A DNA stretch of 64,000 nt from an uncultured Bacteroidota bacterium (GTDB lineage Bacteria > Bacteroidota > Ignavibacteria > UBA10030 > UBA6906): the NCBI GenBank assembly GCA_963734955.1, contig CAVTJO010000011.1, forward strand, positions 457,698-521,697, in the 5' to 3' direction. Position 1 is the stretch's first letter. The number at the start of each line of letters is the position of its first letter. Shown in pieces: positions 1-64,000 of the stretch. A program made the position numbers and the translations under genes. Below the pieces are notes generated by a model. It searched no databases. It was given only the letters and a program-made list of their open reading frames with translations, and had not been told where the DNA came from.

Positions 1-1400
1 ACGGCAAATTGCTTCGCATGGGGCTCTTCGTGGCACCCCTCACACTTTGTTGGAGCGAGCTGATACTGCACGATGGTATTCTTGCCGGCGGGCTTGTGGC
101 ACCCTGCACACGCCACCGTTGTATGTTTGCCCACCAATGCAAAGGGCGTACGTGAGTGATCGAAGGATGTTCGTCTCCACTCCTCCGTTGCATGGCACTT
201 CGTGCAGCCAGCCTCTCCCATCAGCACCTTGAACTGCCCTCCGTGAGGGTCCTTATGGCAAGGTTCACACTTGAGTGTCGCGAAATGGAACACGGAACGA
301 TCGGCAGCTGTAGCGTTGTGGCATCGAGCGCATGGTACTGCCCTGTGTGCACCGCGAAGCGGAAAGCGGGTTGCCTCGTGGCGTACAAGCGTAAACGTGG
401 AGGGGCGATAGCCATCTTCAGTATGACACTTCGCGCAATCATTGTCGTACTTCGTCAGGAACTCTCCCAGATGATGGTCTGCGTGGCAATCGGTACACTT
501 GTCATGCGCCATTTTTAGTATCCGACCACTTGGGGATTTCACATCAGCCTTGTGGCATTGCTGGCATTTCACCTCCACATGCTTGCCGCGAAGTTTGAAG
601 TTCGTGAGATCATGATTGAAGCGAGCTTCCTGCACCTCATGCCATCCCGTCGAAACGTGGCATGACGCGCAGCTCTGAGAAGAGAACTTTGCAGGATGAT
701 GCGAAGAGTGGCACGGGGTGCAATCCGCGAAACTCCTTGTGCCAAGAATCGATGTCTTCGAGACATTGCCAGCGGAGGGCTGGTTATGGCATTTGTCACA
801 CGCGACATCCTTATGCTTTCCTATCAATGCAAATTTTGTCCGGGAGTGATCGAAATTGGACGCGGGTTTCCAGGCCGTGGTCGTATGGCAGGAATTGCAG
901 TCGGTGCCCAACGTACCCTTATGGTGATCCTCATGGCACGAAACACAGGCTTCGCTTAACCCCAGGATTGTTTTCACACCCTTCTTCGCTATCTCGGGAT
1001 CTTTGATGAATTTTGCAGTATGACAGTCATTGCACCCCTTCGTCGTATGTTTTCCTGTCAACACGAATCCGGTCTTTGAGTGGTCGAACCGCGAGCGATC
1101 GAACACAGTGATTTGTGCGTTTCGTCCCAGGTGCTCCTTATGACATGTCACACAGTTGTCCGCCGAAACTGCGAAGTGGTAGCCGTGTTTCAGGTCGAGC
1201 TCCTTTTTGATTTCCTTGTGACATGTCAGGCACTTTGTTCCGCTGATTTCCTTGCCCACCTCGTGGCAATCGGCGCAATGACTTATCCCTTCCAACTTTT
1301 GATGCGCGCGGGCCAGTTCGCCCGGTGAGAATTGCGCGTGCGCAATCTCCACCTGGCAGGCAAGTGCTGCCACAAACAGCACCAGTAAACGCATCTGCAT
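1..1400 (-). CDS. Multiheme c-type cytochrome (c7/c3-like polymer), 17 CxxCH motifs, N-terminal signal peptide; 3' end truncated by window edge
   Basis: Hand translation of the minus strand from the ATG at 1400 gives MQMRLLVLFVAALACQVEIAHA (signal peptide), then 17 CxxCH motifs (CADCH, CLTCH, CVTCH, CNDCH, ... CEGCH) in about 466 aa with no stop down to position 1. The repeated module 'FDHS(K/R)T.F.L.GKH....C..CH' resembles tandem cytochrome c7 domains. The gene is absent from the ORF track, probably because it runs off the window edge. Confidence 0.8.
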   Translation of the reverse strand, partial: MQMRLLVLFVAALACQVEIAHAQFSPGELARAHQKLEGISHCADCHEVGKEISGTKCLTCHKEIKKELDLKHGYHFAVSADNCVTCHKEHLGRNAQITVFDRSRFDHSKTGFVLTGKHTTKGCNDCHTAKFIKDPEIAKKGVKTILGLSEACVSCHEDHHKGTLGTDCNSCHTTTAWKPASNFDHSRTKFALIGKHKDVACDKCHNQPSAGNVSKTSILGTRSFADCTPCHSSHHPAKFSSQSCASCHVSTGWHEVQEARFNHDLTNFKLRGKHVEVKCQQCHKADVKSPSGRILKMAHDKCTDCHADHHLGEFLTKYDNDCAKCHTEDGYRPSTFTLVRHEATRFPLRGAHRAVPCARCHNATAADRSVFHFATLKCEPCHKDPHGGQFKVLMGEAGCTKCHATEEWRRTSFDHSRTPFALVGKHTTVACAGCHKPAGKNTIVQYQLAPTKCEGCHEEPHAKQFA

Positions 1401-1413
1401 AAAGACAATTACC

Positions 1414-2013
1414 TCACAGTGAAGGATTCTTCCCCGTGAGCAGCTTGAGATTCTCCCCCGCCTTCCTGGCTAGCTCATCATGAGGATGGGAAGAGATGAG
1501 CTTTCTCCAGTAGTACAGGGCCGAGTCGCTCATTCCCCTATTGCCGTAGATTGCTCCAACGTTATAGAGTGCGTGAGCATTCGATGCGTCCTGTTGCAAT
1601 ACCTTCACATTCTGTTGGAATGCTTCCTGCTCTTTTCCAGATTGATACAGGCAAAGGGAATAATCCACCCGCGCAGCAATATTCTTCGGATCGGCCTGCA
1701 ATCCTATTGCATAGTATTTGAGCGCTCCAGACGTATCATGCCCATCCTGCAACGTCCGTGCAAGCTCGAACGCCGACGTCGCATTTGACGGATGCTTTGC
1801 AACAACGTCCTTAAGATGGTTGATACGCTCCTCTACCTGCTTGCTGACATTGCTCTTTGATGGTGCCGGAGCCACAGGCGAGGTCGAAGCCACCTTTGCA
1901 GGTGTTGCCACCGGCGTCCACTGAAGTGCAACCGTGGTAAGGGCAATGCCCAGCACAAGTGCCACAGATAACGTGACCTTGGTATTCAGGCTGACGTTGT
2001 TCAGAAAATCCAT
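1414..2013 (-). CDS. Membrane-anchored TPR-repeat protein (CcmI/NrfG-like apocytochrome chaperone candidate)
   Basis: 199 aa. The N-terminus has one hydrophobic anchor (VTLSVALVLGIALTTVALQW) followed by TPR-like repeats (ALKYYAIGLQADPKN..., ALYNVGAIYGNRGMSDSALYYWRKL). It sits directly upstream of, and co-oriented with, the multiheme cytochrome. Confidence 0.55.
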   Translation of the reverse strand: MDFLNNVSLNTKVTLSVALVLGIALTTVALQWTPVATPAKVASTSPVAPAPSKSNVSKQVEERINHLKDVVAKHPSNATSAFELARTLQDGHDTSGALKYYAIGLQADPKNIAARVDYSLCLYQSGKEQEAFQQNVKVLQQDASNAHALYNVGAIYGNRGMSDSALYYWRKLISSHPHDELARKAGENLKLLTGKNPSL

Positions 2014-2861
2014 CGATACCCCAGCAGAACTGTAACGGCAATATGCGCAGCCAACGTAACAAACATAATGACGGTAAAGGGGATGTGAATTGCATGCCAG
2101 TAATAAAAGAGCTTGCCCGCCTGGTTCAACACAAGCGACTTTTGAATCAGCGATGCGAATGCCGTCGCTGTTGTCTGCAACTCCCTCGCAGCCTGATGAG
2201 AGCGCACGTTTGCAGCGATGAGCGCATGCACCTGCCTGCGAATGGCTCGACGAAGCGAAGCGAGCTTGAAGAATGTGCCGATGGCTTCCCCTATCGTTTT
2301 CGGCCTTTGCATCGACTCGAAACTTTTGAAGATTGTCTTGATGAGCCGGTCTCCGATCGGGCTGCTCGAAAGTTTCGCACTCAACTTGTCCATTTCGCTG
2401 GTAATCTGCCCTGCCGTGAGCTCGTTACCCTGAATATTCTTCGGGATCTGCGTATATAAAAAACGTCCGACTACCCCACTGGAGGCCACGGAGATCATCG
2501 TCCACAGACTGATCGCTGCTATGCCTCCCGCCTTGAATGTCGTGTGAAATACAACCAGCAAGGGCCCCAGAAGGCAAAGAAATATGTGAACCTCGAGCCA
2601 TCGCGACAGTTTGCCAAGATTCCAGAGCGCCTTGGCACGTTTCCTTGTGGAGTACATTGAAACGCCGACGATGATCATCGACGCTCCGACGATCCCCAAG
2701 CCGTGACTATAGTCTCCCGATGGCTTCATGGTTTCGTAGTCTCCACGAAACTGGCGAAGGTGAAGCGGGGTAACATAGTAGCCGAACCCGTGCAACGAGA
2801 CGGCAAGCACTGCCGTGAGGCTCGTGAATACAAGAAACACAATGAAAACCCTATGCGCCAT
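2001..2861 (-). CDS. Integral membrane protein with conserved His in transmembrane helices (possible b-type cytochrome / DUF4405-like)
   Basis: 286 aa with about 5 predicted TM helices, several carrying His pairs (HIFLCLLGPLLVVFH; YYWHAIHIPF; AAHIAVT). There are no CxxCH motifs. It overlaps the TPR gene by 13 nt, so they are likely co-transcribed. Confidence 0.4.
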   Translation of the reverse strand: MAHRVFIVFLVFTSLTAVLAVSLHGFGYYVTPLHLRQFRGDYETMKPSGDYSHGLGIVGASMIIVGVSMYSTRKRAKALWNLGKLSRWLEVHIFLCLLGPLLVVFHTTFKAGGIAAISLWTMISVASSGVVGRFLYTQIPKNIQGNELTAGQITSEMDKLSAKLSSSPIGDRLIKTIFKSFESMQRPKTIGEAIGTFFKLASLRRAIRRQVHALIAANVRSHQAARELQTTATAFASLIQKSLVLNQAGKLFYYWHAIHIPFTVIMFVTLAAHIAVTVLLGYRWIF

Positions 2862-3159
2862 TGCTCTCCAGAAAATATGACACCAAAGCTAACGAATTGC
2901 ATCAACTTGCACAATGCCGCCATCGCTAGTCCCCTCCATAACAGCAACCGGGTTTCCGGGACGAAATGCCGCGGGTCCTCCCGGCAAAAACATACTTTTA
3001 AATCCGAGTAGAGGCAATACCATATTTGTGGTACGCTGCATCTTTGTGAAAGTCGTGCACAGGTTGATTCGGCAGGAGGGGCGAAGATGAGTCACTTTTA
3101 CTTCCGCGGGCGAAAGAAATACCTCATCGGGAGTTCACTTGGACTTGCAGCACAGGATC

Positions 3160-5690
3160 TTATTTGACGACGACCATTTTCTTTGTGTCGACATACTTTC
3201 CGGCTCTCAACCGGTAGAAGTACAATCCGCTCGCCGTACCGCCAGCGTTCCATCGCACTGAATGCAGTCCCGATACCATCTCGTTGTTTATCAACGTCGC
3301 TACCTCCTCTCCAAGTATGTTGTATACACTTAACATGATGTGGCCGGCCCTGGCAACGGAAAACCGGATGGTTGTGGTGGGATTGAATGGATTGGGATAG
3401 TTCTGGCTCAACGAGTAATTGATTGGAGCGCGAGGGGGGTTGACCTCAGATGATTGTGAAGATATCCCAACTTTCATTCCTGCACCAAAGCTCGATACCC
3501 ATATTTCGGATGGCGTGAATGGATTGAAGAAGACTCGCTCGGGTTGACGGAATACGTATGAATCGACTAGATCAAACGATGGGCTCACGGTGTTGATATC
3601 TGCGCTTCGCCATAGACCATTTGTTTCGGTGGTAACATAGAGCTCGTTCATATTGAGGGGATTGAATGTGCACGAGGTAACACGGTCGAGGCTGTTAATG
3701 CGAGTCCAAAGAACCCCGCGGTTCGTTGTTCTGTACAATCCTCCGAGGCCATTCGGTGAGCCTCCCCACCCGCTGAAGACACCAACATACCAAGTGTTCT
3801 GGTTCGGATCATTCGCATCGACGACGATATCTTTCGTCCAGTACCGCATGCCGTTGTCACTTCGATCGATCCAGCTGGATCCATGATCGGTACTTACGAA
3901 TACACCGGAACTGGCCGTGAACGTCCCGCTTGAGTTCCGTCGTCCGGAAAAAGTGCAAACGACTGTGCCATCATTCAACACTATAATAGACGCTGGATGC
4001 CCTTCAGTTCTTGGAGGAACCGTGACGCGGTTCCAGGTCGAAAGAGAGTCATTTTGAATATTGTTCGAAACGAATATCCCACCTTGCGTCGAGTGAATGA
4101 CACTAGCGTACATCCTGTTCGCATCTGTCGGATCAACCGCAACCCAGAATACAGGATGACCGAACGAATGAAGAAGCCACCATGCCGCCCCACCATTTGT
4201 TGAATAGATGATCTTTCCCTCAGCGTCATTTGCATCAAGGATGTTATCCTGAAGCCGGGTGCTCTGATACATATCGTGGATATTGGAAGTTGCAGCATAC
4301 AGCTTTCCCGTGGACGGGTGTCTGACAATCCTGTACATCGTGTTGGCAGCATGACCGGTGTAGTTGAACGACCAACTGTTGCCACCATCCGTACTCCGCA
4401 CACCCTTGATGTCGGAGAAGCATGCGAACATGTTCTGCGTGTCGAGCCAGAACAACTGCCAGCACGTGGTGTTCTCCAATCCTATGCTGTGATATGCCTT
4501 CCTGGGTGGAGTATTCGAACCGGCCGGATTCTGATCCGCTGAAGCCACATACGCCTGCCGCCAACCCGTTCCGCCGTTGGTGGATACGATGAACAAATCC
4601 GAAATCCGAGAACACAATTCTGGATGGATCATCAGCTGAAACCGTGATTCCAAACGGACATTCAGCATATCCCCAACCGCGGTCGCCGCCGGTGCCACAC
4701 CAACCTGTTGCGATATTCTGGTTGTTGGAGACGTTGAACGTGTGCGTCCAGCTCGACTCCCGCATTCGTTGTCTTCATGATGTTCGGCACGCCGGATGTA
4801 TTGCTGCCGCCGAGATACACCGTGTTGATATCGTTGGACGCCATTGTCACAAGCATCAGGTAATCCGTCCCGACTGAAATCCCCGTCATCCGGGGAGTCC
4901 AATTGCCGGAACCATAGTCAAGCGAATAGACACCACGCAAGAAGTCCCAGTAGTCCGACGCGGGCATGCCGGCATAGATGCTGCTCGCCGTTCCGGTCAG
5001 ACAGAACAGGCGGGTTGTTGTGCCTTGCCGTGCACCCGCAAAGGAGAAGATCGCCTCGCCAGATGCAATTCCGGTTACCGTGCTTGTGGTGAATGAGCTC
5101 CCACCATTCGTTGAAATCAGAAGACCGTCATTCGTTCCAATAAAGATGTTGTTCCCATCGAAGAAGACACCTCCCACGACAATTCCCGCACCACTGTTGA
5201 GCGCATGATGAACTGCGGAAAAGGCCCTTCCACTGTCTGCCGAAAAGTAGAGATCACCGTAGTATGATATCAGAACCCGCGCCGGTAAGTTGTAATCGAC
5301 ATTGGTGCTGAATGTCTCCTCCGAAGGATCGGGATTACCGGGAAGCACATTCCAACTGGACCCGCCGTCTGTACTTCGGACCGGCAAGGCAAGATCATTC
5401 GCGTAGCTTATACAATAGAGAAGGTTGGGGCTGACAGTGAATTGTACCCTGGAGTTGTGCCCGCCTTGAATCGACTGAAAAGGTACGGTTGAGAACGACA
5501 GGCCGAAATCGGTTGTGTGGAACAGCTCGCTCATATCGCAGCTGACATAGAACTCATCGGGACGTGCCGGATTGATGCTTGGAGCAAAGAGCGCTCCACC
5601 GCCGCCAACACCGCGGGATGACCATTGCGTCGGTTGAGAGAAGGCTGCACACACCGCGGTAAGAGCTGTAAACAGAATTGCCCACCTCAT
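3160..5690 (-). CDS. T9SS-secreted BNR/Asp-box repeat (sialidase-like) protein, interrupted by two apparent 1-nt frameshifts
   Basis: ORF 4662..5690 has a signal peptide (MRWAILFTALTAVCAAFSQ) and BNR motifs (STDGGSSW, STNGGSSF). ORF 3160..4902 has BNR motifs (STNGGTGW, STDGGNSW, STNGGAAW, STDHGSSW) and the T9SS C-terminal domain (NYPNPFNPTTTIRFSV...KMVVVK). The two ORFs overlap over 4662..4902 in different frames. A third frame (ORF 4244..4765) carries the bridging sequence: 'TTNAGV|SWTHTF' restores a BNR motif if one G near 4755 is removed. Confidence 0.6.
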
Positions 5691-5706
5691 ACCAATCCCT
5701 CACTCA

Positions 5707-8658
5707 CTATTTTAGCAAAAGAAGTTTTCGCGTTTCGGTATACTCTCCGGCCTTTAATCTGTAGAAGTATACACCGCTCGCCAAACCTCCGGCATTCCAC
5801 TGTGCGATGTATGTTCCCGCGACCTTCTCTTCATTTACCAGCGTTGCCACTTCCTGGCCGAGAGCATTGAAGACCTTAAGCTCAACGTGACCGTTCCTCG
5901 GAAGTGCAAACCGGATCATCGTACTCGGGTTGAACGGGTTGGGATAGTTCTGAGAAAGCGAGAAGGCTTCGGGGATCTCTCCGCCTTCATCCCGTACCGA
6001 GGTTTCAATCTGGCGATACTTGATGGTCTTAAACACGCTCGATGCACCATTTTGCAGCACTGCACCAACATAGACATCTCCCTGGTTGGAGATAGCGATT
6101 GGATACTGATACCAGGAGTTGGCACCGTTGTCCTCAAAACCGGTGGACCATCTCTGTACTCCATCCGGACTGAATGCCCGAGTCTGATATTCCACAATAG
6201 ACGGCGTGATATGAATGCCGGCGATATAGGCGTTCCCGGAATTATCCAGCGCCATGTACGATCCGAGGCAATCCGTGATGATGAGATTCCAAAGAATCGC
6301 TCCACCATTGCTGATCCTGGCAAGCCCACCGGATGAGTTTCGGACAAGGACATTCTCCGAGGGATCGAGGGCGATTGAGTTGCCTGCAAGCGGAACGGAC
6401 CAGACACTCGTTCCGGCAGGATTGAGCTTTCTCGTTGATCCTGTATCGGACGTTATATACACGTTGCAGGCATGGTCAACCGAAAGTGCGGATGCGCCGC
6501 CGGGATATACCCATCGTAAATTTCCATCCTCGTCGTACTTCACAACCCTGCGACCTCCGGCAACGATAACGTTGTTCGAATCATCCACTGCAAGCGCGGT
6601 CGTACCTTCTCCCTGGGTTGAATCAAATGTGGCCATCCACAATTGGTCCCCTGTGGGGCCGTACTTAATTGTTACGTACTGCAACAGCCCGGGAAAAAGC
6701 TGTTGATAGCCGGTGACCAAGACGTTTTCACTCTGGTCAAATTCCATGTCAATACCATAGACGAGAGCACCATGTCTGCTTCCATAGGTTGCGGCCCAGA
6801 CTTGCTGGCCAAGAGGGTCGTACTTCACCATCGTAAACAGAGGAGCGTTGCCATCCCAAGCCACCGAGTCTCCGTTTGCAAGGACATAGAGGTTCCCTGA
6901 ACGGTCGATTCTCAGGGCGCAGGGAACATTGAATGACTGCGAGAAACCACTGTAGCGGGCAAGCCATTCAATGGTTCCTTCTGGGTTGTACTTGATGGTC
7001 AAGATATCGCTGGCCCAAGGTGCGGTGATGCTTGTGCCTGTGACGTAGACGTTGTTTGAATCGTCCACCACCATTGCATACACCTGATCCCATGAACGAG
7101 TGCATTCCCTCGTGTGGATCCAGTTTCGGACTCCGTTCGATGCATACTTCAGCATGAGCATATCGGTCGCCTGCTCTCCACCTCTTCCTCCGACGATGTA
7201 GAGATTACCCGTAGGATCGCACACGATTTTGTTTGCGGCAAGACCGTTATAGTAAGGGGTTTCGTAACGAGTGTCATACGATGCCCTCCACTCCTCGTCA
7301 CCGGAGGCGGAGAACAATGCCGTGACGATTGCATAGTATTTTTCGTATCCATAAGATGGTGCTGCCGCCCAGGTAACATATGGCGAGCCGGTCGGGTCCA
7401 GGGCGACATCGACAGGCACCATACGGTCAGTGTCATTGGTAACCGATGTCCATTGGAGCTGACCGCCTGGACCATACTTGCATAGGGACAGAGAATCGGC
7501 TCCATAGGACCACCAGTATCCGCCAAACAATCCGACCACATAGATATTCCCTGCATGATCGGTCGCTGTGCGCATACCAACAGTACCTTGAGTGTGAGGC
7601 CCAGAGTCAAAAGTTGACCATTGCAAAATCCCGGCCCAGTTGTACTTCATCGTCAGAGATCTGAAGTTGTTGTTCCACCAATAATTGTGCGCGCTCTGAA
7701 CATATCCCGTGATCACGACATTGTCTGAATCATCAAGTGAGAAATCAGACGGAATGGCTGAAAGAGTATCATCTGGCGTATACGTGACTGTCCATTGCCG
7801 CCCCCCCGAGGAGGAATACTTCAGAATAACAGTCGAATAGAGCGAGAAACTGGCGCCTATTGAATCGCAACTCTTTCCAACGACGTACACATCTCCACCG
7901 TTGCTGCACGCGATCCCGATTGGCTGATCATTAAACTGCGCTGCACCCGCGTATCTATCCACCCACTGCTCCACACCATTATTGTCATACTTCACGGTGG
8001 CAAAGTCATAGTTGTTACCCAACCCCATCATCCGGGCGCTTTCACCGGTAACATACACGTTACCATTCCGATCAATCGCAATCGCAATGGGAACATCCCC
8101 GGCATTCCCCGTCCCGTTGTATCGCGCAACCCATTGTTCCTGCCCCGCGCCATTGTACTTGACGGTGGCATAGTCAAACCCGTATTCACCACTGCTCACT
8201 CCGGTCACGTACACATTCCCGGCATCGTCCACAACAATTGCGTTCGCCGCGTCGAAGTCGTGTGCAGGTCCGTCATATGCCGCAGACCATATCTCGACAC
8301 CTGCAGAATTGTATTTTATTGTGAGATAGTCATAGGAGCTCATCGGACTCTCGGCCTTGCCAGCAACATAAATATTCCCCTGAGGATCGACAGCGACCGC
8401 AGTTGCTTCGGCATGTCCCTTCAAAGCAGATGAAGAGTAATATTTCACCCATTCCGCCTGCGCGCTATCGAGGACGGAATACTGGCTTCCTGGAAGCTGT
8501 ATTCGGCTCGACGAGGTGGAGAATGACCTATCAGCTGGCAAACTTTTGGACTGGCGCTTCAAACTTGTTTGCCCAAACGAAGCACAAACAGCGACCGAGA
8601 GAAAGACGCCGGTCAGGAAAGAGCAAACAGAAACGTCCACAAAGCTCTTGCAGTTCAT
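5707..8658 (-). CDS. T9SS-secreted SBBP beta-propeller repeat protein
   Basis: 983 aa with a signal peptide and many 'GN(V/I)YV(T/A)G' repeats (PQGNIYVAG, AGNVYVTG, NGNVYVTG, ...). It ends in the Por C-terminal sorting domain (NYPNPFNPSTMIRFALP...LLLLK). Confidence 0.75.
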   Translation of the reverse strand: MNCKSFVDVSVCSFLTGVFLSVAVCASFGQTSLKRQSKSLPADRSFSTSSSRIQLPGSQYSVLDSAQAEWVKYYSSSALKGHAEATAVAVDPQGNIYVAGKAESPMSSYDYLTIKYNSAGVEIWSAAYDGPAHDFDAANAIVVDDAGNVYVTGVSSGEYGFDYATVKYNGAGQEQWVARYNGTGNAGDVPIAIAIDRNGNVYVTGESARMMGLGNNYDFATVKYDNNGVEQWVDRYAGAAQFNDQPIGIACSNGGDVYVVGKSCDSIGASFSLYSTVILKYSSSGGRQWTVTYTPDDTLSAIPSDFSLDDSDNVVITGYVQSAHNYWWNNNFRSLTMKYNWAGILQWSTFDSGPHTQGTVGMRTATDHAGNIYVVGLFGGYWWSYGADSLSLCKYGPGGQLQWTSVTNDTDRMVPVDVALDPTGSPYVTWAAAPSYGYEKYYAIVTALFSASGDEEWRASYDTRYETPYYNGLAANKIVCDPTGNLYIVGGRGGEQATDMLMLKYASNGVRNWIHTRECTRSWDQVYAMVVDDSNNVYVTGTSITAPWASDILTIKYNPEGTIEWLARYSGFSQSFNVPCALRIDRSGNLYVLANGDSVAWDGNAPLFTMVKYDPLGQQVWAATYGSRHGALVYGIDMEFDQSENVLVTGYQQLFPGLLQYVTIKYGPTGDQLWMATFDSTQGEGTTALAVDDSNNVIVAGGRRVVKYDEDGNLRWVYPGGASALSVDHACNVYITSDTGSTRKLNPAGTSVWSVPLAGNSIALDPSENVLVRNSSGGLARISNGGAILWNLIITDCLGSYMALDNSGNAYIAGIHITPSIVEYQTRAFSPDGVQRWSTGFEDNGANSWYQYPIAISNQGDVYVGAVLQNGASSVFKTIKYRQIETSVRDEGGEIPEAFSLSQNYPNPFNPSTMIRFALPRNGHVELKVFNALGQEVATLVNEEKVAGTYIAQWNAGGLASGVYFYRLKAGEYTETRKLLLLK

Positions 8659-8914
8659 GTCAGGACTCCCACCATGTTGTACACTTCAGGAGTTGCTGCA
8701 ATCAATGTGCCTTGAGCGCCATCACCGAGCATGGGGGAAAAGAGCAAGTCCAACGGAGTCCCAAGTCAGACTTACCTATGTCGCGACACTATTTTACTGT
8801 TGAAATTCCAATCATCTCCACAGAACCTTCAAACTCACGCGCTTTTCCGATAGCGTGACTTGGCACAATCTTCGCCCCATTGAGGTGATAGAGTAAGGAC
8901 ATTTAGAGGATGAG

Positions 8915-9301
8915 ATGATAAGACGATGTTTTCTCTCGACCTGCGTTGCATTGGTTGTAATGGTCTTTCAGGACGGAAGCTCATTTGCGGGTGACAACAC
9001 TTCTCAAGTATCACGTCTTGTTGTTCAAACCGATCTCCTTGGTCTTGCCTTCCGTGCACAGCAATTCTATTTGGCACCGACTTCGAGGGGAGGTGGTGGT
9101 AAGTCCTTCTACGGAATGTATTCTATGGCGCAATTAACGTCGAAGCCAATCACTTCAAATGGAACATACTCGGTTATCACCACCGGTTACACATATCTTG
9201 TCCTTCACGGACAAGGGGTGGAGGGTGGAAATGACGGAGCCCCTATCAGCATTGATGCGATAGTGTATCCGGATAGCGTCGCGTTCACGTTCAACAATTA
9301 G
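8915..9301 (+). CDS. Small secreted/anchored protein, pseudopilin-like; paralog of 55558..55947
   Basis: 128 aa with a hydrophobic N-terminus, then 'DLLGLAFRAQQFY...GGGGKSF...SKP..SNGTYS...VL.G.G.EGG.DG...S......DS.A...NN'. The motif layout is conserved with the ORF at 55558..55947. Confidence 0.4.
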   Translation: MIRRCFLSTCVALVVMVFQDGSSFAGDNTSQVSRLVVQTDLLGLAFRAQQFYLAPTSRGGGGKSFYGMYSMAQLTSKPITSNGTYSVITTGYTYLVLHGQGVEGGNDGAPISIDAIVYPDSVAFTFNN

Positions 9302-9324
9302 GCCCAATCAAAAAACACTTCGTC

Positions 9325-9356
9325 CCGCTTGCTCTCGCTTGCGGGACGAAATGCGT
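9325..9356 (+). terminator. Hairpin downstream of the small gene at 8915..9301 (putative terminator)
   Basis: The sequence tcgtcccgc-ttgctctcgcttgc-gggacgaa forms a stem cgtcccgc/gcgggacg and is followed by a T-containing tract (aaatgcgtttctcc). Confidence 0.3.
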
Positions 9357-9417
9357 TTCTCCCGTTCACACTCCGATCACTTTCTCCCTCCCTGAGGAAC
9401 CGGAGAGAAACACCGCA

Positions 9418-10536
9418 CTACTTCAGCAGAATAAACTTCATCGTTTCCGAGAATGTTCCCACCTTGATCCGGTAGAAGTACACACCCGAAGACATTGTCT
9501 TGCCCGATGAATTCTTTGCATCGAATCGCACCTCGTATGTCCCCGCGTTCTTCTGCTCATTCACCAGTGTTGCTACTTCCCGGCCCGTGATGTCGTAGAC
9601 CTTCAATGTCACCGGCCCGTCATTCGGCAAGGCGTACCTGATCGTGGTGGTCGGGTTGAACGGATTGGGATAGTTCTGATCAAGCCGGTATGCAGAAGGG
9701 ATCAGGTTCTCGATTGGCTGCGCGCTGAATCCCCTGCCGGTTTCCTTCAGCCACAACTGTGAGACGATGGCCGAACCCTCACCCATCGCGTTGATGCTGA
9801 TGGTTACCTCGCCTCCTGCATAGGATTCTTTTGGAAGCGTGATGTAGTCAACGCGTTGTGCGGTTGTTGAAACAGGAACCGGATCGTGGAGGCGGATGCC
9901 ATTGACAGTCATATCCTGAAGCCGCGCCGTGTTGTCGTGGGCGACATACTCGGCGGCAATCCGGTATTCGCTCGACGGATCCAGCCCGGTGAATCTATAA
10001 CGGACAGACGATGGATCCTCGTTGGCCGTTTGCGATGGGGCAGTGCCCCACCGGACGGAGCTCCCCAAAACAAGGTGTGCATCGTCTGCCGGAGTTGCGC
10101 TTCCGCAGTCCTCATGGTAATACATGGGGAGCGAAAACTGCGTCTGCGATATTACCGGTTCATCACGGTACGTCTGTGTGGCTGTCACTTCATAGCGATA
10201 CCCACCTGGAGGAATCTGTATCCCTGCGTCCGAGCAGTTGGTCAACGACATAGGCGATGCCGTTACTTGAGCCGTTCCATTTCCCGATGGCGATACTTGT
10301 CGGGGAATCAAATCCTTCAAACGTCGCGGCAAGAGTTGCGATGTCCGGCCCAGAGCATACTCGAAGACTTTGTTCCGGGAAGCGTCAGCAGCGTAGAGGA
10401 GATCATCGGAAAATATCCAGGGGTGTTCCATTGTCGCTATGGGCGATATCGGTCGGGCCCTGAAACGAATACGTAAATCACATAAACAGCGTAAAGTGAT
10501 TCTGCACCAATATATGGATTCCATGAAGACTGTCAA
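9418..10536 (-). CDS. T9SS C-terminal-domain protein lacking a recognisable N-terminal signal peptide (possibly truncated or pseudogene)
   Basis: 372 aa. The C-terminus is NYPNPFNPTTTIRYALP...KFILLK (Por sorting domain). The start is apparently TTG, and the N-terminus (MTVFMESIYWCRITLRCLC...) is not signal-like. Only 124 nt lie upstream before a divergent gene. Confidence 0.55.
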   Translation of the reverse strand: MTVFMESIYWCRITLRCLCDLRIRFRARPISPIATMEHPWIFSDDLLYAADASRNKVFEYALGRTSQLLPRRLKDLIPRQVSPSGNGTAQVTASPMSLTNCSDAGIQIPPGGYRYEVTATQTYRDEPVISQTQFSLPMYYHEDCGSATPADDAHLVLGSSVRWGTAPSQTANEDPSSVRYRFTGLDPSSEYRIAAEYVAHDNTARLQDMTVNGIRLHDPVPVSTTAQRVDYITLPKESYAGGEVTISINAMGEGSAIVSQLWLKETGRGFSAQPIENLIPSAYRLDQNYPNPFNPTTTIRYALPNDGPVTLKVYDITGREVATLVNEQKNAGTYEVRFDAKNSSGKTMSSGVYFYRIKVGTFSETMKFILLK

Positions 10537-10665
10537 GAGGAAACTTCCTGAATCGAAAACCCGACGGTAGGCCTTGCCTGTTTGAAAGGAATTCTATAAC
10601 CTTTTTACAATGAAAGTTGGCCGGCCAATTGAAATTATGCAGAATTCACATCAACGTATTTCCTT

Positions 10666-10962
10666 ATGACCGCACTTTCCCGACGCTCCTTCTCTCGTCT
10701 GGTGGCTGCCTCGCTGCCCGCAGCCATTCTACTTCCTAAAATCGAAGTGCCGGCCTTCCAGCAAACCACCGGGAATTCCTCGGCGCCACAAACTATTGCG
10801 GGACATTCCCTAACTGAGGAAGAAAAGGAACTCGTCGCAAAATTCACTGCTTCACAGGAAACGAAGCTCAGTTCATTGAGGGAACAAGATCTCGCCAATA
10901 GCCTTTCCCCAACATTTGTCCCGCTGCCCCCAATATTCAAGAGCGGGGAATCAAGGAGATGA
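10666..10962 (+). CDS. Small ORF with twin-arginine (Tat) signal peptide, overlapping amidase start (ATGA)
   Basis: 98 aa beginning MTALSRRSFSRLVAASLPAAILLP (an S-R-R-x-F-S Tat-like motif plus a hydrophobic core). It ends 4 nt into the amidase ORF. Confidence 0.4.
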   Translation: MTALSRRSFSRLVAASLPAAILLPKIEVPAFQQTTGNSSAPQTIAGHSLTEEEKELVAKFTASQETKLSSLREQDLANSLSPTFVPLPPIFKSGESRR

Positions 10963-12350
10963 TCCCCGACGAAATTCTCTACCAGCCAATTGCGCAGCAG
11001 TCAAAACTCATCAGGCGAAAGAAGCTCTCTCCAGTTGCACTCACGGAAGCATATCTCGCCCGGATCAAGAAGCTTGATCCACGCCTTCACGCTTTCGTTA
11101 CCGTAACGATCGACCTTGCGATGTCAGAGGCCGTCAAGGCTGAAAAAGAGATCCTTGCAGGGTTGGTTCGGGGGCCCCTGCACGGAATCCCGTATGCGGC
11201 AAAGGACCTTTTCGCAGTGAAGGGCTATCCAACAACCTGGGGAGCCCGGCCATACGCAAGCCAGGTAATTGACGAGGATGCGACCGTAATTGTCAAGCTT
11301 AGGAATGCGGGCGCCATATTGCTTGGAAAGTGTGCGATGAGCGAGCTGGCCGGCGGCCCTCCCAATGCAACCGCCACCGGTGCATGTCGGACACCGTGGG
11401 ATCTTTCGCGATGGTCAGGTGGATCCTCAAGTGGCTCCGGCGCCGCTGTCTCTGCAGGGCTTGCATCGTTCGCGCTGGGGACCGAAACCTGGGGCTCCAT
11501 CATGACCCCTTCCTCGTTTTGTGGGATCACCGGATTGCGTCCAACTTTCGGGAGGATAAGCCGTTTTGGGGCAATGGCTCTTTCCTGGACAATGGACAAA
11601 GTGGGAATCCTAGCCCGCAACGCCAACGATTGCGCAATCGTTTTCGATGTGCTTCGGGGCAAGGATGCCCAGGATCGTTACTCCAACGACGCCACTTTCA
11701 AGCCCAAGTTCACCAAGGCTTCCGAGCGCGTCTCACGGTTGAAGGTCGGATTTGTGAAGGAAGACTACGAACGGTGGGGCGAGCCCGACGTTGCAATTGC
11801 TTTCGCCCGGGCACTCACCCAATTCAGGGAGATGGGCATGAGTCCGGTTGAATTCCCGTTGCCCGACCATCCGTATGAAACAGTGGCAACAACAGTTATC
11901 GCAGCGGAGGAAGCAGCAGCATTCGAACCCCTCGTCAAGTCGGGCAAAATCGGTGAGATCATCGATCCAGACAGGCGCGGTGAACTTCTCGGCGGACAGT
12001 TGATTACTGCTGTTGATTATCTTCGGTGCCAGAGACTCCGCACGCTGATGGTCCAGGACTTTGAATCTCTATTCTCGCGCTTCGATATCATACTCGGGTC
12101 AAGCACGCTCAAATGTGCCCCGCCGATTGAAGCAAACATGGATGAAGTATTTTCCGGTGGAAATATTATTGAAGCGGCGGAGAACCTTCTTGGCCTTCCT
12201 GCTGTTTCAATACCGTGCGGATTCAATAAACAGAAATTGCCCATTGGCTTGAAGATCATCGGGCGGCCGTTCGGTGATGCAGAAGTTCTGGAAGTTGCCC
12301 ATGTCTACCAATCCTTGACAGACTGGCACACGAAACATCCCAGGTTTTGA
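10959..12350 (+). CDS. Amidase signature (AS) family amidase
   Basis: 463 aa. The AS-family motif GGSSSGSGAAVSAGLASFALGTETWGSIMTPSSFCGITGLRPTFGRIS is present, along with an upstream catalytic Lys region (YAAKDLFAVKGYPTTWGA). Confidence 0.85.
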   Translation: MIPDEILYQPIAQQSKLIRRKKLSPVALTEAYLARIKKLDPRLHAFVTVTIDLAMSEAVKAEKEILAGLVRGPLHGIPYAAKDLFAVKGYPTTWGARPYASQVIDEDATVIVKLRNAGAILLGKCAMSELAGGPPNATATGACRTPWDLSRWSGGSSSGSGAAVSAGLASFALGTETWGSIMTPSSFCGITGLRPTFGRISRFGAMALSWTMDKVGILARNANDCAIVFDVLRGKDAQDRYSNDATFKPKFTKASERVSRLKVGFVKEDYERWGEPDVAIAFARALTQFREMGMSPVEFPLPDHPYETVATTVIAAEEAAAFEPLVKSGKIGEIIDPDRRGELLGGQLITAVDYLRCQRLRTLMVQDFESLFSRFDIILGSSTLKCAPPIEANMDEVFSGGNIIEAAENLLGLPAVSIPCGFNKQKLPIGLKIIGRPFGDAEVLEVAHVYQSLTDWHTKHPRF

Positions 12351-12598
12351 CCACCGGTTCTTAGCTCGGCTTCTACCGCAGAAAAACGCGTCTGAGGGCT
12401 GGCGGAATTAGTGAATAAATGGATGTTGTTTTATTGTATAGTTTCGTCGAGCGAATGAATTAAGATTTTTTAATCGGACCGTTCGCAGAAGTTGAAGACC
12501 TCTTTGATTTGCTTGCATTTTTTCCACCTGTTGTTTAGATTGCTCACGCTTCGGAGCGATTCTCTCCAGCTTATCCTGTTTTACAACTCTGGTGTAAC

Positions 12599-13543
12599 AT
12601 GTCAATCGCAGTACACAATCTCACCAAGCTGTATGGTGAGCAGAAAGCCGTAGATAACATCTCATTTGATGTGAAGACGGGTGAGATCCTTGGATTTCTG
12701 GGGCCGAATGGTGCCGGGAAAACCACAACTATGAAAATCATCACCTGCTATATGCCGCCAACGTCCGGCGACGTCAAGGTCGACGGCCTCGACAACGCTG
12801 AGCACTCCTTGGAGGTACGAAAGAAAATCGGATATCTTCCGGAGATGAACCCGCTCTACCTTGACATGAACGTGGTGGATTATTTGGAATACTCTGCACA
12901 ACTCCACGGGATGAAGGGCAACGCATCATCGCATCGCCTCAAAGAAATGGTGCACACGTGCGGTTTGGAAGACGTCCGCCACAAGGATATTGGGGAGCTT
13001 TCCAAGGGATACCGGCAACGGGTTGGGTTGGCACAGGCGATGATCCATGACCCGGAAGTCCTGATTCTCGATGAGCCAACCAGCGGCCTCGACCCAAACC
13101 AGATCGTTGAAATCCGAAACCTCATCAAGCAGCTTGGTCGCGCCAAAACCGTCGTCCTTTCAACCCATATTCTCTCGGAAGTCCAAGCAACATGCACACG
13201 GGTACTCATCATCAATGAAGGAAGGATCGTGGCCGACGGGACCCCCGAGCAGTTGCAGCAGGAGTTCCATGGCGCCGAATCGTTGACACTCGAACTGAAA
13301 ACCGGCCTGACCGATCCTGTAAACGACATCTCGCCAAAACTTCAAGCGGTCGGTGCGGTCACAGCCGTCGAGCTCCTTTCTGCGAAGAATTCGCTCGCAA
13401 GGTTCACACTGCACGTTGAGAAGAGCGCGGACATCCGCGAAGCATTATTCCGACTGGCTGTCTCTGAAGGGTGGGTCATCCTCGAGATGCATCGCAAGAC
13501 CACAAGTCTTGAGGAAGTATTTCACAAACTGACAACTGCATAA
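12599..13543 (+). CDS. gldA: ABC transporter ATP-binding protein (GldA-like)
   Basis: 314 aa. Walker A is GPNGAGKTTT, the ABC signature is LSKGYRQRVGLAQA, and Walker B is LILDEPTSGLD. It is followed by GldF- and GldG-like genes. Confidence 0.7.
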   Translation: MSIAVHNLTKLYGEQKAVDNISFDVKTGEILGFLGPNGAGKTTTMKIITCYMPPTSGDVKVDGLDNAEHSLEVRKKIGYLPEMNPLYLDMNVVDYLEYSAQLHGMKGNASSHRLKEMVHTCGLEDVRHKDIGELSKGYRQRVGLAQAMIHDPEVLILDEPTSGLDPNQIVEIRNLIKQLGRAKTVVLSTHILSEVQATCTRVLIINEGRIVADGTPEQLQQEFHGAESLTLELKTGLTDPVNDISPKLQAVGAVTAVELLSAKNSLARFTLHVEKSADIREALFRLAVSEGWVILEMHRKTTSLEEVFHKLTTA

Positions 13544-13578
13544 CGACCGTATCCGCAATCATCAGAATTCATTCAATC

Positions 13579-14295
13579 ATGAACGCATTGCCCAACGTTC
13601 CACCCATCTATAAACGCGAGTTGCGCTCCTATTTCAACTCACCGGTTGCATACGTCGTCATCGTTGTGTTCCTCGCGGTTCTCGGATGGTTCTTCACCAA
13701 CAACCTGTTTCTTATGAATGTCGCATCGCTCCGCATCGTGTTTGACCTGGTGCCGCTGATCTTCCTCTTCTTCATTCCCGCAATCACCATGCGACTCATT
13801 GCGGAGGAGAAGAAAGCCGGCACGTTGGAGCTGCTGACGACGAAGCCTGTACGCGATGTTGAGATTGTCCTGGGAAAGTTCCTTGCTGCCTGGACGCTCC
13901 TTGCAGCCGCCCTTGCCCCAACACTCTTCTATCTCATCACCATAATGACACTTGGCAAGGTTGACCTTGGCCCGGTCATCAGCGGATACTTCGGGTTACT
14001 TCTGATGGGCGGCGTGTATATCGCCATCGGGCTGCTGGCCTCAAGCCTCACGGAAAACCAAATCGTCGCCTTCATCCTCAGCTTTCTCATCGTTTTTGTT
14101 TTCTTTATCCTCGACAAGGTCCTGATGTATGTGCCGGACGCACTTGCCTCAACACTGGAGTTCCTTTCGATGGATTACCATTTCTCAAACATTGCCCGGG
14201 GGGTCATCGATACGCGCAACCTGATCTATTTTGGATCCTTGCTCGGGTTCTCACTTCTCCTTGCAACCGTTTCACTTGAACGACGAAAGTGGTAG
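13579..14295 (+). CDS. gldF: ABC-2 type permease (GldF-like)
   Basis: 238 aa, polytopic membrane protein. The N-terminus MNALPNVPPIYKRELRSYFNSPVAYVVIVVFL is typical of GldF/ABC-2 permeases. Confidence 0.65.
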   Translation: MNALPNVPPIYKRELRSYFNSPVAYVVIVVFLAVLGWFFTNNLFLMNVASLRIVFDLVPLIFLFFIPAITMRLIAEEKKAGTLELLTTKPVRDVEIVLGKFLAAWTLLAAALAPTLFYLITIMTLGKVDLGPVISGYFGLLLMGGVYIAIGLLASSLTENQIVAFILSFLIVFVFFILDKVLMYVPDALASTLEFLSMDYHFSNIARGVIDTRNLIYFGSLLGFSLLLATVSLERRKW

Positions 14296-14302
14296 ACACC
14301 GT

Positions 14303-15886
14303 ATGAACACGAAACCTTTGAAAACACAGGCGCTGCTCCGCATTGGACTCACGATTGGAATCCTCATCCTCGTCAATATTATCTCGGTTCGCATCTTCGC
14401 CCGAATGGATGTCACGGACAAAAAAATCTATACACTTTCGGATGCCAGCAAGCAGGCGATGCGCAATCTGGATGACAGGGTGACGATCAGAGCATACTTC
14501 ACGGAGGACCTTCCCTCACCGTACAACATGAACCGACGCGAATTGCTCGACGAGTTGAACGAATACAAGGCATTTTCGCGGGGAAACCTCCAGTTCGAAT
14601 TTATCGACCCATCGGGCGAAAAGGGAGAACAGGAGGCGCAACAACAGGGAATCCAGCCGGTGCAGGTGCAGGTGGTGAAGGAGGACAAGTTCGAGGTGAA
14701 ACGGGCCTACATGGGACTGGTGATATTGTATGAAGACAAGAAAGAAGTCCTCCCGGTTATCCAGAACACATCAACCCTCGAATACGACATCACGAGCACG
14801 ATCAAACGACTGACAACAAAGACTCAGAAAAAGATCGGCTTTCTCTCGGGGCAGGGCGAGCCACCATTGAGTGAGCTGAACCGCGTGAAGGGAATTCTTG
14901 ACAAACAATATCAGGTTATCACCGTCGACATTAGCAAGGGTAAAGCTGTCCCCACCGATGTCGCCGCTCTGATCATCATGGCCCCGACGCAGCGTTTTTC
15001 TGAACCGGACAAGTACCAGATCGATCAGTACATCATGGGGGGAGGCAAGATTGCGTTCCTGATCAACAAGGTGGATGCGAATTTACAGCAGCGGTTCGGA
15101 CGCACAACCGACCTGAACATTGAAGACCTTTTGGAGAACTACGGTCTGCGCATCAACCCTGACCTGGTGCGAGATAGTCGCTGTGCAAGTGTCAGCATCG
15201 TTCAACAGCAATTTGGCTTCAACATTCAATCGCAAGTGCCATTCCCTTACCTCCCCCTGGTCAGCACCTTCAACAAGGACAACATGATGGTGAAGGATCT
15301 GCAAGGCATTGTGCTGTTCTTTGCAAGCTCGGTCGACACGACAGGTCTCGCAGCCAGGAATCTTCATGGCGAGATCATCATGCGCAGCTCAAAGGAGAGC
15401 GGACGACAAACCGGCTTCTTCATGTTTGATCCCCTTCAACAGTATAAGCGGGAGGATTTCGGGGAAAAGGAAATTCCGCTGGCAGCGCTCGTGTACGGGC
15501 AATTTAAGAGTTTCTACGCGGGAAAGGATGTACCAAAGGACACATCCGCGGGGGCAATTGCGCCCAGCGGCAACACCATTCCGATGAGTCCGGCAAGTCG
15601 AATCATCCTGGTAGGTGATGGAGATTTCGGGCGCGACCAGTATCTCGGCAACAGGGACAATCTGACATTCTTCGCAAACATGGTGGATTACCTCGTGGAC
15701 GATGCCGGCCTGATTACGATTCGGTCGAAGGACGTCAGTATGCCGCCCCTGGAACAGGTGTCTGATGGTTCCAAGAAAATGGTGAAGTACGGCAATCTCA
15801 TTGTACCACCACTTCTCGTGCTCGGCTATGGTTTATTCCGATGGCGTGCACGCAAAGCGCGCAAGAAGATTATGAGCGCCGCATAA
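14303..15886 (+). CDS. gldG: GldG-like ABC-transporter auxiliary protein (Gldg family)
   Basis: About 527 aa from the ATG at 14303 (MNTKPLKTQALLRIGLTIGILILV, an N-terminal TM). The body is large and soluble and there is a C-terminal TM (LIVPPLLVLGYGLF). Gene order is ABC-ATPase, permease, GldG, DUF4340. The ORF-track start at 14231 overlaps gldF and is less likely. Confidence 0.65.
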   Translation: MNTKPLKTQALLRIGLTIGILILVNIISVRIFARMDVTDKKIYTLSDASKQAMRNLDDRVTIRAYFTEDLPSPYNMNRRELLDELNEYKAFSRGNLQFEFIDPSGEKGEQEAQQQGIQPVQVQVVKEDKFEVKRAYMGLVILYEDKKEVLPVIQNTSTLEYDITSTIKRLTTKTQKKIGFLSGQGEPPLSELNRVKGILDKQYQVITVDISKGKAVPTDVAALIIMAPTQRFSEPDKYQIDQYIMGGGKIAFLINKVDANLQQRFGRTTDLNIEDLLENYGLRINPDLVRDSRCASVSIVQQQFGFNIQSQVPFPYLPLVSTFNKDNMMVKDLQGIVLFFASSVDTTGLAARNLHGEIIMRSSKESGRQTGFFMFDPLQQYKREDFGEKEIPLAALVYGQFKSFYAGKDVPKDTSAGAIAPSGNTIPMSPASRIILVGDGDFGRDQYLGNRDNLTFFANMVDYLVDDAGLITIRSKDVSMPPLEQVSDGSKKMVKYGNLIVPPLLVLGYGLFRWRARKARKKIMSAA

Positions 15887-16015
15887 GATCGCAATTCACG
15901 GTGAGCACACCTTGGCCGACTGATTTCCACTTCGGGCCCGGGATTCGAACCATATCATTGATTTCGCCCTTCATGTGCTCGGGGCGATGGTACACCGTTA
16001 CATTGATCGCTCGAC

Positions 16016-16906
16016 ATGAAACGCAGCACCGTCTACTCCGTCATTGTTCTGATCGCCCTTGCCATTGCGGCGTTCTTCACCCTCCATCGCGAAGGCGAGG
16101 TCAGCTCGACCGGATCCACCGGCCAGATGCTTGTGGACTACGATTCAACTGCCATCGACAAGCTGGAGCTTGTTTCTCCTGCAGAAACCGTGGTGCTGGA
16201 AAAGCAAGCAGGCACATGGATGCTCACCTCACCCATTACGTATAAGGCAGACCAGACATCCGTTGCTTCAGCGGTAGGAAAGGGGCGAAGAATAGAATTG
16301 AAGAGCCTTGTCTCGACGAACCCTGAGAATCAAAAACTCTTCCAGGTTGATTCGACAGGTACTCTCGTAAAGGCGTATGCCAGTGGCACTCTCAAGGCAT
16401 CGTTTGTAGTAGGAAAACCAAGCAGCTCGTACACGGAAACCTATGTGAGACTGAGCGGCTCAAACAATGTACAGCTTGCGGGTGACGTCATTTCCTCTTT
16501 CTTCACCAAGCAGACAAAAGATTGGCGCGACAAGACTGTTTTCAAGACAGATGAGAGTACCCTCAAGAATGTCGCATTCCAATACGGTGACACTGCCTTT
16601 GCATTGTCGCTGCAGGACAGTCTCTGGCGTGTCGGGAAGGATTCGGCCAACCAAACAGCGATCAAGCCAGTGCTGACTGCACTTGCAAACATCCAGGCCG
16701 ATGATTTTATCGATTCCGCAGTCACACCAACTTCCAAGCCGACCTCAATCATTAATGTCGAGGGTACACAGATACGATTCTACAAGAAGGACGCCACCAA
16801 GTATCTCGTTCAGACCTCTCAGTCGCCGCAGTGGTTTGAAGTACAGAATTGGAGAACGACAAATTTGTTGAAGCGGAAAACAGACTTCTTGCCGGCGAAG
16901 AAGTAA
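16016..16906 (+). CDS. DUF4340-like protein (commonly follows GldG)
   Basis: 296 aa with a signal/anchor (VYSVIVLIALAIAAFF). Both position and size match the DUF4340 proteins found downstream of Gldg genes. Confidence 0.5.
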   Translation: MKRSTVYSVIVLIALAIAAFFTLHREGEVSSTGSTGQMLVDYDSTAIDKLELVSPAETVVLEKQAGTWMLTSPITYKADQTSVASAVGKGRRIELKSLVSTNPENQKLFQVDSTGTLVKAYASGTLKASFVVGKPSSSYTETYVRLSGSNNVQLAGDVISSFFTKQTKDWRDKTVFKTDESTLKNVAFQYGDTAFALSLQDSLWRVGKDSANQTAIKPVLTALANIQADDFIDSAVTPTSKPTSIINVEGTQIRFYKKDATKYLVQTSQSPQWFEVQNWRTTNLLKRKTDFLPAKK

Positions 16907-16928
16907 CCCCTAATTACTCTGCAAAAGG

Positions 16929-16960
16929 GAACGCCCGGACTTACTCAGCCCGGGCGTTCC
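16929..16960. terminator. Strong GC hairpin between convergent genes (putative bidirectional terminator)
   Basis: The sequence gggaacgcccgg-acttactcag-cccgggcgttcc is a perfect 12-bp stem. It lies between the end of the + strand gene (16906) and overlaps the stop of the minus-strand gene (16941). TTTT follows on the minus strand. Confidence 0.35.
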
Positions 16961-18185
16961 GTTCGAGAACCTCCTTCAACGAGTTACCTTCTCCGTCCAC
17001 CGCCTCTCGACCCCGACTCTCCGCTTCGATCACTCTGCGGTGCTTGACGAGGTGCCGGAGCACGGTCAACCTTGGAGCTTCGGACCTGCGGCTTCTCATT
17101 TGCCTCGAATCTTCACGTCGAGGAGACGGCGATATGCGTTCAGGACGTCTTTGCACCTGGCGTTCCCGCTGCAACTCTCGTTGAGCTGGCTGACGGCGTC
17201 CGCGATCATACGACGGCTGCTCGCTCTGTCGCTCGGTATTACCTCGCCGGGCCTCATTGCGCACCTGAGGTTCATTTCGACCGCGGAACTCGTCTGCCCG
17301 CCGCAGGTCGCGACCGGCTTCACGATCCACATCTCTCGACCTGACATCCATATCCCGTGTGTCAAGGGGAATTCTGCGGCCTGATTCACGCACATGTCCC
17401 GGACGGACGGCCGCTTCATCTGCTGAACGTTCCGCAATTCGAGGACGATATACTTCCACCCGTTCACGCCCGCCATCGCGCACGATTCGATCCACAGGCT
17501 GGTCACCCACATCGCGAATCTCAGCCCGCTCCAGCCGGATATTCCCGCGACGCTCAACATAGGCGCGGTCCGGCCCTCTTGTCACAATACGCCCCCCATC
17601 GTAGCGGACGCTTCCAGCAGAGCGGGTGCGTCCAATGTAGCGGGCATTATTATCTGTTCGATAGATATACCGATCAACATCCGGATCTGCAATGTACCTG
17701 CAATCGACAAACGACCACCATGAATGGGGCGTTATCCACGATGACCGATAGTGGATGCCGAACCCCACGCTGAAGACCGCATACGGACTCAGCGGAGCCC
17801 AGCCAATGCAGTCACCCCCGTAGCGCCATTCAACCCACGCTGGAGCCCAGTCGTACCCGGGAATCCATACCCATCCGTAGAAATCGTCATAGTACCAGCG
17901 TCCGTAATGGTATGTCGCCCACGCCCAAGGCTCGCTGGAAGCCCAGTACCATCCATCGTCAGTCCAGCACCACTGTCCATTATAGTACGGTCGCCAAGAG
18001 GCAGCAACCCCTCCCGGCCGCCAGGCATACACACCTCCATCACACTGTATCCAGTCTCCTTCGTTGCCCAGTGACGAATAGAACACACCAAAAGAGATCC
18101 CACCCGGATCAGCTGATGAGGTGGAGAGACCCGACAGCAGAATTCCAACTATGAGCAGTATTTTCTTCATGACCGTTCCTCTCAA
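16941..18185 (-). CDS. Secreted Trp/Tyr-rich domain protein with long Arg/Glu/Asp-rich low-complexity C-terminal tail
   Basis: 414 aa with a signal peptide (MKKILLIVGILLSGLSTSSA). The W/Y-rich block is WRPYYNGQWCWTDDGWYWASSEPWAWATYHYGRWYYDDFYGWVWIPGYDWAPAWVEW. About 200 aa of RE/RD-rich sequence follow (RRGNIRLERAEIRD...RERQVQRRPER). Confidence 0.5.
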   Translation of the reverse strand: MRGTVMKKILLIVGILLSGLSTSSADPGGISFGVFYSSLGNEGDWIQCDGGVYAWRPGGVAASWRPYYNGQWCWTDDGWYWASSEPWAWATYHYGRWYYDDFYGWVWIPGYDWAPAWVEWRYGGDCIGWAPLSPYAVFSVGFGIHYRSSWITPHSWWSFVDCRYIADPDVDRYIYRTDNNARYIGRTRSAGSVRYDGGRIVTRGPDRAYVERRGNIRLERAEIRDVGDQPVDRIVRDGGRERVEVYRPRIAERSADEAAVRPGHVRESGRRIPLDTRDMDVRSRDVDREAGRDLRRADEFRGRNEPQVRNEARRGNTERQSEQPSYDRGRRQPAQRELQRERQVQRRPERISPSPRREDSRQMRSRRSEAPRLTVLRHLVKHRRVIEAESRGREAVDGEGNSLKEVLERNARAE

Positions 18186-18517
18186 TCTTCAATGAGGCAT
18201 CTGCTTCCAATGACTCCAACTTCGTGCCAGATGAGACCTGCTCAATAGCGCAGAATTCCACACATTTGACTCCCGCCGACGCTTCTTGTGTAGTCAATCC
18301 CGCGCGCTGCGCCTATAATTCGCAACACTGGAGGGAAGCGGCATTTTTCATCCGGAGTGGAGGTTTGAAACGTACTGACTTGTTGAGCGATCGGACCCGA
18401 CCTTCAGGAAGGAAAACCTGATACTACCGACTCCATCAAGAGCGGATGCATAGGCCGCCTCCGACCTCCGCACCACGGACGGAGATTCACTGTACTGCAT
18501 AAAGCAGCATCGAGCAA

Positions 18518-18859
18518 CTACACGGAAAGAGGAACATACCTCACTGCCGCGTGACTGTACACCCTCTCACAACGGTCGCACATCCGACGTGTAGGATCAT
18601 GATCCATCACGTCCTCGTCAATCTCCTCCTTGCAACTCAGGCACAGTCCGAACGTCCCAACTTCAATTCGGGCAAGCGCCGCGCGTAGTTCGTTCAAAAG
18701 ACGATCACTTCTGAACGCCAGCATCGCATCGAGTTGGTGAAGGGAAATCCGGTCTTCAAGAGAAATTGCTTCCGGAAGGATTATGGAGTACTGATCCTGC
18801 AGGTGGGTATACAATCTGCCCAGAATAACATGCCGCATATGTCTGCTGCTCTTTTTCAT
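18518..18859 (-). CDS. DksA/TraR-family C4 zinc-finger protein
   Basis: The C-terminus CLSCKEEIDEDVMDHDPTRRMCDRCE is the four-Cys finger typical of DksA/TraR. The likely start is MKKSSRH; the ORF-track start at 18940 is probably an upstream extension. Confidence 0.65.
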   Translation of the reverse strand: MKKSSRHMRHVILGRLYTHLQDQYSIILPEAISLEDRISLHQLDAMLAFRSDRLLNELRAALARIEVGTFGLCLSCKEEIDEDVMDHDPTRRMCDRCERVYSHAAVRYVPLSV

Positions 18860-19082
18860 CGCACCCTCCACACATCGAATGGTTCCCAACAGAAAAAGCT
18901 GCAGAAGCGGGATCTGGAATGCCTCACTCCAAAGGTACAAAAGAATCGGGAAAAGTCAATACCCTTCAGCGCCCCAATGGAAAAATACTTCGTGCCAAAT
19001 TCCTTTTCCGGCAGAGCAACCGATTTCAGAAAAGAAAGGCTCCGGTTCTGCCGGAGCCCGCAAGAGAATGTCGTTCCAATTC

Positions 19083-21176
19083 TTAGTACAGGGCCAGGTT
19101 CCTCGCTGCGTCACACACATCCGATTCCTGAATAAGAACAGCAGCTTCCAGAATCCTCGCAAACGGAACCGGCGTGTCCTTTGAACCGACCCTTCTTATT
19201 GGAGCATCGAGATACTTGAACGCATTTTCGGCGATGTAGCTTGCGACCTCGCCGCCGAAGCCTCCGGTCAACTTATCCTCGTGGGCAACCAGCAGACGTC
19301 CTGTCTTCTTTACACTCGCCATCACTGTATCCTTATCCCAGGGTGCAAGGGAGCGCAGGTCGATCACCTCGACGTTTATGTTTTCATCGGCAAGCTTTGA
19401 TGCTGCCCGCAGGGCCCAATGCACTATTGTTCCGTAACTCGCGATCGTCAGGTCAGTTCCTTCACGCCGCACACGGGCCTTCCCAAATGGGATGTAATAG
19501 TTACTGCCGGGGTTGGGAGCCTTCACAAAGAACTGGTTGTAAAGAAACTTCGGCTCAAGAAACAGTGTAATACCGCGGTTCCGGAACGCTGCGCGAAGCA
19601 TTCCAACCGCGTCGTCAGCAAATGCGGGAACTACCACGCGCAGACCGGGAAGCGATGAAAAAACTGCTTCAAGGTTCTGCGAATGGTACAGTCCGCCTCC
19701 AATGTATCCACCGGAGGCGAGCCGGATCACTATGTTGGGCGCGAACTGGCCGTTTGTACGGTAATAGTCGTGGGAACATTCAATCAACTCTTCCATCGCC
19801 GGCCAGAAGTAATCGGCGAACTGGGCTCCTTCAATACACACCCAGATATCCTTGCGATAGCGGGAGAACCCATTCGCCGTTCCAACAATGAAGTCCTCGG
19901 CTATTGGCGCATTGAATACCCGTTTGTTTCCGAATTCCTGCAGCATCCCCTTGGTTACGTTGAACACTCCTCCTTTCTCTTTGGAGGCAACGTCCTGACC
20001 CCAGAGGAATGTGTGGGGATTTCGCCTGAACTCTTCCTTGAGCGTCTCGTTGATTGCTTCACGGAGGGTAAATTGGTTTACAGCGGAAGGGTTGGCAGGA
20101 AGCTCTGTTGTAACGTCAGCGGGAACCACCTCATCCGGCAAGACAAACAGTGTGGCTGTACGCGGATCCGGGTCGGGAGAGACCTCTACCTTTGCGCATA
20201 CGTCATCAAGTTGTCGCTGATTTGTTTCCTCAATCTCACGGAGCTCGACATCGGAAAAAACCTCTTCCTTCAGCAAATATGCACGGAACCGGGCAAGCGG
20301 ATCGCGGAGGCGGGCAGCTTCGACTTCCTCCTTTGATCGATAGAGATCCTGACGGTCGGAATTACTGTGTGAGTTGATGCGAACGCAATCGGCGTGAAGG
20401 AGCGCCGGGCCGTCACCGAGGCGGACGTAGTCGAGCGCCTTTTGCATCCCGCGCCACGAATCAAACACGTTCGTCCCATCGCACTTCACCACTTTCAGGT
20501 TAACCAGGCCCGAGAAGTTATCGGCAACACACAGGCTGACCGACCCCTCGGCGAGGGGGACTGAAATGCCGTATCTGTTGTTCTGGATGACGAAAACGAC
20601 CGGGAGCTTCTCGCGGGCAGCGCCGGCCATCGCCTCAAACACGTACCCTTCCGATGCGGCTGAGTCGCCGAAACTGGCAAATGCGATCTCATCCCCTTCA
20701 TATTTCTTGATCGCACGCGCAACGCCCGTTGCATGAAGGGCATGGTTGCCGGTAGCGGAGGATACGTTCTGGATTCGAATGGAGGGCTTGGCGATGTGGT
20801 TGCTCATATGTCGACCGCCCGAAGCAACGTCGCCGGCCTTGGAGATACCATTCATGATAATCTCCTCCACCGAGATGCCCGCCGCATACCCGGTAAGAAG
20901 ATCACGATAATACGGAAAGAGGAAATCTTTGTTCGGTCTGAACGAGAGGCCAAGAATGAGCTGGATGCCGTCGTGACCGACGAACGAGGAGTGGTACGAC
21001 CAGCCTTTTCCCTGTCTCACATAATTGGCCGCTTTGTTGTCGATGATACGGGCCATGTGCATGATCTGGTACCATCGGTTAAGCGTGTTCTTGTGGACGG
21101 AGATCCCGAAGTCATTGAGATCCGTTTCCGTTGTGAGGGTACTGCTGCCGGTCTCGACGGTCGAATGTTCCTCCAT
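19083..21176 (-). CDS. 2-oxoacid dehydrogenase E1 component, fused alpha/beta subunits (TPP-dependent)
   Basis: 697 aa. The N-terminal half is alpha-subunit-like (TPP-binding region GISVEEIIMNG...GGRHMSNH, GDSAASEGYVFEAMAGAA). The C-terminal half is the transketolase-like beta part (FLWGQDV...GGVFNVTKG, IAEDFIVGTANG). Confidence 0.8.
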   Translation of the reverse strand: MEEHSTVETGSSTLTTETDLNDFGISVHKNTLNRWYQIMHMARIIDNKAANYVRQGKGWSYHSSFVGHDGIQLILGLSFRPNKDFLFPYYRDLLTGYAAGISVEEIIMNGISKAGDVASGGRHMSNHIAKPSIRIQNVSSATGNHALHATGVARAIKKYEGDEIAFASFGDSAASEGYVFEAMAGAAREKLPVVFVIQNNRYGISVPLAEGSVSLCVADNFSGLVNLKVVKCDGTNVFDSWRGMQKALDYVRLGDGPALLHADCVRINSHSNSDRQDLYRSKEEVEAARLRDPLARFRAYLLKEEVFSDVELREIEETNQRQLDDVCAKVEVSPDPDPRTATLFVLPDEVVPADVTTELPANPSAVNQFTLREAINETLKEEFRRNPHTFLWGQDVASKEKGGVFNVTKGMLQEFGNKRVFNAPIAEDFIVGTANGFSRYRKDIWVCIEGAQFADYFWPAMEELIECSHDYYRTNGQFAPNIVIRLASGGYIGGGLYHSQNLEAVFSSLPGLRVVVPAFADDAVGMLRAAFRNRGITLFLEPKFLYNQFFVKAPNPGSNYYIPFGKARVRREGTDLTIASYGTIVHWALRAASKLADENINVEVIDLRSLAPWDKDTVMASVKKTGRLLVAHEDKLTGGFGGEVASYIAENAFKYLDAPIRRVGSKDTPVPFARILEAAVLIQESDVCDAARNLALY

Positions 21177-21398
21177 CTCTATCCAGAATGCTCCTACACT
21201 ATGAGAAAAGAACTGTTTGTCACGTTATTAATATACACGGTTTTGAAGTGACTATCAAGGAAGCGCTTCCGCCGGGTAAAGTTACAATTTGGAAGTTCCA
21301 ACACAATCAAAAAGAAAAAGGGGAGTCGGCTCCTCTTACCCGATGCAAACACTCTCGACCTCTCACCGAGGAGCACGTTTCGTTACCTCGTGCAAAGC

Positions 21399-22241
21399 TC
21401 AAATCACTTCCGCGTCGCTCTCCTCCATCCAACCCACCTTGCCATCAGCGAGACGGACCTTCACCCATTCATTGACACTGTCAGTGATTGTGACTTTCAC
21501 GCCGCTATGGAGAACAAACGCATCGCTGCTCTTCGGGTCCGGAGAGTTCTTGACTGTCGTGATCTTCGCAGTGACAACCGCAGCGTTCAAACGAGTCAAC
21601 TCACCAAGCTTCCCGACAAACAGCGTGATACACAGGATAAGGGCCACCAGGCTGGTGCCGGCACTCAGCACTCCGAACCGCCGAAGTCGATATGTGCGGG
21701 CAACAACCACCAGGCTGAGAGATCCGACAAGAAGAACGAACAAGCCATACGCTATCCACGTAATTGCATTCAGCGAAAATGCCGCCTTGATGCCATCCCA
21801 GTAGTCCCAGATAAACAACCTTGGGGTCGGTTCAATCTTATCCGTGATCATCAGGTTGGCAAGTTGAAGATTATGATTCACGTCGTCATCATTGGGCATG
21901 AACCTGCGTGCGCGCTCATAGTTGAGAATTGCCTTCCCAATATCGCCCAACTTGTAATAGGTGTTTGCCAGATTGTAGTACAGTTCTCCACTGACAAGTC
22001 CATTGTGAAGAATCGACTCGTATGCATCTCTCGCATCCGCAAACTTCGCTTGCTGATACAATTGATTGCCCCGGTCAAACACCTGCTCCGGCGTCTGGGC
22101 AATAGACAATGTTGAAGCAAGGGTGGTCAGAACAAGAACAAGCACAAAAAGCAGGTTGATGTTTTGTACCGAACGACCCCATCGGGATTCTCCGCATCGA
22201 TATACCCGCCCCGATTTCATGATTTTTGATTCGTGGGTCAT
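21399..22241 (-). CDS. batE: BatE-like TPR-repeat protein with C-terminal SH3b-like domain
   Basis: 280 aa. TPR repeats (AKFADARDAYESILHN, ELYYNLANTYYKLGDIGKAILNYERA), two TM segments, and a C-terminal SH3-like region (HSGVKVTITDSVNEWVKVRLADGKVGWME). It is the last gene of the Bat-like operon. Confidence 0.6.
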   Translation of the reverse strand: MTHESKIMKSGRVYRCGESRWGRSVQNINLLFVLVLVLTTLASTLSIAQTPEQVFDRGNQLYQQAKFADARDAYESILHNGLVSGELYYNLANTYYKLGDIGKAILNYERARRFMPNDDDVNHNLQLANLMITDKIEPTPRLFIWDYWDGIKAAFSLNAITWIAYGLFVLLVGSLSLVVVARTYRLRRFGVLSAGTSLVALILCITLFVGKLGELTRLNAAVVTAKITTVKNSPDPKSSDAFVLHSGVKVTITDSVNEWVKVRLADGKVGWMEESDAEVI

Positions 22242-24088
22242 TTCTTCAATGTCCGCTCCAACTCAACAATAAGACGCTTTGCCTCATCAAATGTTTTTTG
22301 AATTGCTGTGGCTTCAAGACTTGTCGGAGCAAACCGTGCCATCTCGCATGTTTCCCACAGCAACTTGAGCGCCTTGGGAATCTCACCGTTCACCGATCGA
22401 GTGTTCAGCGCGGCAAGCACATTCTCGATCGAGAGATCCGCCTGCTGTATGTTCAACTTGTCTCCAAGGTACTTGTGCAAGGCACGGGAAACCTCTGAGT
22501 AAAATTCGAGCTTCTTCGACGAGCTTCCCGAGGTTTTTGAAGCAAGGAGCTGTTCCGCCTGTTTCAACCCCCTCTGCGCGACTTTGAGTGCGCGCCGATT
22601 ACGATAACCTGCTGCATCCAACATTTCCGCCTGGCGTTGGCGGGCATAAACCAGCGTTCCGGCAAACCCGAGAAGGGGAAGGAAGACCAGCGCCACAAAC
22701 ACTCCACTTTTGTAAAGGAACTCTCCCCGTCGCGAGAATGAGGGCTGCCACACCTTGATAAACCGGATATCCTGGCTCAGCAGCTGAACGTCCTCCTGAT
22801 TTCCCCCGGCAATTACCGGAGGTGCTAGAGCGGCTCCCTGGGCAACGTTCAACTCAATTTGTGGCGACTGCAGACTTACATATTCACGCTTGCCAAGATC
22901 GAAGTAGGAAAATGTCAGGGGCTTGATTGTCTTGCGTCCGGGATACCGCGGGATCAAAAGATACTCGAATGTTTTGCTCCCGGAGATCTTCCCTTCCTGC
23001 CGATTGATGTCGTCGGTTACCTTGGGTGGGTATTGCTCGAAATCCTTCGGCAACTCGAGTTCCGGCACTTCAAGTACTTTGATGTTCCCGGTCCCGGAGA
23101 TGGTAACCTTCAATGTCACCGGTTCATTCGTCTTCGTGGTTCTTTTGTCGACAGCTGTGTTCATTGCGAACCTGCCGACGGCACCTTTGAAACTTGGCGG
23201 TGCCCCTGAGGGGAGCGGATCGACCTTGATCTTGATGGGCTCGCTCTTCACTTTGTAATTCACGGTGCGCCCAAACGGATCACGGAAAAAAGCATCAAAT
23301 GGATCGAGGGATCTGGTTTGTACCTGTACCTGCGTAGTCACCTCCATCGGTGCCACCTCGAGTGAGCCTGACTGGGTGGGAAACAATGCCATTTTTCGGA
23401 TGACTCCCACGCGGTATTGCTTACCGTTGATGGTCTCGTTGGAGAGAGCAATATTTTTGGGATTCTCAATATCCTCTCCCCAGAACCCTGTCATGGTCGG
23501 GCTTTTGTCCACGCCATAGTTTGACACCGAGACGCGGGTATACAGCTTGAACGTGAGGTTAATCTGCTCTCCGAGGATGACGCGGTTTTTGTCAACGACC
23601 GCTCTGAGAAAAAGGTTATCCCCGATCTGTGCGCCGACATCGTCGGGTGGAGGAGCTTGCTGCTTCTGACGCGGAGATCCTTTCACAACCTCAATCACGA
23701 TGGGCTGGGTGGCATATTGCTTCCCGTCGGCTTCAATTGTTGCCGCAGCGATGGTGAACTTCCCCATATCCTTTGGTTGAAGCACATAGCTGTACGTCGT
23801 CGACGAAGAGACCGCCCCGTTAATGAACTGCATGTTCGTGGATTGGTTTGGACCCGACATGATATGGAACCTGCCGAGGTCGGGAAGCTTCATGTTCTTC
23901 CCTCCTCCCACCCCCGCATTGCTGAGCGTAAATGAGAGGGTGAACTGATCGCCCAGTGCGACGGGGTTTTTGTCCACACCTGCCTCAAACGATGCGTCTC
24001 CCGCAACCGCGGCTCCGGTGCAAAGCAGAAGAGCCATGAACATGATGAATGAAACACTATGTCTGCGCTGCCTCTTCACGGCTACCAA
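22238..24088 (-). CDS. batD: BatD-like protein
   Basis: 616 aa with a signal peptide, a large periplasmic portion and a C-terminal TM (VFVALVFLPLLGFAGTLVY). It lies between the BatC-like TPR protein and the BatE-like protein, as in Bacteroides bat operons. Confidence 0.65.
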   Translation of the reverse strand: MVAVKRQRRHSVSFIMFMALLLCTGAAVAGDASFEAGVDKNPVALGDQFTLSFTLSNAGVGGGKNMKLPDLGRFHIMSGPNQSTNMQFINGAVSSSTTYSYVLQPKDMGKFTIAAATIEADGKQYATQPIVIEVVKGSPRQKQQAPPPDDVGAQIGDNLFLRAVVDKNRVILGEQINLTFKLYTRVSVSNYGVDKSPTMTGFWGEDIENPKNIALSNETINGKQYRVGVIRKMALFPTQSGSLEVAPMEVTTQVQVQTRSLDPFDAFFRDPFGRTVNYKVKSEPIKIKVDPLPSGAPPSFKGAVGRFAMNTAVDKRTTKTNEPVTLKVTISGTGNIKVLEVPELELPKDFEQYPPKVTDDINRQEGKISGSKTFEYLLIPRYPGRKTIKPLTFSYFDLGKREYVSLQSPQIELNVAQGAALAPPVIAGGNQEDVQLLSQDIRFIKVWQPSFSRRGEFLYKSGVFVALVFLPLLGFAGTLVYARQRQAEMLDAAGYRNRRALKVAQRGLKQAEQLLASKTSGSSSKKLEFYSEVSRALHKYLGDKLNIQQADLSIENVLAALNTRSVNGEIPKALKLLWETCEMARFAPTSLEATAIQKTFDEAKRLIVELERTLKK

Positions 24089-24864
24089 TCCTTGTCCGTC
24101 TTTGCACGAACTGCAGGCCGGACGCGCAGCTTCCTTTGTATGTCCTTCTCGTCATTTTTCAGCACATCAAGTATCCGCTCCGCCTCTGCCTTTGCCATCT
24201 TCTTCTCCTGGCTTTGTTGCTTCTGCTGCTGCGTCTGCTGGTTCTGTTGTTCCTGCTGCTGGTTTTGCTTTTGTTGATCCTGCTTCTGCTTGTTCTGATC
24301 CTGGTTCTGTTGATCTTTCTGTTGGTTTTTCTTGTCGTCGTTGTTCTTGTCGTTCTTGTTCTGCTGCTGTTGTTGCTTCATTTTCTCAAGGGCATAGGAG
24401 AGATTGTATTTCGTATCCTGATCGTAAGGATTGAGCTTCAGAGACTCAATGTACGACTTCGCCGCCTCCTGATAGTGCTGCCCCTTCATGAACGCGTTTC
24501 CCATATTATAATACGCCCCGGCTCTCGTCTCCTTGCTCCCCGTTTTTCCCACCGCACTTTCAAACTCCTTCACCGCCTCGTCGGCTTTGTTTTGTTTATA
24601 CAGGGAGTTTCCAAGGTTATAATATCCGGGAACAAGATCCTGTTCCTTCTCAAGCGCCTTTCGATAGCTGACCTCGGCGTCGCTGTATTTCTTATCCTTG
24701 TATTGTGCATTCCCGTCGTGCACCAGGGATCGGACAGACTGCGCAGGAGAAACCGACACGAGTGCGGGCAGTAAAGCCAGAACACCCGCCATCCAACATA
24801 CATCTCTCACAGTCATATTCTCGCCTCTTCCTCCTTTCGCAACGGATTCCATTTCACGAGCCAC
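24082..24864 (-). CDS. batC: BatC-like TPR protein with Gln/Asn/Lys-rich low-complexity C-terminus
   Basis: 260 aa with a signal/anchor and TPR repeats (AEVSYRKALEKEQDLVPGYYNLGNSLYKQNKADEAVKEFESA; AGAYYNMGNAFMKGQHYQEAAKSYIESLKL). The tail is a QQQQQNKNDKNNDDKKNQQKDQQNQ... low-complexity stretch. Confidence 0.65.
   Translation of the reverse strand: MAREMESVAKGGRGENMTVRDVCWMAGVLALLPALVSVSPAQSVRSLVHDGNAQYKDKKYSDAEVSYRKALEKEQDLVPGYYNLGNSLYKQNKADEAVKEFESAVGKTGSKETRAGAYYNMGNAFMKGQHYQEAAKSYIESLKLNPYDQDTKYNLSYALEKMKQQQQQNKNDKNNDDKKNQQKDQQNQDQNKQKQDQQKQNQQQEQQNQQTQQQKQQSQEKKMAKAEAERILDVLKNDEKDIQRKLRVRPAVRAKTDKDW
24180..24365. repeat. CTG/CTT-rich low-complexity nucleotide tract (encodes poly-Q/N/K tail of BatC-like protein)
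   Basis: The tract ctgctgctgcgtctgctggttctgttgttcctgctgctggttttgcttttgttg... generates the leucine-rich antisense ORF 24049..24774, which I regard as an artefact. Confidence 0.6.
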
Positions 24865-25865
24865 TTCAGTTTCTTTTCTGAAATAAGGAACTCCGCAATC
24901 AGCAGAATGATTCCCGCACCGAGGAAATACTGGAACCGGTCTTCATAATCCGTGAACTGTTTGACCCCGAATTCCCTTTTCTGCAAGGCGCTGATATTCT
25001 TATAGATTTCGTTCAGCTCATCCTGAGCGTTCGTCCCTCTGAAGTATTTGCCATTCCCGATACTGGCAATCTTCTCAAGAGAGGCCTCATCAAGCTTTGT
25101 CACCACGATGTTCCCGCCACGGTCGCGCTTGAAATCCACCTGTTGACCGGACGCATTGTAGATCGGAATGGGAGTGCCTGACGGCGAGCCCATACCAATC
25201 GTGTACAGCAGCACGTTCTTCTTTGCGGCATCCTCTGCGGCCTCAACGGCATCTCCCTCGGTATTCTCCCCGTCCGTGACAATCACGATCACCTTCGTTG
25301 TAGGATCCTTGAAATCGAACGATTCCATCGCCCGTTTGATTGCCGAGCCGATGGCCGTTCCGGGAACGGGAACAACATCCACATCGACGGCATCAAGAAA
25401 CAGGTTGGCCGCACTGTAGTCCGTGGTCAGTGGGAATTGTGTGTAGGCTTCACCGGCAAATACGATGAGCCCCAGCCTGTCGCCGCCAAGTCGGTCAATC
25501 AGGTTGCGGATTTCGAGCTTCGCCTTCTCGAGGCGGTTCGGTTTGATATCCTCGGCCTTCATACTGAGTGACACATCAAGTGCAACAAAGATATCGACTC
25601 CTTCCTGCTTCACCTCCTGCAGACGCGTGCCAATTTCCGGGTTCGCGAGTCCCACGATCACACAGACCAGAGATAGGAAGAGCACCGAGAATTTTAGCAG
25701 TCGCTTGCGTTTGCTTGCAGACTCTGCCAGCCGCTCCACGATACGCTCTTCCCCGAAGCGTTCCAGAGCCTTTCTCCGGGCGCGGGAAGCAAGCCAGTAG
25801 GCCACAACGAGCACAGGGAGGAGTGCAAGCAGATAGGTGTATTCGGGATGTGCGAAGCGGATCAT
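24813..25865 (-). CDS. batB: BatB-like von Willebrand factor A domain protein
   Basis: 350 aa with two N-terminal TM segments. The VWA MIDAS region is DIFVALDVSLSM ... IVIVTDGENTEGD. Confidence 0.8.
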   Translation of the reverse strand: MIRFAHPEYTYLLALLPVLVVAYWLASRARRKALERFGEERIVERLAESASKRKRLLKFSVLFLSLVCVIVGLANPEIGTRLQEVKQEGVDIFVALDVSLSMKAEDIKPNRLEKAKLEIRNLIDRLGGDRLGLIVFAGEAYTQFPLTTDYSAANLFLDAVDVDVVPVPGTAIGSAIKRAMESFDFKDPTTKVIVIVTDGENTEGDAVEAAEDAAKKNVLLYTIGMGSPSGTPIPIYNASGQQVDFKRDRGGNIVVTKLDEASLEKIASIGNGKYFRGTNAQDELNEIYKNISALQKREFGVKQFTDYEDRFQYFLGAGIILLIAEFLISEKKLKWLVKWNPLRKEEEARI

Positions 25866-25866
25866 C

Positions 25867-26865
25867 CTATGGGAGCTTCCTCAACAGTGTATTCGAACCC
25901 GCGAATTCCAGGATCAACGCAGCCAGACCCGCAAACACCCAGCCATAGAACAACTCGGTATATGAGCGGTAGGCCTTCACCTCTATCCTTGTCTTTTCCA
26001 TTTCATCGATTTCATCATAAATAGCCTTCAGGCTCCGGTTGTTGGTCGCCCGGAAATACTGTCCGTGCGTCATCTCCGCGATCTTCTGCAGCGTTTTCTC
26101 ATCAACATCGACCGGCACATTTTGATAGCGAATCCCAAACGGTGTTTGCACCGGGTAGGGAGCTTCACCGATTGTTCCCACGCCTATCGTGTAGATGCGG
26201 ATGCCGAACGTCTCGGCAATCTGCGCGGCGGTAATCGGGTCGATCTCTCCCCTGTTGTTCACCCCATCTGTCAGGAGTATCATGACCTTGCTTTTGGCTT
26301 TGCTGTCCTTCAGCCGGTTGACTCCTTGCGCTATTGCCATGCCGATAGCGGTACCATCCTCCACCATGCCGGGCTTGACTTGTCGAAGGAGGTTCTTCAA
26401 TACGCGATAGTCGGTGGTCATGGGGCATTGCGTGAAACTCTGGCCTGCAAAAATGACGAGCCCGATCCTGTCCGTAGTGCGGCCATCAATAAAATCCGCT
26501 GCAACCTGCTTGGCCGCGTCGATGCGGTTCGGCTTGAAATCCTCAGCCAGCATACTGCCGGAAATATCGATCAACATGGCAATGTCGATCCCTTCGGTGT
26601 AGATATCCTCGCCGCGGGATGTTGTTCGGGGTCTGGCGAAGCCGACAATGAGCGATGCGAGGACGATCATCCTGAGAATGAACGGAAGATGCCGCATACG
26701 CTCCCTGGGTGTGTGAGGAATCTTTATGAAGGGGAGCAGTGTGGAGAATCGAAGCTCGCTGGTCGCGGTGTTCCATCTCCGGATGTACCAGAACACGAGC
26801 AGCGGAACAACGAGAAGTCCGTACAAGAATTCCGGATTCGCGAACGTGATGTTAGGATTCCACAC
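25867..26865 (-). CDS. batA: BatA-like von Willebrand factor A domain protein
   Basis: 332 aa with N-terminal TMs. VWA motifs are IAMLIDISGSM and VMILLTDGVNNRGE. Confidence 0.8.
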   Translation of the reverse strand: MWNPNITFANPEFLYGLLVVPLLVFWYIRRWNTATSELRFSTLLPFIKIPHTPRERMRHLPFILRMIVLASLIVGFARPRTTSRGEDIYTEGIDIAMLIDISGSMLAEDFKPNRIDAAKQVAADFIDGRTTDRIGLVIFAGQSFTQCPMTTDYRVLKNLLRQVKPGMVEDGTAIGMAIAQGVNRLKDSKAKSKVMILLTDGVNNRGEIDPITAAQIAETFGIRIYTIGVGTIGEAPYPVQTPFGIRYQNVPVDVDEKTLQKIAEMTHGQYFRATNNRSLKAIYDEIDEMEKTRIEVKAYRSYTELFYGWVFAGLAALILEFAGSNTLLRKLP

Positions 26866-27815
26866 CGGCGACCACCTTTTCTACAGCCTGTGGAGAACGG
26901 GCAACTTCACGCAGCCTTGTTGACTCAACGATATCAGTTGCGAGGGTCAGCATGCCTTCGTGTTCAGAAATGCCGGGCTGGTACTTTGCGAATTTCACGA
27001 GGTCGGCCAGCTGCAGCAGTGTCTCCACCTTGCCGCAGGCAACAGGCTTCACGTTCAGCCGCCTCAGGCCGAACATGATTTCGTCGGTCGTCTGTTCGAG
27101 CGCCATTACCTTGAACCGATTCTCGATATACCGGCGCACAATCTCAGTAACCTCCGAGTAGTATTGCTTGATCAACCCCTTCTGCCACAGTTTCTTTTCC
27201 TTCAGGAGAGCAAGTTCTTCAAGAGCAATCGAATGAGCAGGTCGTGGTGGCGGGACGTATATTTCACCGGTGACCTTCTTTTGACGTTTCTTCCAATAGC
27301 GATATCCAGCATAGGCCAGCTGCAGCCACCACGAGCAGAATTCCGAGATACAATGCAATCTCTGCAAGCGTCAATGGAATGGAGAGGGGTGGCTTGAGGT
27401 CCCTGTACGCCTGACTGGTGTCAACCAGGACCGTGTGGATTGTCAGTGCAAGGGGATTGGAGGTCGCACGAAGCAGCGATTTGTCTCCGGGCAGCGAACA
27501 CAGTACCTCAATGGGAGGCAACACGGCAGCCCCAGAGTCGTACTTTGCAAGGACGAGCGACGCCGAGCTTGACGTTTCGCCGGTTGGGTTGAATGAAGTA
27601 CGATCCAACACAACAAAGCCATCGATGGTATCACCAACAGCCAGCGACAGCGATGCCCCCCTGGGATGCGTAATGTCGAGATGGACTCTGATCGGATCGC
27701 CAACAAGGTAGCTGGTTGAATCGACGCTTGCCCGTGCACCAATTTGCTGACCAAGGAGAACCGCCGGAAGAAGAAACAACAACACAAGATGTGGATACAG
27801 ACCTGCCCTCATCAC
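26852..27815 (-). CDS. DUF4381-like membrane protein of the Bat/MoxR operon, apparently frameshifted (two overlapping ORFs)
   Basis: ORF 27264..27815 has a signal peptide, a periplasmic part and a TM (LAEIALYLGILLVVAAAGL). ORF 26852..27367, in another frame, continues with the basic juxtamembrane region typical of DUF4381 (AYAGYRYWKKRQKK...PPPRP...). The frames switch near 27320. Confidence 0.5.
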
Positions 27816-28690
27816 AAACGACGCTCTCTCAACTGGAAGAAATCAACAATCGGCTTGATATAGGGTCGGTCAACACGAATAGGTATGGCATCCACCTTGC
27901 TCCGGACAAACATTGCCCGTCGGGCTGCCCGTCGCGACTGCCAGAAACGCTGGAACTCGGCGCGCACCATCGGGTTGCCGGTGTCAATCCATCGCTCCTT
28001 CATCGTCTCTGCGTCGCGGAGTTTCATGAGCCCGATGCCGGGAAGCTCTTCTTCACGCGGATCGCTGAGCTCGACAGCAATGACGTCGTGCTTCCGACTG
28101 ATGATCCGGAGGATGTTGTCATACCCCTCGTCGATGAAATCGGAAATCAGGAAGGCAATAGTCCTCTTCTTGTTGACATGATTGAAATACTCCAGCGCGG
28201 CCTTGATGTCCGTGCCGGTCCCTTTCGGCTCAAACGAGATAAGTTCACGGATGATCCGGAGAATATGGGCACGCCCCTTCTTCGGTGGAACGAATTTTTC
28301 AATCGCGTCTGTGAACAGAATAAGACCCACCTTATCATTGTTCTTGATGGCAGAGAAGGCGAGGACGGCACAGATTTCAGCGGCAATCTCGTTCTTGAGT
28401 TGCTTCGCCGAGCCAAAGTCCCCCGAACGACTGAGATCAACCACGAGCATAACGGTGAGCTCGCGCTCCTCTTCAAAAATCTTCACAAACGGGTGATTGA
28501 AGCGGGCAGACACGTTCCAGTCAATCGTGCGGATGTCGTCCCCGTACTGGTATTCACGGACCTCGGAGAACTCCATCCCCCTTCCTTTAAACACACTGTG
28601 GTATTCGCCGGAAAAAATCTGATTCACGACCCCCCGGGTCTTGATCTCGATCTGTCTGACTTTCTTAAGGAGCTCCCTGGTATCCATCAT
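27812..28690 (-). CDS. DUF58 domain protein (VWA-like, MoxR partner)
   Basis: 292 aa. The motifs EYQYGDDIRTIDWNVSAR and HDVIAVELSDPREEELP are characteristic of DUF58 proteins, and the gene lies immediately downstream of MoxR. Confidence 0.8.
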   Translation of the reverse strand: MMDTRELLKKVRQIEIKTRGVVNQIFSGEYHSVFKGRGMEFSEVREYQYGDDIRTIDWNVSARFNHPFVKIFEEERELTVMLVVDLSRSGDFGSAKQLKNEIAAEICAVLAFSAIKNNDKVGLILFTDAIEKFVPPKKGRAHILRIIRELISFEPKGTGTDIKAALEYFNHVNKKRTIAFLISDFIDEGYDNILRIISRKHDVIAVELSDPREEELPGIGLMKLRDAETMKERWIDTGNPMVRAEFQRFWQSRRAARRAMFVRSKVDAIPIRVDRPYIKPIVDFFQLRERRL

Positions 28691-28768
28691 TGACGAGAGT
28701 TAAGAGATCCAACTGCATCGAGCGAAACACAGCCGATACTGCAGCTGCATCAGCGACATGATGAGGTT

Positions 28769-29758
28769 CTACGGCACCTCGATTTTGTTGAGCACTTCCT
28801 GCACGATCTGTTCCGACGTTACCTCTTCCGCTTCCGCCTCGTACGTTACCGCAACGCGGTGACGCAGCACGTCCAGACTCACTGCGCGCACATCCTCCGG
28901 GATGACATATCCCCTGCGCTTCACAAATGCATAGGCTTTGGCCCCAAGTGCAAGATTAATGCTTGCGCGAGGCGAAGCTCCATAACTGATGAGCGAAGTG
29001 AGTTTGCCGAGGTTGTAGTCCTTGGGTTGACGCGTGGCGAACACGATATCAAGAATGTACTTCTCGATCTTCTCGTCCATGTAGATTTCGCCAACGACCG
29101 ACCTTGCCTTTACAATATCTGTGGTCGATACAACACTTTTCGGAGTATCGGGCTGGCCGTTCACATTGGAGCGCATGATGAGCAACTCTTCATCCTTCAT
29201 CGGGTAGGTGATCTTCACTTTCAGCATGAAGCGATCGACCTGCGCTTCAGGAAGAGGATACGTCCCTTCCTGTTCAATCGGGTTCTGGGTCGCCAGCACA
29301 AGAAAAGGCTCTGGAAGCTTGAATGTTTGCTCACCGATGGTTACCTGTCGTTCCTGCATTGCTTCGAGCAGTGCACTTTGCACCTTTGCCGGCGAGCGAT
29401 TGATTTCGTCGGCAAGGATGAAGTTCGCAAAGACCGGTCCTTTTCTTACCTGGAAGCTACCGTCTTTCTGGTTGTAGACCATGGTCCCGACCAAATCGGC
29501 CGGAAGTAGGTCCGGAGTGAATTGGATGCGCTGGAACTTTGCCTGGACTGCAGCTGCCAGGGTCTTGATGGAAAGGGTCTTCGCCAACCCGGGTACGCCT
29601 TCGAGCAGTATGTGACCATTGGCGAGCAATCCGACCATCAGCCTTTCAACGAGATACTTCTGGCCAATAATGATCTTTCCGATCTCCAGCTGGAGCAGAT
29701 CAATGAAGGCGCTCTCGCGTTGAATCTTCTCGTTGATGGCCTTGATATCGAACGACAT
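28769..29758 (-). CDS. moxR: MoxR-like AAA+ ATPase
   Basis: 329 aa. Walker A is LLEGVPGLAKT, Walker B is FILADEINRSPAKVQSALLEAMQERQVT, and the layout is the canonical MoxR AAA_3. Confidence 0.85.
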   Translation of the reverse strand: MSFDIKAINEKIQRESAFIDLLQLEIGKIIIGQKYLVERLMVGLLANGHILLEGVPGLAKTLSIKTLAAAVQAKFQRIQFTPDLLPADLVGTMVYNQKDGSFQVRKGPVFANFILADEINRSPAKVQSALLEAMQERQVTIGEQTFKLPEPFLVLATQNPIEQEGTYPLPEAQVDRFMLKVKITYPMKDEELLIMRSNVNGQPDTPKSVVSTTDIVKARSVVGEIYMDEKIEKYILDIVFATRQPKDYNLGKLTSLISYGASPRASINLALGAKAYAFVKRRGYVIPEDVRAVSLDVLRHRVAVTYEAEAEEVTSEQIVQEVLNKIEVP

Positions 29759-29770
29759 TTATCCTCCGAA

Positions 29771-29800
29771 GTGCAAATATAATACAATCTTACAAAGATT
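29771..29800 (-). promoter_or_regulatory. Bacteroidetes-type sigmaA-like promoter candidate upstream of moxR (TTTG ... TAnnTTTG)
   Basis: The minus strand reads aatcTTTGtaagattgtattaTATTTGcacttcggaggataaATG. The -7-like element TATATTTG sits about 15 nt before the ATG, with a TTTG about 17 nt further upstream. Confidence 0.3.
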
Positions 29801-29896
29801 TGACGAGGTGAAATATAGAAATGTTGCGGAGGAAAAGCAACGAAGTGGAAGGACGTATGTTAAAACTTGTTAACGAAGAAGCAACGAGAGGGATTC

Positions 29897-29928
29897 AAAA
29901 AAAGAGAGGGGCGGTTGGTGCCCCTCTC
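29897..29928 (-). terminator. Rho-independent terminator downstream of the T9SS Fn3 gene
   Basis: On the minus strand, ggagaggggc-accaacc-gcccctctc is followed by ttttttt (plus strand: aaaaaaagagaggggcggttggtgcccctctcc). It lies about 60 nt after the stop at 29984. Confidence 0.55.
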
Positions 29929-29983
29929 CAGATTTGAACCCGCATCACAAACTACGTCGCCGCGATGTGGCTTGTCCGCAGCC

Positions 29984-32233
29984 TTACTTCAGCAGCAACA
30001 TCTTTTTCATTTGCAGGAAATCAGTCGCGCCGGCCGTTGCGTGCAATCGGTACATGTACACCCCGCTGGCGACCGACCGACCAACGTTATCTTTCCCGTT
30101 CCACTCGACTTCAAAAGCCCCAGCCGCACTGTAGCCGTTCACAAGAGTTGCGACTTCCTGACCGAGAATGTTGAACACTTTGAGTGTTACAATGCCCGGA
30201 GCAGACAGGTCATAACTGATCTTCGTGCTTGGATTGAACGGGTTCGGATAGTTCTGGTTGAGAGCAAAGCTTACAGGCACCACCCCCGGACCATTGATTG
30301 ATGTCGGTGAACCTGGCGTTAACGTGAGGTTCACATTGTCAATACCGTAGACGTTCGGATTAATGAGCATGTTAAGCTGCCCGGAATTGTAGCCCTCACA
30401 GTCCGCAACAATCGTGACGGGGCCCGAAGCGACAGCATTGATCGAATACGAACCTGACCCATCTGTAATTCCTATGCCAAGCACATCGCCCTGTGCGTCG
30501 AGCGCAGTCAATCGAACGCCCACGATCGGCGCAGAGGTTGGCGACCCGACTCGGCCACCCACATGCGTCAAGCCTGCACTGTTAACAGCGCGGACCCCGA
30601 CATCAATTCCTGTAACGTTCCCGGTAATATCCACTGTGTCGGCATCCTGAATACGGATAACTCCATACGCACCGGCCTTGTAGAATGCAGGTCCGTAGCC
30701 ACTGAAAGGTATCGCGAGCACAAAGTACCGTCCTGCCTCAACCTGCGTGAGAGTGAATGCTCCCAGAGAATCAGTGTGACCATACCGTGTGCCATGAGGT
30801 TCTGGCCTGTGCAACGCCGGGATCAGAATGATTCTGGATGGAACAAGCGTTCCAAGGGAATCACGTACAGTTCCACTGATGCTATTGTTCGGTACCGGTC
30901 GCGCCGCAAGGTTGAAGTCGATGCCGCTCGTGTCGTTGGAGACGTGAATGATATCTGCAGTCTCTACGGTCTGTTTGTGATCGTAGTATTGAGGCAGATA
31001 CCCTTGTTTGGAGGCCAGGGCAATGTAGTCATGGTCTGCAACAACCCGCGCCCTGTAATGGCCAAGGGAATCCGTCAAGCCGGCCCACAGGACACCCCGT
31101 GTGTGTCCCACACCCTCAATGTTAAATGCTTCATCGCCTGTCCCGGGCGTCATTCCAAGTGACGCAAGATAGTTCAGTTCCTGCATCGTGCGAATGACGG
31201 CGACACGCGCATGAGGTAACGGATTATTGAGTGTGTCACTCACAGTCCCACTCACGTATACAAACCGCGGCGGAGTCGGCCGCGAGAGACCGAAGTTCGC
31301 GGTGAAGGTTGAACTTTCTGCCACGGCAATTACTGTGGCGCAACTTGGCTCCGGGCAGTTGTCGTAGTACTCCGGCCTGTAGCAACCCGCATAGTGCTCG
31401 CACATGACGCTCGCTCGTACGATATACCTCCCCGTGTCGAGGGCGGCACTATAGTGCCCGAGCGAATCTGTCCGGACGGCTCGTGGGCATGTCTGCCAAG
31501 GTCCGTTGACTCTGAAGAACTGAATGAAAGCATTCTGAATGGGTGACTGCGTGGAATCGTCAATGACCGTTCCTGCGATTGTCCCCTGAATACGAGGGAC
31601 AACAGTCACAAGAATGCTTACTACGTTACTCGGGCCGCTTTCGCCCCCAAACATCGAGAATGCTTTGACATAGTAGAAGTACGTGGTTCCCCCCGTCACT
31701 TCACGATCGACAAACATGGTGTCAGGTGTCGAACCGACTGAATGATACTCCGTGGTGTCATCCGCTGAACGGAACACTCGGAAACTCCAAGGACCATGCG
31801 CACCCCGCCACGTGAGCTTTACACTCATATCCTCCCATCCCGGTACTAGCGTCGCAACAAGGTCCGTCGGCGTTGGCGGAGGTGGAGGAGGAGTTATAGT
31901 GACGCTTGCGATGTTGCTGCGCCCACTCTCTCCCCCCTGCATTGTAAATGCAGTCACAAAATAGTAATACGTCGTCCCCGGCATGACGTTGCCGTCGACG
32001 AACATCGTGTCATTGGTTGTACCCAACCTCTGGAAATGGAGGGTATCATTCACCGAGCGGGAAACCCGGAAACTCCAGGAGCCGCGCGGCCCATCCCACG
32101 TGAGCTGCACTCTGGGATGTGTTGTTCCGTTTACCTCAACTGCGGTGAGATTGGTGGGTGTAGGGGGCGTCTGTGCAAAGACACCTGCCACCATCACAAC
32201 ACACAACAACAAAGCAAGCAGTACCCGGTTCAT
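29984..32233 (-). CDS. T9SS-secreted protein with tandem fibronectin type III-like and carboxypeptidase-regulatory-like domains
   Basis: 749 aa with a signal peptide (MNRVLLALLLCVVMVAGVFAQ). Two Fn3-like repeats are present (PT.L.A......V.L.W.G..G.WSFRV.RS..DT......G.T.DTMFVD..V..GTTY.Y.V.AF). The C-terminus is NQNYPNPFNPSTKISYDL...KKMLLLK. Confidence 0.7.
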   Translation of the reverse strand: MNRVLLALLLCVVMVAGVFAQTPPTPTNLTAVEVNGTTHPRVQLTWDGPRGSWSFRVSRSVNDTLHFQRLGTTNDTMFVDGNVMPGTTYYYFVTAFTMQGGESGRSNIASVTITPPPPPPTPTDLVATLVPGWEDMSVKLTWRGAHGPWSFRVFRSADDTTEYHSVGSTPDTMFVDREVTGGTTYFYYVKAFSMFGGESGPSNVVSILVTVVPRIQGTIAGTVIDDSTQSPIQNAFIQFFRVNGPWQTCPRAVRTDSLGHYSAALDTGRYIVRASVMCEHYAGCYRPEYYDNCPEPSCATVIAVAESSTFTANFGLSRPTPPRFVYVSGTVSDTLNNPLPHARVAVIRTMQELNYLASLGMTPGTGDEAFNIEGVGHTRGVLWAGLTDSLGHYRARVVADHDYIALASKQGYLPQYYDHKQTVETADIIHVSNDTSGIDFNLAARPVPNNSISGTVRDSLGTLVPSRIILIPALHRPEPHGTRYGHTDSLGAFTLTQVEAGRYFVLAIPFSGYGPAFYKAGAYGVIRIQDADTVDITGNVTGIDVGVRAVNSAGLTHVGGRVGSPTSAPIVGVRLTALDAQGDVLGIGITDGSGSYSINAVASGPVTIVADCEGYNSGQLNMLINPNVYGIDNVNLTLTPGSPTSINGPGVVPVSFALNQNYPNPFNPSTKISYDLSAPGIVTLKVFNILGQEVATLVNGYSAAGAFEVEWNGKDNVGRSVASGVYMYRLHATAGATDFLQMKKMLLLK

Positions 32234-32428
32234 ACGAATTGCCCCTTATGTGGTTAGACTTAGTTGATTTGTTTCAGAAGTTGAGGAGTTTCTATCATCT
32301 ACCGTCCAATATAGCCGACATTCCCGTCAAGAGACAATACCATAGATATGGTATATTGATTATCGCCTAATCGATTACAGTGTTTGATGTTATGGGGACT
32401 TGGCAACCACCCTGAATTTCTGCTGGTT

Positions 32429-33103
32429 CTATCCAAACAACCTGTATTTCAGTGCCTTCGAGACGGCAGCGGATTTCGAATGGACCTGTAGCTTCTCGTA
32501 GACCCGCTTGATATGAGACTGCACCGTAAGGGGACTGATGAAAAGCTTCTCCGCGATCTTTTTGTAGCTGTGGCCCTCGACGAGTGACTGCAAAATGTCC
32601 AGCTCGCGCGGAGTCAGGTTGAGTTCCTCCGCTGTCGCCGTCCCCCGCCCTTCTCGTCCCCGTACCATGGTGAGCAAACGTCGGGCAATCGAAGCGCTCA
32701 TCGGGGCCCCGACGTGTATCTCACGGATGGCACGAATGAGCTCTGAGGATTCGGCATTCTTCAGCACGTACCCGGATGCTCCGGCACAGATCGATTGGAA
32801 TATCTTCTCATCATCGTCGTATACTGTATGCATAAGAACATCCACTGATGGATAACGGCTCTTGACGAGTTTGACTCCCTCAATGCCCGACATCCCCGGA
32901 AGACCTATGTCCATGAGCAGAACATCGGAGGTCATTGTCTTCAGCGCGTCCAACACGGCCTCGCAGGAACCGTATGCCCCGATGCACTGTATCCCTTCCG
33001 AGCCGTTGATGATATCGACGATCGTTTCCCTGATGCGTCCCCGATCCTCCACAATCATCACCGTGATGGGATGGGGCGCCGTTGCCGGCTCTGTCTTGGT
33101 CAT
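32429..33103 (-). CDS. Response regulator, LuxR/FixJ family (REC + HTH)
   Basis: 224 aa. The REC domain has the phospho-acceptor context VLLMDIGLPGMSG. The C-terminal LuxR HTH is LTPRELDILQSLVEGHSYKKIAEKLFISPLTVQSHIKRVYEKL. Confidence 0.85.
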   Translation of the reverse strand: MTKTEPATAPHPITVMIVEDRGRIRETIVDIINGSEGIQCIGAYGSCEAVLDALKTMTSDVLLMDIGLPGMSGIEGVKLVKSRYPSVDVLMHTVYDDDEKIFQSICAGASGYVLKNAESSELIRAIREIHVGAPMSASIARRLLTMVRGREGRGTATAEELNLTPRELDILQSLVEGHSYKKIAEKLFISPLTVQSHIKRVYEKLQVHSKSAAVSKALKYRLFG

Positions 33104-36100
33104 GGAATAACCGCACGTAAAGTGATTGTCGTACCGTTTGCAGAGGTTGAGGAAATCGAAAGGTCACCTCCGAGTGCAATGGCTCGTGCCCTCATGTTGC
33201 GAAGCCCGTTCCCCAGGCTCGCAACGCTCGAGTCAAATCCGGTTCCGTTATCCATGATCGTCATGATCAATGAACCGGCGTCCTTCTTCACAGTCAGAGA
33301 CACTTTTGTCGGGTGGGCGTGTTTGATAATGTTGTTGATTGCCTCCTTGAATATCAGGAAGAACCGACGTCTGAATCCAAGCGGCAGCTCGATCTCGGAG
33401 AGCTCCTGCGGTATCTCAATGTCGTAGTTGATGCCCTTCGCCTCCATCATCCTTGACGCATGTGTCTTCATTCGGAGAAGAAGGTACTCGAATGAGTCAT
33501 TCTTGGGATCAATCGCCCACACGATGTCGTTCATTGCATCAATAAGTGTGCGCGACGTATGGCCGATCTCTTCGAGCAAGGTGGTGACTTTCTCCACCTC
33601 GTGACCCGTGATCGGCCTGCCCGGAGTGAGTGAGCTGATCTGTCTGATCCCCACGTCGCTGAATAGCGCGATTTCTGTCAGCGTGGATCCGATGTCGTCG
33701 TGCAGATCAGTAGCGATGGATGCCCGGATGCGCTCAATCTCGAGCAGTTTGTTGACACGATACCGGTACATCAACAACAGCAAGGAGACAAGCGTCAGCA
33801 CGAATGCTCCCCGGAACCACCACGTCTTCCAATACGGAGGTGCAATCGTGATTGTCATAGACACTCCATGCTCGTTCCATACACCGTCATTGTTCGACCC
33901 TTTCACACGAAGCACATACCTTCCCGGGTCAATGTTGGTGTAGCTCGCAAAGCGACGAGTATCGGCATTCACCCAATTGGCATCCAATCCCTCGAGCTTG
34001 TATGCATATTTGTTCTTTTCGGGCGATGTGAAGTTGAGTGCCACGAATTCTATGGAGAAGAAGTTCTGGTCATACGAGAGCGCGAGCGAATTCGTCGCAG
34101 AAATGGACTGGGGGAGTTGGATGGGCACATCAAAGACCTTGAAGCTTGTGAGTACCACCGGAGGGATGTTCGGATTATCCTTGATGCTGTCGGGGAAGAA
34201 GGTATTGAACCCATTGATACCGCCGAAGAACAGTCTGCCAGACCTGCTTCGATAATATGATCCCTGGTTGAATTCATTCCCCTGCAATCCATCATTCACG
34301 TCATAATTCTTGAAGGTGCGCGTTTCAAGATTGAACTTCGACAAGCCTTTATTCGTGCTCAACCACAGGTTGCCACGGTCGTCAGGTAGAATCCCATAAA
34401 CAACATTATTTGGCAAGCCGTCTTTTTCAGTGTAGTGAGCGAATGTTCGCGTACCCTTGTCGTATCTGTTCAGCCCCCCACCGTACGTCCCCAACCAGAT
34501 GGCCCCTTCCGCATCCTGATAGAGTGCCAGCACAGTATTGTTATTCAGGCTCCTCGGATCGTCAGGATCATTTTGAAAACGGACGAACGAATCTGTCTGC
34601 CGATCATATCTGCTAACGCCGGCCCCCCATGTGCCTACCCAGACATTCCCTTCCCTGTCCTCGAAGAGGGCCATAATGGATGTCCCTGAAACGCTTGCGG
34701 CATTCTTATCTTCGGGGCGGTAGTGGTGGAACACATTGTTGCGACGATCATAGCGGTCGACTCCGTAGCCATTCGTCCCGATCCAGAGGTATTCCTTTGA
34801 ATCCTCGAGTATCCGGGTGACCTCGTTGCCGCCAAGGGAATTCACGTTGCGCTGATCCTTCCGGTAATGAACAAACCCCTTTTTTGCACTGTCGTACCGA
34901 TCAAGTCCTCCTCCTTCAGTTCCAATCCAAAGATCGCCGTCTTTGGACGCGCAGATGGAAAGGATATTGTCCTGGCTTATGCTGCGGGGGTTGGACGCAA
35001 CATGTTCATAGTGTACGAAACGATCCGACTCCCGGTCATATCTGTTCAAGCCATTTCCATACGTCCCCACCCAGAGCTCGCCGGCAGCGTCTTCGGTAAT
35101 CGCCCAGACATCATTTCCGTCAAGGTCGTTCGGATTGTTCTGATCATCCCGTATAAGGGTGAACCTGTTCTTTGTGGCATCGTACCAGTTCACTCCCCCC
35201 GCCCCGGTCCCAATCCAGAGTCCGCCTGCGCGATCGTTGTGGATCGATGTGACGATATCATTGTTGAGCGACTTCGGATTGTTCGGATCGTGCCGAAGCG
35301 CGGCAAAGTCGTCATGAATGGGATCGTACAGATCCAGGCCCGCATCTCCAGTCCCGACCCAGAGGTTCCCCATTGGATCCTCGGAGAGCGAAAGAACTAG
35401 GTCACTGCTGAGGCTCCGGGGATTCCCCCGGATTGCCCGATAATGCTTGAATGTACCGGTCCGTTCATCGAAACGATTAAGTCCCGCACCCCACGTTCCA
35501 ACCCACAGGACGCCGTTATGGTCAACAAGCATTGTGCGCACATTGTTACCGCTAAGGCTTGACGGGTCGCCATCCACATGTATGTATCGCACAAAGCGGT
35601 GTGACGAATCATCCTTCACTGAATGCCTGCACAATCCGCTCCATGTACCAATCCACAGGTTGTTCCTTCTGTCTTCAGCGATACACCAGACGGTGCTATC
35701 AACAAGACTCTGCTGGTCTCCGGGGTCATACCGGTAATGAATGAACTGATTTCTCCTTTGATCAAACCGATCAAGCCCTTTGCTGAGTGTGCCGATCCAG
35801 AGTGCCCCGCGGGAATCCTCAAACAATGAAATAACATTGTTCTCACCTATACTGAAAGGGTTCGCGGGATCGTGTCTGAACGAAGTGAACCTGTCAGTGA
35901 TGCCGGAATAACGGTTCAGCCCTCCCCGCATTGTACCAATCCACAAATCGCCGAGACGGTCGCGCACCATACACCAGATACCGTTATCAGAAATGGAGTT
36001 CGTATCATTGGCCTTGTGCTTGTAGACAACAATTTGATATCCATCGAATCTGTTCAAACCATCCTGCGTCCCAAACCACATGAACCCCTGGCCGTCCTGC

Positions 36101-36399
36101 ACAACTGCATTGACAGTGGATTGGGACAGTCCCTGTTCGAGGGAGAGGTGATTGAACTTCAACAACGGAGCCTGACCGTAACGGGCATCATGGTAAACTC
36201 CCGGCAGGTTCTGAGAAAGTCCAGAACACACACACAGACAAAGCAGCGCAGCAACCAGGTGTGTCGGCGGGGATCTCCACGCTGATCTTACAGTCGAATG
36301 CAATATCGTCTCCGAGGGCACGAGGACGAGCAAGGCACTAACCGATTCGTACAAGTTGACCGGGCGACAGGAGCCATTCGAGTGTCGCGCATCGACCAT
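33100..36399 (-). CDS. Hybrid-type sensor histidine kinase with two-component regulator propeller (Reg_prop) repeats, Y_Y_Y domain, TM and HisKA_3/HATPase_c
   Basis: 1099 aa. Many propeller repeats (MWFGTQDGLNRFDG, LWIGTMRGGLNRYS, LWIGTWSGLCRH, ...) are followed by a Y_Y_Y region (YAYKLEGLDANWV...GRYVLRVKG), a TM (WWFRGAFVLTLVSLLLLMY), a His box (ERIRASIATDLHDDIGSTLTEI) and an ATPase (NGTGFD...GNGLRNMRARA). It overlaps the response-regulator gene by 4 nt. Confidence 0.85.
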   Translation of the reverse strand: MVDARHSNGSCRPVNLYESVSALLVLVPSETILHSTVRSAWRSPPTHLVAALLCLCVCSGLSQNLPGVYHDARYGQAPLLKFNHLSLEQGLSQSTVNAVVQDGQGFMWFGTQDGLNRFDGYQIVVYKHKANDTNSISDNGIWCMVRDRLGDLWIGTMRGGLNRYSGITDRFTSFRHDPANPFSIGENNVISLFEDSRGALWIGTLSKGLDRFDQRRNQFIHYRYDPGDQQSLVDSTVWCIAEDRRNNLWIGTWSGLCRHSVKDDSSHRFVRYIHVDGDPSSLSGNNVRTMLVDHNGVLWVGTWGAGLNRFDERTGTFKHYRAIRGNPRSLSSDLVLSLSEDPMGNLWVGTGDAGLDLYDPIHDDFAALRHDPNNPKSLNNDIVTSIHNDRAGGLWIGTGAGGVNWYDATKNRFTLIRDDQNNPNDLDGNDVWAITEDAAGELWVGTYGNGLNRYDRESDRFVHYEHVASNPRSISQDNILSICASKDGDLWIGTEGGGLDRYDSAKKGFVHYRKDQRNVNSLGGNEVTRILEDSKEYLWIGTNGYGVDRYDRRNNVFHHYRPEDKNAASVSGTSIMALFEDREGNVWVGTWGAGVSRYDRQTDSFVRFQNDPDDPRSLNNNTVLALYQDAEGAIWLGTYGGGLNRYDKGTRTFAHYTEKDGLPNNVVYGILPDDRGNLWLSTNKGLSKFNLETRTFKNYDVNDGLQGNEFNQGSYYRSRSGRLFFGGINGFNTFFPDSIKDNPNIPPVVLTSFKVFDVPIQLPQSISATNSLALSYDQNFFSIEFVALNFTSPEKNKYAYKLEGLDANWVNADTRRFASYTNIDPGRYVLRVKGSNNDGVWNEHGVSMTITIAPPYWKTWWFRGAFVLTLVSLLLLMYRYRVNKLLEIERIRASIATDLHDDIGSTLTEIALFSDVGIRQISSLTPGRPITGHEVEKVTTLLEEIGHTSRTLIDAMNDIVWAIDPKNDSFEYLLLRMKTHASRMMEAKGINYDIEIPQELSEIELPLGFRRRFFLIFKEAINNIIKHAHPTKVSLTVKKDAGSLIMTIMDNGTGFDSSVASLGNGLRNMRARAIALGGDLSISSTSANGTTITLRAVIP

Positions 36400-36841
36400 A
36401 ACGGAGTCCTGCGACGCTGAGCTTGCACAGGCCTCCTTTCTTCATCATGATGTCAAGGTTATCAGCTCCCACGATGAGCATTGAAACCAGGCCGCTCAGA
36501 TATGGCTCATGTCCGACGAGAACAAGACTCGAGTTTGAACCATGGTCTTCATTGATGGCCTCGATAAGTTTCTCCGGGTCCCCGCCGACTTCGAGATGAG
36601 AAGTAAATTCAAGCTTCTTCATCGCATGAAAGGCACCCGCCACAATTTCCGCGGTTTGCTTTGCACGGATGAACGGACTCGAAAGGATGCCATCGAGTGA
36701 CAGATCAAGCGCGAGCATGCCTTTTGCAATTCGACGCATCTTCTTCGCTCCCTTCTCCGTCAGTGGCCTCTGGCTGTCGTCTTTGTAGCCTGGCGTTCCA
36801 CGCTCAACTGCAATCGCGTGACGCAGTATATATAAATCCAT
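36338..36841 (-). CDS. sixA: SixA-like phosphohistidine phosphatase (histidine phosphatase superfamily)
   Basis: The catalytic RHA motif is at the N-terminus (MDLYILRHAIAVERG), with LVLVGHEPYLS later. The likely start is MDLY; the ORF-track start at 36883 is an upstream extension. Confidence 0.65.
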   Translation of the reverse strand: MDLYILRHAIAVERGTPGYKDDSQRPLTEKGAKKMRRIAKGMLALDLSLDGILSSPFIRAKQTAEIVAGAFHAMKKLEFTSHLEVGGDPEKLIEAINEDHGSNSSLVLVGHEPYLSGLVSMLIVGADNLDIMMKKGGLCKLSVAGLRYGRCATLEWLLSPGQLVRIG

Positions 36842-36882
36842 GACTCTCTCTCCTCCGTCCCCATGCCTGTTCTGCAATAACA

Positions 36883-37893
36883 TCAGGGAACAACAGTTTT
36901 CGCCTCATAGAATCTGTAAACCTCGTCGGCAGATGCCATGAGCTTCCGGACGAGCGATGCATAACGCTCTCGAAGGCGTCGTTCAACCCTTGCCAGGTCG
37001 AGGCTCCGAGGTGATAATCGTCGAAGTGACTCGGCCCGAAGGGTTGACTTTCGCAGGGTACGTCCGGCCTGCGGGGCGGCGATTCGTCTTGGCGATCGAG
37101 GAACTCGAGCCGTAAATTGACGGATACTTGCGCGCAGTACTTCGAGGTCGTGGATATCGCCCATCCTGGTTTGAAATGCATTCATCTCCACGTGCAACCG
37201 GGCTTCCATATCCGGGCGAAGAATCTCAATGGCATACCGGAATTTCTTGAACGCGACCCTCATGCTGTGAATTGTCGCCGGATCCAGACGATTCAGTCCC
37301 TGTCTCAATTCAACAACGCGAATGAACTCCGCGGCGAGCGACCCCTGCAGAGTGAGCGCAAGGGCGGGTCGCACGGCGGGCCTGCGCATTAATTTCTCAA
37401 ACCCCCTGACGCCTGCGTTGATTCGCTGCTGAAGTAGTCGAGTGTGCAGGGATGCTATCCTGTTTGAAATACGTTTCAGGGCTCTTTGCTCTCGCAAGAG
37501 GAGGACGGTTGAAAGGAGTTCAAGCTCAGGGAAGTCCTTGGTCAATTTCTGCAGCAAAGAAATTTGCACCTGTGTATCGCGAAGCGGTCCCATCGATTTC
37601 AGCAGTCGCTTTAACTGCTGTCGAGTCTTGCCCACTTGAAACGAAACAGTCGCGAGAAGGTCGAGCGCTGCAATACATCTCCTCGTCGCCACACGGAGAT
37701 CGTGGACCGCCGGCTCCGAACACCGTTTCCTGCACTGTCCGAGCTGCGAGAGAAACACTCTCCACCGGATCCTCAACGCGTCCACAAGCAGTTCTTCCGG
37801 TGCTCGCGGACGTCGGACCGCCCCTCGCATTCTCCGTGACTTGACCAGAATGGCACCGCCAGCTCTCGGTCGATTCACTTGATGGCCGATCAT
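36883..37893 (-). CDS. CHAD domain protein
   Basis: 336 aa, helical and Arg-rich, with VHDLRVATRRCIAALDLL characteristic of CHAD. It sits between Ppx/GppA and SixA. Confidence 0.65.
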   Translation of the reverse strand: MIGHQVNRPRAGGAILVKSRRMRGAVRRPRAPEELLVDALRIRWRVFLSQLGQCRKRCSEPAVHDLRVATRRCIAALDLLATVSFQVGKTRQQLKRLLKSMGPLRDTQVQISLLQKLTKDFPELELLSTVLLLREQRALKRISNRIASLHTRLLQQRINAGVRGFEKLMRRPAVRPALALTLQGSLAAEFIRVVELRQGLNRLDPATIHSMRVAFKKFRYAIEILRPDMEARLHVEMNAFQTRMGDIHDLEVLRASIRQFTARVPRSPRRIAAPQAGRTLRKSTLRAESLRRLSPRSLDLARVERRLRERYASLVRKLMASADEVYRFYEAKTVVP

Positions 37894-39401
37894 TCCTCAA
37901 CAACCAGCCTCGTGCTGAAGACCTCTTCAAACATCGCTGACTTGTTCGCAAGCGCCCACTTCTCAAGCAACATATCGCCGTCGCCTTTCAGCTTAAGGTG
38001 GAATTTTGGCTTCTTATACTGCACCTCCAGATCTGCAACCTTCGAAGCATGCTCGTTGTCCATGGCGTCGGCGAGACGGAGCAAGGCCGCCAGCTTTGAC
38101 ACGATCACCCGGTCCTTTGACGACAACACCCTGTATCCGTCGTGAGCAACCTTCGGGAGACTCTTCCTGTGGTAGCGGGCAACATTCGCGACGATTGCCA
38201 TTTGCGATTGGTTCAATCCGATCACAGGTGTTGCAGTCAGCAGGTACTGTGTGTGCTTGTGGTGGTCATTCATATTGATGAAATTGCCGATGTCGTGGAG
38301 GAGGGCGGCAACTTCGAGCAGTAACCGGTACTCAAGGTTCAGGTTATGAAGAGCCTTGGTTTCATCAAACAGCTTCACGGCATATTTTGCAACGACGGTG
38401 CCATGCTGTTCGTCGAACATGTACTTCCGACCGATCTGTAATGCCGACGAAAAGACCTGGTCGCGATACGCATGTTTCTTCTCCCCGTAGAGCTCCTGCA
38501 CCATGTCGACGAGGAGTCCGTCTTTCAAGCCGACATTGGGTATCAGCACCTCTTCAACGTCGGCGAGCTTGACAATCTTCTGCAGTACAACCGACGCAGG
38601 GACAATCACGTCGGCACGGTCAGGCCTTAGTTTCAACTCCTGAATACGCTCCTCATACGTCATGCCCTGGAGCTTCTTCACAAGCGAATCGATCTCATCT
38701 TTCGAAATCACGTCGCTGCGATCCTTGTTGTACAGGTTGCTGCGCAACTGGCCCAACGACTCGATGTTCCCGCCCGTCCCCACACATACTTCAATTTTCC
38801 TGTTGCCGATCTCCTTCTTGATGCGTTTCTGGGCTGCGTCCACATACTCCCGCACAAGCTGGTTGAACTGCCGTTCACCGTGTTTCTTCTCCTCAAGCAC
38901 CTGAAGCAAACGCACAGCACCCATTCTGAAACTCTCTGTCGAGAGGATCTGCCCGTCTTCAACCAGACTGATCTCCGCGCTACCACCCCCGATATCCACC
39001 AGCATGCCGAGCTTGTTCTTCAGATTTACCTTTTCAGAAACCCCAAGATGGATGAGTCTGGCTTCTTCCTCCGCGCCGATCACAGTGATTTCAATGCCGG
39101 ATGCCTGGACAACCCTGTCCAGGAATAGTTCACGGTTCAATGCTTCGCGCGTGGCACTCGTAGCGACGGCCCTCGTCCATTTGGCTGCATGACTCTCGAT
39201 CGTCTGCTTAAAGCGAGCAAGCGCATCGCACGCACGCTCGATCGTCTCCTCGGCGATACTCCCTTTCTTGAAGACCTCCTGTCCAAGACGCACCGGCTCG
39301 CGCACGTTTTCCAGAACTGTAACCTTCCGGTCACCGTCCACCGAGCCGATAACAAGACGGATTGCATTGGAACCAACATCAATGGCAGCTAAAACAGGCA
39401 T
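37890..39401 (-). CDS. ppx: Ppx/GppA-family exopolyphosphatase / pppGpp phosphohydrolase with C-terminal HD domain
   Basis: 503 aa. The N-terminus MPVLAAIDVGSNAIRLVIG is the Ppx-GppA actin-like fold. The HD motif LLHDIGNFINMNDHHKHT is present. Confidence 0.8.
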   Translation of the reverse strand: MPVLAAIDVGSNAIRLVIGSVDGDRKVTVLENVREPVRLGQEVFKKGSIAEETIERACDALARFKQTIESHAAKWTRAVATSATREALNRELFLDRVVQASGIEITVIGAEEEARLIHLGVSEKVNLKNKLGMLVDIGGGSAEISLVEDGQILSTESFRMGAVRLLQVLEEKKHGERQFNQLVREYVDAAQKRIKKEIGNRKIEVCVGTGGNIESLGQLRSNLYNKDRSDVISKDEIDSLVKKLQGMTYEERIQELKLRPDRADVIVPASVVLQKIVKLADVEEVLIPNVGLKDGLLVDMVQELYGEKKHAYRDQVFSSALQIGRKYMFDEQHGTVVAKYAVKLFDETKALHNLNLEYRLLLEVAALLHDIGNFINMNDHHKHTQYLLTATPVIGLNQSQMAIVANVARYHRKSLPKVAHDGYRVLSSKDRVIVSKLAALLRLADAMDNEHASKVADLEVQYKKPKFHLKLKGDGDMLLEKWALANKSAMFEEVFSTRLVVEE

Positions 39402-39521
39402 TGCGCTTTATACGAGATTGGTCTTCAGGCTTGGAGGTAAATATAGAAAGAAGGGGACACTATTCAAACGATCGCCGGGAACGCCGCCCCGAAAAGGCAT
39501 GAAATCGATTCGATGGACTAC

Positions 39522-40514
39522 TCAACCCCCTATCTGACTCATCGTCCGTTCGGGACGAACAAACCCCGGACGATTGATGAGGTGGCCTTCTTCCTTTGAC
39601 CGCACCGCTGCGATGAGCGCGTCCGCAATCCCATCATCTGATTCGCCGCCACGCATCATCGATCGAAGGTCGGTCTCGTGTAATGAAAAGAGACACGTCC
39701 GGAATTTCCCGTCGGAAGTCAGCCGCACGCGATCACAGTCCGTACAAAACGGCTGGCTCACCGAGCTGATGAAACCGACCTCCCCCTTCCCGTCTACAAA
39801 CATGTACCGTTCAGCAGGGGCATTCCTCTCCATTTGCGGAACCGGGAACAGCTGGTATCGTTTTTGAATGGTCTCGATTACTTCCGGCGTCGTCACCACC
39901 TTGTCAATCCTCCATCCATCATCCTTTCCAATCGGCATGAACTCGATGAACCTGACAATCAGCGGACGAGTCAGCGCGAGCTCTGCGAACTTCAGGATTT
40001 CGCCATCATTGACACCCCGGATGAGAACAATATTGAGCTTGACTGGTGTGAGGCCAACCCGTTCGGCCTCTTCAATTCCGGCCCAGACCTGTGCGAAGTA
40101 GTCACGACGCGACATTTCGGCAAACACCTTTGGGTCAAGCGAGTCCAGGCTGACGTTTATGCGATTCAACCCAGCCTCGTGAAGTCTGCCAGCGTGCTCT
40201 TTCAGGAAATAGCCATTCGTTGTAAGAGCGATGTCGTCGATACCGTTGACACGCCGGATCATTTGGACAAGCAGTTGAAGATCCTTCCGCATCAGGGGCT
40301 CGCCGCCTGTCAAACGGATACGCGATACCCCCAGACTTGTCGCGATGCAGACAAGACGGGTGATTTCTTCATATGTCAGCAGGAGGTCGCGGTGCATCCA
40401 TTGCATGCCCTCCTCGGGCATACAGTACCGGCACCGGAAATTACACCTGTCCGTTACAGAGATGCGGAGATTGGTGACCTCGCGGCCAAATGTATCGACG
40501 AGTTCTGAAGACAA
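39522..40514 (-). CDS. moaA: GTP 3',8-cyclase MoaA (radical SAM)
   Basis: 330 aa with the radical-SAM CNFRCRYCMP triad near the N-terminus and a C-terminal Cys cluster (CTDCDRVRLTSDGKFRTC). Confidence 0.85.
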   Translation of the reverse strand: MSSELVDTFGREVTNLRISVTDRCNFRCRYCMPEEGMQWMHRDLLLTYEEITRLVCIATSLGVSRIRLTGGEPLMRKDLQLLVQMIRRVNGIDDIALTTNGYFLKEHAGRLHEAGLNRINVSLDSLDPKVFAEMSRRDYFAQVWAGIEEAERVGLTPVKLNIVLIRGVNDGEILKFAELALTRPLIVRFIEFMPIGKDDGWRIDKVVTTPEVIETIQKRYQLFPVPQMERNAPAERYMFVDGKGEVGFISSVSQPFCTDCDRVRLTSDGKFRTCLFSLHETDLRSMMRGGESDDGIADALIAAVRSKEEGHLINRPGFVRPERTMSQIGG

Positions 40515-40516
40515 GG

Positions 40517-40954
40517 TTATGATTGTGGGTTTGCTATGTCAACTTCGTGCTGGCCCACGATCCACGCGAGCCCTTCCTCAAAATGTTCTCTCTTCCAGAT
40601 CGGAACGATGGTTTTCACGCGGTCTATTGCGTAGCGACAAGCTTCAAACGCGGTGTCACGATGGGCAGCGGAAACAGCCGTCACTACTGCAACCTCACCG
40701 ACCTGCAAAACGCCAATCCGATGGACAAGAGCTACGTTCTCGACAACCCATTTCGTCCTGAGTTCCTGCTCAATTCCCGCCATGAGTTTTTCCGCCATGG
40801 GAACATACGCGGAGTACTCAAGTTGACGAACCCGTTTACCGCGGGAATGATTCCGGACGACGCCGATGAAGACATCAATGCCTCCGGCCCGGGGACTGGA
40901 AATCCCACGGGTAATCTGTTCAACATCAATTGGAAGCTGCGTAATTGCCACCAT
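40517..40954 (-). CDS. moaE: Molybdopterin synthase catalytic subunit MoaE
   Basis: 145 aa with MoaE-like sequence (GAVVTFVG-type region IDVFIGVVRNHSRGK...VHRIGVLQVGEVAVVTAVSAAHR). It is directly downstream of moaD. Confidence 0.75.
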   Translation of the reverse strand: MVAITQLPIDVEQITRGISSPRAGGIDVFIGVVRNHSRGKRVRQLEYSAYVPMAEKLMAGIEQELRTKWVVENVALVHRIGVLQVGEVAVVTAVSAAHRDTAFEACRYAIDRVKTIVPIWKREHFEEGLAWIVGQHEVDIANPQS

Positions 40955-40956
40955 GC

Positions 40957-41205
40957 CTAACCTCCACTCACAGGAGGAATGAAGCTCACTTCGTCACCGG
41001 ATTTCAAGTCGTGAGAGAACTGCACGTACTCGAGATTCAACGCAAGTCTCACGCTCGCCTTCCACTTCAGGAGACCGGGAAAATCTTCAGCGAGTCTCTC
41101 AAATGCTTCCTCTCCCGTACACACACCAGACAAATCAAGAGCGAGCTCATCGCGTTGCACGATATCGCGCAGGGGACCGAAGAACTTCACAGTCACACTA
41201 GTCAT
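40957..41205 (-). CDS. moaD: Molybdopterin synthase sulfur-carrier subunit MoaD (ThiS/MoaD fold, C-terminal GG)
   Basis: 82 aa ending ...FIPPVSGG. Confidence 0.7.
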   Translation of the reverse strand: MTSVTVKFFGPLRDIVQRDELALDLSGVCTGEEAFERLAEDFPGLLKWKASVRLALNLEYVQFSHDLKSGDEVSFIPPVSGG

Positions 41206-42175
41206 TCATCACCAACGCATAATGCGCAGCACCGAGAAGGGCGGTCTTCTCATTCAAAATGACGTAGACAGGCATTTGCTTCATGAGTTCCGAGTATCGC
41301 CCCTTGGTGGTAAATGCTGCCATGAAGTGTTCCTTGATCATCGGGATAATTTTCGGCGCAATCCCACCGCCAACGTACACGGCACCCGTCCCGAGAATTT
41401 TAAGGGCAAGGTTTCCGGCTTCCGCGCCGTACAATGAAGCGAACATACGCACGACACGGACGCAGACCTCATCCGTCGCGTCAATGCCGGCCTGGGAAAT
41501 CACGGCAGCCGGGTCTCCCGCCGCCATCCCGTCCTTCAACCATTGTGGCTCCGCATATGTTGACTTCGAGCGAAAGAACTCGTACAGATTCATGAATCCC
41601 GGACCGGCGACAATTCGCTCGTAGCTTACCCGCGAGAACTTCTTCATCATATATCGAAGCAACTCAATCTCAAGCTCGTTTCGGGGGCCGAACTCCGTGT
41701 GCCCCCCTTCAGACGGAATGGCGCGATACCGCCTGCCGTCCCAGATCAATCCTCCTTCACCCAATCCTGTTCCTGCGGCAATAACCGCGATGGCACCATG
41801 TGGCTGAGGAACGCCTGCATTCAGAACCAATCTCTCCTCGTGCGACAGCCTCAGCGCACCGTACGCGGTTGCGCCGAGATCGTTGATAAGGCCGACGGTT
41901 TTCAGCTTCAACCATGCAGAGATGTCCCGGGAATCGATGGTCCAACCCAGATTGGTCAGCTTGCTGCATCCATCCACAACAGGACCGGCAATACCGAACG
42001 CGGCTGCGGTGAGTTCTGCCGGATGCTCCGATCGCAGCTGCCGCAAGAGGTCGACGAGTGAGCGGAACTGCCGACTTGGATAACTCTTGAAGAGCACAGG
42101 AGTCAGAGTTTCACCATCGGCGTTGAAATACGCGAGATTCGCCTTTGTGCCGCCAATATCGCCGGCAAGTATCAT
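41198..42175 (-). CDS. glk: Glucokinase (Glk family)
   Basis: 325 aa. The N-terminus MILAGDIGGTKANLAYF is the glucokinase phosphate-1 motif. Later motifs include AIAVIAAGTGLGEG and GGHTEFGP. Confidence 0.75.
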   Translation of the reverse strand: MILAGDIGGTKANLAYFNADGETLTPVLFKSYPSRQFRSLVDLLRQLRSEHPAELTAAAFGIAGPVVDGCSKLTNLGWTIDSRDISAWLKLKTVGLINDLGATAYGALRLSHEERLVLNAGVPQPHGAIAVIAAGTGLGEGGLIWDGRRYRAIPSEGGHTEFGPRNELEIELLRYMMKKFSRVSYERIVAGPGFMNLYEFFRSKSTYAEPQWLKDGMAAGDPAAVISQAGIDATDEVCVRVVRMFASLYGAEAGNLALKILGTGAVYVGGGIAPKIIPMIKEHFMAAFTTKGRYSELMKQMPVYVILNEKTALLGAAHYALVMND

Positions 42176-42918
42176 TGGTGGATTACCGGTTCAAGTTGAG
42201 ACGCCGCATCGCAATCAACCAGCCACCGCAGCTCACCTGCAACGGGTTGAATCCGCTGAGCCGGATATGACGCCGGGTTTCCACGAAGCACCTCCGCAAG
42301 AATTCGAGCTTTGCCCGTTCCCGAGACAAGGACGAAAACGTGATGCGCGCTGTTGAGAACCTGGAACGTCAACGTAACACGATGGGCCTGGAGTCTTTCC
42401 ACGTATACGTCGGTCACAAGTTTCCGCCGGTCGTCGAGCGCGGGTGTTCCAGGAAACAGCGAGGCCGTGTGCCCGTCATCGCCGAGGCCGAGCATAACCA
42501 CATCGAAGACCGGCATTGTCCCGGCCTTCAATCCAAATGTCTGCCGCAACTCTTCCTCGTATGCTTGTGCTGCTGCCGCTGGGTCGTTCTCGGTCTTGAC
42601 GCGGTGGACGTTCTGTGGTGGAATGGTCACCCGTTGGAGCAAAGCCTCATTCACCATTCTGAAATTGCTTTCCGGGTCAGATGGCGGGACGCACCGCTCA
42701 TCCCCCCAGAAGAGATGAACCTTCTCCCATGGGATCCGTGAACGCAACGGTTCGGAGCCCAACAAGGCGTAGACGCCCCGTGGCGTGTCCCCTCCCGATA
42801 GTGCAATCGTCGCTCCCCCGGTGGATTTCGCACTACTGACAAGCTGCAAGGAAATCTGACCCGCCGCGGCATGAATCAGCAACGTGGTGGTTGGGTAAAT
42901 TTCCAGTTGTCCGTTCAT
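42172..42918 (-). CDS. pgl: 6-phosphogluconolactonase
   Basis: 248 aa with ALSGGDTPRGVYALL and MLGLGDDGHTASLFPG, both typical of the DevB/Pgl family. Confidence 0.8.
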   Translation of the reverse strand: MNGQLEIYPTTTLLIHAAAGQISLQLVSSAKSTGGATIALSGGDTPRGVYALLGSEPLRSRIPWEKVHLFWGDERCVPPSDPESNFRMVNEALLQRVTIPPQNVHRVKTENDPAAAAQAYEEELRQTFGLKAGTMPVFDVVMLGLGDDGHTASLFPGTPALDDRRKLVTDVYVERLQAHRVTLTFQVLNSAHHVFVLVSGTGKARILAEVLRGNPASYPAQRIQPVAGELRWLVDCDAASQLEPVIHQ

Positions 42919-44126
42919 CTGCCGCCGCTTGCGAGAAGTTTTGTCAGGAACAACATACTTGACTCGTATAACGGATCGTGATACAACACTTCAAGCTCAT
43001 CGGAGACGAGCTCTGCCTCCGTCTTTTGTTGAAGAGAGACTACGGAATCATCGGCGACTGATCCTGCAAGCGATGACTTCCTCCGAATACAGCCTTCATG
43101 ATCTGTCACAAAGTGACCGACCTCGCCCCCGCGGACAAAGTGCAGAACGATCGATTCAATCCCACCCGGACGTTCTCTTCCGGGCGCGCCCGGAACAATG
43201 TGAACACTGATCGCTTGCTCATCCAACCTGAACATCGCACGATATTCGCCGTCCTTCTGCTCTTTGAGCGGATGGACCAGCACCCAATGCAATGCATGAG
43301 CAAACCATGCCGCGGTGAGGAACGATTGCGACAACCCGGAATGCCTGGGGGTCTCCGTCGAGGAATACTTGATAGTTACAGTATCAATACCTGCAATGCA
43401 TTGCCGCATCTCGAGCGGTTGAAACGCTTGCGCAAGCAGGTTTCTCCATTGTGCGAGATGCGTCCACGCAAGATCTCCCAATGCCGTCAGGCTCCGATGT
43501 TCGTCCATGAATGCGCCCCATGAGGCGAGCGAAGCGGCAGGATGCAGCTCTTCAGATGAATCGATCAGAACCCGGTCGGCAACATGGATGAGCATCTGCA
43601 GAATCGAATTGCTCGCATCGAGGTTTGCCTTCCAGAGCACAATGGTTGGGATGTCCGGGACAAGCAATGACGTGATGATACTCGGCACTTTGTTTGCGTC
43701 CGTCCCTTTTGCCGAGAGATTGATCTCTTCGCAGCACACCTGTTTTCCGCCGGGGCCGGGAAGGGAACATCTCGCGGAAACCCAAGCATCGATCCGCGGC
43801 GTTCCGGATTTCCAATCGGCGGAAACCGTCATGATTCTGCTGGGATGATCAACTGTGACCTGACTGATGATCTCTTCAAGGCCGGATGTACGTTCCTCCG
43901 ATCCGTCAGCAACAATCACAAAGTTCAGTGAACATGCGCGGACAACCGGAGAACCTTCTGCAGCTGCCTCCCCAGAAGCATGTTTCCAGAGGTGTGTAAG
44001 CTCACGTTCAATTCCAGCAATATCCACCTCCCTGGGGGTGTCGAGCAATATGGACTGGTGCGGGTCTGCCACAAACATCACGAATTGGGTGGTGAACTGA
44101 TCCAACGTGTGTAGAAATATACTCAA
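42915..44126 (-). CDS. opcA: OpcA-like protein (putative glucose-6-phosphate dehydrogenase assembly protein)
   Basis: 403 aa. The N-terminal motif VDIAGIERELTHLW resembles the conserved OpcA N-terminus. It is translationally coupled to pgl. No zwf is adjacent in this window. Confidence 0.45.
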   Translation of the reverse strand: MSIFLHTLDQFTTQFVMFVADPHQSILLDTPREVDIAGIERELTHLWKHASGEAAAEGSPVVRACSLNFVIVADGSEERTSGLEEIISQVTVDHPSRIMTVSADWKSGTPRIDAWVSARCSLPGPGGKQVCCEEINLSAKGTDANKVPSIITSLLVPDIPTIVLWKANLDASNSILQMLIHVADRVLIDSSEELHPAASLASWGAFMDEHRSLTALGDLAWTHLAQWRNLLAQAFQPLEMRQCIAGIDTVTIKYSSTETPRHSGLSQSFLTAAWFAHALHWVLVHPLKEQKDGEYRAMFRLDEQAISVHIVPGAPGRERPGGIESIVLHFVRGGEVGHFVTDHEGCIRRKSSLAGSVADDSVVSLQQKTEAELVSDELEVLYHDPLYESSMLFLTKLLASGGR

Positions 44127-44287
44127 CTGGTGTCAAAATTCCATGACAATTCTGAAACCGTTCAGTCTTCGACGACCGAAGTACGGTTTTTGCACCCGGA
44201 TGAGGTTGACTTTCTCTGGCACAGCTTTTATACTTGATTGAAGACGATGGCTCGCTGAAGCATTCCCTTCTTCTGTGAGGTGCAAGG

Positions 44288-45001
44288 ATGCAGAGGCTTT
44301 CGTTGGAACTGTTTATTGGCGGTGGTCACGACGTTGAGACGCGTCAGTATCAGGTGTTGAACTGCCTGAAGAGCTACTACGCCGAATTCTCTCACAACCG
44401 TCTCTACCCCGCGTTCAAAGACCTCATCGATGTCACATCAACACTCGAAGGTCTGGTGGGAAAGAAAGAGAACCTGGAGGGGAACTTCCCACAACAGTTG
44501 GTCGGGGTCGATATCGAACATCAGCAGCTCGTGTTCGACAGCGTCTCCGGGCGTGATCCGGGGTTTGAGCGGGCGATGGACTTGATTGTATGGTCGTTAC
44601 CGCACCTCAGGAAGGCAGTTGAAGAAGCCATTAACATTTACCACTTCGTCGACGAGCATATCATGATCGAAGAGGTCGGGATCATGCCAGTATACAAGGA
44701 GGAGGGATACTGGACGGTTCCGGATGCAAGAGCACACCAGCTATATCTGTTACGTTATGAGGTGTCACTCTTCACCTCGTCCGCCGAACGGTATCGACAG
44801 TTGAAGACAACGGTGCTCGAAACCATGGAAATGACTGCTCTCCACAAACCCCCGGAGACATTCAAGCTGGACGTTATAGAGAAATACCAGGACCTCCCCA
44901 ATCCCGCAATGTACATGTGCGCGACCGATCTTGACTTCCCCTATGAATCCACGATCCTGCCGATCGCCAAGCGCAAGTTGATGTCGCAGCTGTATTCCTG
45001 A
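44288..45001 (+). CDS. Hypothetical protein
   Basis: 237-aa ORF, divergent from the opcA-like gene. I recognise no motifs in it. Confidence 0.4.
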   Translation: MQRLSLELFIGGGHDVETRQYQVLNCLKSYYAEFSHNRLYPAFKDLIDVTSTLEGLVGKKENLEGNFPQQLVGVDIEHQQLVFDSVSGRDPGFERAMDLIVWSLPHLRKAVEEAINIYHFVDEHIMIEEVGIMPVYKEEGYWTVPDARAHQLYLLRYEVSLFTSSAERYRQLKTTVLETMEMTALHKPPETFKLDVIEKYQDLPNPAMYMCATDLDFPYESTILPIAKRKLMSQLYS

Positions 45002-45100
45002 CCTCTCATTCTCTTCCCAGCGACGACGAAGAGGTACACAAATCCGCGAGAGTTGAATAGTTGGGATGGTCCAACTGCTTACAAGGCAACAATAGAGCGG

Positions 45101-46395
45101 CTACTTTGTCAGGATGCCCATTGATTTCTGCAACTGCACGAACGCGCTACTATAATCATACAGCGCCTGGATTCTTGTGATGCGGGCATTGGACAGGGAA
45201 AGCTGGGCGTCCGATGCATCGAGAGCCGTACCAACACCGGCCGCGTATTGCCGCTCCGCAAGAAGGAGATTCTGTTCGGCCTGCTCGACAAGTTTCGAGG
45301 TGGCATCCAGCCGCTCACCCGCCTCACGCAGATTAAAGTACGCCTGCTCGACTTCGAGCACGATTGACTCGTGTAATACCTGCAGATTTGCTTCGGCGGC
45401 ATCCGCTGCGGCCTGCGCCTGCTCCACCTGCCCCGCAATGGCAAATCCCTGGAATAATGGAAGTGACAACGTCACCCCGGCACTCCACCGCCTGAACAAC
45501 GGAGTGTAGTCAAAGTTGCTCCAGGTCAGGCTCCCCGTTGCCGAGAGCGTCGGCAGATGCTGATCCCACGCGGCGGTGACTAGCGATTTGCCTGCCTCAA
45601 CACGTGCCTGGGCGGCGAGCAACTCCGGCCTCGTTTCAAATGTCACGGACTTTACACTGTCAAGATCCATTGAGAACGGAGCCACCTGGAGCGTATCGGT
45701 GAGGAGATAGGCATTCTGTGGATGCAGTCCGATGGCATTCTCCAGCTGGAGATTTGCCAGGCGAAGCTGGTTCGCGCCCTTATGAGGTTCACGTTTGCGT
45801 TGGCAAGATCAACTTCCGCCTTCGTCACATCAAACAATGGGCGACGACCAACACTGTAGAATGCTTTCGCCTGTGTCAGATGTTTCGTTGCCTGACCGAC
45901 TGCCTCTTCATTCACCCGAACAACCTGATCGGACTGTACGACCCCGAAATATGCAACCTCCGCATTCGCTATCACTGTTGCCCGCGATGCCGTGTAATCA
46001 AGGGACGACGCATCAAGTGTACTGCTGCCCGCTGAAACCCTGTTGATGGTTCGTCCGAAATCAAAAAGCGTCTGGCTTGCCTGAAGGCCTGTTGTATAGC
46101 TGTCGTACGTTTGATTGCGAGGAGGAATGGTCGGGTTGAACACAAATGCGCCATCGTTACGCGTAACCGACCCCGACACACTCAGCGATGGAAAGTACGC
46201 AGACTTCGCCTGAGTGAGGGAGCCTGAAGCAGATCGAATGTTCGCTTCCGCCGCCCGCAGGGCCGGATGATGTTCAACTGCAAGGTCGATTGCCTGCTGC
46301 AGCGTCAAACTCTCTCCGGACGATTGTGCGAGTGCAATACCTTGAGAGATCCAGGCAATTGTGACGAGCAGGACATCAGCGCGGGTTCCCCCCAT
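45101..46395 (-). CDS. TolC-family outer membrane efflux protein (OMF), split by an apparent frameshift near 45775
   Basis: ORF 45652..46395 has a signal peptide and the first TolC repeat. ORF 45101..45685, in a different frame, is the second repeat. Joining them as ...VNLIRAR|ANQLRLANLQLENAIGLHPQNAYLLTDTLQVAPFSMDLD restores a contiguous OMF. A short indel in a gcgcg tract is implied. Confidence 0.65.
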
Positions 46396-49300
46396 CAGAT
46401 CTCCTCCTGCTTCATTTCACGCTTGAACTTCTCCTCGAATATTGTGTACAGGGAAGGAACGAAGAACAGTGTAAGCAATGTGGAAACGCTCAAGCCGCCG
46501 ATTACCGCGATGGCCAGCGGTGATTGCGTTGATTCCCCACCGAGGCCGAGTGCCATGGGTATCAATCCAAGTACTGTAGCAAGCGAGGTCATGAGAATCG
46601 GCTTGAGGCGGGTCCGACCGGCCCTGACAACAGCGTCATGCAACTCGATGCCGCGCAATCGCAGGTGGTTTGTATAGTCGACGAGCAGGATTCCGTTGCT
46701 CACCACAATTCCCACCATAACGATAATCCCCTGGAAGGACGTGACCGAAAGGGTGGTGTTCGTCAGAAAGAGCATCCAGAACACTCCCACAATCCCCAGC
46801 GGCACGGTAAACATGATGATGAACGGGTCAATGAAAGACTGGAACTGTGACGCCATCACAACGTACACCAGCAGAATCGCAAGGGCAAATGCAAGAAGAA
46901 GATCTCTGAACGTCTTCTGCTGCTGTTCCACATTGCCTCCCAAATGAATCTCGAAACCCGGTGGGATGTTCAGCTTATCCACTTTTGCCCGGATGTCACT
47001 CGCCACGCTCCCCAGGTCCCTCCCGCTGGTATTGGCAGTGACATCAATGATCCGTTGTTGCGACTTCCGATCGATCTGCACGGGAGCATTTGCCTTCTCG
47101 ATTGTCGCGATATTACCCAGCGTGACCTGCCTCCCGTCAACAGTCGTGAGAACGATGTTCTTTAAGTCCTCGATGTTTGAACGGTAATCTTCACTCAGGC
47201 GAACAAGAATGTTGTACTGATTACCGGTAACAGGATCGGTATACAATGAGGCGACGCTTCCGTTAATGCAGGTGTTGATTGTGTTGGAAATTTGCGCAAC
47301 ATTGATGCCGAGAACGCCTGCCTTGTCCCGATCTATCCTCACTTGAAGCTCGGGGAGATTGTCCTCCCGGCTCACCTGCACATCAACTGCACCCGATGTT
47401 GATCGAACAATCGAGGCAACCTCCTTCGCAAGGGTCGCACCCGCATCAAGATCAAAACCCCGGATCTCCACGTCGATGGGCGCGGCCGAACCGAAGTTCA
47501 GAAGGAATCGTAGAATTCCACCAGGGCTCAGGAATGTCGTTGCACCGGGTACAGCAGCCAGCTTGGGGCGAATCGCCTTCATGATATCAAAGATGGATCG
47601 TTTGCGTTCTTCTTGCGAAACAAGCGCGACTTGAATGTTCGCCGCATGGCTTCCGGAATTCCTGCCAAAGAAGTTTCCACTGCGCGCCGAAGGCACCCCG
47701 ATGTCCGTTATCATCGCCTGGATCTCAGGAATGTTCGTCAGCAGGATTTGCTCGATCGTTCTGACGAACCTGTCTGTTTCCTCCGCGCGGGTGCCGACCG
47801 GGAGTTTCACACTCACGGTGAATTGACCCTCGTCCTGATCAGGGAAGAACTCCGTCCCGATGAACTTCACCAGCACAATCGACGCGAGGGCACCCCCGAC
47901 AATCCCGCCAATCACCAGTCGACGGTGCGAGAGGGTCCACCGCAGCCTCTGCTCATACCATTCATCAAGTTTTTCAAGCGCGTCGTGGGCGAGAACGCGC
48001 ATACGGTCGGAAAATCTTGCGGATGCGCGATCCAGAAGCTTCTCGGGAGGCAAATACTTGAGACACATCAGTGGTGTTACGGTCCGGGAGATGAAGAATG
48101 AGCCAAAGAGTGCAACAGCAATCGTTATCGTGAGGGGGATAAACAACAGCTTTGCTATACCGCTGAGAAACACAATCGGGAGAAATACAATGACGGTCGT
48201 CAGTGTCGAGATAAAGATCGGCGCTGCCACTTCCTTCGCGGCATCCAGTGTTGCGAGAGCCTTCGACTGGCCCTCGTTCCGCTCGTTGTAGTGGCGCGAA
48301 ATTGCTTCGAGCTCCACGATCGAGTCATCCACCAGTCGTCCGACCGCAAGCGCCAAGCCCCCAAGCGTCATGATATTCAGGGTGACACCGCCAAAGCGAA
48401 ACCAGATGAATGTTATCAGAATCGATAATGGAATCGCAACGACGATAATCAGGGTGCCCCTGATATTCCTGAGAAAGAGCATGATGATAATCATGGCCAG
48501 GATCGCACCGAGCAATGCTTCCTGTTGCAGCCCCGAGATCGTCTGCCGGATGTACACCGACTGGTCGAACGACAACGTCATGTGCACGGTTTCCGGAATC
48601 CCGGTCAGGTGCGGCAACGCTTTCAGGACATTATCAACAACCTCGACAGTGTTTGCACTCGCGAGTTTCTGAACGCGAAGCGTGAGGCCGGGCCTCCCGT
48701 TAATACGAACGAGCTCCGTCTGCTCCTGGTAGCTGTCTTCTACGCGTCCAATATCTTTGATCCGAACGGGAACTCTGTTGACTGTCTTGACGACAATGTC
48801 CTCCATCGGTTTGACAACATTGAAGCGGCTTTCCGTCTTCAGGGAGTAATCGAATGTTCCTGTCTTGAGATCGCCCGATGGAATAATCAGGTTGGCATTG
48901 GCGATCGCGGTCAGGACATCCGCTACGGGCAGCTGGAGTGCCTGCAGGCGGTCCCTGTCGAGCGTGACATGTATCTCCCGGATGCGACCGCCGATCACCT
49001 GTGCAGAGGCAACTCCTGGAAGGTGTTCGACCTGAGGCTCGATGGTGTTAAACGCCAGATCGTACAAATCCCGCTCGTCCATATTGCTTGAGACCGCTAT
49101 ATTGCAGACAGGGAGGTTCGTAATGTCGAATCGCAAAACAATCGGCTGCGAAACTCCCGTCGGCAATTGATTCAGAATCCTGTTGACCCGCTGCACCACA
49201 TCTACCAGGGCTACATCGAGGTTTGCGTTCCAATTGAAGTTGATGCGAACCTGAGAAATGCCTTCCCTTGTGGATGATTGTACATAGTCCACATCGTTGA

Positions 49301-49520
49301 CCGAGCTGACACCTCGTTCAATGAAGGTCGTCACCGACTGCTCCATGTCGAGCGGGCCGGCCCCCGAATAGAAGGTGATGGTGGTAACAACCGGAACAGT
49401 GATGTCGGGAAGGAGATCAATCGGCAACTGTTGGAACGAGACAAATCCCAACACGACAATCGTCACAGCGAACAGGAATGTGGAAATGGGATACTTCAGA
49501 GCTAATCGGGTGAGCCACAT
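46395..49520 (-). CDS. RND efflux transporter (AcrB/HAE1 family) inner-membrane permease
   Basis: 1041 aa with 12-TM RND topology. The N-terminus is MWLTRLALKYPISTFLFAVTIVVLG. Conserved RND motifs include LGGLALAVGRLVDDSIV. Confidence 0.85.
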   Translation of the reverse strand: MWLTRLALKYPISTFLFAVTIVVLGFVSFQQLPIDLLPDITVPVVTTITFYSGAGPLDMEQSVTTFIERGVSSVNDVDYVQSSTREGISQVRINFNWNANLDVALVDVVQRVNRILNQLPTGVSQPIVLRFDITNLPVCNIAVSSNMDERDLYDLAFNTIEPQVEHLPGVASAQVIGGRIREIHVTLDRDRLQALQLPVADVLTAIANANLIIPSGDLKTGTFDYSLKTESRFNVVKPMEDIVVKTVNRVPVRIKDIGRVEDSYQEQTELVRINGRPGLTLRVQKLASANTVEVVDNVLKALPHLTGIPETVHMTLSFDQSVYIRQTISGLQQEALLGAILAMIIIMLFLRNIRGTLIIVVAIPLSILITFIWFRFGGVTLNIMTLGGLALAVGRLVDDSIVELEAISRHYNERNEGQSKALATLDAAKEVAAPIFISTLTTVIVFLPIVFLSGIAKLLFIPLTITIAVALFGSFFISRTVTPLMCLKYLPPEKLLDRASARFSDRMRVLAHDALEKLDEWYEQRLRWTLSHRRLVIGGIVGGALASIVLVKFIGTEFFPDQDEGQFTVSVKLPVGTRAEETDRFVRTIEQILLTNIPEIQAMITDIGVPSARSGNFFGRNSGSHAANIQVALVSQEERKRSIFDIMKAIRPKLAAVPGATTFLSPGGILRFLLNFGSAAPIDVEIRGFDLDAGATLAKEVASIVRSTSGAVDVQVSREDNLPELQVRIDRDKAGVLGINVAQISNTINTCINGSVASLYTDPVTGNQYNILVRLSEDYRSNIEDLKNIVLTTVDGRQVTLGNIATIEKANAPVQIDRKSQQRIIDVTANTSGRDLGSVASDIRAKVDKLNIPPGFEIHLGGNVEQQQKTFRDLLLAFALAILLVYVVMASQFQSFIDPFIIMFTVPLGIVGVFWMLFLTNTTLSVTSFQGIIVMVGIVVSNGILLVDYTNHLRLRGIELHDAVVRAGRTRLKPILMTSLATVLGLIPMALGLGGESTQSPLAIAVIGGLSVSTLLTLFFVPSLYTIFEEKFKREMKQEEI

Positions 49521-49529
49521 ACAGGCGTT

Positions 49530-50582
49530 TTATCCTGGCTGAATGGAGATCGGGCTGCCGTCTTTGATAAATTGCTGCCCGGTCGTGATGACGTTTTCAC
49601 CGCCGGCAAGCCCGTTGAGGATTTCGGTCCGGGAATTCTGCTCTGTGCCAAGATTCACAGGAATACGTTTCGCGGTATCATTCATCGCGACGAAGACATA
49701 CGCCCCCTTGTCATCGCTGAGAATGGCTGCCGTGGGTACGGTGATTGCATCGGGATGTTCATTAACAACGAGCGTCACCCGCGCGAACATCCCAGGCTTG
49801 AGAAGTCGATCGCGGTTCGGAACGTCAACCTCAACTGCCATCGTCCGAGTGGAGAGATCAACTGCTTCCGCAAAACGCTTCACCGTCCCGACAAACTCCC
49901 TTCCGGGATATGCATCCACGGTTACCTGCGCTTGTTTCCCTTCCTTGATAAGCGGTATGTCCTTCTCAAGCACATTGACGATAACCTTCATGGCGTTGAG
50001 ATCCATCAACATGAAGAGGGTGAGATTGTTCGCCGTAACCAATGAGCCGGGGTCAAGAGAGCGTCTCGTGATGAATCCGGAGAACGGTGCGGTAATCCGG
50101 GCATATCCCAGGCGCGTTGCTGCGAGCTCATACGCGGCTTTCGCAACTTTCGCTGCTGCATCGGCGTTGTCGATATCCTGTTTTGCAACTAGATTCTGTT
50201 CCGATAGTTCCCTGGTTCTCCGGTAGTTTACCGCAGCGTTTTCATACGTTGCAGCTGCCTGCTGGTATTGCTGGAAAAGTAGCGTGGTATCGATCAACGC
50301 GAGGGTCTGTCCCGCCTCCACCTGGGAACCAATATCAACGAACGCCCGCTCGAGATTGCCATCGACTTTGGAATAGATACTCGCCTGTCGCACAGCAACC
50401 ATATCGCCGGTAAACTGGAGTTCATACTTCACAGCCTCACGGCCGGGCTTTTGCACCTTCACCAGCGGCAATGACTGCCTGCGGCTGTCCGCCGCAGCGT
50501 TGCCCGCGAGAAATCTGTAGGCGATGTACGCGACAAAAGCGCACGCGACTGCCAACAGGATGATTCTGGTTTTCTTCGTCAT
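49530..50582 (-). CDS. RND efflux periplasmic adaptor (membrane fusion protein, HlyD/AcrA family)
   Basis: About 350 aa with an N-terminal TM (MTKKTRIILLAVACAFVAYIAY) and coiled-coil plus beta-barrel domains. It is immediately upstream of the RND pump. Confidence 0.8.
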   Translation of the reverse strand: MTKKTRIILLAVACAFVAYIAYRFLAGNAAADSRRQSLPLVKVQKPGREAVKYELQFTGDMVAVRQASIYSKVDGNLERAFVDIGSQVEAGQTLALIDTTLLFQQYQQAAATYENAAVNYRRTRELSEQNLVAKQDIDNADAAAKVAKAAYELAATRLGYARITAPFSGFITRRSLDPGSLVTANNLTLFMLMDLNAMKVIVNVLEKDIPLIKEGKQAQVTVDAYPGREFVGTVKRFAEAVDLSTRTMAVEVDVPNRDRLLKPGMFARVTLVVNEHPDAITVPTAAILSDDKGAYVFVAMNDTAKRIPVNLGTEQNSRTEILNGLAGGENVITTGQQFIKDGSPISIQPG

Positions 50583-50834
50583 GTACGGTACTTGATTATA
50601 ATGCGGTGAGAAGTGGCCCAACGCCAATCAGGCACTCAGAATGGACACGTCACGGCATTGAAGGGTTTAACGTCATTCGTCCGAAATAGCGAATTGAGGC
50701 CCTGGCCGCCGGCAAGAATATACGATAGTTCATTCTTGATTGCCATATGAACACTCTGTACAACACGGAATTCACCTGCAACATTCCCGACGTTTGCGAA
50801 TAGGCAACCTTGCAATCCTCATCATTTTCCCTTA

Positions 50835-52019
50835 TTGTATGGGTGCATGCTCACAGTGTCGGGCATCGCTGACGTTTTTCCCTCACTGCATCAACCTACG
50901 GAGCCCCTGATGGCAAAGACTGCCCCCACAGCAAGGCCAAAGGCCGGCAAGGCATCTGCACTCGACCCCCTCATCGAAAAGCTCAACTCGTTCTCAGCAG
51001 ATAACTATTGGGATCTCGGAAAGTTTCTCGTTGAAAAGCTCATCCCCATTGCACTCAAGGAGGGTATATTCGGAGAGCACATACTGAAACGGATGTCAGA
51101 TGTTCCGGGATTCAAGTTTCCGTACTCCATGCTCAGGCAGTGCCAGCAATTCTACACCTACTATCCTGATGTGCAAAAACGCCCCCTTGCGGAGATTTTC
51201 TACTTTGAGCTTGCAACAAAGGTGGATGAAACACGTGAGCGGGACCGTTACGAGAAAATGGCAATCACGTACAAATGGACGATCTCTGATCTTCAGAAAA
51301 AGATTCGCGAAGATGAGCTGGCACGGCGGGAAGACGAGAAGACAAAGTATGGATTCGACTTGAAGGAGCGCAATGTTTGGTCGTTCGATGCCCCGGATCC
51401 GCGCTTTGGAAAATCAGGTTACAAGGGAAGGCTCCCGGGGCAGATTCTTGCCAATGCGCTCTTCTATTACACCCAGCCCGGAGGGACTGTCCTCGATCCG
51501 ATGGCGGGCAGCGGGACAACCGGAGACGTGATCGCGTCAGTACCACACTTTATCAGCCACACGTGCAAGATGTACGACGCTGAGCCATCCGATTCGCGAA
51601 TCGAGCGTGCGAATATACTGCTTACCGGCATTCCGGAGCAGTCGAGCTCATTTGATTACGTGTTCCTTGATCCGCCCGCTGACTTCTATCCACGAGGCGA
51701 TGATTCCAACTTCTCTCCCGCCGCGGCCAAGGCTGAAACGCTGATGAAGTTCAAGACCATCGCGCGGGAAAGCATTCGCACTCTGAAGCCCGGCGGAAGA
51801 ACCTCCGTTATTGTTGAAGCCTCCACGGGGTCCTTCGGTGTGATTGACTTTCCCTTCGAGGTGTCACAGATCTTCCGCGAGTTGGGCTTGACACAAATCG
51901 GCAAGGTTTATCTCCCGAGACGCGGAGAAACTGCCAAGCTTCGCGCTCATGTGGACGGCCTTAAGCCAATGGCCTCCGATTGCAGGGAACTGTTGACCTT
52001 CGAGAAACCACGCGTTTGA
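50835..52019 (+). CDS. SAM-dependent amino-methyltransferase-like protein (N6/N4 DNA MTase-like motif X-I then variant motif IV 'DPPA') with uncharacterised ~185-aa N-terminal domain
   Basis: 394 aa. The stretch [34 protein letters not shown] matches motif X and motif I of PF01555-type MTases. About 45 aa later, [13 protein letters not shown] is a DPPY-like motif IV with Ala in place of the aromatic residue. The likely true start is MAKTAP, near 50910. Confidence 0.55.
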
Positions 52020-52039
52020 CAATCGGGAGGGCACGCACC

Positions 52040-52330
52040 ATGATCGAGCGAAGGAGGCTTTCCGATCTGGAAGTTGCTGATGCGCTGAAGACGTTGAATG
52101 GGTGGTCAGTCATCAGCGGAAAACTGCACAAAGAGTTCAAGTTCCAGGACTTCGCGCAGGCGTTTGGCTTCATGTCCAGCGTGGCGTTACTTGCCGAAAA
52201 GATGAACCACCACCCCGACTGGTCCAATGTGTACAGTAGAGTCGTCATCGACCTTACGACCCACGACCTCAACGGCATCAGTACCTTCGACGTTGAGTTC
52301 GCTTCAAGCGTGAACAAGCTTCTGAAATAG
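52040..52330 (+). CDS. phhB: Pterin-4a-carbinolamine dehydratase (PCD/DCoH)
   Basis: [24 protein letters not shown]...[32 protein letters not shown] is the canonical PCD sequence. The ORF-track start at 51980 is an upstream extension. Confidence 0.8.
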
Positions 52331-52453
52331 CCTCTCTCCCGATCTTCCTCCTACCATCATCACTTCATGGTGGAGAGCTGAGTCCCATCTTGCCGGTTTG
52401 ACAGGGTTCGACCCGGTTGAAGGCGGCTATGATTTCGGTCTTTGAACAACCGC

Positions 52454-53041
52454 TCAGTCTTTTGACAGCGATTCGACAAGGTTGTTGAACTCTGCTTCGC
52501 TGGCCGCGATGGTCTTTGCAGGACCCGTATACTTGAAGAACACCTCCCCTTCAGGAGCATTCACAATGGCCCCGAGAAGACGATAGTTGTCCTTCTTTCC
52601 CTGTGACTCCATCATCGGACCTGATGGTGCGAGGTACGTCCCGCCAATATGTACAAGCACCACGTTCAATCCGTTCACCTGTTTCGACGACCGATCTACG
52701 GCTCCGGGGTTTTCGAACTGATTCACCCAGCGGTCTATGTTCTGGTCCACGTCACCACCCTGACCGCTGCCGAAGTAGAATATCGCACACTCTCCACCTT
52801 CCGCGTCTCCTTCTGCTGCAGGAACCGTGTATGTAGCGATGCGCATTTGACGGGGTGGCTGATCCTCCCAGCGGTCGGGCCGCTTCCAATGAATCCCTGC
52901 AATCGAATTCACATCGTGAGCCGATACAACACCCGGACCCTGCAGAGGCACCTGGTTCGCCGGCGCGGGTGGTTTCTTGTTGCACGCTGATGTTGCCACG
53001 AGTCCCACGACAATGAGCGTCCGCATCAGACCGGTTTTCAT
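52454..53041 (-). CDS. Lipoprotein, hypothetical
   Basis: 195 aa with a lipoprotein signal and lipobox (LIVVGLVATSAC). Confidence 0.5.
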   Translation of the reverse strand: MKTGLMRTLIVVGLVATSACNKKPPAPANQVPLQGPGVVSAHDVNSIAGIHWKRPDRWEDQPPRQMRIATYTVPAAEGDAEGGECAIFYFGSGQGGDVDQNIDRWVNQFENPGAVDRSSKQVNGLNVVLVHIGGTYLAPSGPMMESQGKKDNYRLLGAIVNAPEGEVFFKYTGPAKTIAASEAEFNNLVESLSKD

Positions 53042-53080
53042 TTCTCTCTCCTCATATGATTGTTCATGTTCATGACTAAA

Positions 53081-54034
53081 TTAGAATTGTAACGAAATGC
53101 TCAGGCCATCGCCACGGGCCATTGCGATCGGGGCGAGACTGAGTTTCACCTCGCCTGGATCCCCGACCTTGCCCGTGTCAAACGGATGCGATACGATTCG
53201 GCCAAATGTGTATCCCAGTGCCATCCCCAATGGCAAATCACTGTACCAATGCCAGCCCTTGTTTACCAATCCGATCCCCACGAGTCCCGTGAGTGCATAT
53301 CCCACCGGTTTCATCCACACGAGCTCGGGGTAATTCTCAGAGAGGACAGTCAAAGTCGCCGTCGTCGTGGCAATATGGCCTGAAGGGAAAGCATAGTACT
53401 TCGACTGATGCCTGTCATACGTCTTGAGACTTGGAAAGGGCCTCCACGTGCCTCGCCTGGAGCTGGCAACGCCCGGACTCTCGCGACCGGCAAGATGCTT
53501 GAACGTCTGGACCACAAGACCCGTTACAACCAGGGCTTCCAACGTCTGACTTGCCACCCGGAGCGCACGATGATCCGAAGCAACAAAACCGTAGAGACCA
53601 AACAATCCTGTTACGGCCAGATCCGACCTTCCATCCCCAAGCAAAACAAAGAAGTCTGAGCAGGACGAAACGGTCCTCGATCTTTTGCTGAACCCGCTGG
53701 AGACCTTGTACATGTTGGCGTCGGCAACCACGAGACCAACTGTCAGCCCCGATAGACCTGCGAGTACAGGAATGTTCTTGGGATCGATTGAAATTGAAGC
53801 AAAGTGTTCAAGATCATTCGGCACATTCCCCACAAAGTCGTACCAACGGGGAAGAGATTGATGCTCTCTCAGATTTGACAGCGTGAGTGAATCACTCGAA
53901 CCAGGTGGGACCAGGAAACTCACATCAAACGTCTTCAACCCTCTTTCCTGCGCGATCAGGATGCCGTCTTGAACCCAAACCAAGAAGACCATTACGGCAA
54001 ATGCTTTTCCTGAGAACATGTTCACTCTGGACAT
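53081..54034 (-). CDS. PAP2-like (phosphatidic acid phosphatase type 2 superfamily) secreted/membrane protein, paralog 1
   Basis: 317 aa with a signal peptide. PAP2-like motifs are FKHLAGRESP, FPSGH and HWYSD. It ends in ...SISLQF, a C-terminal Phe. Confidence 0.5.
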   Translation of the reverse strand: MSRVNMFSGKAFAVMVFLVWVQDGILIAQERGLKTFDVSFLVPPGSSDSLTLSNLREHQSLPRWYDFVGNVPNDLEHFASISIDPKNIPVLAGLSGLTVGLVVADANMYKVSSGFSKRSRTVSSCSDFFVLLGDGRSDLAVTGLFGLYGFVASDHRALRVASQTLEALVVTGLVVQTFKHLAGRESPGVASSRRGTWRPFPSLKTYDRHQSKYYAFPSGHIATTTATLTVLSENYPELVWMKPVGYALTGLVGIGLVNKGWHWYSDLPLGMALGYTFGRIVSHPFDTGKVGDPGEVKLSLAPIAMARGDGLSISLQF

Positions 54035-54040
54035 ACGATT

Positions 54041-54985
54041 TCAAAACTCCATGGACAGAGAGAGCCCGTTACCGATGCGGTTAACCATGGGAGAAAAAGT
54101 CAGTTTTGGCCCATGACCAACGTCGCTCACACCAACACCTTCTCCTTGAGGGTGTGCAACGAGAACACCAAATGAATAGCCGAGCGCAATCCCCAGCGGA
54201 TAATCACTATACCAGTGAATGCCGGTGTTGCCCATTGCCACACCAAGAAGCCCAACGAGTGAGTACCCAACCGGTCGAATCCAGCCAACTTCTTCATAGT
54301 TCTCGGCAATCACCGTCACAGTTGCCAGCGCGGTGGCAACGTGTCCTGACGGGTACGCATCATAATGCGGGACATGTTTGTGGTACTCGATTTGGTTCGG
54401 GAAGAGACGCCACTTGCCGCCCGGCGCAGTGGAAACAAACGGACTTTCCCTTCCGGTCAAATGCTTCAGAACTTGAACAACAGTCCCGCAGGCAAGGATC
54501 ACTTCCACGGTTTGGCTCGCAGTGCGAAGTGCCCTGCTGTCTCTGGCAGCGAACCCATAAACACCAAATGCAGCAGCCAGCCCAAACTGTGTCTTTCCAT
54601 CGCCGAACATCTCACAAATATCACTCGCCTTTTCGATGGTCCGTGAGCTCCTATACCACTTGTCAGATGCCGTCCATGTCGCATCATCCAGAGAAACGAG
54701 GGCAACCGTCGAAATTGTGAGTCCGAGAAACAACGGAATATTTCTCGCTGTAAACGCCCCTTCACTCCAATGTACCCAATCACGAGGGATGTTGACAAAC
54801 ATATCATACCATTGAGGGACCAACCGGGCGTCGCTGGTAGATGTAGAGGAATCGGCGGGAGGGGCTGATGTTGCCAAAGTTACTGGCGTAACAAGAGTCG
54901 AACCTTCACGCGCCACCAAAAGTTGGGGAACGTGAAGAAGGATTATCAGAAAGGAAACCGAGAACAGGTGATGATTACGAAGCAC
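54041..54985 (-). CDS. PAP2-like protein, tandem paralog 2
   Basis: 314 aa, collinear with 53081..54034. Motifs are LKHLTGRESP, YPSGH and HWYSD, and it ends ...SLSMEF. Confidence 0.5.
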   Translation of the reverse strand: MLRNHHLFSVSFLIILLHVPQLLVAREGSTLVTPVTLATSAPPADSSTSTSDARLVPQWYDMFVNIPRDWVHWSEGAFTARNIPLFLGLTISTVALVSLDDATWTASDKWYRSSRTIEKASDICEMFGDGKTQFGLAAAFGVYGFAARDSRALRTASQTVEVILACGTVVQVLKHLTGRESPFVSTAPGGKWRLFPNQIEYHKHVPHYDAYPSGHVATALATVTVIAENYEEVGWIRPVGYSLVGLLGVAMGNTGIHWYSDYPLGIALGYSFGVLVAHPQGEGVGVSDVGHGPKLTFSPMVNRIGNGLSLSMEF

Positions 54986-55557
54986 TCGCTTTAACAGGGC
55001 ATAATGTTCCTGCAGCCACGCACGGAAATCCTTCGATCAAACCCCGAGGTCGGTACGTCATCATCCGTGCCAGAAAATGATGTTCATTGTAACATATTCG
55101 GGAATGTTTATCAAGGGCACAAGAAACGCAAATGCGCTGGCACAACACAGAGAGCTCCAGGCCGGCTACAAGCACTCGGTAAAACTTCAAAGGATCACCC
55201 CTGTGATTACCCGCCGTACTGACAAAGAAGCCCCATCGCTAATCCGAGCCTGGCAATCAAGAGCAAGTTGGTTTCCTCTTTATTCAATGAACATCGGAAA
55301 CAGTCTGAATCGTTCCTCCGGTAACCCTCGGTGTGCGAGCCTACGTTTGACGTTCGAACTTCTTCACCAAATCATGGTAACGCATGGAGCATTGCCCGGC
55401 ATTAGTTCTGGAACAGGCGTGAGCGTCTGCGCTACAAATAAGCCGAGCTTTGGTAGTGAGGTTGAGGGGCATTCTCCTGGAGTGAAACTGAGGAGTGTGG
55501 GCCGCGCAGTGCCAGGGCGAGAGGATACGGGACGACCTTGACAGCAATCATAAACCA

Positions 55558-55947
55558 TTAGTTGTTGGTCACGACAGCAGTGCTGTCAGAAAACACGGTC
55601 ACTGTAACAGAGAGGCTTCTCCCGTCACTTCCTTTTTCGAGACCAACACCATCAAGCACAACCTGGTCGGCACTCACTGAAGTAAGGGTATACGATCCGT
55701 TGGCATTTGATGGCTTCGATGAAAGTTTCTGCATGGTGAGGCCAAGAAAAGAATTCCCTCCTCCTCCCAACACTTGCGGGCGCCGGTAATATCCCTGTGC
55801 ACGAAGGCCAAGCGCAGTAAGATCTGATGTTAGCGCGTCCCGGTTTGATGAAACAGCGTTGTCATCGAACAACGTCATCCCTATGACAACGGCTGCGCCA
55901 ATGATGATAACGCCGAGGAGAATGAGCAGTAGTTGCTGTTGTCCCAT
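55558..55947 (-). CDS. Small membrane-anchored pseudopilin-like protein; paralog of 8915..9301
   Basis: 129 aa. The N-terminal hydrophobic segment is LLLILLGVIIIGAAVVIG. It continues LTSDLTALGLRAQGYYRRP..GGGGNSF...SKPSNANGSY...VL.G.G.E.G.DG.S......DS.A...NN. Confidence 0.4.
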   Translation of the reverse strand: MGQQQLLLILLGVIIIGAAVVIGMTLFDDNAVSSNRDALTSDLTALGLRAQGYYRRPQVLGGGGNSFLGLTMQKLSSKPSNANGSYTLTSVSADQVVLDGVGLEKGSDGRSLSVTVTVFSDSTAVVTNN

Positions 55948-56474
55948 ACACTACCCCGCAACACATGGTGGAAAGAACAATTTGATGGGGGAACACTTTG
56001 AGAAATGTGGCGCAACACGGATGCCACGACAATGTGTTGGTGTAACCCCTTTGGTTTCATCGGTAGTCGAAGCCACCAGCAGCCGTGAAGAGGTATCTTT
56101 TACCCCGAGGGTGGAAGTAATTTCCGTGTTACACTGAGATTCAGTAATTTGGTTGACTCACAATTCCGCTCCCGTGATGTCGCGTACTTACCGGGAGACA
56201 GCAGGTAACTCACTCGCGGTCCTGCCCACGGTGAAGCTATCTCTCCACCCGGAAGTCACCTTGCACGGCATTATCCCTCCCTTCAAAATGAGTTGGATAA
56301 GAAGTGGAATCCGTTAAACCGTCATCGTCTCCCGCACTGAAAAGCTTGGTGTGGATTCCTCCTTTTGGATCGATTGCTTTAGCACAACAAACTGGGTACT
56401 TTCCTTCAAAGTTGTCAACCCTCACTCCGGCAAAGAGAGGACCCGACCACACACACAAGCGGCCAGTTTAAAAC

Positions 56475-57074
56475 ATGGACTCCAAATCGCCTGCACCAAA
56501 ATTCTTCTCCACTCAATCTGCTTTTCGTAAGTGGCTCGTAAAGCATCACAACACATCGTCAGAGCTCCTTGTGGGATACTACAAAACAAATTCAGGCAGG
56601 AAGAGCATCACCTGGCCTCAATCTGTCGACGAAGCTCTCTGCTTCGGCTGGATTGACGGCGTTCGCAAGTCGATCGACGATCTCAGCTACACAATTCGGT
56701 TTACCCCGCGTAGAAACAATAGTATCTGGAGTGCGGTGAATACCGGACGTGCGAAGGAGCTGATACACCTGAACTTGATGGCGCCTCCCGGACTTGAGGC
56801 GTTCAACAAGAGGGATGAAAAGAGAACTCAACGGTATTCCTTCGAGCAAAAGAACGTCAGGCTTGGGCCTGCATATGAACGCAGATTAAGAGCAAACAAA
56901 AAGGCATGGACATTCTTTCACTCTCTGGCCCCTTCAACAAGAAAACCTTCCATGTGGTGGGTCATGAGCGCCAAGAAGGAAGAAACCCAACGCAGGCGAC
57001 TTGATGTACTGATCACAGCCTCGGCACAAGGGCAACTCATACCTCCATTGAAGCTTCTCAAGAGAACACGGTAA
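56475..57074 (+). CDS. YdeI/OmpD-associated family protein (DUF1801/bacteriocin-protection like)
   Basis: 199 aa. Sequence FRKWLVKHH...ELLVGYYK...ITW..SVDEALCFGWIDG...I.FTPRR..S.WS..N and a C-terminal basic region are typical of the YdeI family. Confidence 0.55.
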   Translation: MDSKSPAPKFFSTQSAFRKWLVKHHNTSSELLVGYYKTNSGRKSITWPQSVDEALCFGWIDGVRKSIDDLSYTIRFTPRRNNSIWSAVNTGRAKELIHLNLMAPPGLEAFNKRDEKRTQRYSFEQKNVRLGPAYERRLRANKKAWTFFHSLAPSTRKPSMWWVMSAKKEETQRRRLDVLITASAQGQLIPPLKLLKRTR

Positions 57075-57078
57075 ACGC

Positions 57079-57519
57079 ATGTGGACATGTCCTAAGTGCA
57101 GGCACAAATTTGTCAACAGGAATCAATCCCATTCGTGCGGACACTACACAGTGGAAGATTTCCTGGAGGGCAAATCAGAACAGGCAACGAGGTTGTTTCA
57201 CGATTTCCTGGCAGCATACCGGACAATCGGGACATTCAAACTTCATCCCGTGAAGACGAGGATTGCCCTCATGACGAAGATGCGTTTCTGCTCAATCAAC
57301 TCAATTGGTCCGGATTACCTGGCCGGCCATCTCGTTCTACGACAATCGTACGCGAACAACCACTGCTTCTACAAAATCGATAACCTGGCTGACAAATTCT
57401 TCATCCATTACTTCAGGATTCATACAAAGAAAGACATTACGTCCGAACTCAAACGGCATATGCGGCTCGCCTATGCTGTTGGGGAGCGCAAACGCTTGAG
57501 GGGCCGCGGAACAAGCTGA
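57079..57519 (+). CDS. Zinc-ribbon-containing protein (DUF5655-like)
   Basis: 146 aa. The start MWTCPKCRHKFVNRNQSHSC is a CxxC...H.C N-terminal motif. Confidence 0.35.
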   Translation: MWTCPKCRHKFVNRNQSHSCGHYTVEDFLEGKSEQATRLFHDFLAAYRTIGTFKLHPVKTRIALMTKMRFCSINSIGPDYLAGHLVLRQSYANNHCFYKIDNLADKFFIHYFRIHTKKDITSELKRHMRLAYAVGERKRLRGRGTS

Positions 57520-57620
57520 ACTGCCGGGTTGTTTAAGGAGAGATTCCCGGAAAGAGCTCCGCCGATCCATCGGCCCGATTAGGCCTCATACGAACGAACA
57601 AAATCAACAGGGACCATTCG

Positions 57621-58127
57621 ATGAACCCTCGAATACTTGCCATTGCGCTGCTCGCGTGTACTACTGCACTGAGCGCAGGCGATAGGGAGCTCAAGCTCTA
57701 TTCTGCTGAAAAGAAAGGATTTGTAATGGTGGACAAGATTGTCAAGAGCGATGATGATTGGAAGAAACAGCTCACCCCGTTGCAGTTCGACGTCACCCGC
57801 AAGAAGGGAACCGAACGGGCATTCAGCGGAGAGTACTGGAACAACCACGAAAAGGGAATCTACAAATGCGTTTGCTGCGGAACGGATTTGTTCTCGTCGG
57901 ACACGAAGTTCGAATCAGGGACAGGCTGGCCGAGCTTCTCGCAGCCCATTGCAAAGGGGAATGTCAAGGAGGAGTCCGACAACAGTTTCTTCATGCGCCG
58001 CACGGAAGTCCTTTGCGCCCGGTGCGATGCCCACCTCGGTCACGTGTTCGACGACGGCCCCCAACCGACCGGGCTGCGATATTGCATGAACTCGGCATCG
58101 CTGAAGTTTATGAAAACGGAGAAGTGA
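57621..58127 (+). CDS. msrB: Peptide-methionine (R)-S-oxide reductase MsrB with signal peptide
   Basis: A signal peptide ([19 protein letters not shown]) is followed by the SelR domain. The two CxxC pairs are CVCCGTDLF and [16 protein letters not shown]. Confidence 0.85.
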
Positions 58128-58329
58128 TCCTTCACGAGCAAAGGTGCTCTCGAATGCAGAAGGGCAAATAGAAAAAGAAACCCATTGTGATAGTATCGGC
58201 GAAATTGTCCGTGAAGCGGGGCTGCCCGGAGAACCTTCCAGACGATGGCGGGAAGCACGCTTACCACACTCGCTCAAAAGGCTGGAAACAACAACGAGCG
58301 GGCGTTCACTATCGCAGGCTTCACACAGA

Positions 58330-59289
58330 TCAGAGTTGCAGCAGGTGGACCGCAAACCCTCCGATTTCCTTGTCAAGGTACACAGTCGCGAGCTTCCCGT
58401 TCCTTTCTGATTTCGTCTCCTCCTTTAGCCCAATACCATTCCTGGCAAAGTGGGCAACCGCCCGCTCGATAAAGTTCGTGCCGATCGCAATGTGGCCGTG
58501 AGTGCCAAGATATTGGGTCTTCAGGAATTCAAATTGACCTCCGACAAAGATGGACGAGGCTCCATCTTTGACAGGAAGATGGAGCAATTGAGAGACAAGT
58601 GATGCACCCTGAGTCGCCGCCGTCGCATCAGGATTGTTGATGCCGACATGTGTCAGCTGGAACCCGAGCATCCTGGCAACGGTTTGTCCGGCAAGCTTCT
58701 GTATCTCGTCAAAGCGCTTGTCGGCAATCATCTCTGACTTCACCATCCAGCTCCCGCCACACGCAAGCACCTTTGAGAACTTCAGGTATGGCAGGAACTT
58801 CGTCTCGTCAATCCCTCCGGTTGGAATGAACCGGATATTCTTGAACGGCGCGCTGATGGCCTTGAGATAGTCGAGCCCGCCGCTTGCTTCGGCCGGGAAG
58901 AATTTCACCACCTCCAGGCCCATCTCAATGGCCGCCTCAATCTCGGTGGGAGTTGCAACACCGGGAGTTACCACGATCCCGTTCTTCAAACAGTGTTCAA
59001 CCACCTTGCGGTTGAGTCCGGGCGACACGATGTATTTCGCTCCGCAATCGACCGCGATCTTCGCCTGATCGACGGTGAGAACAGTTCCCGCACCAAGTAA
59101 CATCGCCGGATGTTCCTTTGCAATCCGGAGCATTGCAGCTTTCGCAGCATCGGTCCGCAAGGTGACTTCCATTGTCGAGAGCCCGCCATCGAGGAGAGCC
59201 CGTGCCAGCGGCCCGGCATTCTCCTCATCGTCAATAACAACAACGGGAATGATGCCAATGAGCCCAAGTTGTTCAAGCATGGAATTCAT
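58330..59289 (-). CDS. eda: KDPG/KHG aldolase (Eda) fused to a C-terminal VOC/glyoxalase-like domain
   Basis: 319 aa. The first ~205 aa are Eda-like (GIIPVVVIDD...STMEVTLRT..A......GAGTVL...Q...A...GA.YIVSPG; catalytic Lys in EVVKFFPA). The last ~110 aa (LTHVGINNPDA...HIAIGTNFIERAVAHFARNG) resemble a VOC domain. Confidence 0.7.
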   Translation of the reverse strand: MNSMLEQLGLIGIIPVVVIDDEENAGPLARALLDGGLSTMEVTLRTDAAKAAMLRIAKEHPAMLLGAGTVLTVDQAKIAVDCGAKYIVSPGLNRKVVEHCLKNGIVVTPGVATPTEIEAAIEMGLEVVKFFPAEASGGLDYLKAISAPFKNIRFIPTGGIDETKFLPYLKFSKVLACGGSWMVKSEMIADKRFDEIQKLAGQTVARMLGFQLTHVGINNPDATAATQGASLVSQLLHLPVKDGASSIFVGGQFEFLKTQYLGTHGHIAIGTNFIERAVAHFARNGIGLKEETKSERNGKLATVYLDKEIGGFAVHLLQL

Positions 59290-59301
59290 CGCTTTTGTCC
59301 G

Positions 59302-60756
59302 TCAGACAACATATGCCGTGGACGCCGTATCACCGCCGCGACCCGTCCAGTTGGTATGGAAGAACTGGCCGCGAGGTTTGTCAATCCGCTCGTATTGATG
59401 AGCACCGAAAAAGTCCCGCTGCGCCTGCAGGAGATTTGCCGGAAGCCGGGCGTTACGATAGCCGTCAAAGTAGTTCAGCGCCGTTGAGAATGCAGGTATC
59501 CACACACCATTGGTAACCGCCGCCGAGATCACCCGTCGCCATGCAGCCTGCGAGGCTTCGATTCTCTCTTTGAAGTATGGGTCAAGCAGCAGGTTTGCGA
59601 GCTTGGGATTCCTGTCAAAGGCCTCCTTGATCTTCCCGAGGAACGCCGACCTGATGATGCACCCGCCGCGCCACATCATGGCCACGCCGCCGTAGTTCAG
59701 GTTCCATTTGAATTCCGCCGCTGCAGCATGCATTAGTGTAAAACCTTGCGCATACGATACTATCTTCGATGCGTACAATGCGTGCTCCAGATCCTGCAGG
59801 AGAGCGGTCTTGTCGCCTTTGAAGATTTCCTTCGGACCGCTCAACACCTTCGCAGCGGCCACCCGGTCTTCCTTGATGGCGGAAAGGCAACGGGCAAACA
59901 CCGCCTCGCTGATGAGTGTGAGGGGAATACCAAGATCCAGCGAAGTGACACTCGTCCATTTTCCGGTTCCCTTCTGCCCTGCCGTATCAAGGATATTGTC
60001 AACCAGTGGTTTGCCGTCCGTGTCTTTGAACGCAAGGATATCTCGCGTGATCTCAATGAGATAGCTGTCGAGGATGCCCGTGTTCCACTTCTTGAACACC
60101 TCATGCATCTCTGTCGCGCTCATGCCAAGCAGCTCTTTCATTATCTGGTAGGCCTCGCAGATGAGCTGCATGTCGCCGTACTCAATGCCGTTGTGCACCA
60201 TCTTCACGAAATGTCCGGCGCCGTTCTCTCCCACCCAGTCACAGCATGGCGTGCCATCGGCGACCTTGGCGGCAATGGACTGGAAGATCGGTTTCACATG
60301 AGGCCATGCTGCAGGTGACCCGCCCGGCATAATTGACGGGCCGTTCAATGCTCCTTCTTCGCCTCCGGAAACACCTGTTCCAATGAAGAGCAGGCCCTTG
60401 CTCTCGAGATATTTCGTCCGACGCATGGTATCGGGGTAGTGGGAATTCCCACCGTCGATGATAATGTCTCCTTTCTGAAGATGCGGGACCAGCAGCTCGA
60501 TGAATTCATCGACCGGATCGCCCGCTTTCACCATCAGCATTACCTTCCGTGGCGACTTCAGTGCCGCGACCAGAGCCTCGATCGAATGAGTACCGATGAT
60601 CATCTTCCCCTTTGCGCGTCCGCTGATAAAGTGATCGACTTTAGCCACCGTGCGATTGAAGACCGCAACCCTAAAACCGTGGTTTGCCATGTTCAGCACA
60701 AGGTTTTCACCCATCACAGCCAGACCAACAAGGCCGATATCCGCTCTCTCTTGCAT
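59302..60756 (-). CDS. gnd: 6-phosphogluconate dehydrogenase, decarboxylating
   Basis: 484 aa. The N-terminal NAD(P)-binding site is [22 protein letters not shown]. Conserved motifs include [11 protein letters not shown] and [12 protein letters not shown]. Confidence 0.9.
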
Positions 60757-60823
60757 GTCTACCGTCTCTCTCTCAAGTAGTTGTTATAGAATTGATGTGT
60801 TCGGAACGACATCACGTTGCACT

Positions 60824-61933
60824 TCATCGCTTGATCCTCGCGCTGCCGCCTTTCATTACGTGCATCGTTTCCTCCATTGTCACCATGCTTGTATCACCCC
60901 GCGTGGTCTGGAGCAAGGCACCATGCGCGGCTCCGAGCTCGACACATTCCTGCGGGGTCATTCCATGCAGGAGGCCGTAGATGACACCACTGCAGAATCC
61001 ATCCCCGCCACCCACGCGGTCCTCAATCTCGAGGTCCATGTATTTCCTCGACTGATGAAATGAACCGCCGTAAAACATGATCGCCGACCAGTTATTGACC
61101 AGCCCGCTGACAACCTCTCGCAACGTCGTGCCGACCGCATGTATGTTCGGGTATGTCTTCACGACCTTCTTTACCATCTTCTGGTAACCTTCAACCGAAA
61201 GCTGTTTCAGACTTTCGTCCGCCCCTTCGACTTCAAACCCGAGGACCTTCTGAAAGTCTTCCTCATTGCCAATGAGAACATCGATGAAAGGAACGAGTTT
61301 CCTCGTGACCTCAATGGCCTTCTTGCTTGTCCAGAGCTTGCTCCGGAAATTCAGATCATAGCTCACAATTGCCCCGTGGTCGTGAGCGGCCTTCATCGAT
61401 TGAAAAGCAACATCCGCACACGAATCGCTGAGCGCCGTGAAGATTCCGCCTGTATGGAACCAACGGACTCTTCGCCTGGAAAAGACGCTCTGCCAGTCCA
61501 CATCCCCTGGTTTCATGTGTGCGATGGCGGTGTGTCCTCTATCGTAAAGAGTCACACTTGCACGCACTCCGATTCCAACCTCTGTAAAATTCAGTCCGAT
61601 CCTGTCCGTCCGGCCGCTGCCATCATACGGCACCCACACCACTTCGCTTATATCCATGCCACTTCCCTTGGCATGATTGCGGATAAAGTGACCGAGGGGA
61701 TTATCCACAAGCCGCGAGACCCAGCCAGTCCGCATTCCGTATCGCGCAAGTGCATACGCGACATTGTATTCGCCACCACCCGCATATGCTTCAAACACCG
61801 GTGTCAGATCAATACGCTGGTGACCGGGAGGGCTGAGGCGAATCATGCACTCACCAAGAGCCAGCAAGTCAAATTCACACTCAGATGCGGGTCGAATTGT
61901 CAGCGCCATGCTATTTGTCAGTTTGGTGGGCAA
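60824..61933 (-). CDS. PfkB-family sugar(-acid) kinase, 2-dehydro-3-deoxygluconokinase-like
   Basis: 369 aa. The ribokinase-family ATP/anion-hole motif is DRVGGGDGFCSGVIYGLL. The N-terminal substrate lid is GGGEYNVAYALARYG. Confidence 0.7.
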   Translation of the reverse strand: MPTKLTNSMALTIRPASECEFDLLALGECMIRLSPPGHQRIDLTPVFEAYAGGGEYNVAYALARYGMRTGWVSRLVDNPLGHFIRNHAKGSGMDISEVVWVPYDGSGRTDRIGLNFTEVGIGVRASVTLYDRGHTAIAHMKPGDVDWQSVFSRRRVRWFHTGGIFTALSDSCADVAFQSMKAAHDHGAIVSYDLNFRSKLWTSKKAIEVTRKLVPFIDVLIGNEEDFQKVLGFEVEGADESLKQLSVEGYQKMVKKVVKTYPNIHAVGTTLREVVSGLVNNWSAIMFYGGSFHQSRKYMDLEIEDRVGGGDGFCSGVIYGLLHGMTPQECVELGAAHGALLQTTRGDTSMVTMEETMHVMKGGSARIKR

Positions 61934-61990
61934 GGGTATCCTGCTTGATCATCTCAAACGTCCGGAAGGGTTGATGTCATCGCGTGTATC

Positions 61991-63112
61991 CTACCGCTGA
62001 ATGCGCGCTGATCCACCTTTTGCAAATGCCCACACCTGATCGACTGTCGCCATCGTCGTGTCGCCAGGGAATGTCGTGAGCAGCGCACCATGGGCCCAGC
62101 CAAGTTTCACGGAGTCATCGGGGGTTTCACCCGCCAGCAGCCCATAGAAGAGCCCGCTGGCAAATCCATCACCTCCACCGACTCGATCCAGAACTTGCAG
62201 TTCACACGTCGGCGCGACATACGTCTTCCCTTCAATCCATGCCACCGCACTCCAACTATGGCTGTGCGTCGAGTGAACTTCACGCAGCGTCGTTGCTATT
62301 ACCTTCACTCCGGGATGCTTCGCGACCACGCGTTCAATCATCCCAAGAAAGGTGCTAGGATCCAGTTTCGACTTTGATGCCACTTCGGGACCCGGGATAC
62401 CAAGCCCCTTCTGCAAATCCTCTTCGTTGCCGACCAATACGTCTGCATTGTCAACGATACGGGCTATGACCTCAACGGCTCTCTTTTGTCCCCCCCAGAT
62501 ATTCCACAGTTTCTCCCTGAAATTCAAATCGAAACTCACGATCGCGCCAGCCCGCTTTGCTGCTTTCATTCCTTCAATAATAAGTCCGCCGGTCGTTTCA
62601 GACAATGCTGCAAAAATCCCCCCACTATGGAACCAGCGGACACCGTTCGAGAAGATCGCGTTCCAATCAAAGTCCCCGGGCTTCAATTGCGCGGCAGCTT
62701 CATTCGAACGGTTGTAGAACACCACAGGTGCCCGCACACCGTAGCCACGGTCACTGTAGACCGCGGCCATGTTCGGGCCGTTCACACCATTGTGCTTGAA
62801 CCGTCTGTAAAACGGTTTCACACCCATTGCCTTCACCCGCTCGGCAATCAAGTCACCAATGGGGTATTCAACCAACGCGGTCGCGATTCCTGTATTCAGG
62901 CCAAAGCAGTCAGCCAAATTCGCCGCGACGTTGTACTCACCACCGCTCACGTGAATTTGACATTCGGTTGCTTTTCGAAATGGAATTATCCCCGGATCAA
63001 GACGGTGCACCAGTGCACCAAGCGAAACGAGATCCAGAGATCCCTCCGTACGAGTCTTCAAACCAGTCATAATTGGTCGACCCTTTCTCTCTCGTGAGTC
63101 TGTCCTTGTCAA
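61991..63112 (-). CDS. PfkB-family sugar(-acid) kinase, tandem paralog
   Basis: 373 aa, collinear with 60824..61933. Motifs are SGGEYNVAANLADCFG and DRVGGGDGFASGLFYGLL. Confidence 0.7.
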   Translation of the reverse strand: MTRTDSRERKGRPIMTGLKTRTEGSLDLVSLGALVHRLDPGIIPFRKATECQIHVSGGEYNVAANLADCFGLNTGIATALVEYPIGDLIAERVKAMGVKPFYRRFKHNGVNGPNMAAVYSDRGYGVRAPVVFYNRSNEAAAQLKPGDFDWNAIFSNGVRWFHSGGIFAALSETTGGLIIEGMKAAKRAGAIVSFDLNFREKLWNIWGGQKRAVEVIARIVDNADVLVGNEEDLQKGLGIPGPEVASKSKLDPSTFLGMIERVVAKHPGVKVIATTLREVHSTHSHSWSAVAWIEGKTYVAPTCELQVLDRVGGGDGFASGLFYGLLAGETPDDSVKLGWAHGALLTTFPGDTTMATVDQVWAFAKGGSARIQR

Positions 63113-64000
63113 TTCCGAAGCCTGTAAAGCACCTGTCCGGCATTCTCAACCACAAGCATCTCGTCATCCTGCTCCATTCGCAGCCTCTCAAGATCGATGG
63201 TGCCGGGGTCACGATAACCCAGGTTCACCCTCTTGCATATCTCCTCGGGAATTGAGGTTGCCAGAGTGACAGAAATGCGCGGGTGTTCTGTACCATGGTC
63301 GAACGTGCCGATTCCCTTCACGTTGGTTGAGTGGGCAAGGATGAGCCTGGACTCACTCGAGAACTTCTCCCATTGCTTGACAAAAAAATCCTTTACATGA
63401 TACCCCACACGATTGATCGCCTCACCGTGGGTAAGGGAAAGCTCGCGGATGTGGGGACCATAGATGATCACCTCGCCCCCTTCCGCGACAACGGGCTCGA
63501 GTTTGTACATCGCCTTGCCGGCAACCCAGATGTCGTCATAGATTTCCGGGGTGACACCAACGATCTTCCGGTAGGGTCGCTCAAGGTATTTGATATGAAG
63601 CTTCGCAGAGTAATCGGCTGCCAACGACCATGCCGTCTTCGGTTCCCCAACAAATAGACACGCGAGTCGATGACGTTCGTCCACCGCAAATGCAAAGCAG
63701 ATCCTGGGAGTCTCGAGGAATGTTGCCGCCCTGTCAATGACTCTGCGTGTGGGCGTATCCTTCACACCGTTGACCACCGGATTTGTGATCACAGCTGCAA
63801 GCCAATGAAACGCTTCGATGAGATCGATACCGCCGATGCCGGGAAAGAAATACTTGTTTCCTCCGGCGAACCCCATTGCCTCATGAGGTACAACCGGTGA
63901 CACAATCAGAATGTAATCGTATTCTGTTGCCTTCCTGTTGATCGTGATATTGATATCCTGATCGAACAACCCATCCGTGAGTTTCGAGATCTCACTACCC
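63109..64000 (-). CDS. LarA-like (DUF2088 / nickel-pincer-dependent racemase-epimerase family) protein, 5' end probably beyond window
   Basis: At least 286 aa are visible, including HEAMGFAGGNKYFFPG and HPRISV. The reading frame stays open to the window end, so the true start is likely upstream of 64000. It is translationally coupled to the kinase gene. The family assignment is tentative. Confidence 0.35.
   Translation of the reverse strand, partial: GSEISKLTDGLFDQDINITINRKATEYDYILIVSPVVPHEAMGFAGGNKYFFPGIGGIDLIEAFHWLAAVITNPVVNGVKDTPTRRVIDRAATFLETPRICFAFAVDERHRLACLFVGEPKTAWSLAADYSAKLHIKYLERPYRKIVGVTPEIYDDIWVAGKAMYKLEPVVAEGGEVIIYGPHIRELSLTHGEAINRVGYHVKDFFVKQWEKFSSESRLILAHSTNVKGIGTFDHGTEHPRISVTLATSIPEEICKRVNLGYRDPGTIDLERLRMEQDDEMLVVENAGQVLYRLRN

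Follow-up and report, generated by a model that had tools for sequence, protein, structure and literature searches.

The nearest described kind of system to the locus reported here is PCC3, a bioinformatically predicted conduit type (He, Barco, Emerson & Roden 2017, PMC5566968) that also figures in a survey of the Gallionellaceae (PMC10734462), and its function is so far a prediction only in the literature. In the inner-membrane protein (IMP) of PCC3 and PCC4, helices 3 and 5 each bear W-x3-H-x13-H, while helix 4 has SGxxG; He et al. proposed two b hemes for it and noted the parallel of its motifs with NADPH oxidase/ferric reductase (PMC5566968). Median heme counts in PCC3 are 21 and 34, with a maximum of 63. 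A Pcc cluster is known from Ignavibacterium album (IALB_1837-1840; PMC4245776), and a DUF4405 protein has been shown experimentally to bind heme b (PMC11334425). The original prediction for the DNA studied here had not recognised PCC3 (PMC5566968) as the nearest described kind.

The window, that is, the whole 64,000-nt stretch of DNA that was analysed, comes from an uncultured, Ignavibacteria-like bacterium that belongs to the FCB group. On the minus strand, bases 1-2861 hold three genes in the predicted order IMP, TPR protein and multiheme cytochrome, which overlap or are closely spaced: the ATG of the TPR gene overlaps the end of the IMP gene by 13 nt, and the cytochrome gene starts at 1400, 13 nt past the TPR stop, and is open through base 1, the window edge. 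The features are as follows.

2862..3159, no strand assigned: intergenic region of 298 nt upstream of the IMP gene, presumed operon promoter region by position only
2001..2861, minus strand: IMP gene, leading the operon; its product has 286 aa and five TM helices and is a candidate di-heme cytochrome b
2544..2600, minus strand: IMP helix-3 motif W88-x3-H92-x13-H106 (WLEVHIFLCLLGPLLVVFH), with suggested axial ligands for an inner and an outer heme b
2466..2480, minus strand: IMP helix-4 motif S128-G129-x2-G132 (SGVVG), hallmark of PCC3/PCC4 IMPs
2043..2099, minus strand: IMP helix-5 motif W255-x3-H259-x13-H273 (WHAIHIPFTVIMFVTLAAH)
1414..2013, minus strand: TPR protein, 199 aa, with an N-terminal TM helix, a Pro/Ser-rich linker and about three TPRs, clade-specific accessory
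1335..1400, minus strand: cytochrome signal peptide (MQMRLLVLFVAALACQVEIAHA, followed by QFSPGEL...)
1095..1334, minus strand: N-terminal three-heme module (SPGELARAH...CADCH...CLTCH...CVTCH), candidate IMP-facing entry module
3..1094, minus strand: c7-like three-heme repeats 1-4 and part of repeat 5, with 14 of the 17 CxxCH

Synteny was examined in 43 related loci from about 40 MAGs (labelled Ignavibacteria/'Bacteroidota'/Chlorobi, Zixibacteria and Eisenbacteria), obtained by a genome scan with the IMP motifs. The operon core in these loci consists of the IMP, a cytochrome with 17, 20 or 23 hemes, a second cytochrome with 13-67 hemes, a putative outer-membrane barrel of ~530 aa and a membrane-anchored Fe-S flavoprotein, encoded in this order. 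Bases 1-2861 are thus probably the first three genes, or promoter-proximal part, of a larger conserved operon of five to six genes. The window itself shows these three genes alone; the large cytochrome, barrel and flavoprotein beyond base 1 are observed in orthologous loci, and we infer them for the window genome. In locus L001, which is 94-96% identical to the window locus, the cytochrome gene is followed by a large multiheme gene that overlaps its end. Wherever an orthologous locus extends far enough, a large cytochrome with 13-67 CxxCH is encoded. The neighbouring large cytochrome scores 16.5 bits against TIGR04257 (cut-off 40), and the two large-cytochrome sequences examined showed neither a lipobox nor a T9SS tail. 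The putative barrel gene adjoins that of the large cytochrome in 26 of the 29 informative loci. Its orthologous products carry signal peptides and, in 22 of 24, a C-terminal ...ELSxRF with a final Phe; neither Pfam nor NCBIfam gives a match for the protein. The operon is also found in a cultured organism, Emticicia oligotrophica, on plasmid pEMTOL02, with the cytochrome c biogenesis gene ccsA directly upstream. These comparisons support the view that the window genes are transcribed together and belong to an electron conduit, as had been predicted; the predicted compactness fell away, as the operon continues with the large cytochrome, the barrel and the flavoprotein. In the region upstream of the IMP gene, a sigma-70-type promoter scan returned nothing above chance, with a tool that does not cover promoters of the host group. 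Products of the genes neighbouring the operon in the window end in an NYPNPFNP...-type C-terminal stretch, and Pfam Por_Secre_tail matches the L001 ortholog of the first of them, in line with the T9SS-bearing FCB context originally proposed.

The five TM helices predicted for the IMP correspond to hydrophobic segments at residues 1-28, 54-72, 85-106, 113-132 and 256-283, confirmed as helices in an AF2 model (pLDDT 94.8), and a cytoplasmic helical insertion of 110 aa precedes the last helix. The paired histidines, likewise predicted, are H92 and H106 in helix 3 and H259 and H273 in helix 5, and the IMP topology sets each His pair at matching depth. Conservation was assessed in 89 diverse relatives with 26-48% identity: H106 (helix 3), S128 and G132 (helix 4) and W255, H259 and H273 (helix 5) are invariant, and W88, H92, G129 and H256 are conserved in at least 90%. 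Judged by its sequence, the IMP is very probably a b-type cytochrome. The W-x3-H-x13-H pattern on helices 3 and 5 points to two stacked b hemes that bridge the membrane, and these would be held by one His pair near the cytoplasmic face and another near the periplasmic face. Pfam matches among the 89 relatives comprise DUF4405 (30), Ferric_reduct (15) and Ni_hydr_CYTB (6); those to DUF4405 (PF14358) are at E ≤0.01, with a best value of 6e-6. The window IMP itself falls below every Pfam threshold, DUF4405 included (15.6 bits, E 0.023, against a gathering threshold of 26.7 bits). Since its relatives match weakly and the window IMP stays below threshold, the relationship to DUF4405 is a distant one rather than membership.

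The window fragment of the cytochrome comprises 466 aa with 17 CxxCH, in agreement with the first count of motifs; there is thus a heme site for every 27 aa, and His and Cys number 44 and 35. It was missing from the ORF list, which omits ORFs leaving the window, as the original prediction had held, and the window edge cuts the gene ~74 codons short of its stop. The frame is real and intact: 5,906 database proteins match the fragment, and a full-length homologue, P0001, is 94% identical and comprises 540 aa with 20 CxxCH, again with 27 aa per heme. P0001 opens with a three-heme module of its own kind, continues with five three-heme repeats and closes with a two-heme unit; the first cytochrome has 17 or 23 hemes in other clades. 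The predicted repeat unit 'FDHS.T.F.L.GKH....C..CH' was verified, and Pfam Cytochrome_C7 (PF14522) matches six stretches at 58 bits against a gathering threshold of 24.8. The cytochrome is therefore supported as a secreted multiheme protein of c7-like three-heme modules. The likeness to the Geobacter 'nanowire' c7 type did not extend to the NCBIfam model of that domain, TIGR04257 (cut-off 40 bits), which is absent among the matches of the window cytochrome at E ≤0.1, and the protein also lies far below the NCBIfam cut-offs of the DmsE/MtrA-type and GSU2203 models. With 27 non-motif His and four Met in the fragment, all-His ligation of the 17 hemes is possible. Conservation of the A-Q-(F/I)-S-P-G junction in homologues, together with a non-conserved Cys, points to cleavage by signal peptidase I and hence to a soluble periplasmic protein. 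The N-terminal module aligns collinearly (E 2e-16) with the start of the heptaheme cytochromes whose genes come after IMP-like ones on plasmids of Proteobacteria.

The flavoprotein is encoded in all 29 informative loci. Its gene directly adjoins the IMP gene in three distant lineages, in Emticicia and in Eisenbacteria, in the last of these on the upstream side. The protein begins with a helix followed by a basic stretch, without a twin-arginine signal, and has two Fe-S motifs and two Rossmann-type domains of thioredoxin-reductase-like FAD/NAD(P) type, the flavin domain lacking CxxC; its best NCBIfam match, below cut-off, is the YpdA/thioredoxin-reductase group. On plasmids of Methylophaga, Acetobacter and Sphingobium, a more distant IMP-like gene follows the gene of a FAD_binding_6, NAD_binding_1 and 2Fe-2S protein and precedes that of a heptaheme cytochrome. 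These proteobacterial three-gene modules lie inside metal-resistance islands and have a single small cytochrome each, and ccm genes are found near the Methylophaga module. The constant presence of the flavoprotein and its position next to distant IMP relatives suggest an NAD(P)H-fed, quinone-independent electron export.

In NADPH oxidase/ferric reductase and in E. coli MsrQ-Fre, a cytoplasmic flavin oxidises NAD(P)H and the electrons cross the membrane via two b hemes on His-x13-His helices. A two-component pairing of this kind is suggested here by gene linkage, namely the co-occurrence in every informative locus, the adjacency and the ferredoxin-NADP-reductase-like replacement in Proteobacteria. 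We tentatively propose that the IMP and the Fe-S flavoprotein could be a split NOX-like NAD(P)H dehydrogenase that feeds a heme c wire across both membranes without quinones, a reading that we rate at somewhat less than even. For the operon as a whole, the gene content, motifs, conservation and synteny described above favour a trans-envelope PCC3-type conduit leading from the cell interior to the outside, for which we infer the NAD(P)H input, heme b, direction of flow and extracellular delivery. The flavoprotein would oxidise NAD(P)H and pass electrons via FAD to its Fe-S clusters, from which they would reach the inner and then the outer heme b of the IMP. The outer heme b would hand them to the N-terminal module of the 20-heme cytochrome, acting as a soluble periplasmic 'wire', and this in turn to the large cytochrome, held in or threading the barrel, and lastly to an acceptor outside the cell, for example Fe(III) minerals or humic substances. 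The heme c wire would total at least 33 c-type hemes, with counts from 17+13 to 23+67 across loci. Such a path would skip the quinone pool and serve as an electron sink regenerating NAD(P)+. If this is correct, a split NAD(P)H dehydrogenase would be a previously unrecognised feed for extracellular electron transfer, and the flavoprotein/IMP-like/heptaheme modules of proteobacterial metal-resistance plasmids would be its miniature counterpart. Because proteobacterial PCC3 was published as four genes without a flavoprotein, feeding by NAD(P)H may not be a general trait.

The original prediction amounted to a self-contained three-gene module in which the IMP oxidises quinol, the TPR protein is a dedicated CcmI/NrfG-like chaperone of apocytochromes and the cytochrome carries periplasmic electrons. 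The three genes are indeed translationally coupled, and FdnI and CybB, quinone-reactive di-heme b proteins, are among the structural neighbours of the IMP. He et al. likewise proposed quinone exchange for the PCC3 IMP (PMC5566968). However, no feature indicating a quinone site was found in the IMP, which always occurs together with a flavoprotein of NAD(P) type on the cytoplasmic side; the expected b-type partner stands with its four (near-)invariant His, whereas its quinol role is unsupported and the flavoprotein points to a different input, though by its sequence the IMP may still have a quinone site. The TPR domain is probably tethered to the membrane and faces the periplasm. As in CcmI/NrfG, membrane anchoring goes together with a short, probably periplasmic TPR domain, an adjacent cytochrome c gene and a weak TPR_CcmH_CycH match: all ten TPR orthologs match this family (PF23914) at E ≤1e-3 (best 2e-10), and ccsA upstream of the Emticicia operon demonstrates that linkage to maturation functions does occur. 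Against a dedicated chaperone, the window protein reaches 30 bits for a cut-off of 42, generic TPR families and designed TPR proteins match it equally well or better (Pfam, PDB), and the gene is absent from 33 of the 43 loci. We therefore do not class the TPR protein with CcmI/NrfG and regard its gene, carried by 10 loci only, as a clade-specific accessory and not a core partner, a result that the original prediction had itself named as weakening the module idea. With three more conserved genes in the operon, a self-contained module is unlikely.

Outward flow through the PCC3-type conduit could also be reversed, with electrons from extracellular donors (Fe(II), minerals, cathodes) being taken up to the inner membrane. 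PCC3 was defined in iron oxidisers, where this architecture is thought to run inward and a role in iron oxidation was proposed, as it was for the Gallionellaceae, and Mtr/Mto and other multiheme conduits are regarded as able to work both ways. On the other hand, the PCC3 clusters of S. lithotrophicus ES-1 are down-regulated on Fe(II), and the relatives by label (Ignavibacteria) include iron, arsenate and nitrate reducers, some of them enriched on anodes. Reducing NAD(P)+ from Fe(II) is moreover uphill, and inward electrons would oppose the membrane potential. We give uptake a small chance, of the same order as the self-contained module.

It is less probable still that the system reaches no further than the periplasm or outer membrane, where it would store electrons (a 'capacitor') or reduce soluble periplasmic substrates, the ~530-aa protein not being a cytochrome-threading porin. 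Such a role has been discussed for PCC3, and both the putative nature of the barrel fold, given the lack of family matches, and the missing lipobox and T9SS tail in the two large cytochromes would suit it; but the barrel gene stands beside the large cytochrome in nearly all informative loci, its product has the signal peptide and C-terminal Phe typical of outer-membrane barrels, and a barrel next to a large cytochrome is the hallmark of known porin-cytochrome conduits. Slimmest of all are the prospects of redox maintenance for assembly of the giant cytochromes, with the IMP and flavoprotein keeping, for example, heme or CxxCH thiols reduced in the periplasm: the YpdA/thioredoxin-reductase match (sub-cut-off), the ccsA and ccm neighbours in Emticicia and Methylophaga and the insertion of a TPR gene with weak CcmH/CycH similarity in the window clade speak for it, but the flavin domain lacks the CxxC redox-active disulfide and electrons would exit via Fe-S clusters, the proteobacterial modules pair the IMP-like protein with one small cytochrome in metal-resistance islands, and it is simpler to posit a two-heme transmembrane relay that leads into a chain of periplasmic hemes.

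Among known systems, the conduit shares its logic with Geobacter Pcc (OmbB-OmaB-OmcB), Shewanella MtrCAB and the Pcc of I. album, which likewise combine a periplasmic cytochrome, a barrel and an outer cytochrome. Their heme counts (8+12, 10+10, and 14 in IALB_1838) are far lower than those of the present operon; Geobacter Pcc pairs a periplasmic octaheme with an outer-membrane dodecaheme cytochrome, whereas here the numbers are 20 and 13-67, which by heme count places the operon outside that type. Pcc and MtrCAB receive electrons from quinol dehydrogenases whose genes lie elsewhere (ImcH, CbcL, CymA), their clusters contain neither an IMP nor a flavoprotein gene, and the genome scan with the IMP motifs returned neither I. 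album nor M. roseus. The polymeric c7 cytochromes of Geobacter (GSU1996/GSU0592 type) are, like the window cytochrome, chains of c7-related three-heme modules; the latter differs in lacking a match to TIGR04257 'nanowire_3heme', in its distinct N-terminal entry module and in belonging to a porin-cytochrome operon.

The DUF4405, MsrQ, PepSY-like and ferric-reductase-domain cytochromes b have, as does the IMP, four conserved His on two TM helices and two proposed b hemes (PMC11334425). Unlike these proteins, the window IMP has five helices instead of six and carries the 110-aa insertion, and its partners are multiheme c cytochromes instead of flavinylated proteins or MsrP. PF01794 (NOX/FRE/MsrQ) denotes a six-helix domain with two bis-His heme sites, to which helix 3 contributes His-x13-His and helix 5 His-x12/13-His. 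In contrast to NOX and MsrQ-Fre, the proposed dehydrogenase would be a separate thioredoxin-reductase-like Fe-S flavoprotein, and the acceptor a heme c wire and not O2, an Fe(III) chelate or MsrP.

Taken by gene content, motifs and heme counts against the published description, the window operon can with reasonable likelihood be called PCC3-like. PCC3 was described from Alpha-, Beta- and Gammaproteobacteria, and the supplementary files examined and the papers found to use the PCC3 name list no FCB member. The present operon departs from PCC3 in its constant fifth gene, the Fe-S flavoprotein, in the TPR gene of one sub-clade and in gene order. The likenesses are an IMP of five helices with an identical motif signature (~300 aa in PCC3, 286 aa in the window), an outer-membrane barrel gene (putative here), a larger cytochrome of 10-63 hemes in PCC3 and 13-67 in the present loci, and a periplasmic cytochrome of ~21 hemes (21/24/27) against 17/20/23 here, in steps of three in both; the cytochromes of both are repeat-built, with very few residues per heme.

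The three minus-strand genes at 1-2861 of the window are the start of an operon of a PCC3-like kind, PCC3 being a predicted porin-cytochrome c cluster type that He, Barco, Emerson and Roden (2017, PMC5566968) reported from Proteobacteria, iron oxidisers among them. The original prediction had described these genes correctly in every particular and had rightly seen in them an electron-transfer module. Its self-contained module, however, was a fragment mistaken for the whole operon, and it overlooked both PCC3, the closest described kind, and a flavoprotein partner encoded beyond base 1. The operon genes and a split gene preceding them are arranged as follows.

2861..2001, minus strand: inner-membrane protein (IMP) gene, 286 aa
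2013..1414, minus strand: TPR protein gene, 199 aa, with its ATG within the last IMP codons (13-nt overlap)
From 1400, minus strand: cytochrome gene, starting 13 nt past the TPR stop, with a frame open up to the window edge
4662-5690, minus strand: ORF for residues 1-311 of a split BNR/sortilin-like gene
4244-4765, minus strand: ORF for the apparent middle of the split gene (translation read by eye)
3160-4902, minus strand: ORF for residues 343-842 of the split gene

The cytochrome is missing from the ORF list because ORFs leaving the window go unlisted. A 3.7-kb contig, the one hit of an exact look-up of the IMP, likewise breaks off within the cytochrome. When checked for breaks, its frame proved unbroken, unlike that of the frameshifted neighbouring gene. 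This neighbour, a T9SS-tailed BNR/sortilin-like gene (3160-5690, minus strand), is broken into three frames, which implies two frameshifts arising either in a pseudogene or from assembly indel errors; the ortholog in L001, the locus nearest the window, is a single intact 842-aa gene (250-2778). Together with a second large minus-strand gene at 5707-8658 (983 aa), it precedes the operon, and both encode T9SS-tailed proteins with a C-terminal domain of the NYPNPFNP... type. Genes upstream of the operon vary among the related loci inspected. A polyphosphate kinase gene adjoins the operon on the opposite strand in locus L003 (6501-8801) and in a JGI 474-kb contig; these two loci are otherwise unlike each other, and the window operon has no such neighbour. 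Scanning 1-3300 for promoters and terminators gave nothing exceeding chance, and a search of the 64-kb window for cytochrome maturation genes found neither Trp-rich heme-handling motifs nor other multiheme ORFs.

We compared 43 loci, gathered from contigs with close homologues and from a scan for the two IMP motifs, with one genome per species. All derive from uncultured organisms, carrying Bacteroidota, Ignavibacteria/Ignavibacteriales or Chlorobi labels with the exception of one Zixibacteria locus and four from Eisenbacteria. Surveying their ORFs with BLAST brought out a constant core: the IMP, a periplasmic cytochrome, a larger cytochrome, a ~530-aa protein and a ~438-aa flavoprotein. The periplasmic cytochrome has 20 hemes (23 or 17 in other clades), and the larger one contains 13-67 CxxCH motifs, with all 67 encoded by a single 1,684-aa ORF in the large-cytochrome position of L027 (12404-17458). 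The ~530-aa protein has a signal peptide and is without any family assignment; 22 of 24 orthologs terminate in ...ELSxRF, an aromatic C-terminus typical of outer-membrane barrels. BLAST placed L001 nearest, with identities of 95% for the IMP, 96% for the TPR protein and 93% for the cytochrome; there the gene for the large cytochrome overlaps the 3' end of the 20-heme gene. Given the gene order of L001, we expect the same continuation past base 1 of the window.

The TPR gene is a clade-specific addition to this operon. It was found in 10 of the 43 loci, mostly those whose IMP is among the most similar to that of the window, and in most of the others the cytochrome gene directly abuts the IMP gene. 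The protein is characterized by an N-terminal hydrophobic helix with basic residues ahead of it, a Pro/Ser-rich linker and approximately three TPRs. Its most specific Pfam match, the CcmH/CycH TPR domain, reaches 30 bits and thus stays under the cut-off of 42, generic TPR families match equally well, and a profile of ten TPR orthologs retrieved designed consensus TPR proteins first from the PDB. The weight originally placed on this gene was an over-reading. Locus L033 (5554-13842) shows a reshuffled order (IMP, TPR, large cytochrome, putative barrel, 20-heme cytochrome, flavoprotein) and retains the TPR gene despite an IMP only 51% identical to that of the window, so the gene either predates the closest clade or was transferred.

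Turning to the cytochrome, the window fragment comprises a signal peptide and 17 CxxCH in 466 aa (44 His, 35 Cys). Since its full-length homologue P0001 (94% identical) has 540 aa and 20 CxxCH, ~74 codons are missing from the window. The protein is built from a distinct N-terminal three-heme module, five three-heme repeats of the pattern F-D/N-H-x2-T-x-F-x-L-x-G-x-H-x4-CxxCH ... CxxCH-x-D-x-H ... CxxCH, and a terminal two-heme unit. It passes Pfam Cytochrome_C7 (58 bits versus a cut-off of 24.8, six stretches) as well as the Cytochrom_CIII and Cytochrom_c3_2 thresholds. NCBIfam TIGR04257 (Geobacter c7-polymer domain) gave no match, scores for the MtrA/DmsE, HmcA and GSU2203 families lie far under their cut-offs, and sequence and profile searches of the PDB found no relative. 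The protein is probably soluble in the periplasm, since the A|Q-(F/I)-S-P-G junction is conserved and the Cys in its signal peptide is not. Over L001-L043, the periplasmic cytochrome has 17, 20 or 23 hemes, a spacing of three, indicating that entire three-heme modules are gained or lost as its length evolves.

The window IMP received no assignment from Pfam or NCBIfam, and belongs to a large family of constant length (554 word-index hits; 3,193 representative clusters at an E of 1e-3 or better). Hydropathy indicates five helices. Two loops are basic, one at 71-88 with 6 K/R and no acidic residue and one at 137-250 with 17 K/R, so that the N-terminus and a 110-aa helical domain would be cytoplasmic. 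Helix 3 carries W88-x3-H92-x13-H106, helix 4 S128-G-x2-G132, and helix 5 W255-x3-H259-x13-H273. Three His residues, H106, H259 and H273, do not vary among 89 relatives (26-48% identity to the window protein), and H92, H256 and W88 are at least 90% conserved. In the predicted topology one His pair (H92, H259) sits close to the cytoplasmic side of the membrane and the other (H106, H273) close to the periplasmic side, a placement as in ferric-reductase-type and related cytochromes, where two b hemes stack. When the 89 relatives were scanned singly, 30 matched DUF4405, 15 Ferric_reduct and 6 the prokaryotic cytochrome b561 family, and a purified DUF4405 protein was shown to bind heme b (PMC11334425). 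Judged from its sequence, this candidate di-heme cytochrome b is very probably just that. The AF2 model used was the one run with the 89 diverse sequences, 32 close homologues having given an unusable pLDDT of 66; Foldseek found no significant structural match in the PDB, and sequence and profile searches of the PDB yielded no meaningful IMP matches. P0281, considered as an IMP-flavoprotein fusion, was dropped, because both its IMP part and its flavin domain are incomplete, which makes truncation or chimerism of the gene call the likelier explanation.

The flavoprotein was present in all 29 loci long enough to show one, its gene being the last of the operon at most loci. In Eisenbacteria it lies directly upstream of the IMP gene, and it lies directly downstream in three distant lineages from a representative search and in Emticicia oligotrophica. 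The ~438-aa protein combines an N-terminal helix, two ferredoxin-type Fe-S motifs and a thioredoxin-reductase/YpdA-like FAD/NAD(P) domain. The helix is followed by a basic stretch, a twin-arginine signal is absent, there are two nucleotide-binding folds, and the flavin domain lacks CxxC; from these features we read the flavoprotein as a cytoplasmic electron-transfer enzyme and not a disulfide reductase. In 25 of 25 aligned flavoproteins (L003 16078-17397 and 24 orthologs, among them Emticicia and Eisenbacteria), the second ferredoxin motif reads C-x2-H-x2-C-x3-C-P, with His in the usual place of the second Cys, so the cluster at one end of the Fe-S relay may be His-ligated or unusual in some other way. 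The first motif has Ser for the second Cys in Emticicia and in locus L047.

Relatives of these genes also occur on plasmids. The cultured Cytophagales strain E. oligotrophica DSM 17448 carries the whole operon on its ~100-kb plasmid pEMTOL02 (NC_018749.1, record 78197-90781, operon at 81299-89995; locus L050), where all operon genes have generic annotations. A ccsA cytochrome c biogenesis gene (1,028 aa) comes first, followed by genes for the IMP (281 aa), the flavoprotein (440 aa), 23-heme and 40-heme cytochromes, a 538-aa hypothetical protein and a GW-domain protein. More distant IMP-like genes (~26% identity, both His-x13-His pairs retained) are found on plasmids of Methylophaga pinxianii (L051), Acetobacter aceti (L052) and Sphingobium sp. 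SYK-6 (pSLPG; L053). Here each follows the gene for a different kind of NAD(P)-type flavoprotein (FAD_binding_6/NAD_binding_1/2Fe-2S) and precedes that for a membrane-anchored heptaheme cytochrome, forming a three-gene module. From its first residues onward, this heptaheme protein can be aligned to the N-terminal module of the 20-heme cytochrome (E 2e-16). These modules lie within copper or heavy-metal resistance islands, often with DUF1622 after them, and our guess is that they serve NAD(P)H-driven periplasmic metal reduction. The first half of the 20-heme cytochrome matches 30 plasmid records, pEMTOL02 and 29 from Proteobacteria and Bacteroidota; most of the 30 are sphingomonad conjugative plasmids, and among the 29 the module was seen in the sole record inspected, that of Sphingobium SYK-6.

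Across these varied neighbourhoods a triad recurs: an NAD(P)-flavoprotein in the cytoplasm, a membrane protein with two predicted hemes and a c-type cytochrome in the periplasm. Building upon this triad and the cytoplasmic features of the flavoprotein, we propose a path from NAD(P)H to an extracellular acceptor. Electrons would pass from NAD(P)H via FAD to the Fe-S clusters of the flavoprotein, on to the inner and then the outer heme b of the IMP, from there to the N-terminal module of the 20-heme wire, and finally through the large cytochrome, in or through the putative barrel, to the acceptor. Beyond gene linkage and motif conservation, we infer all of these steps. The path resembles a split NADPH oxidase or ferric reductase whose electrons would enter a porin-cytochrome conduit. 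Outward electron flow follows the membrane potential, so the conduit would act as an electron sink, not a coupling site.

The outer parts could also carry electrons inward, the uptake direction proposed for iron oxidisers, but it is energetically unlikely that such a flow ends in NAD(P)+. The ccsA gene adjoining the Emticicia operon, the ccm genes close to the Methylophaga module and the TPR gene hint that the IMP and flavoprotein could serve cytochrome maturation; such a role sits poorly with the lack of a redox-active disulfide and with a triad that also adjoins a single small cytochrome. Quinol oxidation by the IMP, suggested in the original prediction and by He et al., is a less likely alternative; it gains no support here and leaves the constant flavoprotein unexplained. 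A function confined to the periplasm is unlikely given the conserved gene for the putative barrel.

Electron exit from the inner membrane is the least understood step of EET outside Geobacter and Shewanella. For the proposed outward path from NAD(P)H, the constant flavoprotein and two-heme IMP yield a concrete, testable hypothesis of quinone-independent, NOX-like input to conduits, and a cultured host with the complete operon exists in E. oligotrophica DSM 17448. If this reading is wrong, ~3,200 clusters of 'hypothetical' membrane proteins would still be re-annotated as probable di-heme cytochromes b. The architecture, in which one protein can have as many as 67 heme sites, is extended to Ignavibacteria-like organisms, Zixibacteria and Eisenbacteria, and as the MAGs come from groundwater, soils and peat, these groups may help to reduce iron minerals and humic substances.

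Geobacter-type porin-cytochrome clusters are known in Ignavibacterium album (IALB_1837-1840) and Ignavibacteria MAGs. Our IMP-motif genome scan returned neither I. album nor Melioribacter, which does not in itself prove absence. No paper joining PCC3 with Ignavibacteria was found in our literature search, and the operon is not described among peat EET clusters (bioRxiv 2026.05.27.727921) or in an outer-membrane cytochrome survey (PMC11475568). The accessible part of the PMC5566968 supplementary files names neither Ignavibacteria nor Emticicia, and its sole Bacteroidetes entry stands in a homolog table of ~446-449-aa proteins, outside the PCC3 host tables. A PCC3-like type has not previously been reported for this lineage in the literature searched.

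PCC3 comprises a porin, an extracellular cytochrome (median 34 hemes, maximum 63), a periplasmic cytochrome (median 21) and a hypothetical inner-membrane protein (PMC5566968). The latter has ~300 aa and five helices, with SGxxG in helix 4 and W-x3-H-x13-H in helices 3 and 5, and its authors proposed two b hemes and perhaps a reaction with quinone (PMC5566968). This published signature is matched exactly by the window IMP. The heme counts also agree, with steps of three in both systems (21/24/27 in Gallionellaceae PCC3, PMC10734462; 17/20/23 here), and the 67 CxxCH of L027 slightly exceed the 63 hemes given as the PCC3 extreme in 2017. Later papers regard PCC3 as functionally unverified and describe four genes, with no flavoprotein. 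Compared with PCC3, the operon described here adds a constant Fe-S flavoprotein and a clade-specific TPR protein.

Follow-up and report, generated by a model that had tools for sequence, protein, structure and literature searches.

What defines a type 4 pilin is a leader peptide with Gly or Ala as its last residue, followed by 20-25 hydrophobic residues; a glutamate at position 5 (Glu5) is frequent, and it forms a pair with the amine at the N-terminus of the next subunit (PMC10191384). The class III signal peptide and the prepilin peptidase are both held to be defining and universal parts of type IV filaments (PMC10191384, PMC6668835). The leader is hydrophilic and is taken off by this dedicated peptidase. 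In the genome paper of Melioribacter roseus, which relied on a 2013 annotation, pilT, pilQ, pilB and pilC were reported and neither pilA nor pilD was found (PMC3534657), and a "Pili IV cluster" is mentioned without further detail in a Caldithrix paper.

The present analysis concerns two small genes, called A and B here, in a window of 64 kb, that is, the whole stretch of DNA that was analysed. It is considered rather probable that A and B are orphan type IV pilin paralogues, with B serving as a leaderless subunit of a peptidase-independent FCB pilus and A as a Sec-exported head.

Two paralogous genes without a curated family

An initial annotation had described two proteins of about 128 aa, encoded 46 kb apart on opposite strands, and both open reading frames were found as described:

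8915..9301, + strand: gene A (128 aa), a diverged paralogue with a predicted pilin head and α1-C helix behind a replaced N-terminus.
55558..55947, − strand: gene B (129 aa), a member of a type IV pilin-like family, with the N-terminus MGQQQLLL...

Aligned by BLASTP, residues 27-128 of A and 29-129 of B share 41 identities over 102 positions (40%), with 59% positives, one gap and an E-value of 8e-25. The paralogy proposed for the two proteins, for which a pairwise alignment had been named as the check, is far beyond chance, and the motif string from which it had been read agrees with the identity line of the alignment. No third copy was present in the 64-kb window when four family members were used as tblastn queries. 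The N-terminal sequences are MIRRCFLSTCVALVVMVF for A and MGQQQLLLILLGVIIIG for B; the G-F-T-L-I-E box is absent in both, as had been noticed at the outset, and neither protein matched the methylation-site HMMs N_methyl and TIGR02532. Searches of the curated models of Pfam-A (2025) and NCBIfam (June 2026) with A and B returned noise only at E<=10, and an operon-encoded member of the family likewise matched no family in either collection, in agreement with the earlier statement that the two proteins fall in no described family.

Genes for PilB, PilC, PilT or a secretin do not occur within the 64-kb window; A and B are therefore orphans, and a machine elsewhere in the source genome is an assumption. 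The whole window gave zero matches to Rfam, and consensus scans for promoters and terminators near A and B found nothing exceeding shuffled expectation.

Predicted fold of A and B

The structure of B was modelled with AlphaFold2 from a 44-sequence alignment (mean pLDDT 89.7, pTM 0.70). The model comprises a continuous helix from residue 2 to residue 55, a loop rich in glycine and an antiparallel sheet of four strands, i.e. the lollipop fold in which a long α1 packs on an antiparallel β-sheet. A is likewise modelled with a long N-terminal helix and a four-stranded sheet (pLDDT 83.2), its putative signal region being poorly modelled (pLDDT 63-74). Foldseek searches with the B model retrieved PilV with a probability of 0.99 and the full-length PAK pilin with a TM score of 0.65, and the closest structures were Thermus thermophilus PilA4 (6xxd) and Pseudomonas aeruginosa PilA (1oqw/8tum). 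A profile of the family run against PDB sequences gave a non-significant match of α1-N to Geobacter PilA (E=0.07), and the homology to pilins thus rests on fold and gene context. Together, the models and the gene context place A and B in the type IV pilin superfamily. The pilin-like reading of the initial annotation is supported on both counts, the two proteins sharing the predicted helix and sheet and the homologues of B adjoining PilC, PilB, PilT and secretin genes.

A large family with a constant N-terminus

By its sequence, B is typical of a large family that occurs in the FCB phyla and is curated by no database. At least 2,187 homologues of B occur in a 90%-clustered collection, and a HMMER search of 1.84 billion representatives found 2,272 clusters at 50% identity with E<=1e-3, a number that is a lower bound, 1,502 of them with E<=1e-10. 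At least 415 relatives were found among GTDB species representatives, the carriers including Ignavibacteriota, Melioribacteraceae (among them the cultured Stygiobacter electus 09-Me), Bacteroidota (Rhodothermaceae, Balneolales and Cytophagia-labelled MAGs), KSB1, Calditrichota, Kryptonia and Zixibacteria. The length of the members ranges from 125 to 142 aa, and the few names given to them at source are "hypothetical protein" and the COG-derived "PilE" or "PulG". No description of the family was found in the openly searchable full-text literature. Pilins are known as a kind; the N-terminal class, defined by the lack of a leader, by Gln5 and by the lack of a linked peptidase, appears to be new.

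The exact start MGQQQLLL is present in 200 of 275 retrieved proteins. Among the 241 of these that begin with MG, Gln5 is invariant (241/241), Leu7 and Leu8 each exceed 96% and Gly12 is found in 82%, while in the 44-sequence alignment that includes B, Gly12, Gly17 and Gly23 are at least 90% conserved. Past the start of the helix, the family shows the motif NRDA..DL..LA.RAQQYYRRP...GGGGNSF.G, after which the head is variable. Rare Glu5 variants were encountered as MGQRELLL in the major family and as MGHRELLL, MGSRELIL and MGHRELFL, versus MGLGQTLL, in the family of a 177-aa open reading frame from the operons described below. The register M1..Q5-L6-L7-L8 matches F1..E5-L6-L7-I8 of canonical pilins; of the features of type 4 pilins, the hydrophobic helix and the polar residue 5 are thus present in the family and the leader is absent.

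The position of the start codon was assessed on 128 MGQQQ-type starts from 83 loci. All 128 are ATG, 123 have no other in-frame start before the upstream in-frame stop, which lies at a median distance of four codons, and most are preceded by AAGGAG at 7-10 nt. Position 1 of the profile also coincided with residue 1 of the target in nearly all representatives matched. The nearby upstream stops and the AAGGAG sites indicate that translation in the family begins at M1 of MGQQQLLL and that a leader peptide is lacking.

The corresponding features of B are as follows:

55951..55953, − strand: in-frame TAG two codons upstream of the B ATG; 55942-55962 on this strand translates as VAG(stop)CMG.
55933..55947, − strand: codons 1-5 (M-G-Q-Q-Q), the invariant N-terminal signature, with Gln5 where canonical pilins have Glu5.
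55867..55932, − strand: codons 6-27 (LLLILLGVIIIGAAVVIGMTLF), a 22-residue hydrophobic α1-N, presumed to be the membrane anchor and filament core.

The TAG two codons before the ATG excludes an N-terminal extension or leader peptide, and at most the dipeptide Met-Gly could serve B as a leader. The "non-canonical leader" first suggested for these proteins therefore shrinks, for B, to essentially none, since translation begins at M1. The 22 hydrophobic residues L6-F27 are helical in the model and fit the 20-25 residues expected of α1-N. Because no positive charge precedes the hydrophobic helix, an N-in topology is not derivable from the positive-inside rule. B is flanked by two PAP2 genes and an OmdA-family gene, and no hairpin lies downstream of it. 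Its orthologue in a sister genome is 94% identical and likewise an orphan, in a region that is partly syntenic, and comparison of the two gave a dN/dS of 0.07 overall and of 0.09 for codons 1-30, indicating purifying selection.

Gene context in relatives

Gene context was surveyed by BLAST in 82 loci and by additional look-ups for two homologues. Platform and ATPase genes adjoin the pilin in 56 of the 82 loci; the remaining loci are in many cases short contigs or orphan copies. The operon is co-directional and conserved, the pilin coming first in one to three copies, and its other genes are:

T2SSF platform, after the pilin(s): PilC/GspF-like.
T2SSE ATPase, 595 aa: best match PilB.
Three optional open reading frames, about 177, 214 and 402 aa: candidate minor pilins.
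PilT-family ATPase, 408-424 aa: TIGR01420 (NCBIfam PilT/PilU) at 325.8 bits versus a cutoff of 319.1 bits.
Protein of about 510 aa: weak C-terminal PilN match.
Protein of about 296 aa: follows the 510-aa protein.
Secretin, 408 aa: best match PilQ, weak score.

The PilT/PilU-family ATPase is encoded in the operon at 45 loci, and the operon ATPases have their best matches in PilB and PilT, not in TadA. In the three optional open reading frames, too, a hydrophobic helix comes after an initial M-G or M-x (MGLGQTLL, MGSQTILD and MGRTAIYM). Comparison by hhalign gave E=0.0013 and 0.016 at low probability, profile searches of the PDB returned non-significant matches, and the three are at present weakly supported candidates for minor pilins. 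For the family of B itself, a minor pilin-like role had been suggested initially; the first position in the operon, the one to three tandem copies, the strong ribosome-binding site and the combination of a constant N-terminus with a variable head make a major subunit more likely than a minor pilin.

The G.GD.K signature of A24 prepilin peptidases was absent from all open reading frames of 83 loci with 10-kb flanks, in what was a motif screen and not an HMM search, and a G-[FM]-T-L-I-E box was likewise absent from all open reading frames of the 83 loci. Prepilin peptidase genes are often unlinked.

The divergent N-terminus of A

The features of A and its immediate surroundings are as follows:

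8894-8896, + strand: in-frame TAA that bounds the A open reading frame.
8906..8910, + strand: GAGGA, Shine-Dalgarno-like, 4 nt upstream of the A ATG at 8915.
8915..8989, + strand: codons 1-25, with MIRR (n-region), CFLSTCVALVVMVF (14-residue h-region) and QDGSSFA (c-region), a putative Sec-type signal with predicted cleavage at SFA↓G.
9319..9350, no strand assigned: 10-bp G+C-rich hairpin between the convergent A and 9418..10536 (dG -23.6 kcal/mol, z=-5.4).

In the public gene call, A starts at Met16 (P0122, 113 aa). The GAGGA site and the lack of this internal Met in the orthologues P0123 and P0124 argue against that call and support the start at 8915. Three orthologues of A were found among 5.8 billion proteins, all of which keep the N-terminal layout, MIRRVVVSACIGLAALIVQDGRSFAG. 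A belongs to a small derived subclade. Its N-terminus, which by eye shows a basic n-region and small residues at -3 and -1, looks like a Sec/SPase I-type signal and may accordingly be cleaved. The h-region of 14 residues, where Sec signals have 7-15, is short of a membrane span and of the 20-25 residues of α1-N. The N-termini of A and B differ in kind, the pilin N-terminus of A having apparently been swapped for a Sec-like segment that the three orthologues also carry.

A dN/dS of 0.26 against the orthologue in the sister genome points to purifying selection, and A is therefore a working gene; a pseudogene was rejected on the same value, the intact open reading frame and the N-terminus kept in three orthologues. 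A lipoprotein was also considered, from the L-S-T-C at residues 7-10, and was set aside as only six residues precede the would-be lipobox. A sits between genes for T9SS-sorted proteins, and so does its 90% orthologue. A role in the T9SS was rejected, since A and B are without a C-terminal sorting domain and the neighbours of A alone carry one; the T9SS link for which the neighbourhood was to be searched came to nothing beyond these adjacent cargo genes. As to the hairpin at 9319..9350, none of 200 shuffles folds as well and it is likely to be a terminator, which the consensus terminator scan did not call because its loop exceeds 8 nt and a T-run is lacking.

The head domain has also been found in other settings, namely as three heads behind a lipoprotein signal (P0128), as five following a Sec signal (P0137), attached to a plain transmembrane anchor (P0127) and fused to a zinc-ribbon module (P0170, P0245). 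This range of N-termini and fusions indicates that reuse of the head outside filaments is recurrent.

Proposed mechanism and alternative readings

The reading considered rather probable draws on the paralogy, the fold, the size of the family, the translation start, the operon context of the relatives and the purifying selection, together with the finding that the relatives' loci contain neither a peptidase gene nor canonical prepilin motifs. B would be made directly in its mature form, M1-G2-Q3-Q4-Q5 followed by the 22-residue α1-N, and would insert co-translationally into the inner membrane through this helix, with the N-terminus in the cytoplasm and the head outside. No proteolytic maturation would take place, and as there is nothing to cleave in B, a prepilin peptidase would not be needed. 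B would be assembled into a filament: a PilC/PilB motor whose genes lie elsewhere in the genome would extract B from the membrane and polymerise it, the filament would exit via a PilQ-like secretin, and a PilT-family ATPase would retract it. Gln5 in the place of Glu5 could, speculatively, fit an uncharged N-terminus (a retained formyl-Met or another modification) and not a salt bridge, and orphan copies such as B may be alternative major subunits. In A, α1-C and the β-sheet head would have been kept and α1-N replaced by the short Sec-type signal. After export by Sec, the signal could be cleaved, giving a soluble periplasmic head, or could be kept as a weak anchor. A is probably a non-polymerising pilin head that is exported and either released or weakly anchored in the periplasm. 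The chances are judged about even for the wider proposal of an FCB clade of leaderless type IV pili, extending over Ignavibacteriota, Bacteroidota, KSB1, Calditrichota, Kryptonia and Zixibacteria. Its major pilins, perhaps together with the minor ones, would be made without a leader and assembled free of a peptidase, and an invariant Gln5, combined with an N-terminus that is uncharged or carries a different charge, would replace the salt bridge between Glu5 and the amine.

The main rival reading takes Met-Gly as a minimal class III leader that is cut after Gly2 by an unlinked or new peptidase, and thus as an extreme, still peptidase-dependent variant of canonical processing. It is regarded as rather unlikely. 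The mature pilin would then have Gln as its first residue, possibly cyclised to pyroglutamate, as in archaeal EppA-dependent pilins; to our knowledge, a two-residue uncharged leader has no precedent. Such a leader would account for position 2, occupied by Gly in 241 members, by Ala in a few (MAQQQ...) and by no other residue, as the rule for the end of a leader requires (PMC10191384), and the 177-aa candidate minor pilin also keeps a G-Q pair (MGLGQ, MNTGQ, MTNTGQ). The missing peptidase can be read either way: MSH loci are also without a linked one and use one from elsewhere (PMC6668835), whereas the motif was found in 0 of the 83 loci surveyed here and pilD was reported missing in M. roseus (PMC3534657). 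The spacing of residue 5 also speaks against cleavage after Gly2, in that counting from Met1 puts Gln or Glu at position 5 in MGQQQ, MGQRE, MGLGQ and MGHRE alike and counting from Gly does not.

Two lesser rivals place the proteins outside a pilus. That the family belongs to a type II-like secretion system, where it would form a short pseudopilus in the periplasm with A and B as pseudopilin variants for protein export, is deemed highly improbable. Classical T2SS are without PilT, and here a PilT/PilU-family ATPase scoring above the NCBIfam cutoff belongs to the operon in 45 loci; copies that stand in tandem or as orphans and vary in the head also argue against a pseudopilus, being typical of exposed major pilins. 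Some members are nonetheless labelled PulG by JGI, the secretin is short (408 aa) and weak against PilQ, and Bacteroidetes do own a T4aP-derived secretion system, the Cytophaga "T2SS" (PMC6668835, PMC5553014), although that system is a different one, having a canonical GspG and a Peptidase_A24 gene. The other reading, for which the prospects are similarly poor when it is applied to A and B together, holds that they are exapted, membrane-anchored or periplasmic proteins of the pilin fold in which no type IV machine is involved, the genome having perhaps lost its machine. The 64 kb without machinery would fit this view, as would the orphan state of A, of B and of their closest orthologues and the repeated reuse of the head, after Sec-type or lipoprotein signals as well as within multi-domain proteins; orphan pilin genes far from the machine are, however, normal in T4aP. 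B moreover retains the full MGQQQLLL and G12/G17/G23 pattern of operon-encoded members and is constrained along its whole length, α1-N included, and the constraint on codons 1-30 (dN/dS 0.09) would be hard to explain were the N-terminus merely a membrane anchor. Exaptation outside filaments is the favoured reading for A, and for B the preferred reading is that of a leaderless pilus subunit.

Were the leaderless, peptidase-independent reading of B and its family true, the prepilin peptidase would no longer count among the core components common to all type IV filaments. The family of B would then be the pilA reported missing in M. roseus and would explain those Ignavibacteria genome papers in which pilB, pilC, pilT and pilQ are listed without pilA and pilD. 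Motif-based pilin finders (PilFind, IPR012902, TIGR02532) would miss thousands of pilins, and annotation of the potential for motility, adhesion and DNA uptake would become possible in environmental lineages that are abundant and mostly uncultured. The family would also offer a natural experiment on the roles of leader cleavage, N-methylation and Glu5 in membrane extraction and subunit docking. A and the multi-head proteins, for their part, show the pilin head in further use away from filaments.

Comparison with known systems

Tad/Flp pilins have a mature length of about 50-60 aa, a G↓xxxxEY motif and the TadA/B/C machinery. Membership of that group was rejected for A and B, each of which is 128-129 aa long with a β-sheet head and without an EY motif, the ATPases of the relatives being PilB/PilT-like. 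GspG of the T2SS (PF08334/TIGR01710) is encoded in operons with GspC/L/M and without PilT; this assignment was rejected as well, as A and B are unmatched in Pfam and NCBIfam and the relatives' operons hold a PilT-family ATPase. In archaeal EppA-dependent pilins the hydrophobic helix begins at a Gly-Gln junction, with Gln at +1 and a possibly uncharged N-terminus; these pilins are made with a charged leader of at least 10 residues that is cut by an A24-family peptidase. Their likeness to B lies in the Gly-Gln junction and perhaps in an uncharged N-terminus, and the family of B is without archaeal-pilin similarity in sequence or HMM (no Pfam match).

Compared with type IVa major pilins (PilA/PilE), the family of B is without a leader and without the G↓F-T-L-I-E box, has Gln5 for Glu5, lacks an N_methyl/TIGR02532 match and a linked prepilin peptidase, and carries a conserved GGGG-N-S-F loop after α1. 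The family has no cysteines and hence, unlike type IVa major pilins, no disulphide-bonded D-region. Identity to N. meningitidis PilV (5v23) and P. aeruginosa PilE (4noa) is 16-21%; these are canonical minor prepilins processed by PilD, whereas the family of B bears the genomic hallmarks of a major subunit.

The Cytophaga hutchinsonii "T2SS" (CHU_3195-3201), which Denise et al. flagged as aberrant, resembles the present system in being T4aP-derived, in coming from the same superphylum and in the divergence of its major subunit (PMC6668835). Its cluster contains CHU_3197, a Peptidase_A24 gene, and a GspG that Pfam recognises (PF08334), and PilT is lacking (PMC5553014). Identity between the two systems was rejected on account of this canonical GspG and Peptidase_A24 gene. 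In contrast to the Cytophaga cluster, the operon of the relatives of B is without an A24 gene, includes PilT and encodes pilins that are, to judge from their start sites, leaderless.

Start and neighbourhood of gene A

The NCBI/ENA gene call of A, the diverged pilin-head paralogue with a Sec-like N-terminus, begins at Met16 (P0122, 113 aa; window 8960) and lacks the MIRR sequence and hydrophobic N-terminus, which are kept in the orthologues P0121, P0123, and P0124; this start has probably been mis-called. Comparison of the 5' end of the gene (window 8915..8992) with that of its 90% orthologue (sister-genome locus L083, 2982..3059) revealed no synonymous differences in codons 1-26, against 18 in the other 102 codons, which may reflect constraint at the nucleotide level or else chance. 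The following features surround A:

3160..4902, 5707..8658, and 9418..10536: three genes encoding beta-propeller or Ig-like proteins with a C-terminal Por_Secre_tail (T9SS sorting) domain
9319..9350: 10-bp, G+C-rich hairpin (dG -23.6 kcal/mol, z -5.4) between two convergent genes

The Por_Secre_tail proteins place the organism in the FCB group and their genes have no functional link to A. The hairpin was not called by the consensus terminator scan. The usual gene content of the FCB group is also represented elsewhere in the window:

14231..15886: GldG-like ABC auxiliary protein (ABC_transp_aux)
22238..24088: BatD-family protein
33100..36399: large Reg_prop/Y_Y_Y sensor histidine kinase

Neighbourhood of gene B

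Gene B, encoding the type IV pilin-like protein without a leader peptide, is adjoined by the following:

53081..54034 and 54041..54985 (same strand as B): two tandem paralogous PAP2-family phosphatase genes, directly downstream
55077..55541 (+): ORF of 154 aa next to B's 3' end, in antisense orientation

The 154-aa ORF is annotated as a gene in a public assembly, has no match in Pfam, and is possibly spurious. In the sister genome (locus L084), 85% DNA conservation was observed with window 55399..56189, reaching ~240 nt upstream and ~160 nt downstream of B; the entire monocistronic unit, beyond the coding sequence alone, has been retained. An Rfam scan of the whole window identified no RNA family.

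Reuse of the pilin head and additional operon proteins

Outside the window, several members of the family (P0127, P0128, P0137, P0199, and P0142) carry 2-5 tandem copies of the head (alpha1-C and beta-sheet), in which pilin heads are reused as repeat modules. In P0128 the copies follow a lipoprotein signal (LIGC) and in P0137 a Sec signal; elsewhere, they follow a plain transmembrane anchor. Others, also outside the window (P0170, P0245, and P0174), have the pilin-like helix and head fused downstream of a DUF4190-like membrane segment and a zinc-ribbon, the latter at the N-terminus.

The pilin loci of relatives include further conserved proteins, exemplified by two of them:

L001 14438..16849: three ORFs of about 177, 214, and 402 aa, with starts MGLGQTLL, MGSQTILD, and MGRTAIYM
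L004 14937..17356: proteins of about 510 and about 296 aa, between PilT and secretin

The three ORFs occur in 28, 25, and 23 of the 82 loci surveyed, respectively, either between PilB and PilT or upstream of the pilins in divergent orientation. They have no match in Pfam or NCBIfam and are tentatively proposed as candidate minor pilins, likewise without a leader peptide. The about 510-aa protein shows a weak PilN match at its C-terminus and the about 296-aa protein a faint GspC-like match; together, these are probably divergent alignment proteins of the PilM/N/O type.

Follow-up and report, generated by a model that had tools for sequence, protein, structure and literature searches.

A LarA/GntE-type epimerase gene with two PfkB kinases, Gnd and Eda in the probable distal half of a bacterial hexuronate operon

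At one end of the 64-kb stretch of DNA analyzed here (the window) a gene of the LarA family lies beside genes for two kinases of the PfkB family, a 6-phosphogluconate dehydrogenase (Gnd) and a fusion protein containing the aldolase Eda. What does a LarA-type enzyme act upon in such company, and what might two related kinases be doing next to it? An earlier note, made from the sequence, had proposed that an aldonic acid, for example mannonate or idonate, is first epimerized to gluconate, then phosphorylated and channeled into the ED or pentose-phosphate route. We investigated these questions using profile searches, residue-level comparisons and gene neighborhoods in relatives, and consider it probable that the segment from 58330 to 64000 forms the distal half of an operon for the catabolism of pectin and hexuronates, in which two branches merge.

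Five genes on the minus strand

All five genes are present on the minus strand between 58330 and 64000, where the earlier note had placed them, with HMM scores far beyond chance. The LarA-family gene, of the GntE type, is truncated (63109..64000): its 296 codons and stop cover about 70% of the gene (residues ~124-419 of 419), with the first ~123 codons lying past the window end. It is followed by the kinases K-A (61991..63070, 359 aa) and K-B (60824..61909, 361 aa), gnd (59302..60756, 484 aa) and the eda fusion (58330..59289, 319 aa), with successive intergenic gaps of 38, 81, 67 and 12 nt. The gnd product is a decarboxylating NADP-dependent 6-phosphogluconate dehydrogenase (TIGR00873, 774 bits, cutoff 427; also PF00393 and PF03446). 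The eda product is a KDPG/KHG aldolase over aa 3-208 (PF01081, 216 bits; TIGR01182, 242 bits, cutoff 156; PDB 4E38, 185 bits over aa 3-205), fused at its C-terminus to a domain of ~115 aa that only weakly matches the VOC/glyoxalase type (18.3 bits for Glyoxalase, where the threshold is 20.6).

The longest possible open reading frames of the kinases begin with TTG (60824-61933 and 61991-63112). Conservation of the N-termini, together with an indel between the window and the homologous locus L001, instead places the starts at ATG 63070 for K-A and ATG 61909 for K-B, and gene calls on homologous contigs likewise give kinases of 359-361 aa, shorter than the ~370 aa first proposed. The translational coupling between the LarA-family gene and the kinase that had been suggested also falls away with this revision: the 4-nt overlap exists only with the TTG start at 63112 and is an artefact of the longest reading frame, the LarA stop codon (63109-63111) being separated from the ATG of K-A by 38 nt, and by a corresponding spacer of 150 nt in L001. 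We rate a single operon running from the LarA-family gene to eda as plausible, because promoter-like and terminator-like matches in the cluster occur at the frequency expected by chance.

The LarA homolog and its likely substrate

Membership of the LarA family, as the earlier note had it, holds. The open reading frame in the window matches Pfam Lar_N above threshold (38.7 bits, cutoff 23.3) and its top NCBIfam model is that of a nickel-dependent putative hexonate epimerase (126 bits); Pfam LarA_C gave no reported match for this protein, its full-length homolog included. That homolog, P0001, has 419 aa and is 91% identical to the window protein. Aligned with GntE2 of Thermotoga maritima (PDB 4NAR), it matches throughout its length (254 bits, E = 4e-74, residues 21-417, 37.7% identity), but it scores only 30 bits against the true lactate racemase, LarA of Lactobacillus plantarum. 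GntE2 has been demonstrated to interconvert D-mannonate and D-gluconate using a nickel-pincer cofactor (PMC7583248).

The active-site residues are retained in the window. The catalytic histidine (codon 63883..63885; LarA H174, GntE2 H154), invariant in 32 homologs, is followed by Glu-Ala at the 'loop' positions equivalent to E155-S156 of GntE2. Next along the protein come the lysine that covalently tethers the nickel-pincer cofactor (63853..63855; LarA K184, GntE2 K164), the nickel-ligand histidine (63805..63807; LarA H200, GntE2 H180) and the catalytic lysine of a W-x-A-G-K motif (63514..63516; LarA K298), preceded by the glycine equivalent to GntE2 G286. Equivalents of D72, R75, H108, H174, K184, H200 and K298 are invariant across all 32 aligned homologs. 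At the positions involved in substrate recognition in GntE2 (PMC7583248), E163 (GntE2 E155) and G284 (G286) are kept, Ser156 is replaced by Ala164, and the fourth, N348 of helix alpha-14, is a leucine; the tryptophan of helix alpha-11 that is a signature of groups 18-20 (PMC7583248) is present as W281. These features suggest that the LarA homolog is most likely a nickel-pincer nucleotide (NPN)-dependent D-mannonate/D-gluconate 2-epimerase, with D-mannonate derived from galacturonate as its most likely substrate. High Km values, of 9-120 mM, have been published for the action of GntE enzymes on D-mannonate, and hence the physiological substrate could be a related or phosphorylated compound. Consistent with what had been noted before, weak checks did not find larB, larC or larE within the 64-kb window.

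A closely similar family context has been published for LarAH group 18 (Desguin et al. 2020; NF052594), with an SDR in 36%, Gnd in 32% and a ribokinase-family kinase in 16%, along with MFS, UxaC and KduI. The context seen here is the same, and in metagenomes a second LarA clade, which corresponds to the NCBIfam group 18 (675 bits), pairs with the same partners, namely the SDR, the K-A kinase and Gnd. The sequences differ, with the window protein and P0001 scoring 126 and 156 bits against NF052594, the hexonate-epimerase model (cutoff 500), at 26-30% identity to true members. The two belong to a clade separate from group 18, which appears to share its putative function.

Two kinases with different partners

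Both kinases contain the PfkB domain (PF00294; E = 6.5e-27 for the K-B and 6.7e-16 for the K-A reading frame) and are 42% identical to each other. K-B is the closer of the two to the T. maritima KdgK (PDB 2AFB; 243 bits, 39.4% identity, versus 31.9% for K-A), and K-A retains intact GNEED and GGGD catalytic motifs. They fall into two separate ortholog clades: at the 56 positions that separate these, K-B retains the KdgK residue at 21 and K-A at 7. Their partners likewise differ. Eda, KduI or KduD is present in 11 of 17 K-B loci versus 3 of 22 loci with K-A only; ten LarA loci have only K-B. K-A also adjoins Gnd at loci that have no LarA gene in the vicinity, as in a Gnd-K-A-transketolase-transaldolase/PGI cluster, and of the 24 loci that are anchored on K-A and extend 3 kb or more to both sides, nine lack both Gnd and LarA up to 6 kb from the kinase. 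The two kinases are thus not equivalent, K-B going with Eda and K-A with Gnd. K-B is predicted to be a 2-keto-3-deoxygluconate kinase (KdgK). K-A, a diverged, KdgK-derived paralog, is predicted to be an aldonate 6-kinase that feeds Gnd, most likely a gluconokinase; it would then be a PfkB-type gluconokinase in place of the FGGY enzyme GntK.

Conserved neighborhood, proposed pathway and alternatives

Genes upstream of the LarA homolog lie beyond the window end and were read from syntenic relatives. L001, which is syntenic with the window at 82-88% nucleotide identity, has the order GH28, pectinesterase, UxaC, KduD, KduI, UxaE, MFS transporter, SDR, PdxB-like, LarA, K-A, K-B, Gnd and Eda. The SDR of the relatives passes the D-mannonate oxidoreductase model (381 bits, cutoff 281) and does not reach the cutoff of the gluconate 5-dehydrogenase model (183 bits, cutoff 279). 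In a set of 85 loci anchored on LarA and drawn from many phyla, the recurrent partners are the mannonate-oxidoreductase SDR (59), Gnd (50), UxaE (38) and UxaC (31), and the SDR-LarA-kinase-Gnd association is seen in at least ten phyla in varied gene orders. No dehydratase family, mannonate/altronate dehydratase included, is recurrent among the unassigned neighbors of the LarA loci. A PdxB-like dehydrogenase gene, located between those for the mannonate oxidoreductase and LarA in 31 of the 85 loci, has no place in the scheme proposed below.

In this scheme saturated galacturonate or glucuronate would be isomerized by UxaC, tagaturonate would be epimerized to fructuronate by UxaE, and the SDR-type oxidoreductase would reduce fructuronate to D-mannonate. 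The LarA/GntE-type enzyme would then invert C2 of mannonate to yield D-gluconate, by transient hydride transfer to the nickel-pincer nucleotide via a 2-keto intermediate, following which K-A would phosphorylate C6 and Gnd would convert 6-phosphogluconate to ribulose-5-phosphate and CO2. Such a route would bypass the dehydratases UxuA/UxaA, and its reductase and Gnd steps would offset each other in redox terms. In the second branch, KduI and KduD of the relatives would make KDG from unsaturated uronates, to be handled by K-B and Eda. The genes of the relatives and the activity of GntE2 thus support mannonate to gluconate from among the conversions first suggested; idonate finds no such support.

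The T. maritima operon aldH-pelB-gnd-uxaRED-gntEK (PMC3750489) provides a precedent, and with the GntE activity (PMC7583248) bears out the general proposal of epimerization followed by phosphorylation. Its UxaR regulon, with uxaE-uxaD-gntE-gntK and gnd (GntE2 being TM0442 or LarAH20), follows the same logic of UxaC, UxaE, an SDR fructuronate reductase, a LarA-type nickel-pincer C2 epimerase, a kinase and Gnd, and the epimerases, homologous over their full length, have catalytic, cofactor and most substrate-loop residues in common. However, the epimerases are only 37.7% identical, the kinase here is KdgK-derived whereas group 20 has a sugar kinase of COG1070 (pentulose/hexulose kinase), KdgK and Eda are joined into the same operon, the relatives of the window have the additional PdxB-like dehydrogenase, and the host bacteria are uncultured mesophiles of Ignavibacteria/Bacteroidota-like affiliation. 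With the classical isomerase pathway (UxaC, UxaB/UxuB, UxaA/UxuA, KdgK, KdgA/Eda) the locus shares K-B and Eda as the standard terminal steps, and its relatives carry the two enzymes of the KduI/KduD branch; the locus differs in that the aldonate would reach Gnd via epimerization.

The strongest alternative, which we regard as unlikely though well ahead of the others, reverses the two central steps: K-A would act as D-mannonate 6-kinase, and 6-phosphogluconate would be delivered to Gnd by the LarA homolog as a 6-phosphomannonate 2-epimerase. Lactobacillus suebicus, in which UxaC, UxaE and fructuronate reductase likewise lead to 6-phosphogluconate and Gnd and not to KDG, offers a parallel known from extracts: mannonate is converted to 6-phosphomannonate only with ATP, and 6-phosphomannonate and 6-phosphogluconate are interconverted; the organism also expresses a GntE homolog (PMC6978723). 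The high Km of characterized GntE enzymes for free mannonate, and the PdxB-like family, which acts on phosphorylated 2-hydroxy acids, point the same way. Against this, GntE2, the closest characterized homolog, uses unphosphorylated mannonate with a kcat of ~200 per second, and the Gnd-K-A pairs lacking a nearby LarA gene, including the cluster with transketolase, fit a kinase that makes 6-phosphogluconate directly; it is this pairing that leads us to favor epimerization first.

We also considered, as a rather improbable reading, that the LarA homolog acts on another 2-hydroxy sugar acid, with the adjacent SDR completing the conversion to gluconate; candidates are fructuronate to 5-keto-D-gluconate, L-gulonate/L-idonate and altronate/allonate. 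Fructuronate is 5-dehydro-D-mannonate, so on chemical grounds its C2 epimer would be 5-ketogluconate; the SDR has some similarity to gluconate 5-dehydrogenase, albeit below the cutoff, and GntE1 (group 19) was suspected by its authors of having a different native substrate. Yet the SDR passes the cutoff for mannonate oxidoreductase, both GntE2 and LarAH15 are active on mannonate, and what finally reaches Gnd would still be gluconate or 6-phosphogluconate.

K-A and the PdxB-like gene of the relatives show a tentative resemblance to the Pseudomonas 2-ketogluconate module, which comprises KguK, a PfkB kinase, and KguD, a D-2-hydroxyacid dehydrogenase, upstream of 6-phosphogluconate; the PdxB-like gene is, however, missing from the window and from most K-A loci, and no source of 2-ketogluconate is encoded here. 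That the genes are adjacent without any pathway meaning, as redundant KDG/KDGal kinases for Eda, a housekeeping gnd and an unrelated lactate or hydroxy-acid racemase, is very improbable: KDG/KDGal-type models are among the best NCBIfam matches of both kinases, all below cutoff, and public annotation offers just 'sugar kinase' and 'DUF2088 domain-containing protein', but the multi-phylum association, the scores against GntE2 and lactate racemase and the clearly distinct partner-gene sets of K-A and K-B speak against it.

Hence, the reading that we favor is of mannonate epimerized to gluconate ahead of K-A and Gnd. This type of pathway is already known; here it would be carried by a separate clade of LarA enzymes.

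Gene content and layout of the cluster

The final 5.7 kb of the window are filled by five co-directional ORFs on the minus strand, and their profile matches bear out the gene content listed in the earlier note, namely gnd, two PfkB kinases, a LarA-family gene and Eda. The KDPG/KHG aldolase gene eda (58330-59289) matches PF01081 with 216 bits and TIGR01182 with 242 bits (cutoff 156), and gnd (59302-60756) matches TIGR00873 with 774 bits (cutoff 427). Next come two kinase genes matching PF00294, which we term K-B for the gnd-proximal copy (longest ORF 60824-61933; ATG-started 60824-61909) and K-A for the LarA-proximal copy (longest ORF 61991-63112; ATG-started 61991-63070). The LarA-family ORF has its stop codon at 63109-63111 and continues past the window end, with only residues ~124-419 of 419 lying in the window. 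The kinases are 359 (K-A) and 361 aa (K-B) long rather than ~370 aa as previously stated: their N-terminal conservation starts at the ATGs at 63070 and 61909, respectively, and the gene calls on homologous contigs are likewise of 359-361 aa. Translational coupling of the LarA and kinase genes, also claimed earlier, is unsupported because the 4-nt overlap requires the longest, TTG-started ORF, the two genes otherwise being separated by a 38-nt gap. This spacer is an indel between the window and its closest relative, the syntenic 111-kb contig L001, where it measures 150 nt. The intergenic gaps from LarA to eda (38, 81, 67 and 12 nt) fit a single operon, from which we infer co-transcription. A promoter and terminator scan of 57900-64000 yielded matches no better than the chance level, and an Rfam scan of 50000-64000 returned no match.

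Synteny between L001 and the window, with nucleotide identity of 82-88%, begins at the LarA gene and extends past msrB. As this synteny persists downstream of eda (window 56354-58125, ~81% nucleotide identity), the operon boundary at eda is conserved. The downstream region contains msrB (57621-58127, plus strand) and two small ORFs, of which one L001 counterpart is without a Pfam hit and the other matches DUF8412/OmdA. Eda itself bears a C-terminal extension of ~115 aa (58333-58677, minus strand) that scores 18.3 bits against the Glyoxalase/VOC Pfam model, below its threshold of 20.6, and has no sequence match in the PDB. The 319-aa fusion is also present in L001, and an unfused 216-aa Eda is seen in other relatives, such as L002. 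Further away, two tandem paralogous minus-strand ORFs (53081-54034 and 54041-54985; 317 and 314 aa) contain PSGH and HWYSD motifs, which are reminiscent of PAP2-type phosphatases.

A GntE2-related clade of LarA homologs and its gene neighbourhood

The LarA-family assignment stands, with Lar_N (PF09861/DUF2088) recovered above its cutoff of 23.3 bits both in the window fragment (38.7 bits) and in P0001 (70.7 bits), the 91%-identical full-length relative of 419 aa encoded on L001, and with the nickel-pincer and catalytic residues conserved. In a Pfam scan at E <= 0.01 P0001 returned only Lar_N, with no match to the Pfam LarA C-terminal model; its C-terminal half aligns end to end with the LarA-fold protein GntE2 of Thermotoga maritima (LarAH20; PDB 4NAR). 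The latter enzyme interconverts D-mannonate and D-gluconate in vitro with the nickel-pincer cofactor (PMC7583248). P0001 matches 4NAR over residues 21-417 with 254 bits (E = 4e-74; 37.7% identity), and the window fragment is 36% identical to it over 308 aa. Identification as a lactate racemase proper was rejected, P0001 reaching only 30-46 bits against true lactate racemases as compared with the 254 bits for GntE2.

Based on alignments and the residue lists of PMC7583248, LarA D72, R75, H108, H174, K184, H200 and K298 correspond to D43, R46, H77, H162, K172, H188 and K285 of P0001, and all seven of these cofactor-binding or catalytic equivalents are invariant in 32 homologs. By alignment, the minus-strand codons of the catalytic His (LarA H174 equivalent; 63883-63885), the cofactor-tethering Lys (K184; 63853-63855), the nickel-ligand His (H200; 63805-63807) and the catalytic Lys (K298; 63514-63516) lie in the window; the equivalents of D72, R75 and H108 are seen in the homologs only, the N-terminus being beyond the window. 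We also compared the GntE signature, which comprises a loop E-(V/S), a tryptophan in helix alpha-11, a glycine before the catalytic lysine and a small residue in alpha-14. The substrate loop following the catalytic histidine reads E163-A164 in the LarA homolog and E155-S156 in GntE2, and both the alpha-11 tryptophan (W281) and the G284-K285 pair are conserved. Apart from A164 of the loop, the sole differing position is N348 of GntE2, which aligns with an invariant leucine.

A database search with the LarA homolog recovered at least 7,998 relatives, nearly all of ~419 aa and with P0001 the best match, whose public labels are 'DUF2088' or 'lactate racemase domain-containing'. The single relevant NCBIfam model is NF052594 (LarAH group 18, 'putative hexonate epimerase'; cutoff 500 bits), against which the fragment scores 126, P0001 156 and GntE2 187 bits, compared with 675 bits for a bona fide group-18 protein encoded at locus L128. 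Membership of the window protein in group 18 was accordingly rejected, and the low scores set against that 675-bit protein place the LarA homolog, as far as sequence can tell, in a large uncharacterized clade that is related to GntE2 and distinct from group 18. True group-18 proteins form a second LarA clade in our set (L128:11090-12376; also L087, L109, L137 and L156) that is 26-30% identical to the window protein and shows the gene order SDR, K-A, LarA18, Gnd. As SDR, K-A and Gnd also accompany group 18, these partner genes are common to two LarA clades.

Since the window stops inside the LarA gene, its upstream neighbourhood was studied in the loci of relatives. Upstream of LarA, L001 encodes in order a GH28 polygalacturonase, a pectinesterase, UxaC, a KduD-type SDR, KduI, UxaE, an MFS transporter, a second SDR that matches the NCBIfam D-mannonate oxidoreductase model with 381 bits (cutoff 281), and a PdxB-like 2-hydroxyacid dehydrogenase. 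LarA homologs of this clade occur in at least 597 species (one genome scanned per species), including members of Ignavibacteria, Bacteroidota, KSB1, Myxococcota (Myxococcales), Acidobacteriota, Chloroflexota, Hydrogenedentota and Planctomycetota. Across 85 LarA-anchored loci, many of them on short contigs so that the counts are lower bounds, we observed the D-mannonate oxidoreductase SDR in 59, Gnd in 50, UxaE in 38, UxaC and the PdxB-like dehydrogenase in 31 each, K-A in 29 and K-B in 17. The unassigned neighbours in these loci include no recurrent dehydratase for mannonate or altronate. Thus, the GntE-type linkage of fructuronate reductase, aldonate kinase and Gnd is found in the relatives, and in the window itself the two kinases and gnd adjoin the LarA gene. 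The earlier note had placed the cofactor genes larB, larC and larE outside the window; in agreement with this, though by a weak test covering only 64 kb of this genome, neither a PP-loop (SGGxDS) ORF nor a PurE/LarB-like or LarE-like tblastn hit was recovered from the window or the 85 related loci.

The PdxB-like D-2-hydroxyacid dehydrogenase (L001:8829-10013) combines 2-Hacid_dh and DUF3410 domains and scores 393 bits against NF001309, below the cutoff of 434. In L001 the end of its gene and the beginning of the LarA gene share 13 nt. We rejected the possibility that it is a chance housekeeping neighbour, since several phyla have it in the same place, flanked by the D-mannonate oxidoreductase and LarA genes. 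Certain loci from Chloroflexota, Hydrogenedentota and Planctomycetota carry the LarA-Gnd module without either PfkB kinase (L045, L046, L050, L054, L060, L061, L068, L071, L072, L084, L085 and others). Such loci contain a gene for a PPi-phosphofructokinase-like protein (NF010675, 366 bits; 20 loci) and one for a ~300-aa HAD hydrolase (25 loci), which, because fructuronate resembles fructose-6-phosphate, may constitute an alternative phosphorylation system.

Two PfkB kinases with different partner genes

K-A and K-B are 42% identical and define two separate ortholog clades. Against the T. maritima KDG kinase KdgK (2AFB), K-B scores 243 bits with 39.4% identity and K-A 158 bits with 31.9% identity. 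The two clades differ from each other at 56 positions that are invariant in each of them; here K-B has the KdgK residue in 21 cases and K-A in 7, a comparison made by sequence to T. maritima KdgK alone. The changes in K-A concentrate in the lid forming the sugar site and in the N-terminal strand. Both motifs that face the carboxylate (Y-x-R and DLNxR) are kept, as are the catalytic motifs GNEED and GGGD. K-B displays the features of a KdgK, namely the PF00294 domain, the GNEED/GGGD motifs, similarity to 2AFB and pairing with Eda, KduI or KduD, at least one of which is present in 11 of the 17 K-B loci as against 3 of the 22 K-A-only loci; it falls below the NCBIfam KDG-kinase equivalog cutoffs (191 versus 440). 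A KdgK role is disfavoured for K-A, given how few KdgK residues it keeps (7/56) and its pairing with Gnd and not Eda.

A K-A-anchored scan of metagenomes detected at least 592 relatives. In the best 80 of these loci, the kinases are 76-87% identical to that of the window, and the order seen most often is Gnd and then K-A. Some of the Gnd-K-A loci are set among housekeeping genes with no LarA gene nearby. With Gnd being the constant partner of K-A, the product of the latter should be 6-phosphogluconate, and gene context therefore argues that K-A is a PfkB-type gluconokinase. No model of the known gluconokinase families, the P-loop GntK/IdnK and FGGY types, matches K-A, and the searchable literature yielded neither a published PfkB-type gluconokinase nor an identified mannonate kinase. 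In NCBI such proteins are called only 'sugar kinase'. We put it at somewhat better than even that there is a third gluconokinase family, of PfkB type, of which K-A is the founder and which pairs with Gnd in many phyla. Examples of the LarA-less pairs are L164:196-8291, L092, L096, L108 and L149, with K-A proteins ~80% identical to that of the window. The L164 cluster, with Gnd, K-A, transketolase and transaldolase/PGI, suggests a general entry of gluconate into the pentose-phosphate pathway.

A predicted two-branch pathway, its alternatives and its wider significance

From these gene identities, conserved residues and neighbourhoods we infer a two-branch pathway as the most likely mechanism, and consider it probable. 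In the first branch UxaC would isomerize galacturonate or glucuronate, UxaE would epimerize tagaturonate to fructuronate, and the SDR would reduce fructuronate to D-mannonate, with the genes for all three steps being seen in the relatives only. The LarA/GntE enzyme would then invert C2 of D-mannonate to give D-gluconate, presumably through a transient 2-keto acid, with the nickel-pincer cofactor as acceptor in a proton-coupled hydride transfer, followed by formation of 6-phosphogluconate by K-A and its conversion to ribulose-5-phosphate and CO2 by Gnd. In the second branch unsaturated uronates would be converted to KDG by KduI and KduD, again seen in the relatives only, prior to phosphorylation by K-B and cleavage by Eda.

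The order of epimerization and phosphorylation might conceivably be reversed, with K-A acting as a mannonate kinase and the LarA homolog as a 6-phosphomannonate 2-epimerase. Extracts of L. suebicus show such a kinase-first route at the biochemical level (PMC6978723), and both the high Km (9-120 mM) that characterized GntE enzymes display towards free mannonate and the presence of the PdxB-like gene speak for it; the pairing of Gnd with K-A independently of LarA speaks against it, and we regard it as unlikely. A fuller version, which we hold to be quite doubtful, identifies the LarA clade with the L. suebicus 6-phosphomannonate 2-epimerase and K-A with its mannonate kinase, and has the PdxB-like enzyme act on the same 6-phospho-aldonates, where, for example, it would recapture 2-keto-6-phosphogluconate escaping the nickel-pincer enzyme. 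If true, the LarA superfamily would have a branch that acts on phosphorylated substrates and is served by an accessory enzyme of its own; we consider the PfkB-type gluconokinase reading of K-A considerably likelier. Action of the LarA homolog on a different aldonate or keto-aldonate, for example in converting fructuronate to 5-ketogluconate, is very unlikely. That the adjacency is fortuitous and the kinases are redundant KDG kinases is hardly credible, being contradicted by the conservation of the arrangement across phyla.

The predicted route shares its gene logic with the GntE route of T. maritima, where the operon reads aldH-pelB-gnd-uxaRED-gntEK (PMC3750489) and UxaD is an SDR fructuronate reductase. 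It differs in having a PfkB-type kinase in place of the COG1070 sugar kinase, in the joining of the KdgK/Eda branch into one operon, and in the additional PdxB-like gene of the window's relatives. The published context table for Thermotoga group 20 lists an SDR and a COG1070 sugar (pentulose/hexulose) kinase, and that for group 18 an SDR, Gnd, a ribokinase-family kinase, MFS, UxaC and KduI (PMC7583248 supplement). The ribokinase-family partner was thus already hinted at in the context table of 2020.

These observations allow a specific function to be proposed for a very large unannotated clade of at least 7,998 proteins, with at least 597 species representatives. K-A emerges as a PfkB-type candidate for a gluconokinase or a mannonate kinase, and offers a handle on the genes that link mannonate to 6-phosphogluconate in L. 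suebicus. A redox-neutral route from galacturonate to ribulose-5-phosphate is also of interest for the engineering of pectin fermentation. More generally, the nickel-dependent galacturonate-to-pentose-phosphate route known from Thermotoga appears to be common in uncultured pectin degraders, and its wide spread has implications for how carbon flows, and how much nickel is required, in soils and sediments.
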